Assembly (NCBI GenBank): GCA_016199065.1
Contig: JACQHK010000047.1
Span: 1-43,831 of the forward strand
Direction of reading: 5' to 3'
Length of the DNA stretch: 43,831 nt
Source: Candidatus Microgenomates bacterium
Lineage (GTDB): Bacteria > Patescibacteriota > Microgenomatia > JACPZF01
Part shown: positions 1 through 43,831 of the stretch, one piece after another
Numbering within the stretch: position 1 is the stretch's first letter
How the letters are laid out: every line of letters starts with the position of its first letter
Position numbers and translations under genes: made by a program
Notes under the pieces: generated by a model
What the model was told of the DNA's origin: nothing
The model's database searches: none
The model's input: the letters and a program-made list of their open reading frames with translations, nothing else

Positions 1-96
1 TCCTGATCCGGCACCTGCCAGAATCATTTCCGGACCTTCTGTATAACAAACAGCCTCTTTTTGCTCTTTGTTTAATTCTTTTAAAATATCTTCCAT
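1..96 (-). CDS. UvrD/PcrA/Rep family ATP-dependent DNA helicase, N-terminal fragment (runs off window start)
   Basis: Manual translation from ATG at 96: MEDILKELNKEQKEAVCYTEGPEMILAGAGSG, i.e. the LNxEQxxAV Q-motif plus the start of Walker A (AGAGSG) of SF1A helicases. Not in the ORF track. Confidence 0.9.
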   Translation of the reverse strand, partial: MEDILKELNKEQKEAVCYTEGPEMILAGAGSG

Positions 97-176
97 CGGT
101 GATAAAATAGGTAAGTTAAGAAAGCACTGGAATATTAAATACTAACACATTTTAACTATTAACCAACAGAAAAAAT

Positions 177-875
177 ATGTCAGAAATTCTTGTCGTCGCT
201 AATTGGAAATCCAATAAATCGGCGGAGGATGCAAAAAATTGGCTCACAGAATTTTCCCAGTTGGCAAAATCAGTAAATCCCTCCCGGCCGGTTAAAGTAG
301 TAATTTGCCCACCCTTTATCGATCTTCCTTATTTATCCTGGGCGCTAACAACTCTAAAAGTACCCTTTCCCGTTGAATTAGGAGCACAAAATGTTTCTCC
401 GTATGGCGAAGGTTCCTTTACCGGTGAAGTTTCTGCCGCACAACTAACCGGCTTAGTTAACTATTGTTTGGTCGGTCATTCAGAACGAAGAATCAATTTC
501 CATGAGACCAATCAGGAAATTTATTCCAAAATAAACAATTTGGTTACTAATAAAATTTCTCCCATTCTTTGCGCTCAAAATCTGGAAGAAATACCACAGG
601 AAGTCGGTAAATTACCTGCGCAGGAAATTCTCGTTATGTTTGAACCGGCCAAGGCCATCAGCAGTGAAGGTGTCTACAAGGCAGAATCACCACAAACAGT
701 GAAAGAAACTGTCAGTTTGTGGCAGGAAAAAATCGGTGAATATCGATATCTTTACGGTGGAAGCGTGAATGAAAATAATTGTCGGGAATTGCTTGACTCT
801 GGGATAAAAGGTTTTGTGGTTGGACATGCCAGTCTTTCTCCTTCTTCATTTTTAGGCATTATCAAGAATGTTTAA
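177..875 (+). CDS. tpiA: triosephosphate isomerase (short, divergent)
   Basis: ANWK, GAQNVS...GSFTGEVS, GHSERR, FEP catalytic Glu, YGGSV motifs. Confidence 0.93.
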   Translation: MSEILVVANWKSNKSAEDAKNWLTEFSQLAKSVNPSRPVKVVICPPFIDLPYLSWALTTLKVPFPVELGAQNVSPYGEGSFTGEVSAAQLTGLVNYCLVGHSERRINFHETNQEIYSKINNLVTNKISPILCAQNLEEIPQEVGKLPAQEILVMFEPAKAISSEGVYKAESPQTVKETVSLWQEKIGEYRYLYGGSVNENNCRELLDSGIKGFVVGHASLSPSSFLGIIKNV

Positions 876-1977
876 TAATTATTTTTTTCTTAGATTTAAA
901 CGGAAATATGTTCCGTTCGTCTCTAAATACAAGTCTGTTTTTATCGTCTTGGCTTTTGTCTTTATTTCCTTTATTTTTTACCGTTTTGCATTCCCGCAAA
1001 TCCTTAATCTTATTTCCCCCAAGATTATCTTAAATTTAGCAGCTAAAAGCTCCACGCCGGTCAGACAGGACAACAACCAGGTAAATATTCTGATGATGGG
1101 AATCGGCGGTGGCAATCATGAAGGACCCCAATTAACGGATTCTATCATCCTTGTTAATTTAAATCTGCTGACCAAAAAAGTTTCTTTTGTGCCTCTGCCA
1201 AGAGATATTTGGGTGGAAAATGCAAAAGGAAAAATTAACTCAATTTACGTAACTGGCGAAGAAAAAAAACCTGGTACCGGATTAATATTGTCTAAAGCAA
1301 CCATTGGGGAGCTTTTGGGAGTACCGGTGCATTATGCTCTGTTGGTTGATTTTGATGCTTTTGTGAAAATCGTTGATCTCTTGAACGGGATAGAAGTTAA
1401 TGTGGAAAATACCTTTGATGATTTCATGTATCCCATTGAGGGTAAAGAGAATGATTTATGTTCAAAAACCGAGGAAGAATTAAAAGAAGTAAAAATTACC
1501 GATCAAAACGTCCTGGAAATTTTTCCCTGTCGCTTTGAACACCTTCATTTTGATAAAGGCATACAGGTTTTAAGCGGAACTCAGGCTCTAAAATTTGTCC
1601 GTAGTCGACACGCCAGCGGAGATGAGGGAACCGATTTTGCCAGATCAAAAAGACAAATAAAAGTCATCACGGCAATCAAAAATAAACTTACGAAACCGGA
1701 GGTTTTTTTAAATCCCAGCTATTTGATCAAGATGTCGGAAGAATTAAAGGGTAATCTTTTTACTGATCTGGGTGTCGACCAGCTTATCTTTTTAGGAAAG
1801 GATTTTATCTCCACCGATTTATCCTCTGTTAAAACTCTAAGCTTAGACATCGGAACAGATGATAAACCAGGACTTTTAACTAACCCACCCTCGTCACAGT
1901 ATGGTAGCTATGTTTTAATACCAACCGCAGGCAACTGGAAAGAAATTCAGGAGAAAGTTAGGGAACTTTTCAATTAG
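868..1977 (+). CDS. LCP (LytR-CpsA-Psr) family cell-wall glycopolymer ligase
   Basis: N-terminal TM; NILMMG, TDSIILV, PRDIW, KINS, ALKFVRSRH, DFARSKRQ motifs. Confidence 0.92.
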   Translation: MFNNYFFLRFKRKYVPFVSKYKSVFIVLAFVFISFIFYRFAFPQILNLISPKIILNLAAKSSTPVRQDNNQVNILMMGIGGGNHEGPQLTDSIILVNLNLLTKKVSFVPLPRDIWVENAKGKINSIYVTGEEKKPGTGLILSKATIGELLGVPVHYALLVDFDAFVKIVDLLNGIEVNVENTFDDFMYPIEGKENDLCSKTEEELKEVKITDQNVLEIFPCRFEHLHFDKGIQVLSGTQALKFVRSRHASGDEGTDFARSKRQIKVITAIKNKLTKPEVFLNPSYLIKMSEELKGNLFTDLGVDQLIFLGKDFISTDLSSVKTLSLDIGTDDKPGLLTNPPSSQYGSYVLIPTAGNWKEIQEKVRELFN

Positions 1978-1980
1978 CCA

Positions 1981-2002
1981 TTGGCCATTAGCTAATGGCC
2001 AA
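1981..2002. repeat. perfect 22-bp palindrome TTGGCCATTAGCTAATGGCCAA between convergent genes; probable bidirectional terminator
   Basis: The sequence equals its own reverse complement and fills the 25-bp gap between two stop codons. Confidence 0.7.
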
Positions 2003-3052
2003 CTAGAACACCAGCCCAAACCCTAAAATCATTAATCCTATTCCTAAAACAGACATCAGAATAGTCGGATTGATAGAAGCCGCTGTTGGTGTTTGGGGAG
2101 TAATGGGTGCCTCCTGACAGGAAACATCACTTTGGCAACCATCTACCCCTGCTCCTTCTACAACCACACATTTTTTGTTATCGTCGCAGGATTTGTGGGT
2201 AAGACGGACAGTAACACAATCGTTATCTTGTGTACAACTGCTGTCACAAGGTTCATCGGAAGGTGAACATTCTTCCTCAACACATTTATTCCCTTCTTTG
2301 CAGGACTTATGTCTAAAGGCCACTTTGTTGGTAGGTGTAGGTGTTTGAGTAATCGATGGGGTTTGGGTAACAGTAACAGTCTCTGTTACGCTGGGAGTAA
2401 TCGTTAAAGTACCTGTTGGAGTGTTAGTGGGGGTATTGGTAATAGTCACCGTTCCTGTTGGTGTGTTTGTAGGAGTTTTTGTAGGAGTTATGGTTTGAGT
2501 TAAAGTACCGGTGGGTGTATTGGTAGGTGTTAATGTTCCGGTAGGAGTGGGTGTTTTGGTTTTAGTTGGTGTGGGAGTCTCACAACCGGAACAATTAAAA
2601 GCGATTTGTCCTCCCCAGCCCATTCCGGCTATAGTACAGTCGTACTGCACCACGGAACAGGAAGGAATTGAAGTAGTCATGGAACAGAAATAGTCTCCGT
2701 CTTTTCCCTGGCGGTCATTGGCAGTACACGATCCTGCCTTAGTACAAGTAGCTGTTTTACCACAGGTATCCATGGTGCCTACTAACTGTTTGGCACGCTC
2801 TGAGCCTGGTTCTGCCTGATCTCTTAGACATTCTTCAAGGCTGTCATATCGATGTGTAAGTAAATCACCTTGAAAAGGAGTTCCAGGCTTGGTATCGGAA
2901 CAGCTCGTACTGACGGTCTCTGCAGCCTTGCTCGGTACCGGCGTAACTTGTTTGGTTTTTTGCAATTGGCTGGCCGTAAAAACTGAAATCAGAGCCAGTA
3001 CTGCAGTGGCGACAAAAACGATTAGCGGTAAATAATTCTTAAATTTACTCAT
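2003..3052 (-). CDS. Cys-rich, Thr/Pro-repeat surface protein with N- and C-terminal hydrophobic segments
   Basis: N-terminal TM, Cys-rich domain, TPT(G)T linker, two HKSC...C...C repeats, C-terminal TM. Confidence 0.8.
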
Positions 3053-3788
3053 TTACTTTTCCGAATGTGTATTTAAAAAGCGTCTTACCAAAAATTCCTG
3101 GAGCACCTTCCGGTAAATCGAGATTTAATCCCAGAGAATATTTGTCTTTTACTAAATTCGCTTGAATAGCCAGATAATAAGTTTTACCTTCTTCTAAATT
3201 TTCTGCGACAAAAACAGGACTTTTGGTAAATGAGCCCAAAATCGACGGATCAACAGTTTCTAAGGCAGGGTCCTTTTCGCCAAAATAAACAAAATATCCT
3301 CTAACCGTAGCATCCTGTATGGAATCCGAAAGCGACCAGGAAAAATTCACTTTATCATAAGGATAGGTCTCTTCTGAATGTAACTTAACCGGCGTAACGC
3401 CCGAAGAAGATTCGGCGTCAACTACCACCAGGTTATTTTTTCGGTTCCCCAAAACTTTTTGTTGTGTTTCAATAAGACTCGTTGCTTGTTGTTCTTCGGC
3501 CATACTGCGTACATCCTGGTTCCCCGCAGGAGCTAAAACCGCGTTTAAGGAATAAACCATAGAAGCTGCCAAAACCGCAGGACCGGCAAGAAGAAACATG
3601 AGCTCTGACCTTTTAAAATAGGAAACTTTTTGTTTGGTCGATACTACCTGAGCTTCCGGATAGGCGCTGCGATGAAGTTCATCAAATCTTTTTTCCACCA
3701 TTTTATTGATGATATATTTCACCACCACTCCGAAGACTACCAAAAATTGGAGAAAGAGAAATCCTATAAAAATATATTCCGGTTTCAT
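3045..3788 (-). CDS. membrane protein with FN3-like C-terminal domain
   Basis: Two hydrophobic segments; FSW...GYFVYFG...[14 protein letters not shown] resembles fibronectin type III. Confidence 0.6.
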
Positions 3789-3854
3789 AAATTTAACAGA
3801 CTTATTTCAGTATAAGTTTATTTTTAAGAAAAAGTAAAGAGGATATCCCCTTAA

Positions 3855-5174
3855 TTATTTTTTAAACGATGCTGAATAAAAAATTGTTCCGCTTACGATA
3901 ATTAAAGCCAAAGAAAACAATAACAAGGTAATTGTGGAAGTAAAGTCTCCGCTTACCGGAATAGGTGATGGCGACGCAGTAATCTCCGGTTCCAAAGTAG
4001 GCGTAGGAGTAAAGGTTGCTGACGGAGTGGCATTTTCGGTGACCGAAGTACCGCTGGCCAAAACTAAAAATGTATGGGAAACCGCTTGCTCCTTACCGCT
4101 CTCGTCTTTTACTTTCATCGTTACTGTATGCTCGCCCGGTGCCAAATCTGCCGGAGGCGTCCAATTCCATTTTCCATTCTCACCCACCACCACGCTGGCG
4201 GAATATTTATTTTCTGATTCAACCGTAATTTGTATCACCTGGCCGGGTTGTCCGGTTCCTTCAAAAGTCGGTCTCATGTCAGAAAGAGTTGCTTCATCCG
4301 AAGGTATAGTAATCTTGGGGCTGGTAGTAGCTTCAGTCGTTTTCTCGTTACCAAAAGTCTCGTCGCGTTGATCTTCTTGTGCTAAAACTTTTGTCGGTGT
4401 CGGGGTAGATGTTGGCTCCTGTGCGAGTTGATCCTCTTTAGTAAAATCAAAATTGCCCCCGATCGTAATGTTGGGAACCGGAGTTTCGTTACCGGTAAGA
4501 GTCTTTGCCTGTGCCACGCCTTCTTTTGCGCCCTGGACAAAAATATTGATCGGATCACCTTGGCTGTTAAAACTAAGTAGACTCTTTAAATCGGGAGTAC
4601 GTGCCAGATTTAAAGAAACCAGCCAGCTTCCGGAAGATTTGGTTAACGAAGAAAGTAAAGAGGAATTATTTACCGTAACATAAACTATGCTGTTTTCCAG
4701 TGGAACACCGGCTCTTTTTTCCACTACGCCGTAGGCAGGAATCGTTACCACGTTGTCCTGTGATTTAACCGGTGTAATCAGTGTATACTTTGGGTCAGAA
4801 TACTCCTTACTTCCGGAAATTATCTTAAAAGTATAATTAGTCGAAGGCTTCAAAAACCTTAGACTTACGTGATGAACAAAAAATTTATCAGTCGCAGGCG
4901 TTGCTCCTTGTACTCGATCATCCAGAACTGGCTGGCTAAACCCCTGGCCGGCTGATTGATACACTACGGCACCGGAAACCGCTTCGTCGGTTATCCAGGA
5001 AACAGAAAAGGAAGAATCTGTCAGGTTGCTTATTTTTACTTCTTTGGGTTCCGCGGTAACACTGGCTTTAGTAAATAAAGTCTGTGCAAAATTTGTCGCA
5101 AAGGCGGTCACAGTTAAACCGACCAAAAGAACAACCACGGCAATAAGTGTAGGGATTTTAAATTCTTTCCTCAT
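3855..5174 (-). CDS. surface protein with FN3/purple-acid-phosphatase-N-like and bacterial Ig-like domains
   Basis: SNLTDSSFSVSW...HHV.L..LKPSTNYTF; PTFEGTG.PG..I.I...GKWNWTP..L.PGEHTVT; C-terminal IPVSG plus TM. Confidence 0.75.
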   Translation of the reverse strand: MRKEFKIPTLIAVVVLLVGLTVTAFATNFAQTLFTKASVTAEPKEVKISNLTDSSFSVSWITDEAVSGAVVYQSAGQGFSQPVLDDRVQGATPATDKFFVHHVSLRFLKPSTNYTFKIISGSKEYSDPKYTLITPVKSQDNVVTIPAYGVVEKRAGVPLENSIVYVTVNNSSLLSSLTKSSGSWLVSLNLARTPDLKSLLSFNSQGDPINIFVQGAKEGVAQAKTLTGNETPVPNITIGGNFDFTKEDQLAQEPTSTPTPTKVLAQEDQRDETFGNEKTTEATTSPKITIPSDEATLSDMRPTFEGTGQPGQVIQITVESENKYSASVVVGENGKWNWTPPADLAPGEHTVTMKVKDESGKEQAVSHTFLVLASGTSVTENATPSATFTPTPTLEPEITASPSPIPVSGDFTSTITLLLFSLALIIVSGTIFYSASFKK

Positions 5175-5206
5175 AAAACTACTCTACCAAAGATCAGTAA
5201 ATTCTT

Positions 5207-5398
5207 TCAAGGCGCTTGACGATCTTTAAGTATTTTTATAACCTGAGTATCAAAAGTAGGAACGATCGGTTTAATTTGTTGCTGTAAAACAGGACTGATC
5301 GTACTTTTTTGTGAAGTATGCAAAACTTCAGTAATCATCCAAAAGACTACAGTCATTAATGTCAAAACGCCTAATACAGCAAGATCCTTACTTCTCAT
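5207..5398 (-). CDS. small single-TM protein downstream of pilO (PilP position)
   Basis: 63 aa, one TM, 2 bp after the pilO stop; assignment is by position only. Confidence 0.55.
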   Translation of the reverse strand: MRSKDLAVLGVLTLMTVVFWMITEVLHTSQKSTISPVLQQQIKPIVPTFDTQVIKILKDRQAP

Positions 5399-5400
5399 TT

Positions 5401-6054
5401 TTATTGTTTTGGTAAATAAAAGGCATTAAATCTAATGCTGCCAATAATTTTACCTGAGCTCTTTAAGATTATTACGTTTTGGGTTGTTACAACTCTGGGA
5501 AGATTCGTGACCCGTTTAATCAAACCGGCGATGTCGGTGTATCCTCCTTCAACAGTAAAAAGAAATGAGACGGGAATTGCCTGATCAGTAACCACTGTTT
5601 TTTCTTCTTTCTTTCCTGACGTTTCCGATAATAACGCTTCTCCTATCTGCAGAGCAGACAAGGAAGCATTATTCTCTGAGGCCAGTGATTCGAGACTTTT
5701 AATTAAACTAACAACCTCTGATTTGGTTGGCAGTGCCGTATCTATCAGGGGCAAATCGGGTTGTAAAACATCAAGCTCGGCCTGAATTTGAGATAAGGCG
5801 TTAATCTTGTCCTGTAGCTTGGCATCGACTATTTGATCGTCTTCTATTTGTTTTCTTAAACCAATAATCGTATTAACAGTGGGGCGGATGGCAAAAAAAA
5901 CAAAAAAGGCAACTGTAAAAATTGAAAGAATCAAAAAGGTGTAAGCTCTGGTTTGGGGTTTTTTCAATAAAGGACCAATCCAGGTATAGTATCGGTTGTA
6001 CCTTCTTTTCATTAATTCTTCTTCAATTAGGTGTTTTGTGTTTTTTATTTCCAT
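5401..6054 (-). CDS. pilO: type IV pilus assembly protein PilO
   Basis: TM, coiled coil, ALP, then F.V.GGY..I..LI..V..LPRVV PilO signature. Confidence 0.85.
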   Translation of the reverse strand: MEIKNTKHLIEEELMKRRYNRYYTWIGPLLKKPQTRAYTFLILSIFTVAFFVFFAIRPTVNTIIGLRKQIEDDQIVDAKLQDKINALSQIQAELDVLQPDLPLIDTALPTKSEVVSLIKSLESLASENNASLSALQIGEALLSETSGKKEEKTVVTDQAIPVSFLFTVEGGYTDIAGLIKRVTNLPRVVTTQNVIILKSSGKIIGSIRFNAFYLPKQ

Positions 6055-6056
6055 AG

Positions 6057-6614
6057 TTATTTATACTTTGCCGAAAGAGTAAAAATGATTTCACCCTGCT
6101 GTCTCTTGTTTTTTTCCACACTATCTAAATTAATCGCAGTAAAGACATCGGAATTTCTTAAATTCGTGACAAACAGCGCCAACGAGGCTTCAGAATAAGT
6201 AGAGGCTGAAATCACCATATGGTTCGTATCGATAGTCAAATTGTCGTAGATAATATCGGTGGGAGTAATTTGTCCTAACAGAACTAATATTTCATCTGCG
6301 CGCAATGAAGAATTAATCAACTCGCCAATTTTCAACAGTCTGGCCTGTATCGATCTGGCTTCGGTTTCAAGTTCCTTCGCGCTCTCTACTATTGCCTGCT
6401 TTTGCTTGATACCCTCTCTTAAATCGGCCAGGGTTCTATCCAGCCAGAATCTTGAACCAAACGCCACTAAGACAACAAGTTCGGTAAAAATCACAATATA
6501 GCGGCCGATGGTTAAAGCCCACTTCAGAAATCGCCCAGCCGGAGTTTTGTCTAGATCTTCGCTGGGTAAAAGATTAATATTTAATTTTTGAATTTTTTGA
6601 GGTTGGGCAGACAC
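6057..6614 (-). CDS. pilN: type IV pilus assembly protein PilN
   Basis: INLLP motif, TM, coiled coil, ferredoxin-like core (LALFVTNLRNS..F); directly upstream of pilO. Confidence 0.85.
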   Translation of the reverse strand: MSAQPQKIQKLNINLLPSEDLDKTPAGRFLKWALTIGRYIVIFTELVVLVAFGSRFWLDRTLADLREGIKQKQAIVESAKELETEARSIQARLLKIGELINSSLRADEILVLLGQITPTDIIYDNLTIDTNHMVISASTYSEASLALFVTNLRNSDVFTAINLDSVEKNKRQQGEIIFTLSAKYK

Positions 6615-6703
6615 GTAATTTAGATCATTTTATAAATGATATGTCTATCATACTAATAAAGTAAAGAAAAGCAAAGAGGAAGAACTGATGGAAATTTATA
6701 AGA

Positions 6704-6994
6704 CTAAGACTTTTTGGCTTTCGGTTTTTTCTTCTCAGTTTCGATTTTTGGAGTTCTCTCTTTTTTTATCAATTTATACAACTGGGATATCAGCCTGGCA
6801 GCCTTATTCTTGTGAATTATGTTTACTTTGGAAAGCTTAGCAACTGCGCTCTGTGCTTTTTTGACACTTTCCGATGTTTTACTTTTTTTAGCAAGGCCGA
6901 TGAGTTTTTTAACTTCTTCCTTTCGCTTTTTGTTCAAAAGCGTTCTCTTTTTATCTTTTCTCATCTTTTTTTCCGCAGAGGCAATTACCGGCAT
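6704..6994 (-). CDS. rpsT: 30S ribosomal protein S20 with Lys-rich C-terminal tail
   Basis: MP...SAEK.MR...N...IIHKNKAARLISQL; SD AAGGAG upstream. Confidence 0.95.
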   Translation of the reverse strand: MPVIASAEKKMRKDKKRTLLNKKRKEEVKKLIGLAKKSKTSESVKKAQSAVAKLSKVNIIHKNKAARLISQLYKLIKKERTPKIETEKKKPKAKKS

Positions 6995-7128
6995 ATTCTT
7001 TCTCCTTTAATATTTATTATTGCTTGTTAATAAGGGCAGTGTTATATTATATCCCGTCTAACGAGACAAAGTCGCGCTATAATAATCTAAACAGGCACTA
7101 ATTATAACAAAGCAATAAATACTGCGCA

Positions 7129-8784
7129 ATGGTAAAGAATTTTATCAATAAAGGCGTTTCTCTTCTTTCGGTTCGGCAAACCAATATCATCTCCGCCGCA
7201 ACCGTAATCATGCTCACCATCGCCATCTCCAAACTTTTGGGCGTTATAAAATTACGCATCCTTTCAGCAAGATTTACCCCGGAGGAGCTGGGTGTTTTTT
7301 TAGCGTCTTTCAGACTGCCCAATCTGCTTTTTGATTTCCTGGTCCTGGGAGCACTCACAAGCGCTTTTATTCCCGTTTTTACGCGCTACCTGGCCAAAGA
7401 CAATAAAGACGAGGCCTTTTCTGTTTCTTCGTCAATTATCAATATTTCTATTTTATTAACCATCATTTTTTCTGTACCCATCCTTTTTTTCAGCGAAGAC
7501 ATTTCCCGTCTTCTAGCTCCCGGTTTTAGCACCGAGGAAATTATCAAAATGGCTAGTTTTACCAGAATCATCGTTTTGGCACAGGTTATTCCCCTTTTAA
7601 TCGGAACTTTTTTTACCGGAATTCTGCAATCTTTCAAAAATTTTTTGATACCGGCTCTGGCTCCTGTGGTTTATGACGTGGGAATTATCATCTGCATATT
7701 GATCTTCTCGCCTTCTGCGGGGCTTTATTCGGCAGTCTATGGTGTCGTCGTCGGAGCCGTACTTTTCCTGTTAATTCAGTTACCCACAGTCTTATCCTTC
7801 GGTTACCGGCCAAGATTAACCATGGACTATAAACATCCCGGTGTAAAAGAAATAGGAAAACTTATGGCGCCGCGCACGGTTGGTTTAATGGCCTACCAGC
7901 TTGATTCTACCATCGATTTAATTTTAGCTTCCTTAATCGGGGCAAGAGCAGTAACTATTTTTACTTTTGCTCAAACCCTTCAGCAACTGCCGATTCTTTT
8001 ATTCGGTTCAACCATTGCCCAGGCTTCGTTGCCTACTCTGTCTGAAGAAAGTACGTCGGATCCGGAAAAATTCAAAAGCACTCTTTTAACCAGCCTGCAT
8101 CAGATTCTGTTTCTCGTTTTTCCCGCCAGCGTGATTTTAATTGTTCTAAGAATTCCTATCGTCCGTTTAGCTTATGGAGCAAAACTCTTTGACTGGGAAG
8201 CAACTATTTTGACTGGTAAAACTCTGGCGCTTTTTGCTGTTTCTGTTTTTGCCCAAAGTGCGGTTGCTCTTTTAGCCAGAGCGTTTTATGCCTTACACGA
8301 CAGTAAAACTCCTGTGGCTATCAGTATCGTTTCTGTGGCAGTAAATATCGTCGCCAGTATCACCTTTATTAATTTTCTTCAGCTGCCCATCTGGGGACTG
8401 GCTCTGTCAACCAGCATCGCCAGTCTGTTAAACGCTTTTCTCTTGCTCTTTTTTCTTAATAGGAAGATTAAATCATTTTCCGTCAATGAACTTCTCATTT
8501 CGCCGCTAAAAATTTTCCTGGCATCTATACTGACAGGAATCTGTCTGTATATTCCCATGAAAATATTAGACCAGCTGGTTTTCGACACTACCAGAACTAT
8601 TAATTTAATCATGTTAACCACGACCGTTTCTCTCATTGGTTTTACCGTTTATTTCCTATTGGCGGTGATCTTAAAAATTAAGGAAGCGTCCCTGATTCTT
8701 AGCGGTATCCAAAGATTAGGCAACTTCCGAAAAGAATTAACCAGAACACCGGAGATTATCGATGGAGAAAAACCAAATCCGTAA
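7129..8784 (+). CDS. murJ: lipid II flippase MurJ (MviN)
   Basis: SKLLG...FRLPN...GALTSAFIPVF, RAFYALHDSKTPV; about 14 TM segments. Confidence 0.95.
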   Translation: MVKNFINKGVSLLSVRQTNIISAATVIMLTIAISKLLGVIKLRILSARFTPEELGVFLASFRLPNLLFDFLVLGALTSAFIPVFTRYLAKDNKDEAFSVSSSIINISILLTIIFSVPILFFSEDISRLLAPGFSTEEIIKMASFTRIIVLAQVIPLLIGTFFTGILQSFKNFLIPALAPVVYDVGIIICILIFSPSAGLYSAVYGVVVGAVLFLLIQLPTVLSFGYRPRLTMDYKHPGVKEIGKLMAPRTVGLMAYQLDSTIDLILASLIGARAVTIFTFAQTLQQLPILLFGSTIAQASLPTLSEESTSDPEKFKSTLLTSLHQILFLVFPASVILIVLRIPIVRLAYGAKLFDWEATILTGKTLALFAVSVFAQSAVALLARAFYALHDSKTPVAISIVSVAVNIVASITFINFLQLPIWGLALSTSIASLLNAFLLLFFLNRKIKSFSVNELLISPLKIFLASILTGICLYIPMKILDQLVFDTTRTINLIMLTTTVSLIGFTVYFLLAVILKIKEASLILSGIQRLGNFRKELTRTPEIIDGEKPNP

Positions 8785-10570
8785 CTTTGCCATTATCGCC
8801 CATATTGATCACGGAAAATCTACTCTTGCCGATCGCCTTTTGGAATTTACCGGAGCAGTTTCCCAAAGGATCATGCAGGAACAATTTCTGGATCAAAACC
8901 CCATCTCCCGGGAACGCGGAATTACTATTAAACTCGCACCCGTACGACTCTTATATAAATATCGGCAAAAAGAGTACGAATTAAACATGATCGATACTCC
9001 GGGACACGTTGATTTTTCCTATGAAGTATCCCGTTCTCTTTCCAGCTGTGAAGGAACCATTTTGTTAGTTGACGCCACTCAGGGTATTCAGGCACAAACT
9101 CTGGCTCACGGAAAACTTGCGCAAAGTTTGGGTCTGACGATCATTCCGGTTTTGAATAAAGTCGATTTGCCTCAGGCAAGAATCGAAGAAGTAACCGCTG
9201 ATTTATCGGAAGTTTTTGGTTTTTCTCCCGACGAAATTTTTACAATCTCGGCTAAAACCGGGGCAGGTGTGGATAATGTTTTAGAAAAAATTATTACCAG
9301 AATTCCCCCTCCTGACGGTGGGGAAAATAATAGGTTGAGAGCTTTAATTTTCGACTCAATTTACGATGAACACCAGGGGATCATCGCTTACGTTAAGATT
9401 GCCGACGGAAAAATAGAAAGTAAAGAAAAAGATAGATTCCGCTTGAAATTTCTGGCAACCAAAACAGAAAATAATTTCTTGGAAATCGGCTATTTCACTC
9501 CGGAACGAACTGTTTCTTCGACTCTTTCTACCGGGGAAGTCGGTTTTATCGCTACGGGATTAAAAGATCCTACTAAAGTAAGAATCGGCGATACAATCAC
9601 AGTGATTAATAAAGATTTCCCGTTGCCTTCGAATTTTTCACCGCTTCCTGGATATCAGGAATTAAAACCGATGGTTTTCTTCGGTTTTTTCCCAAAATCG
9701 GGCAATGATTTTGAGAGATTAAAAGTTGCGTTGGAAAAACTTCATTTAAATGACTCCTCTTTTTCATATTCTCCGGAAAGTTCCAAAGCCCTAGGAAATG
9801 GTTTTCGCCTGGGGTTTTTAGGTTTATTGCACGGGGAAATTATTAAAGAACGACTTTTTAGAGAATTTAATCTTGATTTGATTGCCACAACGCCCAATGT
9901 CGAATACCAATGCCTGATTAACAATAATCTTATTGAGATCAAAAACATTGACGATATTCCTCCTTTATATACTGAATTGCGAGAGCCTTGGATGAAATTG
10001 GTAATTTTTACTCCGGAAAATTATGTAGGATCGATTATCACTCTCTGTCAGGAAAAAAGGGCGGTGATGTCGGACATGATTTATCACCAACAGCAGCATA
10101 CTGAAATGCATTGGGAAATGCCTTTGTCGGAAATGATTATCAACTTTTATGATCGTTTAAAATCCGTTTCGTCGGGTTTTGCCAATCTGGATTACAGTTT
10201 TTGGGATTTTCGAAAATTTGAAGGGAAGAAACTTACTGTCCTAATTAACCAGGAACCGGTAGATGCCCTATCTGTCATCGTAGCCAAGGAAAAAATGGAT
10301 TATTACGCAAGAGTTATGGCGCAAAAATTAAAATCGATTATTGATCGCCAACAATTTGAAGTACGTATTCAAATTGCCAACAACGGAAAAATTTTAGCCT
10401 CCGAAACCGTCTCGCCTTTTAGAAAAGACGTCATCCAAAAACTGTACGGGGGAGACAGAACCAGAAAAGATAAATTATTGGAAGCCCAGAAAAAAGGCAA
10501 GAAAAAAATGAAACAAATTGGCAAAATCAGTTTACCCGACGACGTTTTTGTGAGTTTTTATAAGATATAG
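8762..10570 (+). CDS. lepA: translation elongation factor 4
   Basis: [62 protein letters not shown]. Confidence 0.98.
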   Translation: [602 protein letters not shown]

Positions 10571-10571
10571 A

Positions 10572-10623
10572 GTTTACCACGCGTAGCCAAGTCAGACTTG
10601 GCCGTAGTTTTAGCGAAGTGTGG
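10572..10623. repeat. REP-like hairpin element between convergent lepA and GH39 genes
   Basis: Stem GCCAAGTC-A-GACTTGGC (10586-10602) inside CCACGCGTAG...TAGCGAAGTGTGG; starts with GTTTAC like the elements at 38963-39070. Confidence 0.45.
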
Positions 10624-12589
10624 TTCCGTCGAAATGGCGTAAAAAGAGGGTGTCTCCAGATAATTCATAAGGTTCTGTCGGTACGCTTAAAGAATTAACC
10701 TGCTTACCCACGATTCGCAATTCATCAATCACACCTCCGAAATTAGCAAAAGAAAATACGCCGTTTAAAATTATATCAACACCACTACTGCTTTCCTGGA
10801 TTTTCTCTCCGTCGACAAAAATTGCTAATTTTTCTTTACTCCAGGTTAAGCCAAGATGGTGCCATTGACCTTTACTCCACTCAGAAATTGAAGCTAAAAC
10901 CGTATTCTGCGCCAAACCATCTTTATATACACCAAAGGACAGTCTTTGACCAAAACCAACCTTTTCCCGTTTTAAAGCAAGCTCTTGTCCGTTATCTAAC
11001 TGTATTGAAAAAATGTTGACGGTTTCTTCCTCTTCTTCATTCCACAACTGCTTTATGAAGAAATCCATCGAACCGTTACCAACTAGTGTAAATTGTTGAG
11101 CGCTTAATTTTAGGGGTAAATCTTTATCCGTTAAGGATAATCCGCGGTTTTCCGGAAAGCCGAAATAACCCAAAGAAAAAGAATGCTCGGGTGCCATTTT
11201 CGTCATTTCTACTAAAACGCTGGATTGCGGACCAAGAGAAATGGTTTTTCTTAAAAAACCGTTTTTTCCGGAAAGAATTTCTTCCCTAGTGGAACCAAAT
11301 AGGTAAGTTGTCTTTACTTGATAATTAGCGTTCGGTAAATTGTTGATAGTCAAAGGCACATTCTCGCTGTGTGATCCATACGGATCGTAATTAACTAAAA
11401 TTATTTTTATTTTGTCGGCAGCTTTGGTGGCTATAGCAGTTACCCATGACCCTTCTCCGTCAATTTTTAACCGGTCGCCTGATAAATTGTTTAAAAATTT
11501 TAGGGCAAAATATTTAGGTTTTTTATTAAGTCCGTATTTTTCGTGCGTTAAAATTCCCCACCTGCCCCAGTATTCGCGATCGGCAGGACCGTCTTTTATT
11601 TCAAAAGAAAAAGCCCACTTTACTCTGTCTAATAATTGTCTCATCGCAGCAATGGTATGAGCAGAATCAAATACTCCGTCGTGGTTGGGCGAATTTTCCG
11701 CATCAGAACCCCACTCAGAAACTATAATTTCTAAATTTTTGTAGGCGGGAAAGGAATCTAAAATATCCTGTATTCCTTTCCAATCGCGGGAAAAAACTTC
11801 CGTGTCTTTGCTATATCGGTGGTAGGAAAGAAAATCTAAACGCAGATTATTGTTCCGGGAGTATTCAACCAAAGACCGAATCCAATTAGGATACATACCT
11901 GTCGTCACCGGTCCGCCTATTTTAAAAGCATTTGCGTTTTGCGCAGTCTGCGCACCAATGACTGAATGATAATATAATTCCAGATAATTCTTACCCCCAT
12001 TAATACTCCACCTGCCAAATAAATCGGGTTCATTCCAAACTTCATAATACAACCCTGCCAAATTTCTTCCGCTTCGACCGGAATAATGTTCCACGGTCGC
12101 CCGCACTAAATTACTCCACTCCTGCCAGTTCCTGGGTTTTTCCACCACATCTCCATCGGCGATATCAGGCGGCATGTAAGACAAAGCGAAAAAGGGTAAG
12201 GCCCCAGCCTGAAGAATGTTGTCTACCGTTCTGTCTAACTGAGAAAAATCATAATTTATTCTTCCGTCGGGACTTCGGGACACTATGTCATACAAATCGT
12301 AGAGATGATCAATCCTGATATATTGGGGTGAAAGTGATCTTATTTCGTTTACCGCCGGAGCCAACATCTGAGCTTTTTCTTCACCACCCTGAGCTAGGGC
12401 CTGCCAAGCAGGTTGAATTTGTCCTAGGTTTGAATTGTAATCAATCACCAAATTAGCAGGACTACCTGAAGCACGACCAATAATATTAATAACCAACTGA
12501 CCGGCAAAAACCAAAATGGGCAATGAAACCAAAAGAAAAACAAATAACAGAACTTGCTTGAGCGGATTTTTTGAAAGCTTTTTTTTCAT
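10610..12589 (-). CDS. membrane-anchored GH39-like glycoside hydrolase with C-terminal LamG/ConA-like domain
   Basis: YEVWNEPD (acid/base), IGGP, LDFLSYHRY, IVSEW (nucleophile); WHHLGLTW...FVDG...GVIDELRI LamG signature. Confidence 0.85.
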   Translation of the reverse strand: MKKKLSKNPLKQVLLFVFLLVSLPILVFAGQLVINIIGRASGSPANLVIDYNSNLGQIQPAWQALAQGGEEKAQMLAPAVNEIRSLSPQYIRIDHLYDLYDIVSRSPDGRINYDFSQLDRTVDNILQAGALPFFALSYMPPDIADGDVVEKPRNWQEWSNLVRATVEHYSGRSGRNLAGLYYEVWNEPDLFGRWSINGGKNYLELYYHSVIGAQTAQNANAFKIGGPVTTGMYPNWIRSLVEYSRNNNLRLDFLSYHRYSKDTEVFSRDWKGIQDILDSFPAYKNLEIIVSEWGSDAENSPNHDGVFDSAHTIAAMRQLLDRVKWAFSFEIKDGPADREYWGRWGILTHEKYGLNKKPKYFALKFLNNLSGDRLKIDGEGSWVTAIATKAADKIKIILVNYDPYGSHSENVPLTINNLPNANYQVKTTYLFGSTREEILSGKNGFLRKTISLGPQSSVLVEMTKMAPEHSFSLGYFGFPENRGLSLTDKDLPLKLSAQQFTLVGNGSMDFFIKQLWNEEEEETVNIFSIQLDNGQELALKREKVGFGQRLSFGVYKDGLAQNTVLASISEWSKGQWHHLGLTWSKEKLAIFVDGEKIQESSSGVDIILNGVFSFANFGGVIDELRIVGKQVNSLSVPTEPYELSGDTLFLRHFDGTTLR

Positions 12590-12684
12590 CTTACATTTTA
12601 ATTTTTAGTCTAATAAGCCTTATAAACCATATTAGACTTAGTATAAGATGAAAATCAAAAATGATTCAATCGGAAGAGAAGATC

Positions 12685-13929
12685 TTACTCCAAATAGTCT
12701 CTCAATTTTTTGCTTCTTGAAGGGTGTTTGAGCTTACGAATAGCTTTGGCTTCTATTTGACGGATTCTTTCGCGAGTAACGGAAAATTCGCGTCCTACTT
12801 CTTCTAAGGTTCTTGGTTTTCCGTCATACAAACCAAATCTTAATACCAAAACTTTTTTTTCTCGGTCGGATAAAGTTCCCAGGACTTCTTCCATCTGCTC
12901 TTTTAAGAGCTGTTTGGAAGCGCTGTCGTATGGAGAGGGTTGACTCTGGTCCTGAATAAAATCACCCAACAGACTATCTTCGTCATCGCCTACGGGGGTT
13001 TCTAAGGAAGTTGGTTCTTGGGAAACTTTAACAATTTCCCTAACCTTGGCTACATCAACGTCCAAAGCTTTGGCAACTTCTTCAGGAGTCGGCTCGCGAC
13101 CCAATTCCTGCATTAATTTCCGGGCGGTTCTTAAATAGCGGTTAATGGTTTCCACCATGTGCACCGGAATTCTGATGGTTCTGGCCTGATCGGCAATGGC
13201 CCGAGTAATTGCCTGTCTGATCCACCAAGTGGCATACGTAGAAAATTTAAAGCCCTTTCGCCAATCGTATTTTTCTACTGCCCTGATTAATCCCTGATTC
13301 CCTTCCTGAATTAAATCCAACAGGCTCATTCCCCGGCCGATGTACTTTTTGGCAATGGAGACTACTAAACGAAGATTAGACTCGACAAGTTTTTTCTTGG
13401 CTTTTTCATCGCCTGCCTCAACTTTTTTTGCTAAATAAATCTCTTCTTCGAAAGTAAGAAGGGGAACTCTGCCTATTTCTTTTAAATACATTCTGACCGG
13501 GTCAGTAATAAAGGTTTGATTAATTTCAGACAGTACTTCGATTTCTTTTTCGAGTTCCGCAACGCTTTTGGCACCTTCCTCGTCTTCTTCTGAGGTCGAC
13601 TCAAACACATCGATCTTTTCCTTCATTAATTTGTCGTACAATAAATCGATCTCATCAATGTGTTGTTCGGTTTGAGGAAAGGCTTCCAGAATTTCATCCT
13701 GTGTCAGAAAGCCGTTTTTCCTGCCTCTCTCCAATAGCAACTTTATCGCTTCAGGGTATGAAGATTTTTTGGTCGGTGGTTGTTTTTCTCCTATTTTGAC
13801 CTTTGTTGGAGAGGAAATTTTAGTTTTTGGAAGAGCAGGTTTGACCTTGACCGCTTTGTTTTTAGCTGAAAGTTTACTTTCTAAAATGATCTTTTTACTT
13901 TTAGCTTTAATTTTGGTTTTTGATTTCAT
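12685..13929 (-). CDS. rpoD: RNA polymerase primary sigma factor
   Basis: [64 protein letters not shown]. Confidence 0.98.
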
Positions 13930-13970
13930 AAGCCTCTATTTTATATTTTTTGATTCAAACAGACAATAAC

Positions 13971-15743
13971 TTACCTGCTCAATTCCTTCATTTCGGTCGT
14001 AGTCTTCTCAAATTCCAAGGTCAGTTTATTTAACATTTTTTCTTCGGTTGTTTTTTCAATTTCCTTGCTGATTTTTTGCATCTTATTTTTTAGAGTGTTT
14101 ATTTTAATTTCCCTTATTGTTCGTCGAAAATCACTGTCTTTTTCTTCTTCACTGTCTATTTTTAAATCTTCTAAAAACAGGCGGTCAATTGTCGGAACCA
14201 GTTCAATCGGTGAAATCTTGGCAAATTTTTTGATATCCCAGTTTTTTTGTTGAGTTAAAAAGTTTGTTACATTAACCAGAATTTTTTTTAGCAGGTCGTT
14301 TTGATAATAATTTTTTAGAACATCCAGTTCCTTTTCGTATATCCCAGGGTTGAAACTTTGCATTAATAATGACAACAGATGTTCTTCCAGCGTTACTTCC
14401 CGAGGTCTTTCTGCTATCTGTACTACCTGATTAGTCGTTAAACTATTAAGTTTTAATGCTTTTTCAAAAACTTCTATTTCTTTGAGCAGTAATTCAACGG
14501 AAGCGTTTAATTTTGCAGAAAGAATTTTCAAATAATGGTCTTTAACAATCAGATTCTCTATTTTAGCCAGGATTGGTAATACTTCCTTAACAATAGCTTT
14601 TTTACCATCGGCTTGTGAGACATCGTATTTTTCTAAAGCTTTATTAATATAATAATCATAAATCGGTAGGGCTTTTTTAATTGATTCTTTCCAATACTGC
14701 ACGCCTTCTCTGACGCACTCATCCGGATCCTTACCTTTGGTTAAGATCACTACTTTTAGGGAAAAACCAAGTTTTTCAGCCAATTCAATTCCCCGGCGGG
14801 CTGCCAAATCACCTGCCAAATCGGCGTCCAGCGAAATTAACAAAGTATCACAGTACCTTCTCAAAAGTTCCAATTGTCCCTGGGTCAGAGCTGAACCTTT
14901 AATGGCCACCACGTTTGATACTCCGGCCTGAAAGGAGGCAAGAGCGTCGATTTCGCCCTCTACCACAATTGCCTTTCCTTCTTTTCTGATGGTTTCTTTG
15001 GTAACATCAAGTCCATACAAAACATTTCCTTTAGTGTAAACCGGGGTCTCGGAAGTGTTAATATATTTAGCTTCATTATCCTGGGCATCGGCAAAAATTT
15101 TCCTGCCAGCAAAACCCACCACCTGTCCGCGGTGGTTTTTAAGGGTAAACATCAACCTTCCCCGGAATCGGTCATAATATGAATCTCGCTGGGGATTTTT
15201 GATCACCAAACCAGCCTCAACCATTTCCTGAGCAGTAAAACCCTTTTTCTTTAAAAACCTCAGAACACTTTCCCAGCTGTTAGGGGAATAACCTATTTTA
15301 AAAGTCTCCAAGGTCTTTCTGTTTAGTTCCCTCTTTAAAATGTAGTCCAACGCCTCTTTACCGATCCGATGATTTAACAGCAGGTAGTGATAATATTCAC
15401 TGACTAAATGGTTCATCTGATAAATTCTGTCTTTTTTTGCGCCTTGAGCCGAATCGTATTGAACTCTTTCCAGTTTAACGCCGGCTTTGTCCGCCAACAT
15501 TTTTAACGCTTCACCAAAATCCATACTCTCAATTTTTTCCATAAATTCAATGGCATCTCCCCCTTCCCCACAACCAAAACAATGCCAAATCTGACGCTCG
15601 GGAGACACCATAAAAGACGGGCTTTTTTCGTTGTGAAAAGGACAGTTGGCTTTAAAATTACGACCGGCTTTTTTAAGAGGAACGTATTGACCAATCAAGT
15701 TCACAATATCAGTTTTTTGCTTAACCTGCTCTATCTGATCCAT
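13971..15743 (-). CDS. dnaG: DNA primase
   Basis: CPFH..K.PSF...CFGC zinc-binding domain, DRFRGR, KYINT, TOPRIM VEG..D and DAD. Confidence 0.98.
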   Translation of the reverse strand: MDQIEQVKQKTDIVNLIGQYVPLKKAGRNFKANCPFHNEKSPSFMVSPERQIWHCFGCGEGGDAIEFMEKIESMDFGEALKMLADKAGVKLERVQYDSAQGAKKDRIYQMNHLVSEYYHYLLLNHRIGKEALDYILKRELNRKTLETFKIGYSPNSWESVLRFLKKKGFTAQEMVEAGLVIKNPQRDSYYDRFRGRLMFTLKNHRGQVVGFAGRKIFADAQDNEAKYINTSETPVYTKGNVLYGLDVTKETIRKEGKAIVVEGEIDALASFQAGVSNVVAIKGSALTQGQLELLRRYCDTLLISLDADLAGDLAARRGIELAEKLGFSLKVVILTKGKDPDECVREGVQYWKESIKKALPIYDYYINKALEKYDVSQADGKKAIVKEVLPILAKIENLIVKDHYLKILSAKLNASVELLLKEIEVFEKALKLNSLTTNQVVQIAERPREVTLEEHLLSLLMQSFNPGIYEKELDVLKNYYQNDLLKKILVNVTNFLTQQKNWDIKKFAKISPIELVPTIDRLFLEDLKIDSEEEKDSDFRRTIREIKINTLKNKMQKISKEIEKTTEEKMLNKLTLEFEKTTTEMKELSR

Positions 15744-15747
15744 AGCA

Positions 15748-15767
15748 GCCGCATTATAACATGCGGC
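15748..15767 (-). promoter_or_regulatory. extended -10 (TGtTATAAT) of dnaG embedded in inverted repeat GCCGCAT-N6-ATGCGGC
   Basis: -10 at 15758-15753, 9 nt from the ATG; the 7-bp arms flank and overlap it. Confidence 0.55.
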
Positions 15768-15781
15768 CAGAATGAGTTTGA

Positions 15782-16975
15782 TTAATTTTTTGAATGAGAT
15801 TTACTGAAGTTATCAATGTCTCTCGTGGAATTATAAATTCTCGTTGATTTACCAAGAATCAATTTTTCATCTTGCCGAGCCCGTTCTAAATCTTCGCTTC
15901 TACTACTTAAGACTATTTCCTTCATCTTCTTATTCTTATCCCATTTTATAGTGCAGATATAATCTTGGTCCCAATTACCGAAGTCTACTTCTTTAATTTT
16001 ACTTTTTACGTCTTTTAATAAACACAGGCGAACTCTTATGCTCGCCTGTAAATGTAGTTTAATATGTTCCCTAAGAATTTTTCGATTTAACTCCGATAAG
16101 TTTTTAATTAAAAAAACAAAGGTCATGTTTTTAAGTCTTTTCGCTGCCTCTCTGCAATCCTGATAATATTGACCTCTGGGATTCCAGTCGTCAACCCAGG
16201 TAGGAAATGTACCAAATCCGCTATAGGTCAGGTTAGAAAAATGAAATCTTCCTTCATCAAATATTTCTTCGGGTTTTAAGTGAATAATTTTTTCATTATT
16301 TTTCTTTAAATAGTCTGAAGCATATCGTTCACTTCGGTGTTTAATATATCTCTGATACATTGATAAATCCAATCTGGTAAGGCATAAATCAAGAACCAAA
16401 GGAAATTCGTTTAAGTTTACCGCCGAGTTCATGTGTCCAGCTTTTTTAACGAAGATTAAAGAGCTGTCCAACATTTTTGCAAACAATATTGGGTGGCTTT
16501 TGGAAACATAAGGGTCGTTTTCGGAATACAAGACATAGGAAACCGGAATTAACTTTTTTAATTGGTCGAAATCAAAATCTGTTTTATAAAAAGTTTTATT
16601 AACAAGATCGAACTGCCAAAGATTATTTAATTTTTCCATGAACGGACTCACAAATATGGCGCAATCAAGCCTTATATTGTATTTTGATACGACGTGTAAA
16701 ATAAAAAGCGGGCCTAGCGAATGACCAATAAAACAAAGTTTTTCGCCTTTTTTTAAGGCTGGTAAAACTTCTTTTTCAAAAACTTTAAACCAATTTTCTA
16801 AACTTTGACGGGAAGGCACAATATTTTTCCCCAACTTGGTTATTTCTTCAAAATCCTCACTGGGAAACTCGGGTACTAAAACGTCTTGGCCCAAAATCTC
16901 TAATTGTTCCCTAAGTCGAGGAAACCAATTTTCCTGCGGATGACCGAAAGATCCATGAAATAAAATAAATTTCAT
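15782..16975 (-). CDS. RBBP9/YdeN-family alpha/beta hydrolase fused to an uncharacterised C-terminal domain
   Basis: FHG....NWF, GHSLG nucleophile elbow, SENDPYV, AGH triad; extra ~190 aa. Confidence 0.8.
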   Translation of the reverse strand: MKFILFHGSFGHPQENWFPRLREQLEILGQDVLVPEFPSEDFEEITKLGKNIVPSRQSLENWFKVFEKEVLPALKKGEKLCFIGHSLGPLFILHVVSKYNIRLDCAIFVSPFMEKLNNLWQFDLVNKTFYKTDFDFDQLKKLIPVSYVLYSENDPYVSKSHPILFAKMLDSSLIFVKKAGHMNSAVNLNEFPLVLDLCLTRLDLSMYQRYIKHRSERYASDYLKKNNEKIIHLKPEEIFDEGRFHFSNLTYSGFGTFPTWVDDWNPRGQYYQDCREAAKRLKNMTFVFLIKNLSELNRKILREHIKLHLQASIRVRLCLLKDVKSKIKEVDFGNWDQDYICTIKWDKNKKMKEIVLSSRSEDLERARQDEKLILGKSTRIYNSTRDIDNFSKSHSKN

Positions 16976-17058
16976 ACGCTTATCAATTTCTTTAATCGTA
17001 TTTTACCCCACTTCAACAATTATTTCCCATTCTATTTCTTAATATTGTCAGTATATTT

Positions 17059-17664
17059 TTATGTAACCTTTTCCAGATTGATAACGATATGTTTACAAAA
17101 CCATAAAGAATTGACATATTGATACTTTACTGTCGGTCTCAAACCCAAATCCTCAATTATTTCCTCCCACTGATTAAGTCTCAAATAATTATAGGGCAGA
17201 CTTATACCATATGGTTTATTTCCGATATAGTCAGAAACTTTCAACGCCAGAAAGTCGAAACGATTATCCCAATAATGATCTTTTATCAAAACGTTTTTCC
17301 GAGCGACCCTTTTTGCCTCTCTCAACAACTCATCGGGTTTCAAATCGTGGTGTAAAACATCAATAATTAGAACAGAATCGAATGAATTATCTTTAAAAGG
17401 AAGTCTTTTTCCGTCATACTGATAGGTTTTTATGTACTGTTTTGTTTGCAAAACGGTATCTATCCCAACAAACTTCACGCCGGGAAGCCTGTTGGACATC
17501 AAATAGGCAAGACTCCCATCGGAACATCCAAAATCAAGAACACTACGGCTTCCCCTCAAATACGGTACCAGTTTTTTCACCAAGTCTGTTTTTCTCCTGG
17601 GAAATCCCACTCTTTCGTTATGCTGACGAAGTAAGTACAGAATGGGTGTTTGGAGATTAATCAT
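17059..17664 (-). CDS. class I SAM-dependent methyltransferase
   Basis: VLDFGCSDG, LPFKDNSFD, DVLHH. Confidence 0.9.
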   Translation of the reverse strand: MINLQTPILYLLRQHNERVGFPRRKTDLVKKLVPYLRGSRSVLDFGCSDGSLAYLMSNRLPGVKFVGIDTVLQTKQYIKTYQYDGKRLPFKDNSFDSVLIIDVLHHDLKPDELLREAKRVARKNVLIKDHYWDNRFDFLALKVSDYIGNKPYGISLPYNYLRLNQWEEIIEDLGLRPTVKYQYVNSLWFCKHIVINLEKVT

Positions 17665-18760
17665 AAGTTATTATTTTTTCTGATGATTCTCTCATTTTTT
17701 CCAAAATTTTCTTTGCTTCTTTTTCATCAGCAAATCTGGGTTGTGCATAGTCTTCAATAATCACCGGGTAAAAGCGTACAGATTCTAAATATTTATCGTT
17801 AAAAGTATAAACTCCTACCACTCCCTCTCTGGTTTCCCGAGACCACATCTGGTCGAAAACAAAATTGCCGTGGGCGTAGGTAATTAATTTATCTTTATAA
17901 ATTTCGACACCCTGTACCCAATGAGGATGATTACCGATAATCAGATCCGCTCCTAAGTCGATGGCCTTTTGCCCTAATTCTCTTTGCCTGTCTGATGGAT
18001 CATAGACATATTCTACCCCCCAATGAAACTGCACAATCAGAAAATCAACTTTTGGCCTTAACTGCTTAATTTCTTTTTCCATTATTCCCATATCTGCCCA
18101 AGAGACTCCTTGTTCTTCGGCACCAATATCGTTGTATCCTAAAAAGCCAAACTTTTTATCGTTAACGGTTAATATCGCCGGTGAATTATTACCGGTAACA
18201 CTGATGCTGTTTTTTTGTAAAATTTCTTGGGTTTCTTTTACACCCTCTAGACGATGGTTTCCCGTGTGATTGTTGGCTAAATTCACAATATCCACCCCGG
18301 AAAAAATTAAACCCTCCACGCTTCTTCCATCACCGCAAAAAATCATTCCTTCCTGAGTTGTAGGACAATCTTTTAACAGGGGTGTTTCCAGATTAGTAAA
18401 AGTCAGGTCACCTGATTTGAGTAATCCAACTGTTTTTTCAAAGGGAAAGGTAAAGTTATTTTTACTCACCATTTTATAATTTACCGTTCTGGCAGGAAGC
18501 ACGTCTCCGGTGGCAACTAAAATATATTTTCCTTCTTCTTTTTGCGGCAGGACCTGAGGGTCCTGGTAGGAAAAAATTTCTTCAGGGGTAAAGTCTTTAA
18601 TGTTTTGATAATCCTGTGGTTTTGAGGTTACCACAATTTTTGCAGGAGAAAAAATATTCAATTGTCTCTCTTGTAAGAGTTGACTTTTAAAAAAATTAGC
18701 AGAATAAATTACAATTATCACTACCAGCAAAACCGGAATGAGTAAGAATCCTTTTTTCAT
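17657..18760 (-). CDS. CapA/PGA_cap family metallophosphoesterase
   Basis: TGDV, NLE, NLANNH, HWGVEY, GNHPHWVQ, GNFVFDQ. Confidence 0.92.
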   Translation of the reverse strand: MKKGFLLIPVLLVVIIVIYSANFFKSQLLQERQLNIFSPAKIVVTSKPQDYQNIKDFTPEEIFSYQDPQVLPQKEEGKYILVATGDVLPARTVNYKMVSKNNFTFPFEKTVGLLKSGDLTFTNLETPLLKDCPTTQEGMIFCGDGRSVEGLIFSGVDIVNLANNHTGNHRLEGVKETQEILQKNSISVTGNNSPAILTVNDKKFGFLGYNDIGAEEQGVSWADMGIMEKEIKQLRPKVDFLIVQFHWGVEYVYDPSDRQRELGQKAIDLGADLIIGNHPHWVQGVEIYKDKLITYAHGNFVFDQMWSRETREGVVGVYTFNDKYLESVRFYPVIIEDYAQPRFADEKEAKKILEKMRESSEKIITYD

Positions 18761-18774
18761 AAAGTAATTTATAC

Positions 18775-19926
18775 TTAGGCGCTGTGGTAATCCATTTTTA
18801 TAACATCCATCACTCTCTGTAAGGGAGACATCTTAAATCTTTGATTAATCATTTCTGCATGGTTCTGAAATTGGGCTTCGAAGCCTGGGCGGATACCAAT
18901 TTTTACCACCTGGTCAAAGTTGGTACCGTTTCTTACCTGTCTTCCAAAACTCCTCGCATCTATCTCATCAGGGCTGGTAAAGTAGGTTAAGACAGAAGCG
19001 GCAGTTGCCGAAGTTATAAAAGGTAAATGCTCTGTAGCCGGAATGCCTAAAACTCTTCCGATCTGAAGGACAGAAGAAACTGCCATTCCGGCTGCAAGCG
19101 GAACACCCATCTGATAAGCTTTTGATAAAACAGTGTGTCTGTTTTTTTGAGCAACGTGCCTTGTTTCATGACCCAAATATTCTTTAAAACGCTGAGCAAC
19201 AGTTTCGTGATATAACCCGGCATCCATCTCTTTTGACCCAAATAAATCGTCGCTTTTAATCTGATGTGTAACTAAACGATAAGCCTGATGAGGAAAAAAG
19301 ATAATTCTGTTTTTAGATAAATTCACCGGTCCATAGGCAGCAAAGGACAGAGTTTTATCAATAAACCAGGAAGAATAATAAGAAACTGCTTCTTTAAGAT
19401 TTGTAAACCCGTGTGATATTTTTTCCCGGGAAATATTTTTCCGTAAAAAGGAGGCAGCTCTTATTCTCCGGTTCTTGTTTAATACTTTTGTTTTAACACC
19501 ATCTGTTGGTTCAACCCCCATCAAAAAATCTTTAAAAGCGGCCAATGTTTCATGAACGCGATGAGAAATTTCCGGCAGTTTTACATCCATCAATGGACTG
19601 CCCGAGGAAAGCGTCTGACCGGCCATCTCCTGAAAATCCTGATAATCAATAATCAAACTCAAACCATTTTTAGGAAGTTTTACTCCCATTTCGCAAACGA
19701 AATCGTAGAGTCTTTCGGCGTCGACTTCCATCACGATGGGGCAGTTTTCCTGGTTTCCTCTTTGTTCAACACTTACTGCTCCGTTTTTGCCGCGAAATGT
19801 TTCTCTTATAAAGGGAATAGGATCATAGGCAGGGCCAACCGTTCCTTCTTCAAGAATTACACCGCTAGCTCTTCTTGGGGAAAACCGTTGTTCTATTTCT
19901 GTTAACCCAGTTTTATTCTCTGACAT
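18775..19926 (-). CDS. hypothetical protein, putative zinc metallopeptidase
   Basis: GHETRH (HExxH) with downstream PDEIDA; two hydrophobic stretches between them. Confidence 0.5.
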   Translation of the reverse strand: MSENKTGLTEIEQRFSPRRASGVILEEGTVGPAYDPIPFIRETFRGKNGAVSVEQRGNQENCPIVMEVDAERLYDFVCEMGVKLPKNGLSLIIDYQDFQEMAGQTLSSGSPLMDVKLPEISHRVHETLAAFKDFLMGVEPTDGVKTKVLNKNRRIRAASFLRKNISREKISHGFTNLKEAVSYYSSWFIDKTLSFAAYGPVNLSKNRIIFFPHQAYRLVTHQIKSDDLFGSKEMDAGLYHETVAQRFKEYLGHETRHVAQKNRHTVLSKAYQMGVPLAAGMAVSSVLQIGRVLGIPATEHLPFITSATAASVLTYFTSPDEIDARSFGRQVRNGTNFDQVVKIGIRPGFEAQFQNHAEMINQRFKMSPLQRVMDVIKMDYHSA

Positions 19927-19947
19927 GAAATCATTTATTCACCTTTG

Positions 19948-20364
19948 CTATTTCCGGCAATCTTTACATAAACCATAAAATTCCAGTGAGTGATGTTTAA
20001 TCAGAAATTCTGAGCGCTTGGTAATTTTTTCTTCCAGAGTCTCTAAAGAACAATTTTCAATATCTTCAATCTTTCCGCAATTTTGACAGACCAAATGATG
20101 GTGATGCTTTAACGAGGATAACTCATAACGATATTTGCCTTCATGAAGCTCCAGTTTTTTTACCAAACCGACCGTTAAAAATGAGTCCAAAACCCGATAC
20201 ACGGTTGTCAGATTGGTTTTTAAATCTTTCTTTTTTAAATAGTTCATGATTTCCAAAACATCCACCGGTTCAGAATTTTTTTGTAAAAATTCCAAAATCG
20301 CCACCCTTGCAGCGGTGTTTTTTAGGTGATTATTTTTAATCAGTTGTATCGGCTCTATTTTCAT
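19948..20364 (-). CDS. Fur/Zur family transcriptional regulator
   Basis: TTVYRVL, HHHHLVCQNCG, YGLCKDC. Confidence 0.93.
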   Translation of the reverse strand: MKIEPIQLIKNNHLKNTAARVAILEFLQKNSEPVDVLEIMNYLKKKDLKTNLTTVYRVLDSFLTVGLVKKLELHEGKYRYELSSLKHHHHLVCQNCGKIEDIENCSLETLEEKITKRSEFLIKHHSLEFYGLCKDCRK

Positions 20365-20424
20365 ACCCCGTATTTTAGCAAATTATCATCCACATTGGAG
20401 GCTGTAAGAGATTTAGAGGTCAAA

Positions 20425-21054
20425 TTATTTATAGATCACCATTAAATGATCGCTGGATTGGGCAGCATTGATCGACCAGGCGGGTAATAATTTTTCCCAG
20501 GGAATTTTATATCGGGTGTCTTTTTTGTCACGATCAGGGTTTATTACGAAAGCGTTTTCTTCGTCATAACCTTCAATAATATAATAGTGTCCGTTGTGCC
20601 AGTTCTTCCAATAAGTATTTAACGAAGCAGTGTTGGCAGAAATAAAAACCGGATTTTTCTTATCAAGCCAGGATTGCACACGACTGATTTTGGGCTGTTC
20701 CCAGATTAATTCTCCACCTTTTTCTACGTAATTTTTACAGGTTTGAAAGGTAGATTTATGCCCAGGAGAAAGCTTAATCTTGCGGAAATAATCAAGTGTA
20801 ATTCTGGTACCGAAGGGTAAATTTAAGGAAGCAAAAAGAGGAAGGTGTAAAGTGTACGCAGTTGCTTTGTAACCTTTTTCCATCGCCAACACCGCCAGGT
20901 CCGTTGAATAAGTACCAAAACTATGCATCTTTACTTTTTTGGCAAGTTCTTTCTCAGTAACTTTTTCTCCGTAAAAACCAAGGATCATCCGCAAAACTGC
21001 CACACCGCAAGTCAGACTGCGTTCCTGTTCAAAAAAGGGAACGTTGAGAATCAT
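20425..21054 (-). CDS. C39-like cysteine peptidase
   Basis: VPFFEQ...TCG, GHY.II.GYD, NP. Confidence 0.8.
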   Translation of the reverse strand: MILNVPFFEQERSLTCGVAVLRMILGFYGEKVTEKELAKKVKMHSFGTYSTDLAVLAMEKGYKATAYTLHLPLFASLNLPFGTRITLDYFRKIKLSPGHKSTFQTCKNYVEKGGELIWEQPKISRVQSWLDKKNPVFISANTASLNTYWKNWHNGHYYIIEGYDEENAFVINPDRDKKDTRYKIPWEKLLPAWSINAAQSSDHLMVIYK

Positions 21055-21057
21055 AAA

Positions 21058-22431
21058 TTACTTGTTCTTTGCCACAATCTTGATTTGGGTTACTTCGGCA
21101 AAACCGTATTTTCCGTGTTCTCTGCCGAAACCAGAGTTTTTGTATCCCCCGAAGGGATTAAAGGGCATAATGTAGTTGACCCCGTTCACACTCACCATTC
21201 CCGCTTCGAGAGCAGAAGAAACTCGGGTGGCTTTTTCTTTATCTTTAGTAAAAACATAAGAACCCAAACCATAAGCCGTACCGTTGGCCAAGGCCACCGC
21301 TTCTTCTTCTGTATTAAATTTTACAATCGGCAAAACCGGCCCGAAAACTTCCTCGTTCCAGATCCTCATGTCTTTGGTCACACCGGTTATCACCGTGGGT
21401 TCAAAAAAAGCACCTCCCAATTTTTTCTCCAAAGAATGTCCGCCCGTTTCAATTTTGGCACCCTGCACAAAAGCGTCCTTAACTTGTTCAAGAAGTAAAT
21501 CGAGTTGCCTTTTGGCCACCAAGGGACCAATCTGCGTTTCTTTATCATCGGCTTTCCCGATTTTTTTAGAACTAAAAATCTTGGTTACTTTTTTAACCAC
21601 TTCGTCAAAAACTTCTTCCCCAACAATCAATCTTTTTAACCCGTCGCAACACTGACCCGCGTTTAATAATCTCTGCTCACACACCCCGCTGGTTGCCTGA
21701 TCCAAATCGGCATCGCTAAAAATTATTCCCGGGGCAGAACCACCGAGTTCCATCACCGCCTTGATAAATTTCCTGCCCGCGGTTTCATACAAATATTTTC
21801 CGGTTTTGGTACTGCCCGTAAAGGCAATCATATTAATGTTGTCATTAACCAGAAGTTTCCCAACTTCACCATTTCCATAAACTTCGTTAAAAACTCCCGT
21901 GGGCAGATGGTGGTTTAACACGTACTCGATAAATTTTCCAGACAGTGGGCATTCTTCCGAGTGTTTAAAAACCAAGGTGTTGCCGGCGACCAAACTTTGC
22001 AATCCTCCCCAAACAAAATTAGCAAAGGGGAAATTCCAGGGAACAATCACTGCTGCCACACCGATAGGTTCATAAAAAACCTGGTGAATTTCTGTGTCGT
22101 TTTCAAAAGTGGTTTCGGGGGATAAATATTTTTCGGCGTTGTCGAAATACCAATTCGCGTAATCCATCGTGCCGTCCACGTCAATCAAAGCTTCCGACAA
22201 AGGCATTCCCATTTCGCGGCTTTCCAGAAGCGCCAATTCTTTTTTCCTCTCCAAAAACTCACCAAAAGCTTTTCTTAACATCTCCACCCTTTTTGCTACT
22301 CCTAATTCTCTCCATTCTTTTCTCATCTGTTGCGCGAGTGCTACTTTTTGCGAAACTTTTTCTTTGGTCGATACAACCACTTCTCCGAGAAGTTCATAAG
22401 TTGAGGGATTTATGGATTTTAGGGTTTGCAT
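21058..22431 (-). CDS. NAD(P)-dependent aldehyde dehydrogenase (succinate-semialdehyde-dehydrogenase-like)
   Basis: PWNFP, FTGS, ELGG, NAGQCC, EEVFGP, PFGGYK.SG.GREHG. Confidence 0.95.
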   Translation of the reverse strand: MQTLKSINPSTYELLGEVVVSTKEKVSQKVALAQQMRKEWRELGVAKRVEMLRKAFGEFLERKKELALLESREMGMPLSEALIDVDGTMDYANWYFDNAEKYLSPETTFENDTEIHQVFYEPIGVAAVIVPWNFPFANFVWGGLQSLVAGNTLVFKHSEECPLSGKFIEYVLNHHLPTGVFNEVYGNGEVGKLLVNDNINMIAFTGSTKTGKYLYETAGRKFIKAVMELGGSAPGIIFSDADLDQATSGVCEQRLLNAGQCCDGLKRLIVGEEVFDEVVKKVTKIFSSKKIGKADDKETQIGPLVAKRQLDLLLEQVKDAFVQGAKIETGGHSLEKKLGGAFFEPTVITGVTKDMRIWNEEVFGPVLPIVKFNTEEEAVALANGTAYGLGSYVFTKDKEKATRVSSALEAGMVSVNGVNYIMPFNPFGGYKNSGFGREHGKYGFAEVTQIKIVAKNK

Positions 22432-22469
22432 GTGATGAAATTATAGCAAAAAATTTATGAGATGATCTG

Positions 22470-23636
22470 TTAAGAATTTTGGTTGATAATATTTTTTGCG
22501 CGCTGGTATATTTGATCAAATGTAATAATCTCTGGTCTAAACAAATTTTTTCTAAAATATTCGAAGCACGATAATTTATCGGTATTACCAATTTCCCCGT
22601 TTTCATCTGTAAATTCGTCTCTCATGCTCCCCATCAGTAAAAAGCATTTTGGTTCGAAGCAAAATACCTCCTCTCCTGTTCTATTACCATTGTCATCCTT
22701 TATCTCTATTAGTTCAGTAATATTACCAACTGTTATTCTTATATATTGTTGACACTGGGCAATTGCTCCAGTAAGTTCATCGCTTACTTGCCAAACATTA
22801 CTTATTCTATACATTTTATCATTCATCAATCTCTTTTTGTGTGTTTTTATTTCGACAATATTAAAAAACTGTGCAATCCCCAAAGTTTTCAATATACCAT
22901 CAGGTTTTTTCCCATGACTTAAAAAATCGTTTCCTTTTAATACTTGTTGTAGTTGTTCTTTCTTGATTGCGGCATTGAATACATACTCAAGACCATAACC
23001 GAAAATCCATTTATTGTCTTCAAAAAATTGTTGCCAAACATCTTCGTCTCTTTGCTTTTTCCACTCACTTTTTATTTTAGCAAAAGCGTTCGCGTCTTCT
23101 AATAAATTTTTAAAAAAATCAAGTGATTTTCTTTTTTTCGAAATATTTCCAATATCTCCCATATTAATTAAACCCCTGGACTCTGCTAGCTCGGCAATAA
23201 TTTTAAACCCTTTCTCATCAGACAAAATCGTTGTTAAATGCTTCTTTAATTTTGTCTCGTCCTTAATCACGCCCGCATCTAATATAAGACTTCTATTTGA
23301 TACTGAGGTAAGATCTAGAGAGGAAAAGATTTGAAGCAAATTCAATACACCTTTAAATCCTAATGTAGATAAATTAATTTTCTCAACCAATTTTCCGTTT
23401 GATAGTTTTGATATTTGAACCCCCGTAATTGCTTCATCGTGCGCGATGTAAGTAAGACGAACTTCTATTTTGGGAGATATAACCAGTCCTACGTCATAAT
23501 AAAGATCTTCTTCATTAAAAACAGTACTTACATATTTACCTTCACCCTTAGGAAAATCTGCTACGTAAATTTTCCCAATTTTTTTATTAGCTATGATAGT
23601 AGACTCGTCTGCTTGAAAAAAATCAAAAATTCCCAT
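22470..23636 (-). CDS. sduA: Shedu anti-phage nuclease (DUF4263 family)
   Basis: EDVWQQFFEDNKWIFG, PD...VEIKT, ELTGAIAQCQQY, EIITFDQI: PD-(D/E)xK core with the Shedu QxxxY motif; AT-rich. Confidence 0.85.
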   Translation of the reverse strand: MGIFDFFQADESTIIANKKIGKIYVADFPKGEGKYVSTVFNEEDLYYDVGLVISPKIEVRLTYIAHDEAITGVQISKLSNGKLVEKINLSTLGFKGVLNLLQIFSSLDLTSVSNRSLILDAGVIKDETKLKKHLTTILSDEKGFKIIAELAESRGLINMGDIGNISKKRKSLDFFKNLLEDANAFAKIKSEWKKQRDEDVWQQFFEDNKWIFGYGLEYVFNAAIKKEQLQQVLKGNDFLSHGKKPDGILKTLGIAQFFNIVEIKTHKKRLMNDKMYRISNVWQVSDELTGAIAQCQQYIRITVGNITELIEIKDDNGNRTGEEVFCFEPKCFLLMGSMRDEFTDENGEIGNTDKLSCFEYFRKNLFRPEIITFDQIYQRAKNIINQNS

Positions 23637-23703
23637 TGTTTTTGGTTAAAGCATGTTAATATAGGCATATTTTACACCAAGGAAATTAGTAAGCAAAAAA
23701 TAT

Positions 23704-23742
23704 TTATCTCACCTTAAACAATTCTCTATCAGGATAAACCGA
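23704..23742 (-). repeat. degenerate copy 2 of the last 13 codons of the A2M gene
   Basis: TCGGTTTATCCTGATAGAGAATTGTTTAAGGTGAGATAA vs A2M end TCCGGCCACTCCGACGGAGGATGGTTTGAGGTGAGATAG; 26/39 by eye, 21/27 in the 3' part. Confidence 0.6.
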
Positions 23743-23762
23743 ACCCAAAGATTCCGTACGTA

Positions 23763-23796
23763 AGTAATTCCCACACTCCAGTGCGCGAGAATTACT
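23763..23796. repeat. 34-bp hairpin repeat, copy B
   Basis: AGTAATTCCCACACTCCAGTGCGCGAGAATTACT; 33/34 identical to 25901-25934. Confidence 0.92.
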
Positions 23797-23838
23797 GACA
23801 AACAAGTTTTCTCCCAATTAGTCCCACATTTCCAACTA

Positions 23839-24723
23839 TTAACATTTCGGAAAATTTATTTGCTCTAATGTAAAATTAAAGTTTTCGCTTTCATCTTTGA
23901 GCCTTTTGACAGAAGTAAAGCAATAATCAAGATTATTATCCACAAGAATTGCATTTCTCCCTAAACGAACCGCAGCAATCGCTGTTGTTCCCGAACCCCC
24001 AAAAGGATCCACTATGGTACCACCATTAGGTGATAATAGTTTAATAAAAAAAGATGGCAATCCCACTGGGAAAACGGCGGGGTGATTATAATTTTTTCCA
24101 ACAAGAGGAAGCACTATTACGTTTGAAGGCAACACGTCTTTTTTTCCAATCCATCTCGAAAGGTCTCTACCGAATCCGCTGTTATTTTCGGAATTATGCC
24201 TGGCGAGATCTTTTCCATTTAATTTTGAGAGACGGGATTCCGCCCAATCACCTAGCGATATTTTTACAGCGTTCTGATTGATATAAGGTTTTGTAGTTTT
24301 AGCTAAATGAAAACAATACTCCCAACCATCCCTTAATCGTGTTGGCCAATAACCCGGCATTGGATTTGTTTTGTACCAAATATAATCTTCAATCGCGAAC
24401 CATCCCAGTTCTGACAGTTTTTCGATAGTTTTCCAAACGTATCTATTTCTTACTCCATTTTCTACCTTATCTTTTATGTTAATTACCAAACTACCATTTG
24501 GTTTTAGAATATGGAAAAATGCATTGTGAAAGCTTGAAAACCATTCTACAAATTCGTCCGGGCTTATACTATCATAATGCTTCTTGCGAGCATCTGCGTA
24601 TGGTGGAGAAGTTATAATTAAATCAGCTATTTGACCTAATGGAGGCAAAACACTTCTGCTATCGCCAAAGATAATATTACACTTTACTTTTGTCCTCTTT
24701 ATACTTTTAGACTTGTTAACCAT
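23839..24723 (-). CDS. beta-class amino DNA methyltransferase (probably N4-cytosine)
   Basis: TSPPY (motif IV) precedes HPAVFP and DPFGGSGTT (motif I). Confidence 0.93.
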   Translation of the reverse strand: MVNKSKSIKRTKVKCNIIFGDSRSVLPPLGQIADLIITSPPYADARKKHYDSISPDEFVEWFSSFHNAFFHILKPNGSLVINIKDKVENGVRNRYVWKTIEKLSELGWFAIEDYIWYKTNPMPGYWPTRLRDGWEYCFHLAKTTKPYINQNAVKISLGDWAESRLSKLNGKDLARHNSENNSGFGRDLSRWIGKKDVLPSNVIVLPLVGKNYNHPAVFPVGLPSFFIKLLSPNGGTIVDPFGGSGTTAIAAVRLGRNAILVDNNLDYCFTSVKRLKDESENFNFTLEQINFPKC

Positions 24724-24729
24724 TTTTAA

Positions 24730-25668
24730 CTAATTAGTAGCAATAAACTTCATAAATTTAATTTTATCTATCTTCCTTTCTTCGTTTAATAAATTAAGTT
24801 TTTTAAATCTTTCTTTTAATAAGAGTGAGCATTCTTTTCTGTTTTTCAACGTGTAAAATGGCAAATACTTGCTTACTAGAGACATTGACAATTTATATAT
24901 ATCAGTAGCCGGCCGACCTGTTATATATGGGAATAAAAATCCTGGTTCCCACGATTCACAGTTTGGAGAGTATGGTAGTCCTTGATTGTTTAATTTTATG
25001 TGTCTGCTTTCCTTATATTCTTTAACTTTCCCATTTGGAGGAGTCGCATAACCAAACACACAAATATATGGCCTTGTAACATTAATCTCTGATTTTGCAA
25101 TATTTTCTAGTCTTAAAATAACTCCTGGTATATCTTGTCCACCAACAGTATCTGATGATTTTTTTACTGATGCATATAATCTCAATCCCGAAGAATATTT
25201 TGGAGTTTTTAAATCAGCAACTAGATCACCTTCTCTTGACCCATCAAAAACCGCTTCGATATTTGAATTTTTTGCATTTGAGCTTATCCTCATCAACTCG
25301 ATGGCCAGATATTGATAAAAAACACCAATCTTCATTCTTTGACGTTGCATTTCGTGAGGAATTGCATCTAAATCAAATATCTCGTCGACTTCGCAAGAAG
25401 AATAAAAAAAGGGCGAAAGTATGGGGCAACTTCTTAGTTTCAAATGTTTTATACATAAATCAACGAGTTCTTTCGGGGAAGAATTAACTCGTCTAAGACT
25501 TCCTTTTTTGTCTGTTATTGTTCTCTTAAAAGCAATTTCTACCGCTACTAATACTTCCTTATCTGTTAATGGAAGGTCTTGTTTTGGAAATAGACCATGT
25601 GCTGACAAAAGAGTATCTCCTTCTCTGGGATATGGTTGTAATGTAAATTTATTTCTACTCGAAGGCAT
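24730..25668 (-). CDS. putative Type II restriction endonuclease
   Basis: 6 bp upstream of the MTase and co-oriented; EGDLVAD...ASVKKSSDT resembles a variant PD-(D/E)xK site; AT-rich. Confidence 0.65.
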   Translation of the reverse strand: MPSSRNKFTLQPYPREGDTLLSAHGLFPKQDLPLTDKEVLVAVEIAFKRTITDKKGSLRRVNSSPKELVDLCIKHLKLRSCPILSPFFYSSCEVDEIFDLDAIPHEMQRQRMKIGVFYQYLAIELMRISSNAKNSNIEAVFDGSREGDLVADLKTPKYSSGLRLYASVKKSSDTVGGQDIPGVILRLENIAKSEINVTRPYICVFGYATPPNGKVKEYKESRHIKLNNQGLPYSPNCESWEPGFLFPYITGRPATDIYKLSMSLVSKYLPFYTLKNRKECSLLLKERFKKLNLLNEERKIDKIKFMKFIATN

Positions 25669-25740
25669 TTATTTTTAATATACAAATTAAATAATTAAGT
25701 GAATTGCTAAAAATATATTCGTATTAAATTACTTCACAAG

Positions 25741-25764
25741 AAAAAAAGCAACATAGGCGATTGC
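25741..25764 (-). terminator. putative intrinsic terminator following A2M-end copy 1
   Basis: Minus strand GCAAT-cgcctat-GTTGC followed by 7 T; an overlapping hairpin lies just upstream (to ~25787). Confidence 0.45.
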
Positions 25765-25812
25765 CACCCACCTGCAAGGCGCGGTAGATTCATATCTGTA
25801 GAATAAACACCT

Positions 25813-25851
25813 CTATCTTACCTCAAACCATCCCCCATCAGAATTGCCAGA
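25813..25851 (-). repeat. copy 1 of the last 13 codons of the A2M gene (SGNSDGGWFEVR*)
   Basis: 32/39 nt identical to 25991-26029 (SGHSDGGWFEVR*); 6 of 7 differences at third codon positions. Confidence 0.88.
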
Positions 25852-25900
25852 ATCACACTGTCTGAAAAGATGAATATAAAACTATTAGCAATAAAAGTGA

Positions 25901-25934
25901 AGTAATTCCCACACTCCAGTGCGCGGGAATTACT
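25901..25934. repeat. 34-bp hairpin repeat, copy A
   Basis: AGTAATTCCC-ACACTCCAGTGCGC-GGGAATTACT; perfect 10-bp stem, extendable by G.U pairs on the minus strand. Confidence 0.92.
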
Positions 25935-25990
25935 GCAATAATTACTTCTACCTACGTGTTTTATAACGCCTGTATAAAAAATTAATTCCG

Positions 25991-28900
25991 CTATCTCACC
26001 TCAAACCATCCTCCGTCGGAGTGGCCGGAGACATCGGGAGTGTACATTTGATAGGCAGAGGCTGGCGGATGATGATAGCGGCCGGGAGTTGTGGCGCGGA
26101 CTCTGTAGGTAAATTCATAAACTCCCGCAGGCAAATAGTCTGCAAATAAAGACGTTCGATCGTCGTGATATTCTTTGTGTTCAAAATACAAATTCCGGTC
26201 GCCTTTTTCTTTCAATTTGGGTGACTTGGCCGACAAAACACTGGAAGTTTTGAGACTTTCATTGACTGATTCCAAACCGGCCGGCAGGATATCTTCAATC
26301 ACCACAAAATGCCGTTCTTCCGGAGCAACGATAATCAACCTAACCCAGGCTTCGGAATTTTCAGGAAGCGACCCGCTCGGCAAAATATTACCTTTACTAT
26401 CAACCAGTTCTCTTACCACCACCATTCCTTGCTCCAACGGTTTGATTTCAGTAAACGGCAGGAAATATTTTAAGTTGACGTTGTAATACAGATTTCCTTC
26501 TCCGCTTTTGGCAAAAGTCAGAGAGTTTTCTGTGCCGATTTTTAATTGCGTAATACCCAGTGTCAAATCCTCCACACGCAACAAATCTTCTTTAACAAAT
26601 TTTCCTTCTTTGATTGTTTTTCCGTTTAACGAAAATCGATAATCTTCATTTAATTTTTCGTCGCCTTTTAACAACAGTTGCGTTGCAATAGTTTTAATTA
26701 CTGCTGCAGTATCTCTCGTTGATGCCCAATGACCATCACGTCTGGTAGTCATTAAATAACGAATCACTTCCGAAATTAAGGGATTGTTTTTGTTGTAAGA
26801 CATAATTGATTCTAAGACCGCAGCGGTGGCTGTGGTATTGCTACCCATGTAATAACCATAGTTTGTTTGCTGTTCCTCCCAGTGAGTAGTGGTCGCAGTT
26901 TTTTTGGCTAAAGAAATTAATTCGTCATTAAGTTTTTTACCTCTCCCAGAAGCTGTAGGAATTGCACTCATTGCCACTGCCAGGTTAGCCCGTGATTCTA
27001 AACTCATCTCAAAACGTCTGGTATAAAGATTTGAAGTATATGATGCCAAATTTACCCCGCTGTCTTTTAAGACATAAAGAATAAATGCTTGGGTGTTTAA
27101 TGAAGGCGGCGTGACTGAAGAAAGATGCTGCACTAAATAATCCCTGGCTTTAGTCAAAGTCTGATCAGCGACGCTGAACTTGTCTTTTTTAGCTTCAGAA
27201 AGACCAAGGTAAGCATAGGCTGTTACAAACGGGTCGCTTTGCAGTTCCGGCCACCAACCCCAACCGCCATCGGCATGCTGCTGACTGTTTAATCTTTGTA
27301 CGCCATCGCTAATAATCATCGTTAATTCTTTGGCGCTGATTAAACCGCTTTTTTCAATACCGGCTTTCGTAAAAACCCGGTTGGCAAAAACCGCCGGCAG
27401 GAAACGGCTGGTAATTTGTTCAACGCAGTTATAGGGGTAGTCAATTAAATAAGTTAAGGCATTAATACTGGCTGCTCCTAAAGAAGGAGAAAGTGAAATT
27501 GCCGCTGACCCCTGAGTTTTATCAACATCGTTTGGCAAAAGAATTTTTTCTTCTTTATTACCCTGGGAATTTCCGGCTGTGGCAACCGTCTCGGGAACCG
27601 AGTAGGATTTGACCGGCAATTTAATTTCTACAACGTCGCGGGTCACACCATCGCTTCCCGCAACTGAAATTTTTATTTTTGCTTCTTTTACGTCCTGTGC
27701 TTGAGTCTTCCAGGTTAATTTTGCCTGTGCGCCGTCAGCTAAAACTTGCTGTTTGGTGTTTGGTTCGTTGATCTTTATACCTTCAGTCTCGATTTTTACT
27801 GTCGTGTTTTGCTCTTCACCGCTGGTGTTGGCCACAATGGCTCCCAACTGGGCTTCGTCACCAACGGATAAAAATCTCGGTAAGAATGGTCTGATTAATA
27901 AATCCCTGCTGACAATCACTTCAGAAACTGCCGATCCAACCGCTGTGTCTTTGGAATTGGCAATGGCTCCCAGTCTCCAGGTTGTCAAATTGTCCGGCAG
28001 TTTAATTTGTACTGAGATTTTGCCGTTTTGATCAGTCGTTAAATTAGGATTCCAATAGGTGGTATCAGGGAAATTGACGCGGGAAGTATCATTTCCTCCG
28101 CCTTTTTGGTTATGAACATAAACGTCCTTGGCAAAATACGTGTGGTATTTTTCCGTTTCTAAATTGTATACGTCAAAGTCTTTTCCAAAAACATATTCCT
28201 TGGAAGTCACTTTTACTGGTTGATTATTTTTGTCTAATAAATAATCGCCTACCTGAATTTCTCCGGCAGTTTTCCACTCTCCGTTAACCAGCATCCTATG
28301 AACGGCAGTCACTTCGATTTCTCCGTTTAATATTAAATAGTCGTTGACCAAGTGTTTAAAAGTCTTGATAACTTTGGCTTCTACAAGTTTTGAGGAATTT
28401 TCCGATTCTCTGGTCAGAATCACGTCTCCTGTTTTAACGTCTTTAATAGATTTATAACTGTAATCTTTCATTAAGATCGGTGTTTCTGCAGTAAAACACC
28501 CGCCGCTGCCGCCCTTGGCTCCCAGGTTTAAATTGGCATTAATGCGGTCTAAAGAAATTGTTAAGAGTTGTGCCGTATCTACGTCTAAATTACGCGGCTG
28601 ATAAAAAGTTTTGTAAATATCGGCTAGTTCTATTTGTGCCAAATCCCAAACCGCCTTATCAACCAAACCAACTGCTAACTGGGTAGAAACCGGATGGCCT
28701 AATAGGTCCTTGGTTTGAATGGTAGCCTTTAAGGTTTCTTTAGGTTTATAGCGTTTTTTGTCAGTGGTGATAGCCACCTCAACTTGCTGTTTCTTGTCTG
28801 TTACTTTGATTTCGGTGTATCCCATCTTAAACTCCGGCGGTTTTTTAAGGTCGTTACCGCCCCTGACTAAAACTGCACTGATAAACGCATTGGGAGCAAA

Positions 28901-31900
28901 CTTGGGAGGAATAGCAATCGGGAAATTATTTGACGTGTCTGACGTATCAACCACCTGATAATCAAGAACATTCCCCCGCTCTGCAGTTAATAAAGTCTTT
29001 GCTGAATCAGTCGCAAAGGGCGTAGCCACGAAAACGGAAACTGTCTCGCCTACCAAATAATCTCTTTTGTCGGTAACCAGAACTATCCGGTCGTTGTTTT
29101 CCCTGGCCGTAGAAAATCCGTAGCCTGAGACCCACAGAAAACTACCACTAACGTTTTGTTTACCGTTCTTGTCAGAAACTCGGGCAACGACTTTAACAGT
29201 TCCCCCCTCAACAGGAGTAAAAGAGGCCTTTGCATAACCTAATCTATCAGTCGTAACTCTGGTGCTGATTAAAAGAGTATCTGTGGGTTTGGCAACGTAA
29301 TAAAATTCTCCGTCGTCAGTATTTTGTTCACGAACCGTTTCCCAGGTACGTTTGTAAAAGGAAACTTCAACAGGGGTCTCGGGAACTTCCAGACCTTTAA
29401 GATCAACCGTGACAATTTCTACCTGCACTTCTTTACCGCTTTGGTTAGCATACGAAACCGGATGAATACCGGCATAAATTTCTCCTTTATGAACTGTAAA
29501 ATCTGTCGAGGCGGCAATTGACTGATTACTGATGTCATTAACCACTGCTTCAACCCTCATTTTTTGACTGGTTTTATATTTGGCAATATCCAAAGGCAGA
29601 GAAAGCTCTAAATCACCTTTGGTGTTAGTAATACCCTTACCCTGAGTTACTTCTGTTCCGGAATAATAACTGGAACCAGAATAGTACCACCAGGGCCTGG
29701 ACCAATAAGAATCCGGGTCGCCAAATTCATATCGCCAGTCTTTGTCCCATCTAAAAGAATAATCCTCTGTTTGTAAGGTCCAGGTCACCGGAGCTTCAGT
29801 CACTGGTGCACCAAAATAATAAGAGGCGTTAATTGCGGCTTGGGCAATTTCACCTTGGGTATAGGCTGGTTTATTGGTAGTGACGGAAACTGCTAATTCA
29901 GGTTTACGATATTCTTCGACCTGAAACTGTTGAATAGATCCGTTACCTTTAAAATCCACACCCAATTCGTAATTACCCAAGCTGGCATTTTTGCTTAAAA
30001 CAAACTCACTCCAGAAAGAACCAAAGGAGTCGATCGGCAGGACCTGGGTAAAAATTGCCCGGTTTTGCGCATCGGTAATTTTTACGGTAACTTTTTCTCC
30101 GGGTTCCAGGTTTTGGTAAGCTCCGTCATTATCTTTTTTAATGACACCTTTAAAATAAACTTTTTGACCCGGACGGTAAATCGGGCGGTCCAATGTCAGA
30201 TAACTCTTGTAATTTTTTTCGGCATAATAATCGTTTCGTTCATTCGGATCATAATAAGAAGGTAATCCGAAATCATAACGGTTTATACCTTCGCTCCAGG
30301 CACTGGCAGCAACAACCGCATCATCATTGTTTTTACCAAACACAAAGAGATCGTTTTTCTGCAACAGATTTACTTCTTTTTGCCAAACACCATCCTGGTT
30401 AGAAACTCCCTCGGCTAATTTATTGTTGAACATATCTGCCAGCTCCAGTTTCATTCCGGGAATAACCTGCGCCGTTGACTGGTTAACAGACCAGGTAAAA
30501 ATCTGGTTATTGCTTTTTTTTACAGTTAAGGCTGATTTACTGACAATCATAACCATATTGTCATGAGCACCCTGGGGAATTTTTACCTCTAAAAAGTAAA
30601 ATCCCGCGGGAAGATTTTGGCTGTTTTGATCGGTTACTTTAGTTACCACCTGCACCGGAGTATTTAGATCGGCTTCGTAATTTTCGCTCCAGGAACGTAC
30701 TTTGGTTAATTTAGAAGTGTCGTAGTCCTGCCAATTGGCACAACCTACGTTTTGTCTTCCCTGACAATCATTACCATATCTTCTCCGATAAAGTTCCAAA
30801 AGATTTTCCCTGCTTAACCGATACAGCGAATAATCGACACGGTTAGTATTTACCACTTGTGTCACCACCCTGGGAATAATTTCCTGATTAAAAGAGGCAA
30901 AATAAGTTCCTGAGGGATAAATGCTGACGGCCGGTTTGTAGGGAGCGGTGGTAAAGGAAAAAGTGTAGGGCTTTCCGAGCGCTACTCCATATTGATCTTT
31001 AACGTTAGCACCGATTGTCACTTGGTATTCTTTCGAGGGTCCGAAATACGAACTTACGTAAAGTGAATTTTGGTTATTGTAGCTCGAAAAAGAAAAGTAA
31101 GGCTTGGTCGCAGGCTTGGGAATAATTGTCACATTATCGGCAAAGGAGTCCTCATCCATGGGAGTTTTAAAATAAACCTGCAGATTATAAAGTTCACCCG
31201 CAGTTGTTTTGGCTTTATTCTTAGGCTCTGTAGAGATTACTCCGGGAAAATCGGTGGTGGTAAAATTCCAATAATAATCATCTTCCAGACCATTCGGCCC
31301 GTCTGTGCTTTGGGCACCGTTTTTAACTACTGCTTCGTAATTTTCCAATCTGGCCAAAGGAGTTAACGGATAAAAACCCACCACCTTACCATTTACGACT
31401 ACTTTTCCGGGTATTTCCGTTTTGTTTTTATCCAAAACTTTAAAGGAATTAACCAAAGAGGAATACTCCATGTTCTGGGTAAAAAAGGCCGCAATTGAAG
31501 CAACTGGCGAAGCAAATCTTTCTCCTAAAGACGGTGAAACGTCTTCTACTCGGGGACGTGCACTGGAAAATTGCCACTGATAATTTTGTTTTAAGACACC
31601 TCCGTCTTGTGATTTAAGTCCGGAAAAAACAGTAACCTGGTAGGTCGTGGCTTTCTTAAATGGCAGGCTCGGCCGAAATTGATAAGAAGTAGTTCCCAAC
31701 CAACGTCCTTGACCAACGAGCGGCGGATTAATTTCGAAAGCCGGTTGTTTAACAGCACTATTGGTAGCTGTTGTTAAGGGTATCATCGGCCTATCGAAAA
31801 CCACCGTCACCGGAGTTAAATCTTCCAAGGCCTCGTTTTGCGGAGCTGCCAGAATAACCTTTGGCTCTCCGAGAGTCGAAAAATCAATGTTTTTAAAACC

Positions 31901-32653
31901 CACCATGGGTATAAAAAACTTCGAAAGAACCAGACCGTCAAATCCTACCTGGTAATGATTATCTCTTTGTAGAGGCTCTTGCGGAGTAAAAATTAGTTTC
32001 TGCTCACCCTCCCAGGAAAAACTGCCCGGAATCGGTGGTTTAATCCGAAAACTTTTTTCCGCTGTTTGTTTAATAACTTCTTTGTCAAAAATAACTTCGA
32101 TTTTGGTTTCTAAGGGATTTTCCAGGCTATTTTGACCGGGAAAACTCGTTAACACAACGGGTGGGTGAAAAAACGGACCGAACTTGAGCAATAAAAAAAT
32201 TATGAGAACGAGAAACAGAGGTAACCGGGCGATTCGCCATTTTTCTCCGGGAGTAGACGTTTGAAATTTGTTCCCCCAGGAAGATATTTTTTGGGTAAAA
32301 ACGTTTAAAAAGTAAAAAAATTTATCAATGACCAGGATTAAGTATTTTTTAACAAAGTCAGCAATCACCGACAAAAACTGTGGCTTTGTAAGAACTACAA
32401 CTATCACTGTACCGATAGCCAAAATGCCCACAATTAAGGCCTGCATGGTTAAAACCGGTCTTATCACCAACTGCTGTTGGATAAAGGTGTAAGCTTTCCA
32501 CAAAACGGTAATGCCGATTAAAACTATGGCCACCCAAAAGAAAATTTGATTTCGTAAGCGCCGGATTTTACTCAAAAGAGAAGCGGGATAAGATGACGAA
32601 GGAGGTAAGTCCCCGGCAGAAGGATTATTATTTAAGGAATCGTTTTCTGGCAC
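25991..32653 (-). CDS. membrane-anchored bacterial alpha-2-macroglobulin with N-terminal Ig-like (Big_5/SbsA-like) repeats and a Hint domain in the bait region
   Basis: DRPIYRPGQ (MG2), FQVEEYRKPE, R.NFPDT..W.P, LPDNLTTWR, thioester YPYNCVEQ (27416-27427), DGGWGWW, RATTPGRY..P; ~3 N-terminal TM segments; downstream of pbpC. Confidence 0.95.
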   Translation of the reverse strand: MPENDSLNNNPSAGDLPPSSSYPASLLSKIRRLRNQIFFWVAIVLIGITVLWKAYTFIQQQLVIRPVLTMQALIVGILAIGTVIVVVLTKPQFLSVIADFVKKYLILVIDKFFYFLNVFTQKISSWGNKFQTSTPGEKWRIARLPLFLVLIIFLLLKFGPFFHPPVVLTSFPGQNSLENPLETKIEVIFDKEVIKQTAEKSFRIKPPIPGSFSWEGEQKLIFTPQEPLQRDNHYQVGFDGLVLSKFFIPMVGFKNIDFSTLGEPKVILAAPQNEALEDLTPVTVVFDRPMIPLTTATNSAVKQPAFEINPPLVGQGRWLGTTSYQFRPSLPFKKATTYQVTVFSGLKSQDGGVLKQNYQWQFSSARPRVEDVSPSLGERFASPVASIAAFFTQNMEYSSLVNSFKVLDKNKTEIPGKVVVNGKVVGFYPLTPLARLENYEAVVKNGAQSTDGPNGLEDDYYWNFTTTDFPGVISTEPKNKAKTTAGELYNLQVYFKTPMDEDSFADNVTIIPKPATKPYFSFSSYNNQNSLYVSSYFGPSKEYQVTIGANVKDQYGVALGKPYTFSFTTAPYKPAVSIYPSGTYFASFNQEIIPRVVTQVVNTNRVDYSLYRLSRENLLELYRRRYGNDCQGRQNVGCANWQDYDTSKLTKVRSWSENYEADLNTPVQVVTKVTDQNSQNLPAGFYFLEVKIPQGAHDNMVMIVSKSALTVKKSNNQIFTWSVNQSTAQVIPGMKLELADMFNNKLAEGVSNQDGVWQKEVNLLQKNDLFVFGKNNDDAVVAASAWSEGINRYDFGLPSYYDPNERNDYYAEKNYKSYLTLDRPIYRPGQKVYFKGVIKKDNDGAYQNLEPGEKVTVKITDAQNRAIFTQVLPIDSFGSFWSEFVLSKNASLGNYELGVDFKGNGSIQQFQVEEYRKPELAVSVTTNKPAYTQGEIAQAAINASYYFGAPVTEAPVTWTLQTEDYSFRWDKDWRYEFGDPDSYWSRPWWYYSGSSYYSGTEVTQGKGITNTKGDLELSLPLDIAKYKTSQKMRVEAVVNDISNQSIAASTDFTVHKGEIYAGIHPVSYANQSGKEVQVEIVTVDLKGLEVPETPVEVSFYKRTWETVREQNTDDGEFYYVAKPTDTLLISTRVTTDRLGYAKASFTPVEGGTVKVVARVSDKNGKQNVSGSFLWVSGYGFSTARENNDRIVLVTDKRDYLVGETVSVFVATPFATDSAKTLLTAERGNVLDYQVVDTSDTSNNFPIAIPPKFAPNAFISAVLVRGGNDLKKPPEFKMGYTEIKVTDKKQQVEVAITTDKKRYKPKETLKATIQTKDLLGHPVSTQLAVGLVDKAVWDLAQIELADIYKTFYQPRNLDVDTAQLLTISLDRINANLNLGAKGGSGGCFTAETPILMKDYSYKSIKDVKTGDVILTRESENSSKLVEAKVIKTFKHLVNDYLILNGEIEVTAVHRMLVNGEWKTAGEIQVGDYLLDKNNQPVKVTSKEYVFGKDFDVYNLETEKYHTYFAKDVYVHNQKGGGNDTSRVNFPDTTYWNPNLTTDQNGKISVQIKLPDNLTTWRLGAIANSKDTAVGSAVSEVIVSRDLLIRPFLPRFLSVGDEAQLGAIVANTSGEEQNTTVKIETEGIKINEPNTKQQVLADGAQAKLTWKTQAQDVKEAKIKISVAGSDGVTRDVVEIKLPVKSYSVPETVATAGNSQGNKEEKILLPNDVDKTQGSAAISLSPSLGAASINALTYLIDYPYNCVEQITSRFLPAVFANRVFTKAGIEKSGLISAKELTMIISDGVQRLNSQQHADGGWGWWPELQSDPFVTAYAYLGLSEAKKDKFSVADQTLTKARDYLVQHLSSVTPPSLNTQAFILYVLKDSGVNLASYTSNLYTRRFEMSLESRANLAVAMSAIPTASGRGKKLNDELISLAKKTATTTHWEEQQTNYGYYMGSNTTATAAVLESIMSYNKNNPLISEVIRYLMTTRRDGHWASTRDTAAVIKTIATQLLLKGDEKLNEDYRFSLNGKTIKEGKFVKEDLLRVEDLTLGITQLKIGTENSLTFAKSGEGNLYYNVNLKYFLPFTEIKPLEQGMVVVRELVDSKGNILPSGSLPENSEAWVRLIIVAPEERHFVVIEDILPAGLESVNESLKTSSVLSAKSPKLKEKGDRNLYFEHKEYHDDRTSLFADYLPAGVYEFTYRVRATTPGRYHHPPASAYQMYTPDVSGHSDGGWFEVR
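28109..28498 (-). other. 130-aa Hint domain (mini-intein/BIL/pretoxin-HINT type), A2M residues 1386-1515
   Basis: Starts CFTAETPILM, block B EVTAVH, block F VYNLETEKYHTYFA, ends VHN; +1 residue is Gln; no endonuclease domain. Confidence 0.93.
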
Positions 32654-32735
32654 AAAAATTTTTTTTATAAAGCCTTTATACCTTAATTAAAACAACTCTA
32701 CCTGCTTAAATCAATTACGCAATTTAAGCTCTTTT

Positions 32736-35156
32736 TCAGAAACCTTCTTTGTAGTCAACGACCGAAAATTCTACATCCTCACTTTCCACCTTTTCACCGT
32801 TTCTCAATTGACCAACAGCTTTTACCCTGTGTTTCCCCTTTACTAATTTCCAGGAAGTACTAAAAGGAAAAGTCTTTGTTTCGGTATATTTCTTACCATT
32901 TACCAACCAGGTAACATTAGTAACAGCAGATGATACATTGGCTTCAAAAACAACGGCCTGATCGCTAACCAGCCAGGGAGCATTTTCAAAAACGGCCTTG
33001 GCCTTTGGATTGGTAATCGAGAGAAACGCTAAATCTCCCAAGCTGTCATCACTCTCGCAGAAGGGAGAATAATTATTGGGAATAAAAGGCTGGTCATTTT
33101 GTACAGCCCAACTGTAAACTTCGGAAGGATAATCGACCAGAACTTTTTCTGTCACAAATTCATTCGGACAGGAATCGTTGGCCAGCAGGTTGTTGCGTAA
33201 ATCGATTTTGACTTTTTTATGCAGTGTAGATATTACTCTGGGTTCAGTTTTATTAATAAATTTTTCAAAATATCGCTCAGGACAAAGATCATCGTAGAGC
33301 TGACCCGATAATTTACAAATCTCGATTTCTTTTATTCCTTCCGGTTTTATAAATTGTTCTTTCGGTTTGCCTTTTAAGAATTCTTCAAAAAACTGGTTCC
33401 ATAAAGGAGCCGCGCCTACCACACCGGTAATCTGTTTCATTGGATGATTGTCGTTATTCCCCATCCAAACTCCTACAGTAAAAGAAGGGGTGTATCCTAC
33501 TGTCCAGTTATCATGCCAGTCCGTAGTCGTTCCTGTTTTAACTGCTGCAGGACGGGACAAAACCAGCGGATTCTTTTCGCCAAAACCCAAAATCCTGGCT
33601 TTCGGATCAGATAAGATATCCGTAATTAAATAGGCGATTTGTTGATTTTGTTCTTCAAAAACCGGACGCGGTTTTTCTCTTTTATGTTGAAAAATAGTTT
33701 TTTCTTGGTCGGTGGTAATTTTTTCTATGGCATATGGAGGAAGAAATTGCCCTCCTCTGGCAAAGGAGGCATAAACATTTGTCAGATCAAGCAAAGTCAC
33801 TTCTCCTCCTCCCAGGGTAATAGCCAGATCATATCTTTCTTTTTGGGTAAAGGTGGTAATACCTAACTTCTCTGCCGTCTGTAAAAATTTTTCTAAGCCG
33901 ATGCGGTGCAAGATCTCCACAGCCGGAAGATTTAAGGAAGATGCTAAGGCTTCCCTGGCCAAAACCAACCCATGGTATCTGCCGTCATAATTATTGGGAG
34001 TAAATCCTTCGCCCTTTTTGGTTTTATAAACGGAAGGTACGTCATAAATTAAAGTTGCCGGAGTAAAACCCTGGCTAAAAGCCGCAGCATAAGTAACGGG
34101 TTTTAGTGCCGATCCGGGTTGGCGCAGAGCCGTTGTTAAATTTACTTCACCGGAATTAGTAGCGTCAAAATAATCAATTCCTCCCAGCATGTTGAGAATT
34201 TCACCCGTTTTGTTATTGATTAACACCAAAGAGCCATTACTTAAGTTGTGTTGTGTTTTTAACCGTTCAATCCAAAGTCGTGCCAAGTCCTGGCTCAATT
34301 TAAAAACCGGATAATCAAGAGTGGTATAAACATTAAAACCGTTCGTGTTTTTTATTCCCATTTTGTCTATTTCTTCTAATACGAAATGAACGAAATGGGG
34401 GGCCTTTATATTATTATTAATAGGGGTAAAAACCAGAGGTTCAAGTTTTGCTTCTGTCACTTCTTCTTTTTTTAGCAGGTCGTTTTCGTATAACAGATTC
34501 AAAACATATTCCTGACGTTTCTTGGCTGCGGAAAAGTTTGTGTAAGGATTTCTTTTCTCCGGTGACGAAATCAGTCCGGCCAAAAATGCGCTTTCGGCGA
34601 CCGATAATTGACTGGCGTCTTTTCCGAAATATAAAATCGAAGCCGCCTGAACACCGTAGGTTAGATTACCAAAATACATTTGATTGAGATATTTAGTCAA
34701 AATATCTTTTTTCGAATGTGTCACAGAAATTCTTAAGGCCATCAGAATTTCTCGAATCTTGCGCAGAAAACTCCGTTTTGAGATTTTTCCGGGAGAAATA
34801 ACCGAGGCCCTGGCTAACTGTTGGGTAATCGTACTGGCACCGCTGACAATTTTTCCTTCTTTTAGATTTAAATAAAGAGATCGGGTGATGGCAGAAAAAT
34901 CCACGCCCGGATTGTGCCAAAAACTTTGATCCTCAGAAACAATTACAGCCTCGATTAAGTGTTGAGGAAATCTCTCATAAGTTACTGTTTGCTTACTGCC
35001 GATTATCCCAGCTTGCTCATAAAGTAAGATATTATTTCTGTCCCAGATTTTAATCGTTCCTGACTTGTCAAAGTTAGGATAAGTCCAGAAATAAAGAAAA
35101 ATTAATAGAAGAAAAAATAGAAGAGGGATTTTGATCCGGAAAAATTTGGTAAGCAT
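32736..35156 (-). CDS. pbpC: penicillin-binding protein 1C (transglycosylase/transpeptidase with C-terminal Ig-like domain)
   Basis: EDQSF..PGVD, GASTITQQLAR, RKIRE; GSALKP (SxxK), SLN, KTGT; canonical partner of bacterial A2M. Confidence 0.9.
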   Translation of the reverse strand: MLTKFFRIKIPLLFFLLLIFLYFWTYPNFDKSGTIKIWDRNNILLYEQAGIIGSKQTVTYERFPQHLIEAVIVSEDQSFWHNPGVDFSAITRSLYLNLKEGKIVSGASTITQQLARASVISPGKISKRSFLRKIREILMALRISVTHSKKDILTKYLNQMYFGNLTYGVQAASILYFGKDASQLSVAESAFLAGLISSPEKRNPYTNFSAAKKRQEYVLNLLYENDLLKKEEVTEAKLEPLVFTPINNNIKAPHFVHFVLEEIDKMGIKNTNGFNVYTTLDYPVFKLSQDLARLWIERLKTQHNLSNGSLVLINNKTGEILNMLGGIDYFDATNSGEVNLTTALRQPGSALKPVTYAAAFSQGFTPATLIYDVPSVYKTKKGEGFTPNNYDGRYHGLVLAREALASSLNLPAVEILHRIGLEKFLQTAEKLGITTFTQKERYDLAITLGGGEVTLLDLTNVYASFARGGQFLPPYAIEKITTDQEKTIFQHKREKPRPVFEEQNQQIAYLITDILSDPKARILGFGEKNPLVLSRPAAVKTGTTTDWHDNWTVGYTPSFTVGVWMGNNDNHPMKQITGVVGAAPLWNQFFEEFLKGKPKEQFIKPEGIKEIEICKLSGQLYDDLCPERYFEKFINKTEPRVISTLHKKVKIDLRNNLLANDSCPNEFVTEKVLVDYPSEVYSWAVQNDQPFIPNNYSPFCESDDSLGDLAFLSITNPKAKAVFENAPWLVSDQAVVFEANVSSAVTNVTWLVNGKKYTETKTFPFSTSWKLVKGKHRVKAVGQLRNGEKVESEDVEFSVVDYKEGF

Positions 35157-35176
35157 AAAATCATTATCTCACCAAA

Positions 35177-35530
35177 TCATCCAGCACAAATACCGTTGGG
35201 CACCGGTTTTTCCGGCATAGCCAGTACGGGAATCAGGTCATTAGCATAACCAATATCAAAAATCATTCCTTCGGAATACTCATCCATCATCTTGCGCGGC
35301 TCAAGATTTACCACAAACAAAGCTTGTTTCCCCTTAATTTCTTTTGGATTTTCCCGCTCTTTTTTCATTCCCACCAGGATTTTTCTGGTAAAGTCTCCGA
35401 AATTTACTGTCAGACGAACTAATTTGTCAGATTTTTCTACATCTTCAACTTTTTCAATTGTCTCCACGCGGATGTCAATTTTTTCCAAATCGGAAAATTT
35501 GATGGTTGGTTTAACCGGTAAGTTTTTCAT
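35177..35530 (-). CDS. tRNA-binding OB-fold protein (CsaA/Trbp111/MetRS C-terminal-like)
   Basis: DIRV..I..VE....SDKL..L.V.FG, NLEPRKM...SEGM. Confidence 0.88.
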   Translation of the reverse strand: MKNLPVKPTIKFSDLEKIDIRVETIEKVEDVEKSDKLVRLTVNFGDFTRKILVGMKKERENPKEIKGKQALFVVNLEPRKMMDEYSEGMIFDIGYANDLIPVLAMPEKPVPNGICAG

Positions 35531-35531
35531 T

Positions 35532-36473
35532 TTATTGAAATGGAATTAACTGTTTTAAACTACCGGTTTGCATGTCGAAAAAGGCAATTGAAGATAAGTA
35601 TTCAAGATCAGAACCTGCGCTTTCAAAACCCCCCACCTCTACGATCATCGTTGGTTTTTCTATTCCATAAATCCCCCTTAAGCGTCCCATTGCATTACCG
35701 CTTTTAGTAACTGCTGGTAATTGATTTCTGCGCTGTAGAAAATCTCCTGTCAGTTTAATTTTTTTACCGTCCGTTAAACCATACACTGAAACTGACTCGC
35801 CCCCACCATAACCCCGGCACTCTGAATACAAAATGACATATCCGTTTTTATCCTGTAAGTTTAGTACTGGCCCATAGAACTGCGTTCCTACTGTTTGAAC
35901 GTTTCTTAAATCACAAAAATCGTTTGCGTCTTTACTATTAGAGCTCATGGCATTAATTAGCTCTATTTGTTGAGTTTTTGATAAAAGGAAAACGGAATTA
36001 TATTCCGACATTGTCTCAACCTCAATAATCCATCCACTTTGTGGAATATATTTACTTGTATTTGTCGCTTCTTTTAATTTAATGTTAAAAGCATCTTTAA
36101 TTTTTTCTTTGGGAAATTTTTCCTTAAATTCGGGGAAGTGGGCTAAATTATTATTGTCTAAATTTATATCCTCAGTTAAGAACGATTCCGTTCTTTTTTC
36201 TATTTCTCGTTCTTTCTCTGACAAGCGTGGGGTAGGGCTATATTTAATAGGTTGTATTGTAATAGCTTCATTGGTGTATGAAACTACTGGCTGGGTTATT
36301 CTGGCTGACGATTGATAATTTGATTGTTTTCGAGAAGGGTAATTATTAACAAAATAGTTAATGAGAAAAAAAATAAAAAATCCTATGAAAATTCCACCCG
36401 ATAGGATTAAAAACAATTGGAAAAAATTTTTATTATTAGAAATACCTGAAAAATCTTGTTCTAATTCATTCAT
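35532..36473 (-). CDS. hypothetical single-TM protein
   Basis: 313-aa ORF, N-terminal TM, AT-rich; no recognised motif. Confidence 0.7.
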   Translation of the reverse strand: MNELEQDFSGISNNKNFFQLFLILSGGIFIGFFIFFLINYFVNNYPSRKQSNYQSSARITQPVVSYTNEAITIQPIKYSPTPRLSEKEREIEKRTESFLTEDINLDNNNLAHFPEFKEKFPKEKIKDAFNIKLKEATNTSKYIPQSGWIIEVETMSEYNSVFLLSKTQQIELINAMSSNSKDANDFCDLRNVQTVGTQFYGPVLNLQDKNGYVILYSECRGYGGGESVSVYGLTDGKKIKLTGDFLQRRNQLPAVTKSGNAMGRLRGIYGIEKPTMIVEVGGFESAGSDLEYLSSIAFFDMQTGSLKQLIPFQ

Positions 36474-36588
36474 GATTAGACGAAAAAAATAATTATTTTA
36501 TAATACCATATAATGACTGTTTTAAATTTATCCTGATTGTAAAACCTCTAACGACAATCTTCTAAATATTTTTAGTGTATTGAAAAAA

Positions 36589-37056
36589 TTATATCATTAC
36601 CGGCTCTTCCGTTTTTACCAATTCTTTTGGGCTCATGATAAAAGAGATGTCGTTTTTACCCACGTTAAGATAAATCTCGTCTTCGTTTAAGAAATCTTTA
36701 TCCAAAATTAACCTGATGTCAAAAACCTTACCCAAGGAAGGAACTTCTCCATAAATACATCCCGTCACTGATTTTAATTCTTCTAAATTCGCCATTCTTA
36801 CCTTACGTGCGTTTAGTATTTCTTTAATTTTATCAAGGTCTGCTCTTTTTTGTGCCGGAATGGCGAGCATGGCGAAATATTCACCTGTTGAACCATACAC
36901 TTTAATCAATAAACTTTTTGCCTGTTGTTCATACCGGCATTTGAGGGCATTGTGATATTCTTCGGCTGATGCTCCCGGAGCATGCTGTACTTCCCTGTGG
37001 GGAATTTGTTTTTCCTCGAAATATTTTTTGATTTTTTGATAGGTTATCTCTGACAT
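36589..37056 (-). CDS. YbaK/ProX superfamily aminoacyl-tRNA deacylase, YeaK/ProXp-y-like
   Basis: QQAKSLLIKV (conserved Lys), TGCIYGEVP, N.G; resembles E. coli YeaK as I recall it; SD AAGGAG. Confidence 0.85.
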   Translation of the reverse strand: MSEITYQKIKKYFEEKQIPHREVQHAPGASAEEYHNALKCRYEQQAKSLLIKVYGSTGEYFAMLAIPAQKRADLDKIKEILNARKVRMANLEELKSVTGCIYGEVPSLGKVFDIRLILDKDFLNEDEIYLNVGKNDISFIMSPKELVKTEEPVMI

Positions 37057-37068
37057 TTTGTCTCCTTA

Positions 37069-37094
37069 TAAAAAAGAGCCTCTCGCGGGAGAGG
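37069..37094 (-). terminator. intrinsic terminator in the 5' leader of the YeaK-like gene (attenuator)
   Basis: CCTCTC-ccgc-GAGAGG-ctcTTTTTT ending just before the SD. Confidence 0.75.
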
Positions 37095-37126
37095 TTTGAT
37101 TTAAAATTATTTCTTTCTCTCCGGCA

Positions 37127-37186
37127 CTAAAAACCAACTCCGAGAAGGAGAAGATTAAGGCTTAAAAGAGAAAGTGATTGAAACAT
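37127..37186 (-). CDS. putative Leu-rich leader peptide MFQSLSLLSLNLLLLGVGF
   Basis: 19 codons, 8 Leu including CTT-CTC-CTT-CTC; lies between promoter and terminator; not in the ORF track. Confidence 0.65.
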   Translation of the reverse strand: MFQSLSLLSLNLLLLGVGF

Positions 37187-37193
37187 CAGAAGA

Positions 37194-37222
37194 ATTTTAA
37201 CAAACAAATATAGATGTTGCAA
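37194..37222 (-). promoter_or_regulatory. sigma70-type promoter TTGCAA-N17-TAAAAT with TG extension
   Basis: Near-consensus boxes and spacing; -10 ends 7 nt before the leader ATG. Confidence 0.7.
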
Positions 37223-37262
37223 ATGTGCATTTTTTTGATCTTAGAGCTAAAATACAATCCAT

Positions 37263-37886
37263 ATGTCAGCGGAACTAGAAAAACTATTGGCAGATTATCG
37301 CACGGGACTTTCCGGCTTTGCCATTCCTGATGTGGCACCTGACATTGATGCTGCCAAAGAAATGGATAGGCGATTAGTAACGGCCATCATTGCTCTTCAA
37401 AAATCTTTACAGCCGAACCAACGGTTAATATTAATGGCAAAATTGTCAGCCGAAAACTTTGATGATGATGAAAGAAACAAAGTCAATCGATATGCCGATG
37501 AAGTAAAATGGGCGCCTGTTGATTTTACACAACATTTAAAACAGTTGGTTGAAAAGGGGAAAGCTGCCTTGGAAGAACAAGTAGATTGGGATAAACCTCC
37601 TGCGGAAATAGAAGTTGTTATTCCTCCTAATATGTATCCAGAAATGGAAGTGGACGGGGATTCTTCCAGAAGAGACCAATACAATTTTTTAGCTGCGTCA
37701 CAAATTTTTTTAAGACCGGTTGATTTTCGCGTACCCTTGCTGGGAATTAATCCAACGGGAGGATTTCCTGCAATGGACGAGTTGTGTCTTCATCCTTCTG
37801 TTATCACGGGCTTTCGTATCGAAACAACAAATAACGTTAGCGTCACTTCCCAGGTACAATTTCGCCTGCCGCAACCAGCAAGTTAA
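37263..37886 (+). CDS. hypothetical protein
   Basis: 207-aa ORF filling the gap; TAAAAT 9 nt upstream of ATG. Confidence 0.7.
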   Translation: MSAELEKLLADYRTGLSGFAIPDVAPDIDAAKEMDRRLVTAIIALQKSLQPNQRLILMAKLSAENFDDDERNKVNRYADEVKWAPVDFTQHLKQLVEKGKAALEEQVDWDKPPAEIEVVIPPNMYPEMEVDGDSSRRDQYNFLAASQIFLRPVDFRVPLLGINPTGGFPAMDELCLHPSVITGFRIETTNNVSVTSQVQFRLPQPAS

Positions 37887-37888
37887 TC

Positions 37889-38737
37889 TTATTTCCCTTT
37901 TTTATTATCGATATATTTTTTGGCAACTTTAACAGCAATACTTCCTCCGGGAATTAAAATCCCGGCCGCATCGGCTCCTAAATCAAAAAGGAAATCCTGG
38001 TCAAGCACTTTGCCGAAATACTCTTTAAAAGTCCGGTTGCCGGAACGGAATTCTCCGGTTAATCCGTCAATTTCAATAATTCCTTCCTTTCCTTTTGATT
38101 TCCAGCGATACTGAAATGCATAAACAGGACGATAGTAAAGATCAACGCATTCTACTTTTACCTCTTCCTCCAAAATTTTATCAGCCTGAATCCCTTTAAT
38201 CATTTTGGAAAGTGAATCGCGCATAATCGCTGAAACTCTGGCCTGGGGAGGAACTAAAATAGATCCTTCAGGAACGCTTTTTTCCAATTTTCCCTTAACT
38301 ACTGTTGGCGAAAGCGAAAGGTATTTGCGTAACTCCGGCTGTGTGTGACCGGAAACTCCGCTGACAAAAACTTCCTCTTCTTCATCCTGTTGGCAGTGTT
38401 CTAAAACAGAAGTATGAAAATGTCCGTTAGTTACTTCATATTTAGTTTTTTGCAGCGTTACGGCTTTTACTTCCGGACCACTCACTTCCACCTGGTAATC
38501 TGCAGTTCTTTCATAAACATATCGGGCTTTAGCCACCACATGCCAAAATGGCTGATAACGATGCTCCTGATAAACCAGCTCAAAATCTTCATCCTTGGGA
38601 CGGGATAAAAAACTGGTTACCTTACTGATAGCATCAAAGGCCATGGTCTTTTTCTCCCATGACTTCTGCTTGGCTTCTTCCGGAGTTAACTGATCAGAAA
38701 AAAGAAGTATTCTTTGGTCTGCAACGTTAATTTGCAT
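37889..38737 (-). CDS. hypothetical protein
   Basis: 282-aa ORF; internally repeated Y.P.W/Y.P.Y...IDG.TG-like pattern; family not recognised. Confidence 0.75.
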   Translation of the reverse strand: MQINVADQRILLFSDQLTPEEAKQKSWEKKTMAFDAISKVTSFLSRPKDEDFELVYQEHRYQPFWHVVAKARYVYERTADYQVEVSGPEVKAVTLQKTKYEVTNGHFHTSVLEHCQQDEEEEVFVSGVSGHTQPELRKYLSLSPTVVKGKLEKSVPEGSILVPPQARVSAIMRDSLSKMIKGIQADKILEEEVKVECVDLYYRPVYAFQYRWKSKGKEGIIEIDGLTGEFRSGNRTFKEYFGKVLDQDFLFDLGADAAGILIPGGSIAVKVAKKYIDNKKGK

Positions 38738-38888
38738 AAATTAGAAATTATCAAAAAGTATTTATTTATTACTTATTATAATATACTTTTAAAAATCCTC
38801 GATAACTATAATTTTGTTATAATAACGATGTTAATGGGGTAATTTTGACGTTGTGTCAACCCTAACCTGACTGTCACGTTTTATAAAT

Positions 38889-38961
38889 GCGCCCGTAGCT
38901 TAATGGATAGAGCATCAGCTTGCGGAGCTGGCGGTTGCGAGTTCAACTCTCGCCGGGCGCG
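38889..38961 (+). tRNA. tRNA-Arg(GCG)
   Basis: GCGCCCG/CGGGCGC acceptor, anticodon arm TCAGC-TTGCGGA-GCTGG, T-loop TTCAACT; no encoded CCA. Confidence 0.93.
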
Positions 38962-38962
38962 C

Positions 38963-39070
38963 CTCACTTCGTTCGGCGTAAACGCCTTCTGTCATTTGGA
39001 AATAAGACGTAAGCGCTGGTTTACCCTGAGGAGTGAAATGAGCGAACACATTCGCTACGCTCAGTGTAAA
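38963..39070. repeat. cluster of three degenerate REP-like units ending in GTAAA(C)
   Basis: CTCACTTCGTTCGGCGTAAAC (+), GTTTACCCTGAG... (-), CATTCGCTACGCTCAGTGTAAA (+). Confidence 0.5.
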
Positions 39071-39156
39071 GGAGGGTTGGCCGAGCGGTTCAAGGCGACG
39101 GTCTCGAAAACCGTTCTCCCGTAAGGGAGGCACAGGTTCGAATCCTGTACCCTCCG
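39071..39156 (+). tRNA. tRNA-Ser(CGA)
   Basis: GGAGGGT/ACCCTCC, ACGGT-CTCGAAA-ACCGT, long variable arm, G73; no CCA. Confidence 0.95.
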
Positions 39157-39179
39157 CATTAACATTTACGAATGAAATT

Positions 39180-39632
39180 ATGCCATTACAACAAAGACAT
39201 ACTTCCCGGGAATTCTCTGCCGGAGGGATAGTTTACAAAAAAAAAGATAGCGAAGTTAAATGGCTGGTAGTACAGCATTCTTTACACAAGCGCTGGATCT
39301 TTCCCAAAGGTTTGATTGGCGATAACGTCGATGGCGAAACTAAAGAACAAACTGCCTTGCGGGAAGTTGAAGAAGAAGGCGGAATTAAAGCGAGGATTGC
39401 TTTGGATAAACCTTTTACCACGACCTATTTTTATATTTTCAAAGGTACCAGAATTTTCAAAACAGTCTATTTTTACTTGATGGAATATGTCTCGGGCGAC
39501 ATTAAAGACCACGATTTTGAAGTTTCTGAAGCGAAATGGTTGACGGAAGAAGAAGTTTTAGAAACTCTTAGCTTTCCGGCTGATAAAAAAATGTTTTTAG
39601 AAGCAAAAGAGTTTGTTAAAGAAAAAGTGTAG
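39180..39632 (+). CDS. NUDIX hydrolase (Ap4A-hydrolase-like)
   Basis: SAGG, W.FPKG, GE....TALREVEEEGG NUDIX box. Confidence 0.92.
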   Translation: MPLQQRHTSREFSAGGIVYKKKDSEVKWLVVQHSLHKRWIFPKGLIGDNVDGETKEQTALREVEEEGGIKARIALDKPFTTTYFYIFKGTRIFKTVYFYLMEYVSGDIKDHDFEVSEAKWLTEEEVLETLSFPADKKMFLEAKEFVKEKV

Positions 39633-39643
39633 GGAAAATCGTT

Positions 39644-39668
39644 GGGAATCCCGCTGAGCGGGAGTCCT
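39644..39668. repeat. GC-rich hairpin before tRNA-Arg(CCG)
   Basis: GGGAATCCCGC-TGA-GCGGGAGTCCT. Confidence 0.5.
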
Positions 39669-39673
39669 AAATA

Positions 39674-39745
39674 GCTCCTGTAGCTTAACGGATAGAGTAC
39701 CGGCCTCCGAAGCTGGTGATACCAGTTCGATTCTGGTCAGGAGCG
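39674..39745 (+). tRNA. tRNA-Arg(CCG)
   Basis: GCTCCTG/CAGGAGC, CCGGC-CTCCGAA-GCTGG; no CCA. Confidence 0.93.
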
Positions 39746-39773
39746 CCGCAGTAGGTTAAAATACTTCATTCTA

Positions 39774-39860
39774 GGAGAGGTCGCATAGCGGACTAGTGCG
39801 CGCGCTTGGAGAGCGCGTGTGGCTGCAAGGCTACCGCGGGTTCGAATCCCGCCCTCTCCG
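39774..39860 (+). tRNA. tRNA-Ser(GGA)
   Basis: GGAGAGG/CCTCTCC, CGCGC-TTGGAGA-GCGCG, long variable arm; no CCA. Confidence 0.95.
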
Positions 39861-39977
39861 CAGCGTAAGAACGTTAATTTTGTTTCACAAAATTTTACGT
39901 TCAACGCTACTGTCGCGTTTAAATTGGAAAGTAATTTATAACGTGATGCTGAAGAGGATAAGGCAGCCAATCTACTT
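39861..39977 (+). repeat. ~117-bp structured element, copy 1 (3' trailer of tRNA-Ser GGA)
   Basis: About 85% identical by eye to the reverse complement of 43504-43618; 39-nt identical core. Confidence 0.9.
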
Positions 39978-39988
39978 GGAGATAGTCT

Positions 39989-40546
39989 TTAGCTCGTTTT
40001 TTCCAGAGGTACTTTGCGGGAAAGCCAATCGGCTGCATTATCAATCCAGGTCATAACCGGTTTTTCTCTAAAAGAAAGGTGTTTTCCTAACTCCGCTTTA
40101 ATCTTTTCTTTTTCTGTTTCGGGAATCAAAATAATTAATCTTCCGGGAAATTTCAATTTAGTATTAACATTAAGAATCGAGGCCCCCCAATGGGAAGAAA
40201 AATAAAAGTCCTTCAGCTCTGTCCAAAGATAGCTTTTACTTCCGGTGTTTATTCCCTCGGTGGTGATTTCATGTTCTACTTCTTCGGGAGGAACGGTGGC
40301 TAAAACGTAACTTACAAACATCAAGGCTAAAATAACTCCGATTAAAAGAAATTCTTTTATAAAAAGAAGAATTACTCCGATCAAAAAAACGATGGCGGCT
40401 ATGGTAGTAAAATAATCCCTACTTCTTCTTTTAAAAGGTCTCGAAGGGCTTCTCCAGGTAAGCAAGGTTTTGATCTCTTTGGGTTCCTGAGAAACAGCCG
40501 TTGGGCGAAACTCAGCAACCGAAGGTTTTTTGTTTAATCCAAACAT
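39989..40546 (-). CDS. two-TM membrane protein (DUF5673-like, common in CPR)
   Basis: W.SP.RPFK.R, two TM, then ITTEGI.....Y.W.EL..F PH-like tail. Confidence 0.6.
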   Translation of the reverse strand: MFGLNKKPSVAEFRPTAVSQEPKEIKTLLTWRSPSRPFKRRSRDYFTTIAAIVFLIGVILLFIKEFLLIGVILALMFVSYVLATVPPEEVEHEITTEGINTGSKSYLWTELKDFYFSSHWGASILNVNTKLKFPGRLIILIPETEKEKIKAELGKHLSFREKPVMTWIDNAADWLSRKVPLEKTS

Positions 40547-40603
40547 TAATTTTTCCTTTCATCTAACAGAATATATCAAACTGAAAAATCTGTAAATCAG
40601 TTG

Positions 40604-41782
40604 TTATTTTTTCTTAACTGTTTTTGAAACATGACTGGTCTTTAAAGAGGCCAAAAAACCCCCCAATCCCCAGGGAAGAGTAAAAAACGAAATTAAAAAA
40701 CCCAGAACCGGAATCCAAGTCAATAAATAATAAAGCACCGATCCCAGAACTAAAGACCAGGCAAGCGATTCGCTTTTTTCTCTTGCAAACTGTTCCAAAA
40801 GTTTTTTGCCTAAGAAACAAAAGACGTAAATTCGACCGGCAAAAAGACAAAGGAGAAAAAGCAAAATGGCGAAAATCGCAAAGGGTATACCGATAATGGT
40901 TAAAATACTAAATACTATGGCGATGGGCACGACCAAAATGACTAAAACACCCAGAAAAAAAGTAGCTAGGGGATTTTGTATCATCTTTTCTTGACCGATT
41001 CTAATTTTTCCCGACAAGAAATAAAGAAGAACAAGACCAAAGACTAACGAAAGGAGAAAAGAAATGAGACGTGATGTGTCCTGAAGGCGATTTGTAGACA
41101 CAAACTTTGTCGGTTGCTGATCGGTTTCGGCAAAAGGTTTTGACCAGGTTACTTTTCCGGCAATTTTTGTTTGATCAGAAATTTCGGCTTCTTTTTCGCT
41201 TTCGTAAGAAAAATTTCCTAGAATTCTTGCCTTGTCACCAACCCTAACAGATTGTGCCTTTATCTCAACATCCTGATTGGCACTTCCGTTAAAAAATAAG
41301 TCCTGCGCCCATCCGGAAACTTTTTTACCCAACAATCCGGAGATTTCTGCTTGTTGTACGCCGAAAAATGATTCACCTTCAACCGCAGAAGTGTTATATA
41401 AAATAAGTCTTTGGGCAAAAACCGTTAAATTCCTGGTTACCTGCTGAAAAATCTCTACATCCTGAGCAACGGCCCGGACACTGCCGCTTACACTTCCCTG
41501 AACTTTTAAGTCTTGAGCCAAACATAAAATATCACCATTAACATTGCCTCTAACGATAACGTTTTGACCTGCACAAAAAAGATCTCCGTTAACGTTAGAG
41601 TCAATAGTGAGTGACTGTCCGGTGATTACTAAACTCTCGTTGACTGCTTCGTTGGCAGAAACATCTACTACGTCACCCTTTTTCACTTCTACTGCAAAAG
41701 AATAAGTTGTGCTAACTAAAAAAAGCAAAACAAAAATTAAGGAAGTAAGAAAGAGAATCACAATATTTTTGTTCATAGCCAT
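40604..41782 (-). CDS. bactofilin-like (polymer-forming) beta-helix protein with C-terminal multi-TM domain
   Basis: Repeated V.GD...AGQ.V.V.G units after a signal/TM; ILTIIGIPFA TM block. Confidence 0.75.
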   Translation of the reverse strand: MAMNKNIVILFLTSLIFVLLFLVSTTYSFAVEVKKGDVVDVSANEAVNESLVITGQSLTIDSNVNGDLFCAGQNVIVRGNVNGDILCLAQDLKVQGSVSGSVRAVAQDVEIFQQVTRNLTVFAQRLILYNTSAVEGESFFGVQQAEISGLLGKKVSGWAQDLFFNGSANQDVEIKAQSVRVGDKARILGNFSYESEKEAEISDQTKIAGKVTWSKPFAETDQQPTKFVSTNRLQDTSRLISFLLSLVFGLVLLYFLSGKIRIGQEKMIQNPLATFFLGVLVILVVPIAIVFSILTIIGIPFAIFAILLFLLCLFAGRIYVFCFLGKKLLEQFAREKSESLAWSLVLGSVLYYLLTWIPVLGFLISFFTLPWGLGGFLASLKTSHVSKTVKKK

Positions 41783-41809
41783 AAATATTATACATCCCCA
41801 CCCTAGCCT

Positions 41810-43477
41810 CTATTTAACACTAGCTATTAAATATGAATATGGTTCAAGCGTTAGGGATAAACTTCCTTTTTGGGCAGTATAGAAACGACTGCTTAACAAA
41901 TCCGTCACTGTACCCAAAAGTTTATCCCCCATAACTGTACCACTCCAACTGGTTTCTGACAGATTAACTACCACTATTATTTTTTCTTTGTCTGTACTTC
42001 TTAAGTAAGAGATTACTTGGGAAGGATTATTTGACGAATACCAAATTGTTGTTCCTGAATTTAAGGCAGGATGACTTTTACGAAGGGAAATTAGTTGTTT
42101 ATAGATGGAAGTATTTTCCGGATGAGGAGGCCTCGACCAGGAGATGTATCGTTGATTGGCAATACTGGTAGGATTTAAATCTCCTATCTCCTGACCGTTA
42201 AAAATAAAAGGTAAACCATCGAGTGTAAAATTTATGGCCATGGCCGCCAGCATAGCTTTGTTTCTCCCAGACAGCGCGGCCGCGCGCGGATGCTGGTCGT
42301 GATTGTCGATGGCCCGATAGAGATTGAGGTCCGGTAAGGGTTTTCCCTTTCCCTGTTCAGGTCGTTCCCAGGCAAGTTGAATAACGTTTGCTTCACGCCT
42401 GTTATTTATTACTGCTCTTAACGCCTGCATGTACGTTACTCCATACAAGGCATCAAACCCGTAAACGCTCTGATATTTTTCTCCGTTGCTTCCGGCACCA
42501 GTATAAGGAGATCCGTATTCCTCCAGCTTAGAGGAGGTCTCTGCTACCATTAACCATGCCGGCTTCATTTTTTTTAATTCATTATTAAGAGATGCCCAAA
42601 AAGAAAGGGGTACATCTATTGCCACATCTGATCGACACCCGTCAATGCCAACAGTCTTTGCCCAATATTTTGTCATTTCCATCATGTAGTTTTGAACCTG
42701 GGGATTAGAGTAATCAAGCACCGAAAATCCATAGCGATTTTTTACAATTTGCCCACCTTTTCGCAAATAGAAGTCGGGGTGGCTGTTGACTAAAACGTTG
42801 TTCGGATCAGTACTGTGATAAACACAGTCCATGATAACCTGCAAACCTAAACCGTGCGCCGTGTCTATGTAATTTTTTAAAGCTGATATGCGCGCATCGC
42901 GTGTTCCTGCATCATCTTTCGGATTGGTAAAACCAGCGTAACCTGGATTAACATCATAGAAATCTTTTATTCCATACGGAGAACCAATTGTCGTAAGGCG
43001 TCCGAACGGATGAACTGGTGAAAGTTGAATAGTAGTAATTCCCATGTCAGCTAACTTCGGTAGGTGATTTGCGGCGTTGACAAAGACGTTGGAACTTGGT
43101 TGTTGGTTCTGGGAATTTTGCGCGTAGTAGTTTAGCCAGACTTGGTAAATGACTAAATTTCCGGTATTTACTTTTCTTTGCGCAGGAAAACTGTTTGAAA
43201 CCGGGTATCCCTGGGTAGGTTCATTGTTAACAGAGTCAACGCTCGAACCATTGCCTGTTGTTGGTCGCGGGGACTGACATTTGTCACCAACTTTTCCTAT
43301 TACATTAAGTAATTTACATTTCAAGCCAGAAATATCCAGAGTCCGACTTAACGATACTTTGTTCTGAAAAACCGCATAGACTGGAGCATCGAAGGAGGAA
43401 GAGAAAACCTGCCTGATTATAAGTGAAGCAAGAATGATTATCCCCGATATTAATAAAATCTTAGTTAACCTGCTCAT
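41810..43477 (-). CDS. membrane-anchored GH13 alpha-amylase family glycosidase
   Basis: GSPYGIKDF, MDCVYH, DGCRSDVA, VAE, DNHD catalytic regions; N-terminal TM. Confidence 0.92.
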   Translation of the reverse strand: MSRLTKILLISGIIILASLIIRQVFSSSFDAPVYAVFQNKVSLSRTLDISGLKCKLLNVIGKVGDKCQSPRPTTGNGSSVDSVNNEPTQGYPVSNSFPAQRKVNTGNLVIYQVWLNYYAQNSQNQQPSSNVFVNAANHLPKLADMGITTIQLSPVHPFGRLTTIGSPYGIKDFYDVNPGYAGFTNPKDDAGTRDARISALKNYIDTAHGLGLQVIMDCVYHSTDPNNVLVNSHPDFYLRKGGQIVKNRYGFSVLDYSNPQVQNYMMEMTKYWAKTVGIDGCRSDVAIDVPLSFWASLNNELKKMKPAWLMVAETSSKLEEYGSPYTGAGSNGEKYQSVYGFDALYGVTYMQALRAVINNRREANVIQLAWERPEQGKGKPLPDLNLYRAIDNHDQHPRAAALSGRNKAMLAAMAINFTLDGLPFIFNGQEIGDLNPTSIANQRYISWSRPPHPENTSIYKQLISLRKSHPALNSGTTIWYSSNNPSQVISYLRSTDKEKIIVVVNLSETSWSGTVMGDKLLGTVTDLLSSRFYTAQKGSLSLTLEPYSYLIASVK

Positions 43478-43503
43478 GTCTATATTATTGGAATGTCTTT
43501 CAA

Positions 43504-43618
43504 AAGTAGATTAGCCACCTTACCGTACAGTGTCGCGTAACAAATTACTTCCTAATTTAAACGCGACAGCAGTGTTGAACGTAAAATTTTGTGAAACAAA
43601 ATTAACGTTCTTGTGCTG
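43504..43618 (-). repeat. ~115-bp structured element, copy 2 (3' trailer of tRNA-Ser GCT)
   Basis: Inverted copy of 39861-39977, again starting at the first base after the discriminator G. Confidence 0.9.
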
Positions 43619-43705
43619 CGGAGGGTGTGGGAGTCGAACCCACCGACCGCTTTAAGACGGTCACGGTTTAGCAAACCGCTCCTTTAGCCGCTCAGGCTAC
43701 CCTCC
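43619..43705 (-). tRNA. tRNA-Ser(GCT)
   Basis: GGAGGGT/ACCCTCC, GCGGT-TTGCTAA-ACCGT, long variable arm; no CCA. Confidence 0.95.
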
Positions 43706-43764
43706 ATTAGACGCAAAACATTATAACAAATAACCTTTTTGTTTTATAATAGATTTGTGGTTTG
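43706..43764. promoter_or_regulatory. back-to-back -10 boxes for the divergent tRNA-Ser genes
   Basis: TGtTATAAT on the minus strand (~43720-43728) and TATAAT on the plus strand (43745-43750), each ~14 nt from a tRNA start. Confidence 0.6.
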
Positions 43765-43831
43765 GGAGGGTTCGCCTAACGGCATGGCACTAGTCTTGAA
43801 AACTAGCGGGAGAAATCCCTTACAGGTTCGA
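43765..43831 (+). tRNA. tRNA-Ser(TGA), truncated by the window end
   Basis: GGAGGGT start, CTAGT-CTTGAAA-ACTAG, variable arm, GGTTCGA. Confidence 0.9.

Follow-up and report, generated by a model that had tools for sequence, protein, structure and literature searches.

We analysed a window of 43,831 nucleotides, the whole stretch of DNA under study, from the 0.89 Mb genome of a tiny groundwater Candidatus Microgenomates bacterium (CPR), which is a metagenome-assembled draft of 62 contigs. The window contains an array that follows an alpha-2-macroglobulin (A2M) family gene and comprises two displaced copies of the A2M gene end, two hairpins and three genes only, those for a candidate restriction endonuclease (REase), a DNA methyltransferase (MTase) and Shedu. 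According to the ORF calls, the array genes, A2M and the flanking genes all lie on the minus strand. In transcription order, the features are as follows:

32736–35156, minus strand: class A penicillin-binding protein (PBP1C-like), the gene preceding A2M (PF00912, PF00905, PF06832)
25991–32653, minus strand: A2M family gene, an ORF of 2220 aa, the putative target gene
25991–26029, minus strand: E0, the working last 12 codons and stop of A2M, SGHSDGGWFEVR* (39/39, the reference)
25900–25935, minus strand: hairpin A, 54 nt past the A2M stop and 48 nt ahead of E1
25813–25851, minus strand: E1, displaced copy of the A2M end, SGNSDGGWFEVR* (32/39 against E0)
25753–25771, minus strand: terminator-like stem and then a T run, 3′ of E1 (consensus scan only)
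24730–25668, minus strand: type II REase candidate, 312 aa (fold match to EcoO109I)
23839–24723, minus strand: N6/N4 DNA MTase, type II (PF01555, E 7e-39; PADLOC MTase_II, E 4e-42)
23762–23797, minus strand: hairpin B, 41 nt past the MTase stop and 19 nt ahead of E2
23704–23742, minus strand: E2, displaced copy of the A2M end and the older of the two, SVYPDRELFKVR* (26/39 against E0)
22470–23636, minus strand: Shedu (SduA) defence gene (PF14082, DUF4263 nuclease domain, E 1e-24; PADLOC SduA, E 1e-82)
21058–22431, minus strand: aldehyde dehydrogenase (ALDH), the far-side flank (PF00171, E 3e-139)

The A2M gene is intact: it is open through to its stop and ends with a motif conserved in relatives, which keep the C-terminal PDVSGHSxGGW. 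Its homologues contain PF00207, PF07678 and PF17973 and are named as members of the YfaS/A2M family. All 15 related A2M ends that were read in frame continue as GGWL or GEWL (one locus, L058, was read out of frame), and the ending GGWFEVR followed by a stop is lineage-specific and common to E1 and the A2M end.

We scanned the 39-mer of E0 over all 1,780,790 genome positions on both strands. Only E0, E1 and E2 reach at least 24/39 (the next best place has 23/39), so that E2 is not a chance match; this upholds the gene-end copies reported in the initial annotation. The three ends follow one another in direct order behind A2M, and E1 and E2 start at the same codon, so that they have a common 5′ boundary, and retain frame and stop. 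In addition, the pairwise identities are 32/39 for E0 and E1, 27/39 for E1 and E2, and 26/39 for E0 and E2, bearing out the earlier claim of a decay that grows with distance from the gene; E0 and E1 are thus the closest pair with E2 as the outgroup, as serial displacement predicts. Six of the seven differences between E0 and E1 fall at third codon positions, an excess with a binomial P of 0.007 if only E1 decayed neutrally and of 0.06 if one copy stayed selected, the excess being marginal under the latter, two-lineage null; the differences in E2 are scattered across all codon positions. Among 787 ORFs, an intergenic end copy just downstream was placed for A2M only.

The defence cargo proposed initially was recovered by PF01555, PF14082 and PADLOC for MTase and Shedu, and by fold for the REase. 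The 312-aa ORF matched no family model in profile searches, and those of its 246 homologues that are named at all are named 'hypothetical'. Its AlphaFold model (pLDDT 90) has EcoO109I, a type II REase, as the best Foldseek match (E 7e-5, TM 0.52–0.60). The MTase and the adjoining EcoO109I-like ORF therefore form a predicted type II restriction-modification (RM) pair, in which the ORF is the REase candidate. In profile comparison the REase family also matched the TraI relaxase weakly (E 0.0026), a lead that was dropped in favour of the EcoO109I fold match. E1 and E2 flank the RM pair, with Shedu beyond E2. GC is 0.30–0.39 over 22400–25999 (bin starts), against 0.42–0.475 in the adjoining A2M and ALDH bins; ALDH has orthologues of 52–56% identity in three relatives (G001, G002 and G033).

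A near-identical hairpin ahead of each displaced end, as described at the outset, is indeed present: hairpins A and B match at 35 of 36 positions and are the closest pair among the nine uninterrupted copies of the genome. On the minus strand, hairpin A has a 14-pair stem, G-T pairs included, and then a T-rich tail. A 32-nt hairpin pattern allowing up to three mismatches has two matches in the window and none in 100 shuffles, and an Rfam scan of 21000–27000 gave nothing at E ≤ 1. The two hairpins are 97% identical and the ends beside them 69%, so hairpin and end may not be inherited as one module. Furthermore, the spacers of the array (s0–s4) have no second copy anywhere in the genome, and the sequence around the hairpins is therefore unique.

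The hairpin also occurs outside the array. There are about 11 copies genome-wide, nine of them unlinked to A2M and mostly beside housekeeping genes, and none of these nine is accompanied by flank duplications or gene-end copies; at nine copies in G002 and G003, at short loci, flank duplicates were likewise not found. The copies begin with (A)GTAAYTC, and their stem is conserved by compensatory changes: 91.3% of cells are paired, 7 of the 14 pairs have changed on both sides, and none of 500 shuffles pairs equally well. Pairs of hairpins also bracket a YerC/TrpR-like gene on contig C18 (8646–9179) and a block of three genes on contig C6. The hairpin-bracketed TrpR-like gene lies ahead of TyrRS in three species of two genera, and the hairpin ahead of ArgRS is conserved in position too. 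The idea that the hairpin is a cassette-specific recombination site is not supported by these counts, and the hairpin proved to be largely the genome-wide repeat that the initial annotation had named beforehand as speaking against its own proposal, with two copies positionally conserved in sister genera. Among relatives, 17 of 27 TrpR-like loci have a genome-specific stretch on both flanks, mostly palindromic. The hairpin is this genome's own version of palindromes that are specific to each species and bracket YerC/TrpR-like genes throughout Microgenomates: the variant is specific to this genome, and the hairpin was found in one of 300 other genomes of the class, at two loci in a species-representative collection and in no viral contig.

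No integrase, transposase or recombinase gene was found in the array or among the window ORFs covered by the profile scans (20 of 34), in agreement with the earlier statement that no integrase lies in cis. Genome-wide, tyrosine recombinases (PF00589) are encoded on contigs C39 and C14 only, as two Xer-like genes away from the array that score far below the cut-off of the integron-integrase model, and serine recombinases (PF00239) gave no match; recombinase families gave nothing on the contig of the array, and neither attI nor IntI was found beside it. PF01797 matches on contig C5 only, where the contig end truncates a RAYT-like Y1 HUH gene, the fragment scoring 43.5 bits with NF047646 (cut-off 80) and lacking a hairpin in its 3′ flank. 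Boundaries resembling dif were also considered and rejected: raw local alignments between a 1.1 kb non-coding locus beside xer and the regions around hairpins and gene ends reached 12–22 columns only.

A2M is present in 6 of 41 relatives, this genome counted, and was not found in three genomes of the family (79–87% complete). At 80 related metagenome A2M loci, no end copy reaches 26/39 (best 25/39, the background level). In the 16 closest of these loci (65–68% identity), the downstream ALDH, Shedu, the RM pair and the hairpin are all absent, and the single match to the hairpin model has E 0.33. No integrase-bearing element was found at the A2M end in the genome or at the 80 loci, and the gene-end pattern has no match in viral contigs. 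None of the 11 ends read among 28 shorter homologues is an A2M allele ending in SGNSDGGWFEVR; the nearest of the 28 has 92% identity and is cut before its end. The only two runs with the organism (X1 and X2) hold few short contigs at a depth of 2–4, which cover only parts of the array; the joints listed for them include none in the array, and neither an empty site nor a circle junction was found. In run X1, a contig of 151 nt matches 25849–25999 perfectly and spans hairpin A, and a second one, of similar low depth, is identical inside the REase gene; because both may come from the source sample of the genome, they do not constitute independent support for the assembly.

We tentatively read the array as the fossil of serial integration, in which foreign DNA repeatedly entered the final ~40 bp of A2M, and give this reading a little less than an even chance. 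A shared 5′ boundary, progressive decay and low-GC cargo between the copies together form the signature of repeated insertions that each replace the gene end. Each incoming segment would have brought its own gene end, which became the working end while the former one was pushed downstream, presumably by site-specific recombination within the repeat. E2 would then be the oldest end, followed by E1, with E0 in use today. The RM pair would have come with the segment from E1 to E2, and the 178-nt unit between E0 and E1 might be either a tiny element or a remnant that has no cargo. Its position beyond E2 and its low GC make Shedu a probable earlier arrival that has lost its far boundary. The lack of a recombinase in the array suggests that the units have decayed, as CIMEs do, or were moved in trans. 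The hairpin ahead of each displaced end would mark the distal end of an inserted unit, though it is not unit-specific; its likeliest role within the array is that of a protein-binding site or of something akin to a terminator. Thus, of the initial proposal, repeated accretion at the A2M end retains the support of the copies, their boundary, the decay and the low-GC cargo, whereas the hairpin as its dedicated site is lost. Several points speak against serial integration: no integrase or transposase was found in the array or the scanned window ORFs, no integrase-bearing element was found at this site, none of the 80 related A2M loci has an end copy above background, the hairpins are far more alike (97%) than the ends beside them (69%), and the third-position excess is marginal under the two-lineage null (P 0.06). 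In addition, no gene-end copy lies beyond Shedu, and the units, 178 nt and about 2.1 kb, are very small.

The classic case of tandem accretion is that of ICESt1 and ICESt3 at fda in Streptococcus thermophilus. As outlined in the available text of PMC5704250, CIMEs arise by decay to integrase-less elements, and accretion follows. As in CIME accretion, direct repeats of the target 3′ end bound the units of the A2M array, the target stays intact through a replacement end, and the units have neither integrase nor transfer genes; unlike it, the array has no integrase-bearing relative that we could find, has far smaller units (0.18 and 2.1 kb), and lies in a CPR host with a host-wide palindrome at each junction. 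The available text on tandem ssrA islands of Dehalococcoides describes a tmRNA gene target, a 20 bp repeat, a conserved motif from the element end that immediately precedes every direct repeat of the target 3′ end, and a serine-recombinase module (dsiB) in many islands, while some islands without an integration module are discussed as CIMEs (PMC3146451). On that description, the A2M array resembles these islands in its tandem units behind one gene, its 3′-end direct repeats and the conserved motif upstream of each, and differs in its protein-coding target, its repeat of ~39 bp and the absence of a recombinase. If serial integration is correct, the accretion/CIME model would come to cover a further phylum as well as units the size of cassettes. 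Almost nothing is known of how ultra-small CPR bacteria acquire phage defence, and if integration is site-specific without a resident integrase, the A2M end would be a docking site through which more cargo could be sought in metagenomes.

An alternative, which we regard as unlikely while still giving it appreciable weight, dispenses with a dedicated system: transformation, homology-facilitated illegitimate recombination or unequal crossing-over would have brought in the DNA, and a piece made of hairpin and gene end would have been duplicated locally and then decayed. It accords with the lack of a recombinase nearby, with the unique sequence around the hairpins, with the third-position excess being marginal if E0 was selected (P 0.06), and with the failure to find a second case in the genome, at the short loci of G002 and G003 or at the other A2M loci. 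However, a duplicated unit predicts that E1 and E2 are nearest to each other, whereas E0 is closer to E1 (32/39) than E1 is to E2 (27/39). Furthermore, it has to account for two displaced ends with one 5′ boundary, and two independent illegitimate joints at one codon are unlikely.

It is improbable, in our judgement, that the array is, in a revised form of the initial idea, built around the hairpin, with blocks between direct copies of the palindrome gained and lost by recombination at the hairpin, a YerC/TrpR-like protein or a RAYT-like HUH enzyme acting in trans, and the gene ends as passengers. The direct repeats A and B around the RM pair (35/36), the bracketed gene on C18 and block on C6, the genome-specific flanks of the 17 TrpR-like loci, the stem maintained through compensatory changes and the RAYT-like gene at the end of C5 all fit such cassettes. 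Yet two gene-end copies with one boundary are left unexplained, the Shedu unit lacks a third hairpin to close it, the RAYT-like gene has none in its 3′ flank, and the YerC/TrpR-like helix-turn-helix (HTH) protein has no known catalytic domain. In addition, the TrpR-like unit has not been recently mobile, since three species from two genera have it in one and the same position ahead of TyrRS, and the ArgRS hairpin is conserved in position as well.

A bolder version, a decidedly long shot, is that Microgenomates harbour an undescribed system of a protein and its own palindrome, in which a YerC/TrpR-like HTH protein has a species-specific hairpin that brackets its gene, spreads and brackets other blocks; the A2M array would be that system capturing defence cassettes, with units moved in trans and docked at the gene end. 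A literature search on YerC, YecD and TrpR-related proteins found nothing relevant among the papers listed.

Mis-joining of contigs from different organisms at the repeated hairpin would suit a 62-contig metagenome draft and an RM and Shedu block lower in GC than its flanks, but is very improbable, because no two of the three gene ends are the same, which means that they are not collapsed repeats, this genome has a hairpin variant of its own, and the X1 contigs, possibly derived from the source sample, are identical across hairpin A and within the REase gene.

Integron arrays consist of promoter-poor cargo units that each end in a folded imperfect palindrome and contain no recombinase. The A2M array is like them in being a cargo array with a folded palindrome per unit and no recombinase in the units, and differs in having no IntI and no attI, a hairpin that occurs beyond the array too, and gene-end copies, which to our knowledge integron cassettes never carry from an adjoining gene. 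Defence hotspots between core genes in the pan-genomes of Escherichia coli and Pseudomonas are defined by comparison of many strains. As in such hotspots, an RM pair and Shedu are stacked between non-defence genes without mobile-element genes; the A2M array, known from one genome, differs in its displaced gene ends, by which, as far as we know, the hotspots are not marked.

For the hairpin itself, the nearest comparison is with REP/RAYT and REPINs, described in the available text as short extragenic palindromes served by a Y1 HUH enzyme (PMC3116915, PMC3337134, PMC3733652), the REP palindrome having a GTAG or CGTC tag at one end (PMC3733652). On that description, both are extragenic palindromes that are repeated genome-wide, are lineage-specific and bracket a protein gene. 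The hairpin differs in that it brackets a YerC/TrpR-like HTH gene instead of a Y1 HUH gene, forms direct and not inverted copies, numbers only about 11, and begins with AGTAA in place of the GTAG or CGTC tag. A role purely as RNA or tied to the replication strand was considered and is not supported, as the better-pairing strand of the hairpin is not always sense to its neighbours and coincides with the G-rich strand in 4 of the 11 copies. The tie to YerC/TrpR-like genes provides a testable handle on these palindromes. At the hairpin-bracketed block on C6, Ldh_2 was not found in five relatives, and synteny breaks directly after FtsZ in all five.

The source genome is a draft of 0.89 Mb in 62 contigs, with a completeness of 95%, and the window is its contig C40. 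On the minus strand of the window, the alpha-2-macroglobulin (A2M) gene, whose last 39 nt we call E0, is followed by two hairpins, two displaced copies of the gene end (E1 and E2), a candidate restriction-modification (RM) pair and Shedu. The features, in transcription order, are:

32736–35156, minus strand, PBP1C-like gene
25991–32653, minus strand, A2M gene (E0 at 25991–26029)
25900–25935, minus strand, hairpin A, 48 nt upstream of E1 in the transcription direction
25813–25851, minus strand, E1, 32/39 identical to E0, reading SGNSDGGWFEVR and a stop
24730–25668, minus strand, 312-aa ORF, candidate restriction endonuclease (AlphaFold model and fold match to EcoO109I)
23839–24723, minus strand, N6/N4 methyltransferase
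23762–23797, minus strand, hairpin B, 19 nt upstream of E2 in the transcription direction
23704–23742, minus strand, E2, 26/39 identical to E0, reading SVYPDRELFKVR and a stop
22470–23636, minus strand, Shedu
21058–22431, minus strand, aldehyde dehydrogenase (ALDH)
beyond ALDH in minus-strand order, minus strand, C39 peptidase and Fur

We slid the E0 39-mer across all 1,780,790 genome positions, and only three places, E0, E1 and E2, reach at least 24/39 identity, with the runner-up at 23/39, confirming that the duplicated A2M ends reported in the initial annotation are real. E1 and E2 both begin at the same codon of the A2M end and preserve the reading frame as well as the stop. In relatives, the A2M gene closes with the motif PDVSGHSxGGW, indicating that E1 and E2 derive from an A2M end, and E1 shares the ending FEVR-stop with the source genome's own A2M gene. 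Homology between the copies is confined to a segment of roughly 39–50 nt, and the spacers around the hairpins and gene ends have no second copy in the genome. A survey of 787 ORFs for end copies of at least 27/39 within 6 kb downstream, with an upstream control, detected such copies on four contigs, including that of A2M. The others are tandem paralogues of one family, on contig C26, where the upstream control is positive too, a case of low complexity on C2, and one stop-terminated end copy, 979 nt downstream, on C13. The C26 paralogues (minus strand, gene ends at 10660–18147 in strand coordinates) are alike at the C terminus, where the ending G(L/V)DYVIWVNN... is conserved and is seen as repeated end copies.

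The pairwise identities are 32/39 for E0–E1, 27/39 for E1–E2 and 26/39 for E0–E2, making E0 and E1 the closest pair and E2 the outgroup, which fits successive displacement and agrees with the earlier claim that decay rises with distance from the gene. Duplication of one hairpin-plus-end unit predicts E1 and E2 as sisters and does not fit this order. Third codon positions hold six of the seven differences between E0 and E1 (binomial P of 0.007 if E1 alone drifted, and 0.06 if E1 drifted while E0 was under selection), suggesting, though not decisively, that E1 may formerly have been a working gene end. The 13 differences of E2 are split 4/3/6 across codon positions, as expected of neutral decay.

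Hairpins A and B are identical at 35/36 positions and are the closest pair among all copies, other pairs sharing 21–32. The hairpin is not specific to the array: a genome search with a profile made from 7 of the copies yields about 11 in total, the others being located at:

contig C48, 92, hairpin copy
contig C22, 13301, hairpin copy
contig C18, 8535 and 9180, hairpin copies
contig C39, 1834, hairpin copy
contig C6, 20822 and 23377, hairpin copies
contig C35, 3957, hairpin copy
contig C8, 3675, hairpin copy

Copies occur in both orientations, and the genes adjoining those outside the array are housekeeping genes (NIF3, TyrRS, HisRS, ArgRS, M23 peptidase, RecO and the gene after FtsZ). Elsewhere, a hairpin with the source genome's sequence is present in 1 of 300 other genomes of the class and at 2 loci in the species collection, and a related hairpin occurs in just one named genome, a Candidatus Gottesmanbacteria draft. 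Hairpin A alone among the copies has duplicated flanks (at least 24/30 within 8 kb). That 2 of the 11 copies lie within 50 nt of both displaced ends cannot be chance.

As the most economical account of the array, we tentatively favor a series of integrations at the 3′ end of A2M, each replacing the gene end. Integration would have left integrase-less units, one cargo-less, one carrying the RM pair and, probably, an older one with Shedu. Integrase-less units at a gene 3′ end match the known pattern of accretion and cis-mobilizable elements (PMC5704250); likewise, in Dehalococcoides ssrA islands a conserved element-end motif is described before each displaced repeat (PMC3146451), similar to the hairpins of the A2M array. 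A history in which no dedicated system took part is somewhat unlikely. The genome-wide, partly syntenic distribution of the hairpin weakens the proposal, made in the initial annotation, of an undescribed cassette system that recombines at the hairpin, and we consider a hairpin-centred cassette system improbable. An assembly artefact is very improbable. No model accounts in full for the tight and recurrent association of the hairpin with the gene end.

The tyrosine recombinases of the genome are two Xer-like proteins (contigs C39 and C14), one Y1 HUH gene fragment lies on a further contig (C5:11118-11528; L127:1285-1695), the genome has no serine recombinase, and no recombinase is found among the 20 window ORFs scanned. 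The Y1 HUH fragment sits at a contig end with its 5′ part off the contig, contains HFHFIL and YIHLNP motifs (HUH and Y, by reading), and best matches the REP-associated tyrosine transposase (RAYT) model at 43.5 bits, below the cut-off of 80; its 3′ flank contains no hairpin. The hairpin and gene-end regions show no resemblance to the non-coding stretch next to xer, which does not support dif-like boundaries.

A2M was not found in three family genomes, the nearest A2M loci have 65–68% identity and different neighbours, and gene-end copies are absent from 80 related A2M loci. In the related genome G033 (L124:56-11380), a distance of 5.5 kb separates the PBP gene homologues from the ALDH orthologue, in a region comprising two PBP paralogues, a Y1 transposase gene, small genes and the ALDH orthologue. 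The window's two flanking gene families enclose other content there, a single case hinting that the PBP–ALDH interval is variable. A 13-nt perfect palindrome directly follows the Y1 transposase gene. In the reads, only a few short contigs are identical to the window.

The RM and Shedu block has a GC content of 0.30–0.39, versus 0.42–0.475 in the flanks. Pfam, NCBIfam and PADLOC offer no matching model for the 312-aa ORF, which has at least 246 homologues at 50–65% identity, those with names being 'hypothetical'; the two taxonomically named members among those listed are from Bacteroidales and Nitrospirae. Its AlphaFold model is confident (pLDDT 90), and the best fold match is the type II endonuclease EcoO109I (E 7e-5, TM 0.52–0.60), supporting the earlier call of a restriction endonuclease beside the methyltransferase. 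On this predicted fold, the family is a candidate EcoO109I-like endonuclease family without an existing model.

The gene between the two C18 hairpins (C18:8535-9221; L005:5536-6222) encodes a YerC/TrpR-like HTH protein (PF01371, TIGR02531). In two genomes of the sister genus (G002 and G003), TrpR-like orthologues are likewise sited before TyrRS, each between two copies of its own species' hairpin variant; the variants differ in their stems and have similar loops. In an alignment of 18 hairpin copies from the three genomes, the 14-pair stem is kept, with 91.3% of cells paired (30–48% in slid controls) and 7 pairs showing changes in both partners, a result equalled by 0 of 500 shuffles; two pairs are G-U on one strand, so that strand folds better. 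TrpR-like homologues are present in 29 of 41 relatives (source genome counted), with at most 7 matches per genome. At these loci (L147–L176), where the TrpR-like genes encode 147–180 aa, 17 of 27 have the same genome-specific sequence on both flanks, usually a clear palindrome, and the match beats all 200 shuffles. The hairpin is this lineage's variant of a widespread arrangement of an HTH gene plus its own palindrome, which resembles REP–RAYT in having a palindrome-bracketed gene, except that the bracketed gene here encodes a DNA-binding protein.

Three of the 11 hairpins closely precede the coding sequence of an aminoacyl-tRNA synthetase, at 65 nt before TyrRS (L005:6182-6221), 24 nt before HisRS (L008:3957-4012) and just before the ArgRS domains (L010:1834-1874), the last position being common to G002 (L125:6885-6924); the TrpR-like protein could control these genes as a small regulon. 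At L010:905-3643, a B3/4-domain part and ArgRS share a single open frame of 912 aa, with the hairpin between them at about codons 310–323, while in G002 the two parts are separate genes with the hairpin between, pointing to either a gene fusion with the palindrome in frame or a frame open by chance. The hairpins at L005:5536-5593 and L008:3957-4012 share one 18-nt inner palindrome, GCCTGYCTGCGCAGGCAG, which interrupts the loop at its exact centre. On G003 contig C29 (L146:440-521), two hairpins of different sub-variants adjoin each other in opposite orientation with 2 nt between them, one of them being closer to the source genome's C8 copy than to G003's main variant.

Follow-up and report, generated by a model that had tools for sequence, protein, structure and literature searches.

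A Hint domain interrupts the bait region of an alpha-2-macroglobulin (A2M) encoded by a Candidatus Microgenomates bacterium, one of the ultra-small bacteria of the CPR (Patescibacteria), and its sequence and predicted fold indicate that it is very probably an active self-processing domain. We favor, at about even odds (roughly 0.5), the view that it is a self-excising element of the type A bacterial intein-like domain (BIL) kind, comprising the Hint plus an x-Lys dipeptide, that would mostly re-join the bait. The arrangement is widespread and strictly conserved and, as an initial annotation of the DNA had supposed, undescribed: a literature search for an A2M bait combined with a Hint found no description of it.

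Members of the A2M family become armed when a single loop is cut. A domain in that loop that processes itself would be either a harmless passenger that needs perfect excision or a built-in trigger, and the two predict differing products.

The host gene and its product

The window is the whole stretch of DNA that was analyzed (43,831 nucleotides, contig JACQHK010000047.1). The A2M reading frame is free of internal stops in translation (Table 1). Pfam identifies in its product four Big_5 domains, bMG3, MG2, bMG5, A2M_BRD, PT-HINT, A2M, TED_complement, and bMG10, and the top Foldseek matches are the Salmonella A2M (4u4j/4u48) and ECAM (5a42), with E-values of about 1e-17. Given the MG/BRD/TED/MG10 architecture, the CxEQ motif (CVEQ, residues 1743–1746), a disordered bait, and a pbpC neighbor, the host protein is a bacterial type I (thioester) A2M, in agreement with the initial annotation. 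CxEQ is present in 108 of 116 aligned A2M homologs; the alignment also reveals eight Hint-bearing A2Ms in which the thioester Cys has been lost.

Several long hydrophobic stretches near the N terminus are probably membrane anchor helices, with the A2M body outside the cell. The PBP1c-like gene ends 83 nt upstream of the A2M start on the shared strand. The host organism is not known to have an outer membrane, and the system bears on the role of surface A2M-PBP1c modules in such bacteria. Genes for A2M were found in just 36 of 201 class-sampled and 57 of 401 phylum-sampled genomes.

Table 1. Features of the A2M locus, in order of transcription (positions are those of the window)
Feature	Position	Strand	Residues	Basis or remark
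PBP1c-like bifunctional penicillin-binding protein, upstream neighbor	32736..35156	(-)	806 aa	Pfam Transgly, Transpeptidase, BiPBP_C
Bacterial alpha-2-macroglobulin gene	25991..32653	(-)	2220 aa	ORF list and translation; GTG start as listed; stop codon included in end
Hydrophobic N-terminal stretches, several long	32159..32545	(-)	about 37-165	By eye from translation
A2M_BRD, bait-region domain	28643..29080	(-)	1192-1337	Pfam, E 4.9e-18
Upstream disordered Gly-rich bait linker, ...NANLNLGAKGGSGG, ending Gly(-2) Gly(-1)	28499..28558	(-)	1366-1385	pLDDT <50, model residues 247-264
Hint domain, A-type BIL-like, endonuclease-free	28109..28498	(-)	1386-1515 (130 aa)	Pfam, AlphaFold2, phmmer
Cys1 codon	28496..28498	(-)	1386	Cys in 85/85 + 87/87 A2M-hosted copies
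Block B Thr-x-x-His (TAVH), Hint positions 64-67	28298..28309	(-)	1449-1452	Thr, His invariant 85/85; TxxH 87/87
Penultimate His and terminal Asn, putative Asn cyclization site	28109..28114	(-)	1514-1515	His-Asn in 85/85 + 87/87
+1 Gln, +2 Lys	28103..28108	(-)	1516-1517	Gly-Gly in Hint-less alleles
Downstream disordered bait linker, GGGNDTSRVNFP, running into R..F.DT.YW.P strand	28067..28102	(-)		pLDDT <50, model residues 399-410
Pfam A2M domain	27794..28063	(-)	1531-1620	Pfam, E 1.5e-20
Thioester motif CVEQ, within TED	27416..27427	(-)	1743-1746	Alignment; TED_complement, residues 1730-1843 (Pfam)

The Hint domain and its position in the bait

Around the domain the translated frame reads ...NLGAKGGSGG/CFTAETP...EVTAVHRML...VYNLETEKYHTYFAKDVYVHN/QKGGGNDTSRVNFPDTTYWNP, where slashes mark the two junctions. 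PT-HINT matches at 38.9 bits (E 1.3e-9), well clear of its cut-off of 27.7, and there are weaker Pfam matches to Vint, Hom_end_hint, and Intein_splicing. The best solved relative is a bacterial intein-like domain, 2lwy (phmmer against the PDB, E 3.1e-9), which aligns end to end, including the terminal VHN, and in the AlphaFold2 model the block-mean pLDDT of the Hint is 92–97. The domain ends in VHN (residues 1513–1515), and a C-terminal His-Asn is what distinguishes type A from type B BILs (PMC4031507, a review). By its predicted fold, Cys1, TxxH, terminal His-Asn, non-nucleophilic +1 residue, and lack of an endonuclease, the domain is classed as an A-type BIL of the PT-HINT kind. By analogy with the family, Cys1386 would be the nucleophile for an N–S acyl shift at Gly1385–Cys1386.

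The initial annotation had located the Hint at 28082–28530. A Hint is indeed there, but the domain proper is shorter than that interval, the remainder of which is short flanks. The +1 Gln and the absence of an endonuclease, which it had also pointed out, both hold (130 aa leaves no room for one), and the part that follows the Hint is 705 aa, as it had estimated. Chance similarity or mis-translation is ruled out by the intact reading frame and by the agreement of the Pfam, PDB, and AlphaFold2 evidence, and an endonuclease-bearing intein by the size of the domain and by its being the sole copy in the 0.89-Mb genome. The Hint is also the lowest-GC 390-nt window of the gene (0.351 versus a mean of 0.418), and none of 210 windows is equally low.

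The Hint sits between the Pfam A2M_BRD and A2M domains. In the AlphaFold2 model the insertion site falls in a disordered stretch that separates the BRD helices from the R..F.DT.YW.P strand, in which R406 and W415 are invariant and F409, T412, A413, and Y414 nearly invariant in the homolog alignment. The flanks of the Hint align with those of the bait in both ECAM and SaA2M, and ECAM chain positions 889 and 936 bracket the site. In ECAM, according to PMC4498604, the bait region is Arg923–Leu942, a disordered loop inside MG8, and its cleavage is the trigger. Both alignment and model thus place the Hint in the loop that serves as protease bait in a probably membrane-anchored A2M, in the Gly-rich segment ahead of the conserved strand where the initial annotation had put it.

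Conservation and selection across A2M-hosted copies

Of 119 homologs, both close and distant, 85 have a Hint at this same site, where a further 87 copies also lie; the A2M hosts of the latter were assigned by HMMs of the flanks (BLASTP and a strict motif regex under-called A2Ms). Such same-site occupancy rules out a one-off insertion or an assembly artefact. Cys1, the block-B TxxH, and the terminal His-Asn, noted as retained in the initial annotation, are intact here and in all 172 A2M-hosted copies (85 + 87). Gly occupies position −1 in 84/85 copies of the first set and 85/87 of the second. At +1 the first set has mostly Gln (63), Asp (13), or Glu (7), that is, Q/D/E in 83/85, and only a single relative (P0041) has Cys, leaving a non-nucleophile in 84/85; in the second set the residue is Asp in 50, Gln in 14, and Glu in 12 copies, with Ser in two and Thr in one. 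Lys is found at +2 in 84/85 copies of the first set and 82/87 of the second.

Divergence of the Hint tracks that of its surroundings: over 3570 pairs the Hints share on average 0.51 identity and the flanks 0.48, the two identities being correlated (Pearson r 0.78), and the catalytic residues are unchanged down to about 35% flank identity. The Hint is under strong purifying selection (dN/dS about 0.03–0.10). By the NG86 method, dN/dS is 0.035 for the Hint and 0.026 for the flanks in the pair L083–L084, and 0.10 and 0.048, respectively, in L085–L087; most of the 36 pairs are saturated (dS not computable), and values for both partitions come only from L083–L084 and three pairs that involve L085. 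Conservation of the catalytic residues together with these ratios rules out a degenerate relic, an outcome that the initial annotation had considered. Uncleaved Hint-like domains occur in other families, and an unreactive Hint might simply remain where it is, a bulky insert in the bait loop that proteases could perhaps attack. With catalytic residues invariant in every A2M-hosted copy, and dN/dS far below 1, we regard such an inert passenger as extremely improbable.

Presence, absence, and recombination

The Hint tree, when compared with the host tree, recovers the host clades; this mirroring and the correlation of identities rule out an element that hops between distant A2Ms. On the host tree (FastTree, with a long-branch warning, and with the truncated proteins P0068, P0053, and P0096 left out), presence and absence of the Hint among 117 relatives require approximately 15 changes, at least 12 of them forced. 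It should be kept in mind that the proportions with and without a Hint among the searched homologs are biased, because the queries contained the Hint; the genome samples give a fairer estimate. The Hint was found in 15 of about 25 A2M-bearing genomes of the 201-genome class sample and the Hint-in-A2M arrangement in 20 of 401 phylum-sampled Patescibacteria genomes, contiguous and divided matches having been told apart by reading the match tables. Among the best Hint matches, 88 of 143 new cluster representatives have the A2M-Hint arrangement. Some Hint-bearing contigs are labeled Gammaproteobacteria, Nevskiaceae, Micavibrio, or Bdellovibrionales, which seems at odds with the CPR labels of the rest.

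Two of the proteins (P0013 and P0042) are 99% identical, and only one has the Hint, indicating that a single genetic background tolerates either state. At the DNA level the two are set apart by a clean 387-nt (129-codon) indel, and 13 of 16 mismatches fall in the 150 nt directly downstream; a recombination tract adjoins the indel. In the DNA comparison of L087 with L095, QK stands opposite GG, and the [Q/D/E]-Lys dipeptide travels with the Hint. The distance between flank anchors is 148–154 aa with the Hint and 19–22 aa without (long class), so exact excision restores the Hint-less linker length. Such natural allele pairs, combined with purifying selection, make this a good system for the study of nucleophile-free protein splicing, for which the missing determinant may lie in the conserved [Q/D/E]-Lys flank (a point relevant to protein-ligation tools).

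Copies in other proteins and the conserved lysine

Members of the same Hint clade also occur in other proteins, some as tandem arrays in which the copies are separated only by K, KG, or KGGG (linkers of about 2–5 residues). Arrays with such minimal linkers make sense only if every copy splices out. Of 83 copies from non-A2M hosts, 41 have Lys at +1 and 22 have it at +2; among these hosts are pilin-like proteins that carry N_methyl or Shufflon_N domains. Eighteen copies lie just 3–12 residues from the C terminus of their proteins, where re-joining seems pointless, and 16 of these 18 short tails have Lys among the first three residues.

The recurrent lysine raises the question of ligation. The Gly(−1) thioester could be attacked by the epsilon-amine that the conserved Lys supplies, either in cis or in trans, or by a different amine (e.g., of a peptidoglycan stem), to give an isopeptide-bridged bait or a covalent cross-link between surface proteins; the Hint would then act much as a sortase or a Hedgehog domain does. 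The Lys counts in A2M-hosted and other copies point this way, as do the dipeptide that moves with the Hint, the pilin-like hosts, and the peptidoglycan synthase gene next to the A2M. It is just as conceivable that the Lys assists catalysis, or adjusts the alpha-amine at +1 for ordinary aminolysis, and we neither found nor know of a precedent for a Lys side chain in this role. We consider this route quite improbable, and likewise the wider proposition that CPR bacteria use the Hint plus x-Lys outside the cell as a device for protein ligation, its Gly thioester captured by the Lys side chain, in cis or on a second molecule, or by a cell-wall amine. Were that device real, the A2M bait would become an isopeptide-bridged or tethered structure, or the A2M a trap fired on a chemical cue, and in pilin-like and adhesin-like hosts surface proteins would be cross-linked without a sortase.

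Possible splicing or self-cleavage of the bait

In the splicing scheme that we favor, the A2M ectodomain would fold outside the membrane, after which the Hint would form the Gly1385–Cys1386 thioester by N–S acyl shift. Cyclization of Asn1515 would then free the C terminus of the Hint, which is thereby excised, and the freed amine of the C-flank would attack the thioester (the BIL-A route), leaving a continuous bait of the form ...GGSGG-QKGGGN.... We infer these chemical steps, and a ratio of splicing to cleavage that favors re-joining. The re-joined bait would be as long as that of Hint-less alleles, and the mature protein would therefore be an ordinary, protease-triggered A2M trap beside PBP1c. 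Retention of CxEQ in nearly all homologs suggests that an intact, triggerable bait is presumably still required. As to history, the element appears to be old in the gene family and mostly vertically inherited, with repeated loss or swap by homologous recombination between alleles; we propose that it is kept intact because a non-excising copy would spoil the host protein.

The initial annotation had argued from the lack of Cys, Ser, or Thr at +1 that the protein cuts its own bait. This is not supported: the nearest solved relative is an A-type BIL, and type A BILs, with their C-terminal His-Asn, are able to splice even where +1 is no nucleophile, via Asn cyclization and then thioester aminolysis (PMC4031507), so the argument from +1 does not follow. 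We think that precise splicing to a normal bait, the result that the initial annotation had itself named as contrary to its proposal, is the likelier outcome.

Self-cleavage nevertheless deserves attention on other grounds. The Hint might cut one or both junctions without re-joining, and so sever its own bait, either constitutively or when cued by redox state or pH acting on Cys1. The outcome would be a protease-free conformational change that exposes CVEQ (e.g., for covalent deposition on a neighboring surface) or a two-chain mature form. Cleavage products dominate for the type A BILs that have been tested, according to PMC4031507, a result that favors self-cleavage and counts against splicing, and bait cleavage is what triggers ECAM (PMC4498604). 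The near absence of a +1 nucleophile and the resemblance of the extreme C-terminal copies in other surface proteins to cleavage devices are in line with this reading, and the element's long survival with no endonuclease points to some benefit. Several observations are awkward for it. Constitutive triggering would waste a thioester that most homologs keep, near-identical alleles with and without the Hint would have to coexist while acting in opposite ways, no copy departs from the terminal His-Asn even though N-terminal cleavage alone would cut the bait, and the linker length after excision matches that of Hint-less alleles. On balance we judge self-cleavage to be unlikely, although worth taking seriously.

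The splicing element that we prefer would be at least as compatible as a self-arming device with the linker lengths, the allele polymorphism, and the tandem arrays. Several points count against it as well. The published BIL-A scheme requires neither a nearly invariant Lys at +2 nor an acidic or amide residue at +1, the 18 C-terminal copies are hard to account for, and eight Hint-bearing A2Ms have lost the thioester Cys. In addition, persistence without an endonuclease or drive, despite at least 12 changes and in a loop that should tolerate sloppy deletion, suggests some advantage beyond what plain splicing accounts for. The system lets one ask how endonuclease-free intein-like elements persist.

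Comparison with known systems

The closest parallel is with A-type BILs such as CthBIL4 (Clostridium thermocellum BIL4, 2lwy), which share the Hint fold of about 130–138 aa without an endonuclease, the Cys1, block-B TxxH, C-terminal His-Asn, and non-nucleophilic +1, and a host that is the variable part of a secreted or surface protein. The present clade differs in its host and site (the A2M bait linker), in Gly-Gly at −1/−2, in the nearly invariant [Q/D/E]-Lys of the C-flank, and in being CPR-specific and co-diverging with the host genes.

Class 1 mini-inteins likewise have Cys1, TxxH, and His-Asn, and the presence/absence alleles with a converted flank recall what is seen near intein insertion sites. 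Unlike class 1 inteins, the element has Gln at +1, rather than Cys, Ser, or Thr, and neither an endonuclease nor a remnant of one. It also lies in a non-conserved, disordered poly-Gly linker of a non-essential surface protein, rather than at a conserved site in a usually essential one.

In Hedgehog proteins, a Gly-Cys thioester cleaves off the N-terminal part and transfers it to a nucleophile; Hedgehog-type (Hog) domains have a C-terminal sterol-recognition extension and no terminal His-Asn. The Hint described here ends in HN and the bait linker follows directly, and the Pfam Hint (Hog) model does not reach E 0.01 on the A2M protein.

As for the host, it resembles the type I bacterial A2Ms (E. 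coli ECAM/YfhM and Salmonella SaA2M) in its MG ring, BRD, CxEQ-bearing TED, MG10, and PBP1c neighbor, and differs from them in the poly-Gly bait with its Hint and in four additional N-terminal Big_5 domains. ECAM is anchored as a lipoprotein, whereas the anchor here, as read from the translation, looks like hydrophobic N-terminal helices. Complement C3, C4, and C5 are pro-proteins cut into two chains at the site equivalent to the A2M bait, but by a separate protease and not, as might happen in the Hint-bearing A2M, by a built-in domain.

Gene organization and placement in the bait

The Hint domain (130 aa) sits in the linker of an alpha-2-macroglobulin (A2M) encoded by a stop-free ORF of 2220 residues (table below), with ...NLGAKGGSGG before it and QKGGGNDTSRVNFPDTTYWNP after it. 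The Hint and linker residues quoted in the initial annotation agree exactly with the translation, which on its own also indicates several long hydrophobic stretches at the A2M N-terminus. The gene and its PBP1c-like neighbor correspond to the classical bacterial A2M-PBP1c pairing, and the genome (0.89 Mb, 62 contigs, 95% complete) carries a single A2M and a single copy of this Hint. A Shedu SduA-domain gene and an N6/N4 DNA methylase, likely defence genes, follow just downstream of the A2M operon.

Features of the A2M gene and its surroundings (window coordinates, or protein residues where so marked)
Feature	Position	Strand	Basis
Shedu SduA C-terminal-domain gene (388 aa) and N6/N4 DNA methylase (294 aa)	22470..24723	-	
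ORF, 312 aa	24730..25668		no Pfam match
A2M ORF	25991..32653	-	translation
Big_5 x4, bMG3, MG2, bMG5	in A2M ORF 25991..32653	-	Pfam
A2M_BRD	residues 1192-1337	-	Pfam
Hint, Cys1386 to Asn1515	28109..28498	-	translation
Bait linker	28067..28108, 28499..28558		
PT-HINT	residues 1399-1515	-	Pfam, E 1.3e-9, 38.9 bits (cut-off 27.7)
A2M domain	residues 1531-1620	-	Pfam
TED	residues 1730-1843	-	Pfam
CVEQ thioester motif	residues 1743-1746		
bMG10	residues 2077-2207	-	Pfam
PBP1c-like gene, directly upstream of A2M	32736..35156	-	transglycosylase, transpeptidase, PBP1c C-terminal domains

Structural comparison bears out the earlier placement of the Hint at the bait position. When 601 aa (protein residues 1120-1720, with the Hint at query 267-396) were compared with the PDB using phmmer, query 23-241 aligned with positions 672-889 of ECAM chain 5a42_A and query 419-508 with positions 936-1024, the Hint occupying the unaligned gap between these segments. 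The ECAM study describes a mostly disordered bait-region domain within MG8, in which Arg923-Leu942 lacks density after elastase cleavage (Fyfe et al., PMC4498604). The gap includes these residues for any offset of 0 to +17 between chain index and residue number. AlphaFold2 modelling of this 601-residue segment (68-sequence alignment, mean pLDDT 84.8) gives block means of 92-97 for the Hint, values below 50 for both linkers (model residues 247-264 and 399-410) and confident MG domains on either side; the top Foldseek matches are Salmonella A2M and ECAM. Together, these features make the Hint a separate globule hanging in the disordered bait loop.

The bait linker of this A2M clade is essentially poly-glycine (GGSGGGGGGGN in the Hint-less homologs P0042-P0073) and resembles the pentaglycine bridges cleaved by lysostaphin-type glycyl-glycine endopeptidases. 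Purely as an idea, a poly-Gly bait next to PBP1c might form a trap aimed at cell-wall-lytic enzymes.

Occurrence and residue conservation

When residues 1190-1630 were used in a word-indexed search, 8000 candidates were scored and 1100 proteins reached E <= 1e-3; 120 of these proteins were listed. Both flanks could be located in all but one of these (P0068, without the downstream flank), and the flank anchors lie 133-154 aa apart in 85 proteins but 19-22 aa apart in the other 34. These two classes are the clean presence and absence of the Hint within a poly-Gly linker, which reads GAKGGS-GGGGGGG-N-DTSR in proteins that lack it. The 85 Hint-bearing A2Ms among the matches listed all share (85/85) Cys1, Phe2, the Thr and His of block B, a Trp and the final His-Asn pair; the residue before Cys1 (-1) is Gly in 84, the first residue after the Asn (+1) is Gln in 63, Asp in 13 and Glu in 7, and the next (+2) is Lys in 84.

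An exhaustive HMMER search of 1.84 billion cluster representatives with the Hint alone gave 5844 matches at E <= 1e-3 (1348 at E <= 1e-10). The best 150 included 143 new proteins, of which 88 matched A2M-flank HMMs, and the 87 full-length Hint copies from these 88 occupy the same A2M site, with Cys1, TxxH and HN in 87/87, -1 Gly in 85/87, +1 Asp in 50, Gln in 14 and Glu in 12, and +2 Lys in 82/87. The retention of Cys1, TxxH and His-Asn noted in the initial annotation therefore holds in every A2M-hosted copy of both sets, and the tabulation it had proposed gives one insertion site and a +1 that is mostly Gln, Asp or Glu.

In unbiased genome samples, as we read the match tables, 15 of 201 genomes of the class have a contiguous match that spans the Hint (36 have any match, about 10 of these showing A2M flanks without a Hint), as do 20 of 401 genomes of the phylum (57 with any match). 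The closest Hint-less relatives in the species-representative collection are labelled mainly Chloroflexota. Some Hint-bearing contigs (L003, L005, L006, L009-L011, L013, L017) have record titles of uncultured Gammaproteobacteria, Nevskiaceae, Bdellovibrionales or Micavibrio, their closest relatives being labelled Microgenomates, Roizmanbacteria, WWE3 or Patescibacteria, and P0040 is labelled Bathyarchaeia; such odd labels are probably mislabelled bins.

The CxEQ thioester is kept in 108 of 116 homologs. Its Cys or Gln is lost in P0009, P0012, P0015, P0016, P0019, P0021, P0028 and P0039 (STEQ, STEY, GTEH, GSEQ, CVEP, GIEQ), all of which carry the Hint.

Selection and evolutionary history

Identities of Hint and flanks co-vary (Pearson r 0.78, means 0.51 and 0.48, 3570 pairs) and a Hint-only tree reproduces the main host A2M clades, so the Hint co-diverges with its A2M; hopping between distant hosts is thereby ruled out. 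For dN/dS, put forward earlier as a check on the Hint, most pairs were saturated; pairs with unsaturated synonymous sites gave Hint and flank values of 0.035 and 0.026 (contigs L083-L084), and of 0.10 and 0.048 (L085-L087).

When 117 full-length proteins are placed in a tree after removal of the Hint columns, 15 changes are needed to explain presence and absence, and well-supported branches force at least 12 of these; shuffled labels averaged 28.3 changes, and none of 500 shuffles was as low as 15. The sister proteins P0013 and P0042 are 99% identical over 1313 and 702 residues, and at the DNA level the pair (L087 against L095) differs by a 387-nt indel and 16 mismatches in about 3.7 kb. Of the mismatches, 13 fall within the 150 nt that directly follow the indel and one lies just upstream of it. 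This cluster is a recombination tract, and close relatives exchange alleles with and without the Hint. Because the Gln-Lys codons after the Hint are replaced by Gly-Gly in the Hint-less allele, the mobile unit is Hint plus x-Lys. Of all 390-nt windows in its gene, the Hint also has the lowest GC (0.351, mean 0.418; none of 210 windows is as low), and its GC is below that of the flanks in 7 of 7 relatives checked. The Hint is old in this A2M family and has been repeatedly lost or exchanged through recombination. On L092, which encodes the close relative P0068 (78% identity), a single frameshift in the Hint (around nt 2049-2052) divides the A2M gene in two, reflecting either a true pseudogene or a misassembly.

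Type of Hint and proposed mechanism

Among solved structures the top match is 2lwy, entered in the PDB as a bacterial intein-like domain (BIL; E 3.1e-9, with an alignment that starts at residue 3 and reaches the terminal VHN), followed by the Vint-type domain 8r2c and then mini-inteins. By every sequence criterion this Hint is a type A BIL, and it departs from a canonical intein at +1. The C. thermocellum BILs of Aranko et al. 2013 are reportedly proficient at splicing. A review notes that BILs have no +1 nucleophile and gives as their proposed route thioester formation, then Asn cyclization, after which the amino group set free attacks the thioester (PMC4031507).

BILs and A2Ms are themselves known; new are the host and site of this type A BIL, which also has a distinctive, conserved C-flank. 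The initial annotation knew of no description of this architecture, and the full-text literature searched (main texts, few subscription journals) likewise contains no Hint, intein or BIL domain in any A2M, although absence from print is not thereby proven. In literature on macroglobulins and Patescibacteria or CPR, "macroglobulin" appears in one paper's reference list only, with intein and Hint absent; titles and abstracts on inteins and the candidate phyla radiation mention nothing of a Hint in A2M.

Further copies of the same Hint clade among the best 150 of the 5844 matches lie in non-A2M proteins (within P0122-P0264), including pilin-like proteins (N_methyl, Shufflon_N) and proteins with PKD, Big_9/cadherin and Tim44-like domains; +1 is Lys in 41 of 83 such copies. 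Some form tandem arrays of two to five Hints (e.g., P0131, P0124, P0125, P0127, P0153) with spacers of just 1-5 residues (K, KG, KP or KGGG, for example).

At the level of sequence, the predicted catalytic apparatus for both Hint junctions is intact and strongly selected; this conservation contradicts an inert domain, which we regard as highly improbable. We suggest that the Hint would excise itself after export and, at roughly even odds (about 0.5), that excision would mainly re-join the bait. We favor re-joining because exact excision leaves a linker as long as in Hint-less alleles, Hint-bearing and Hint-less alleles occur side by side in a 99%-identical background, arrays with such short spacers are tolerable only if each copy splices, residues of both junctions are invariant, and most hosts keep a thioester that depends on an intact bait. 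Speculatively, the conserved [Q/D/E]-Lys may enable nucleophile-free ligation.

The initial annotation had instead read the protein as a "self-arming" A2M that cuts its own bait. Such self-cleavage would leave the thioester wasted and give the two coexisting alleles opposite functions, and we consider it unlikely, even though cleavage is reported as dominant in tested BILs, the endonuclease-free element persists in a loop from which it should be easily lost, and 18 Hint copies in other proteins lie 3-12 residues from the C-terminus. Ligation directed by the Lys, to which the conserved residue and the pilin-like hosts are the sole pointers, is more doubtful still.

The 18 near-C-terminal copies (P0130, P0135, P0145, P0173, P0201, P0203, P0210, P0234 and 10 others) resemble Hedgehog in layout, re-joining there adding only a tiny peptide, and their short tails are usually x-K-[E/D]-P-like.
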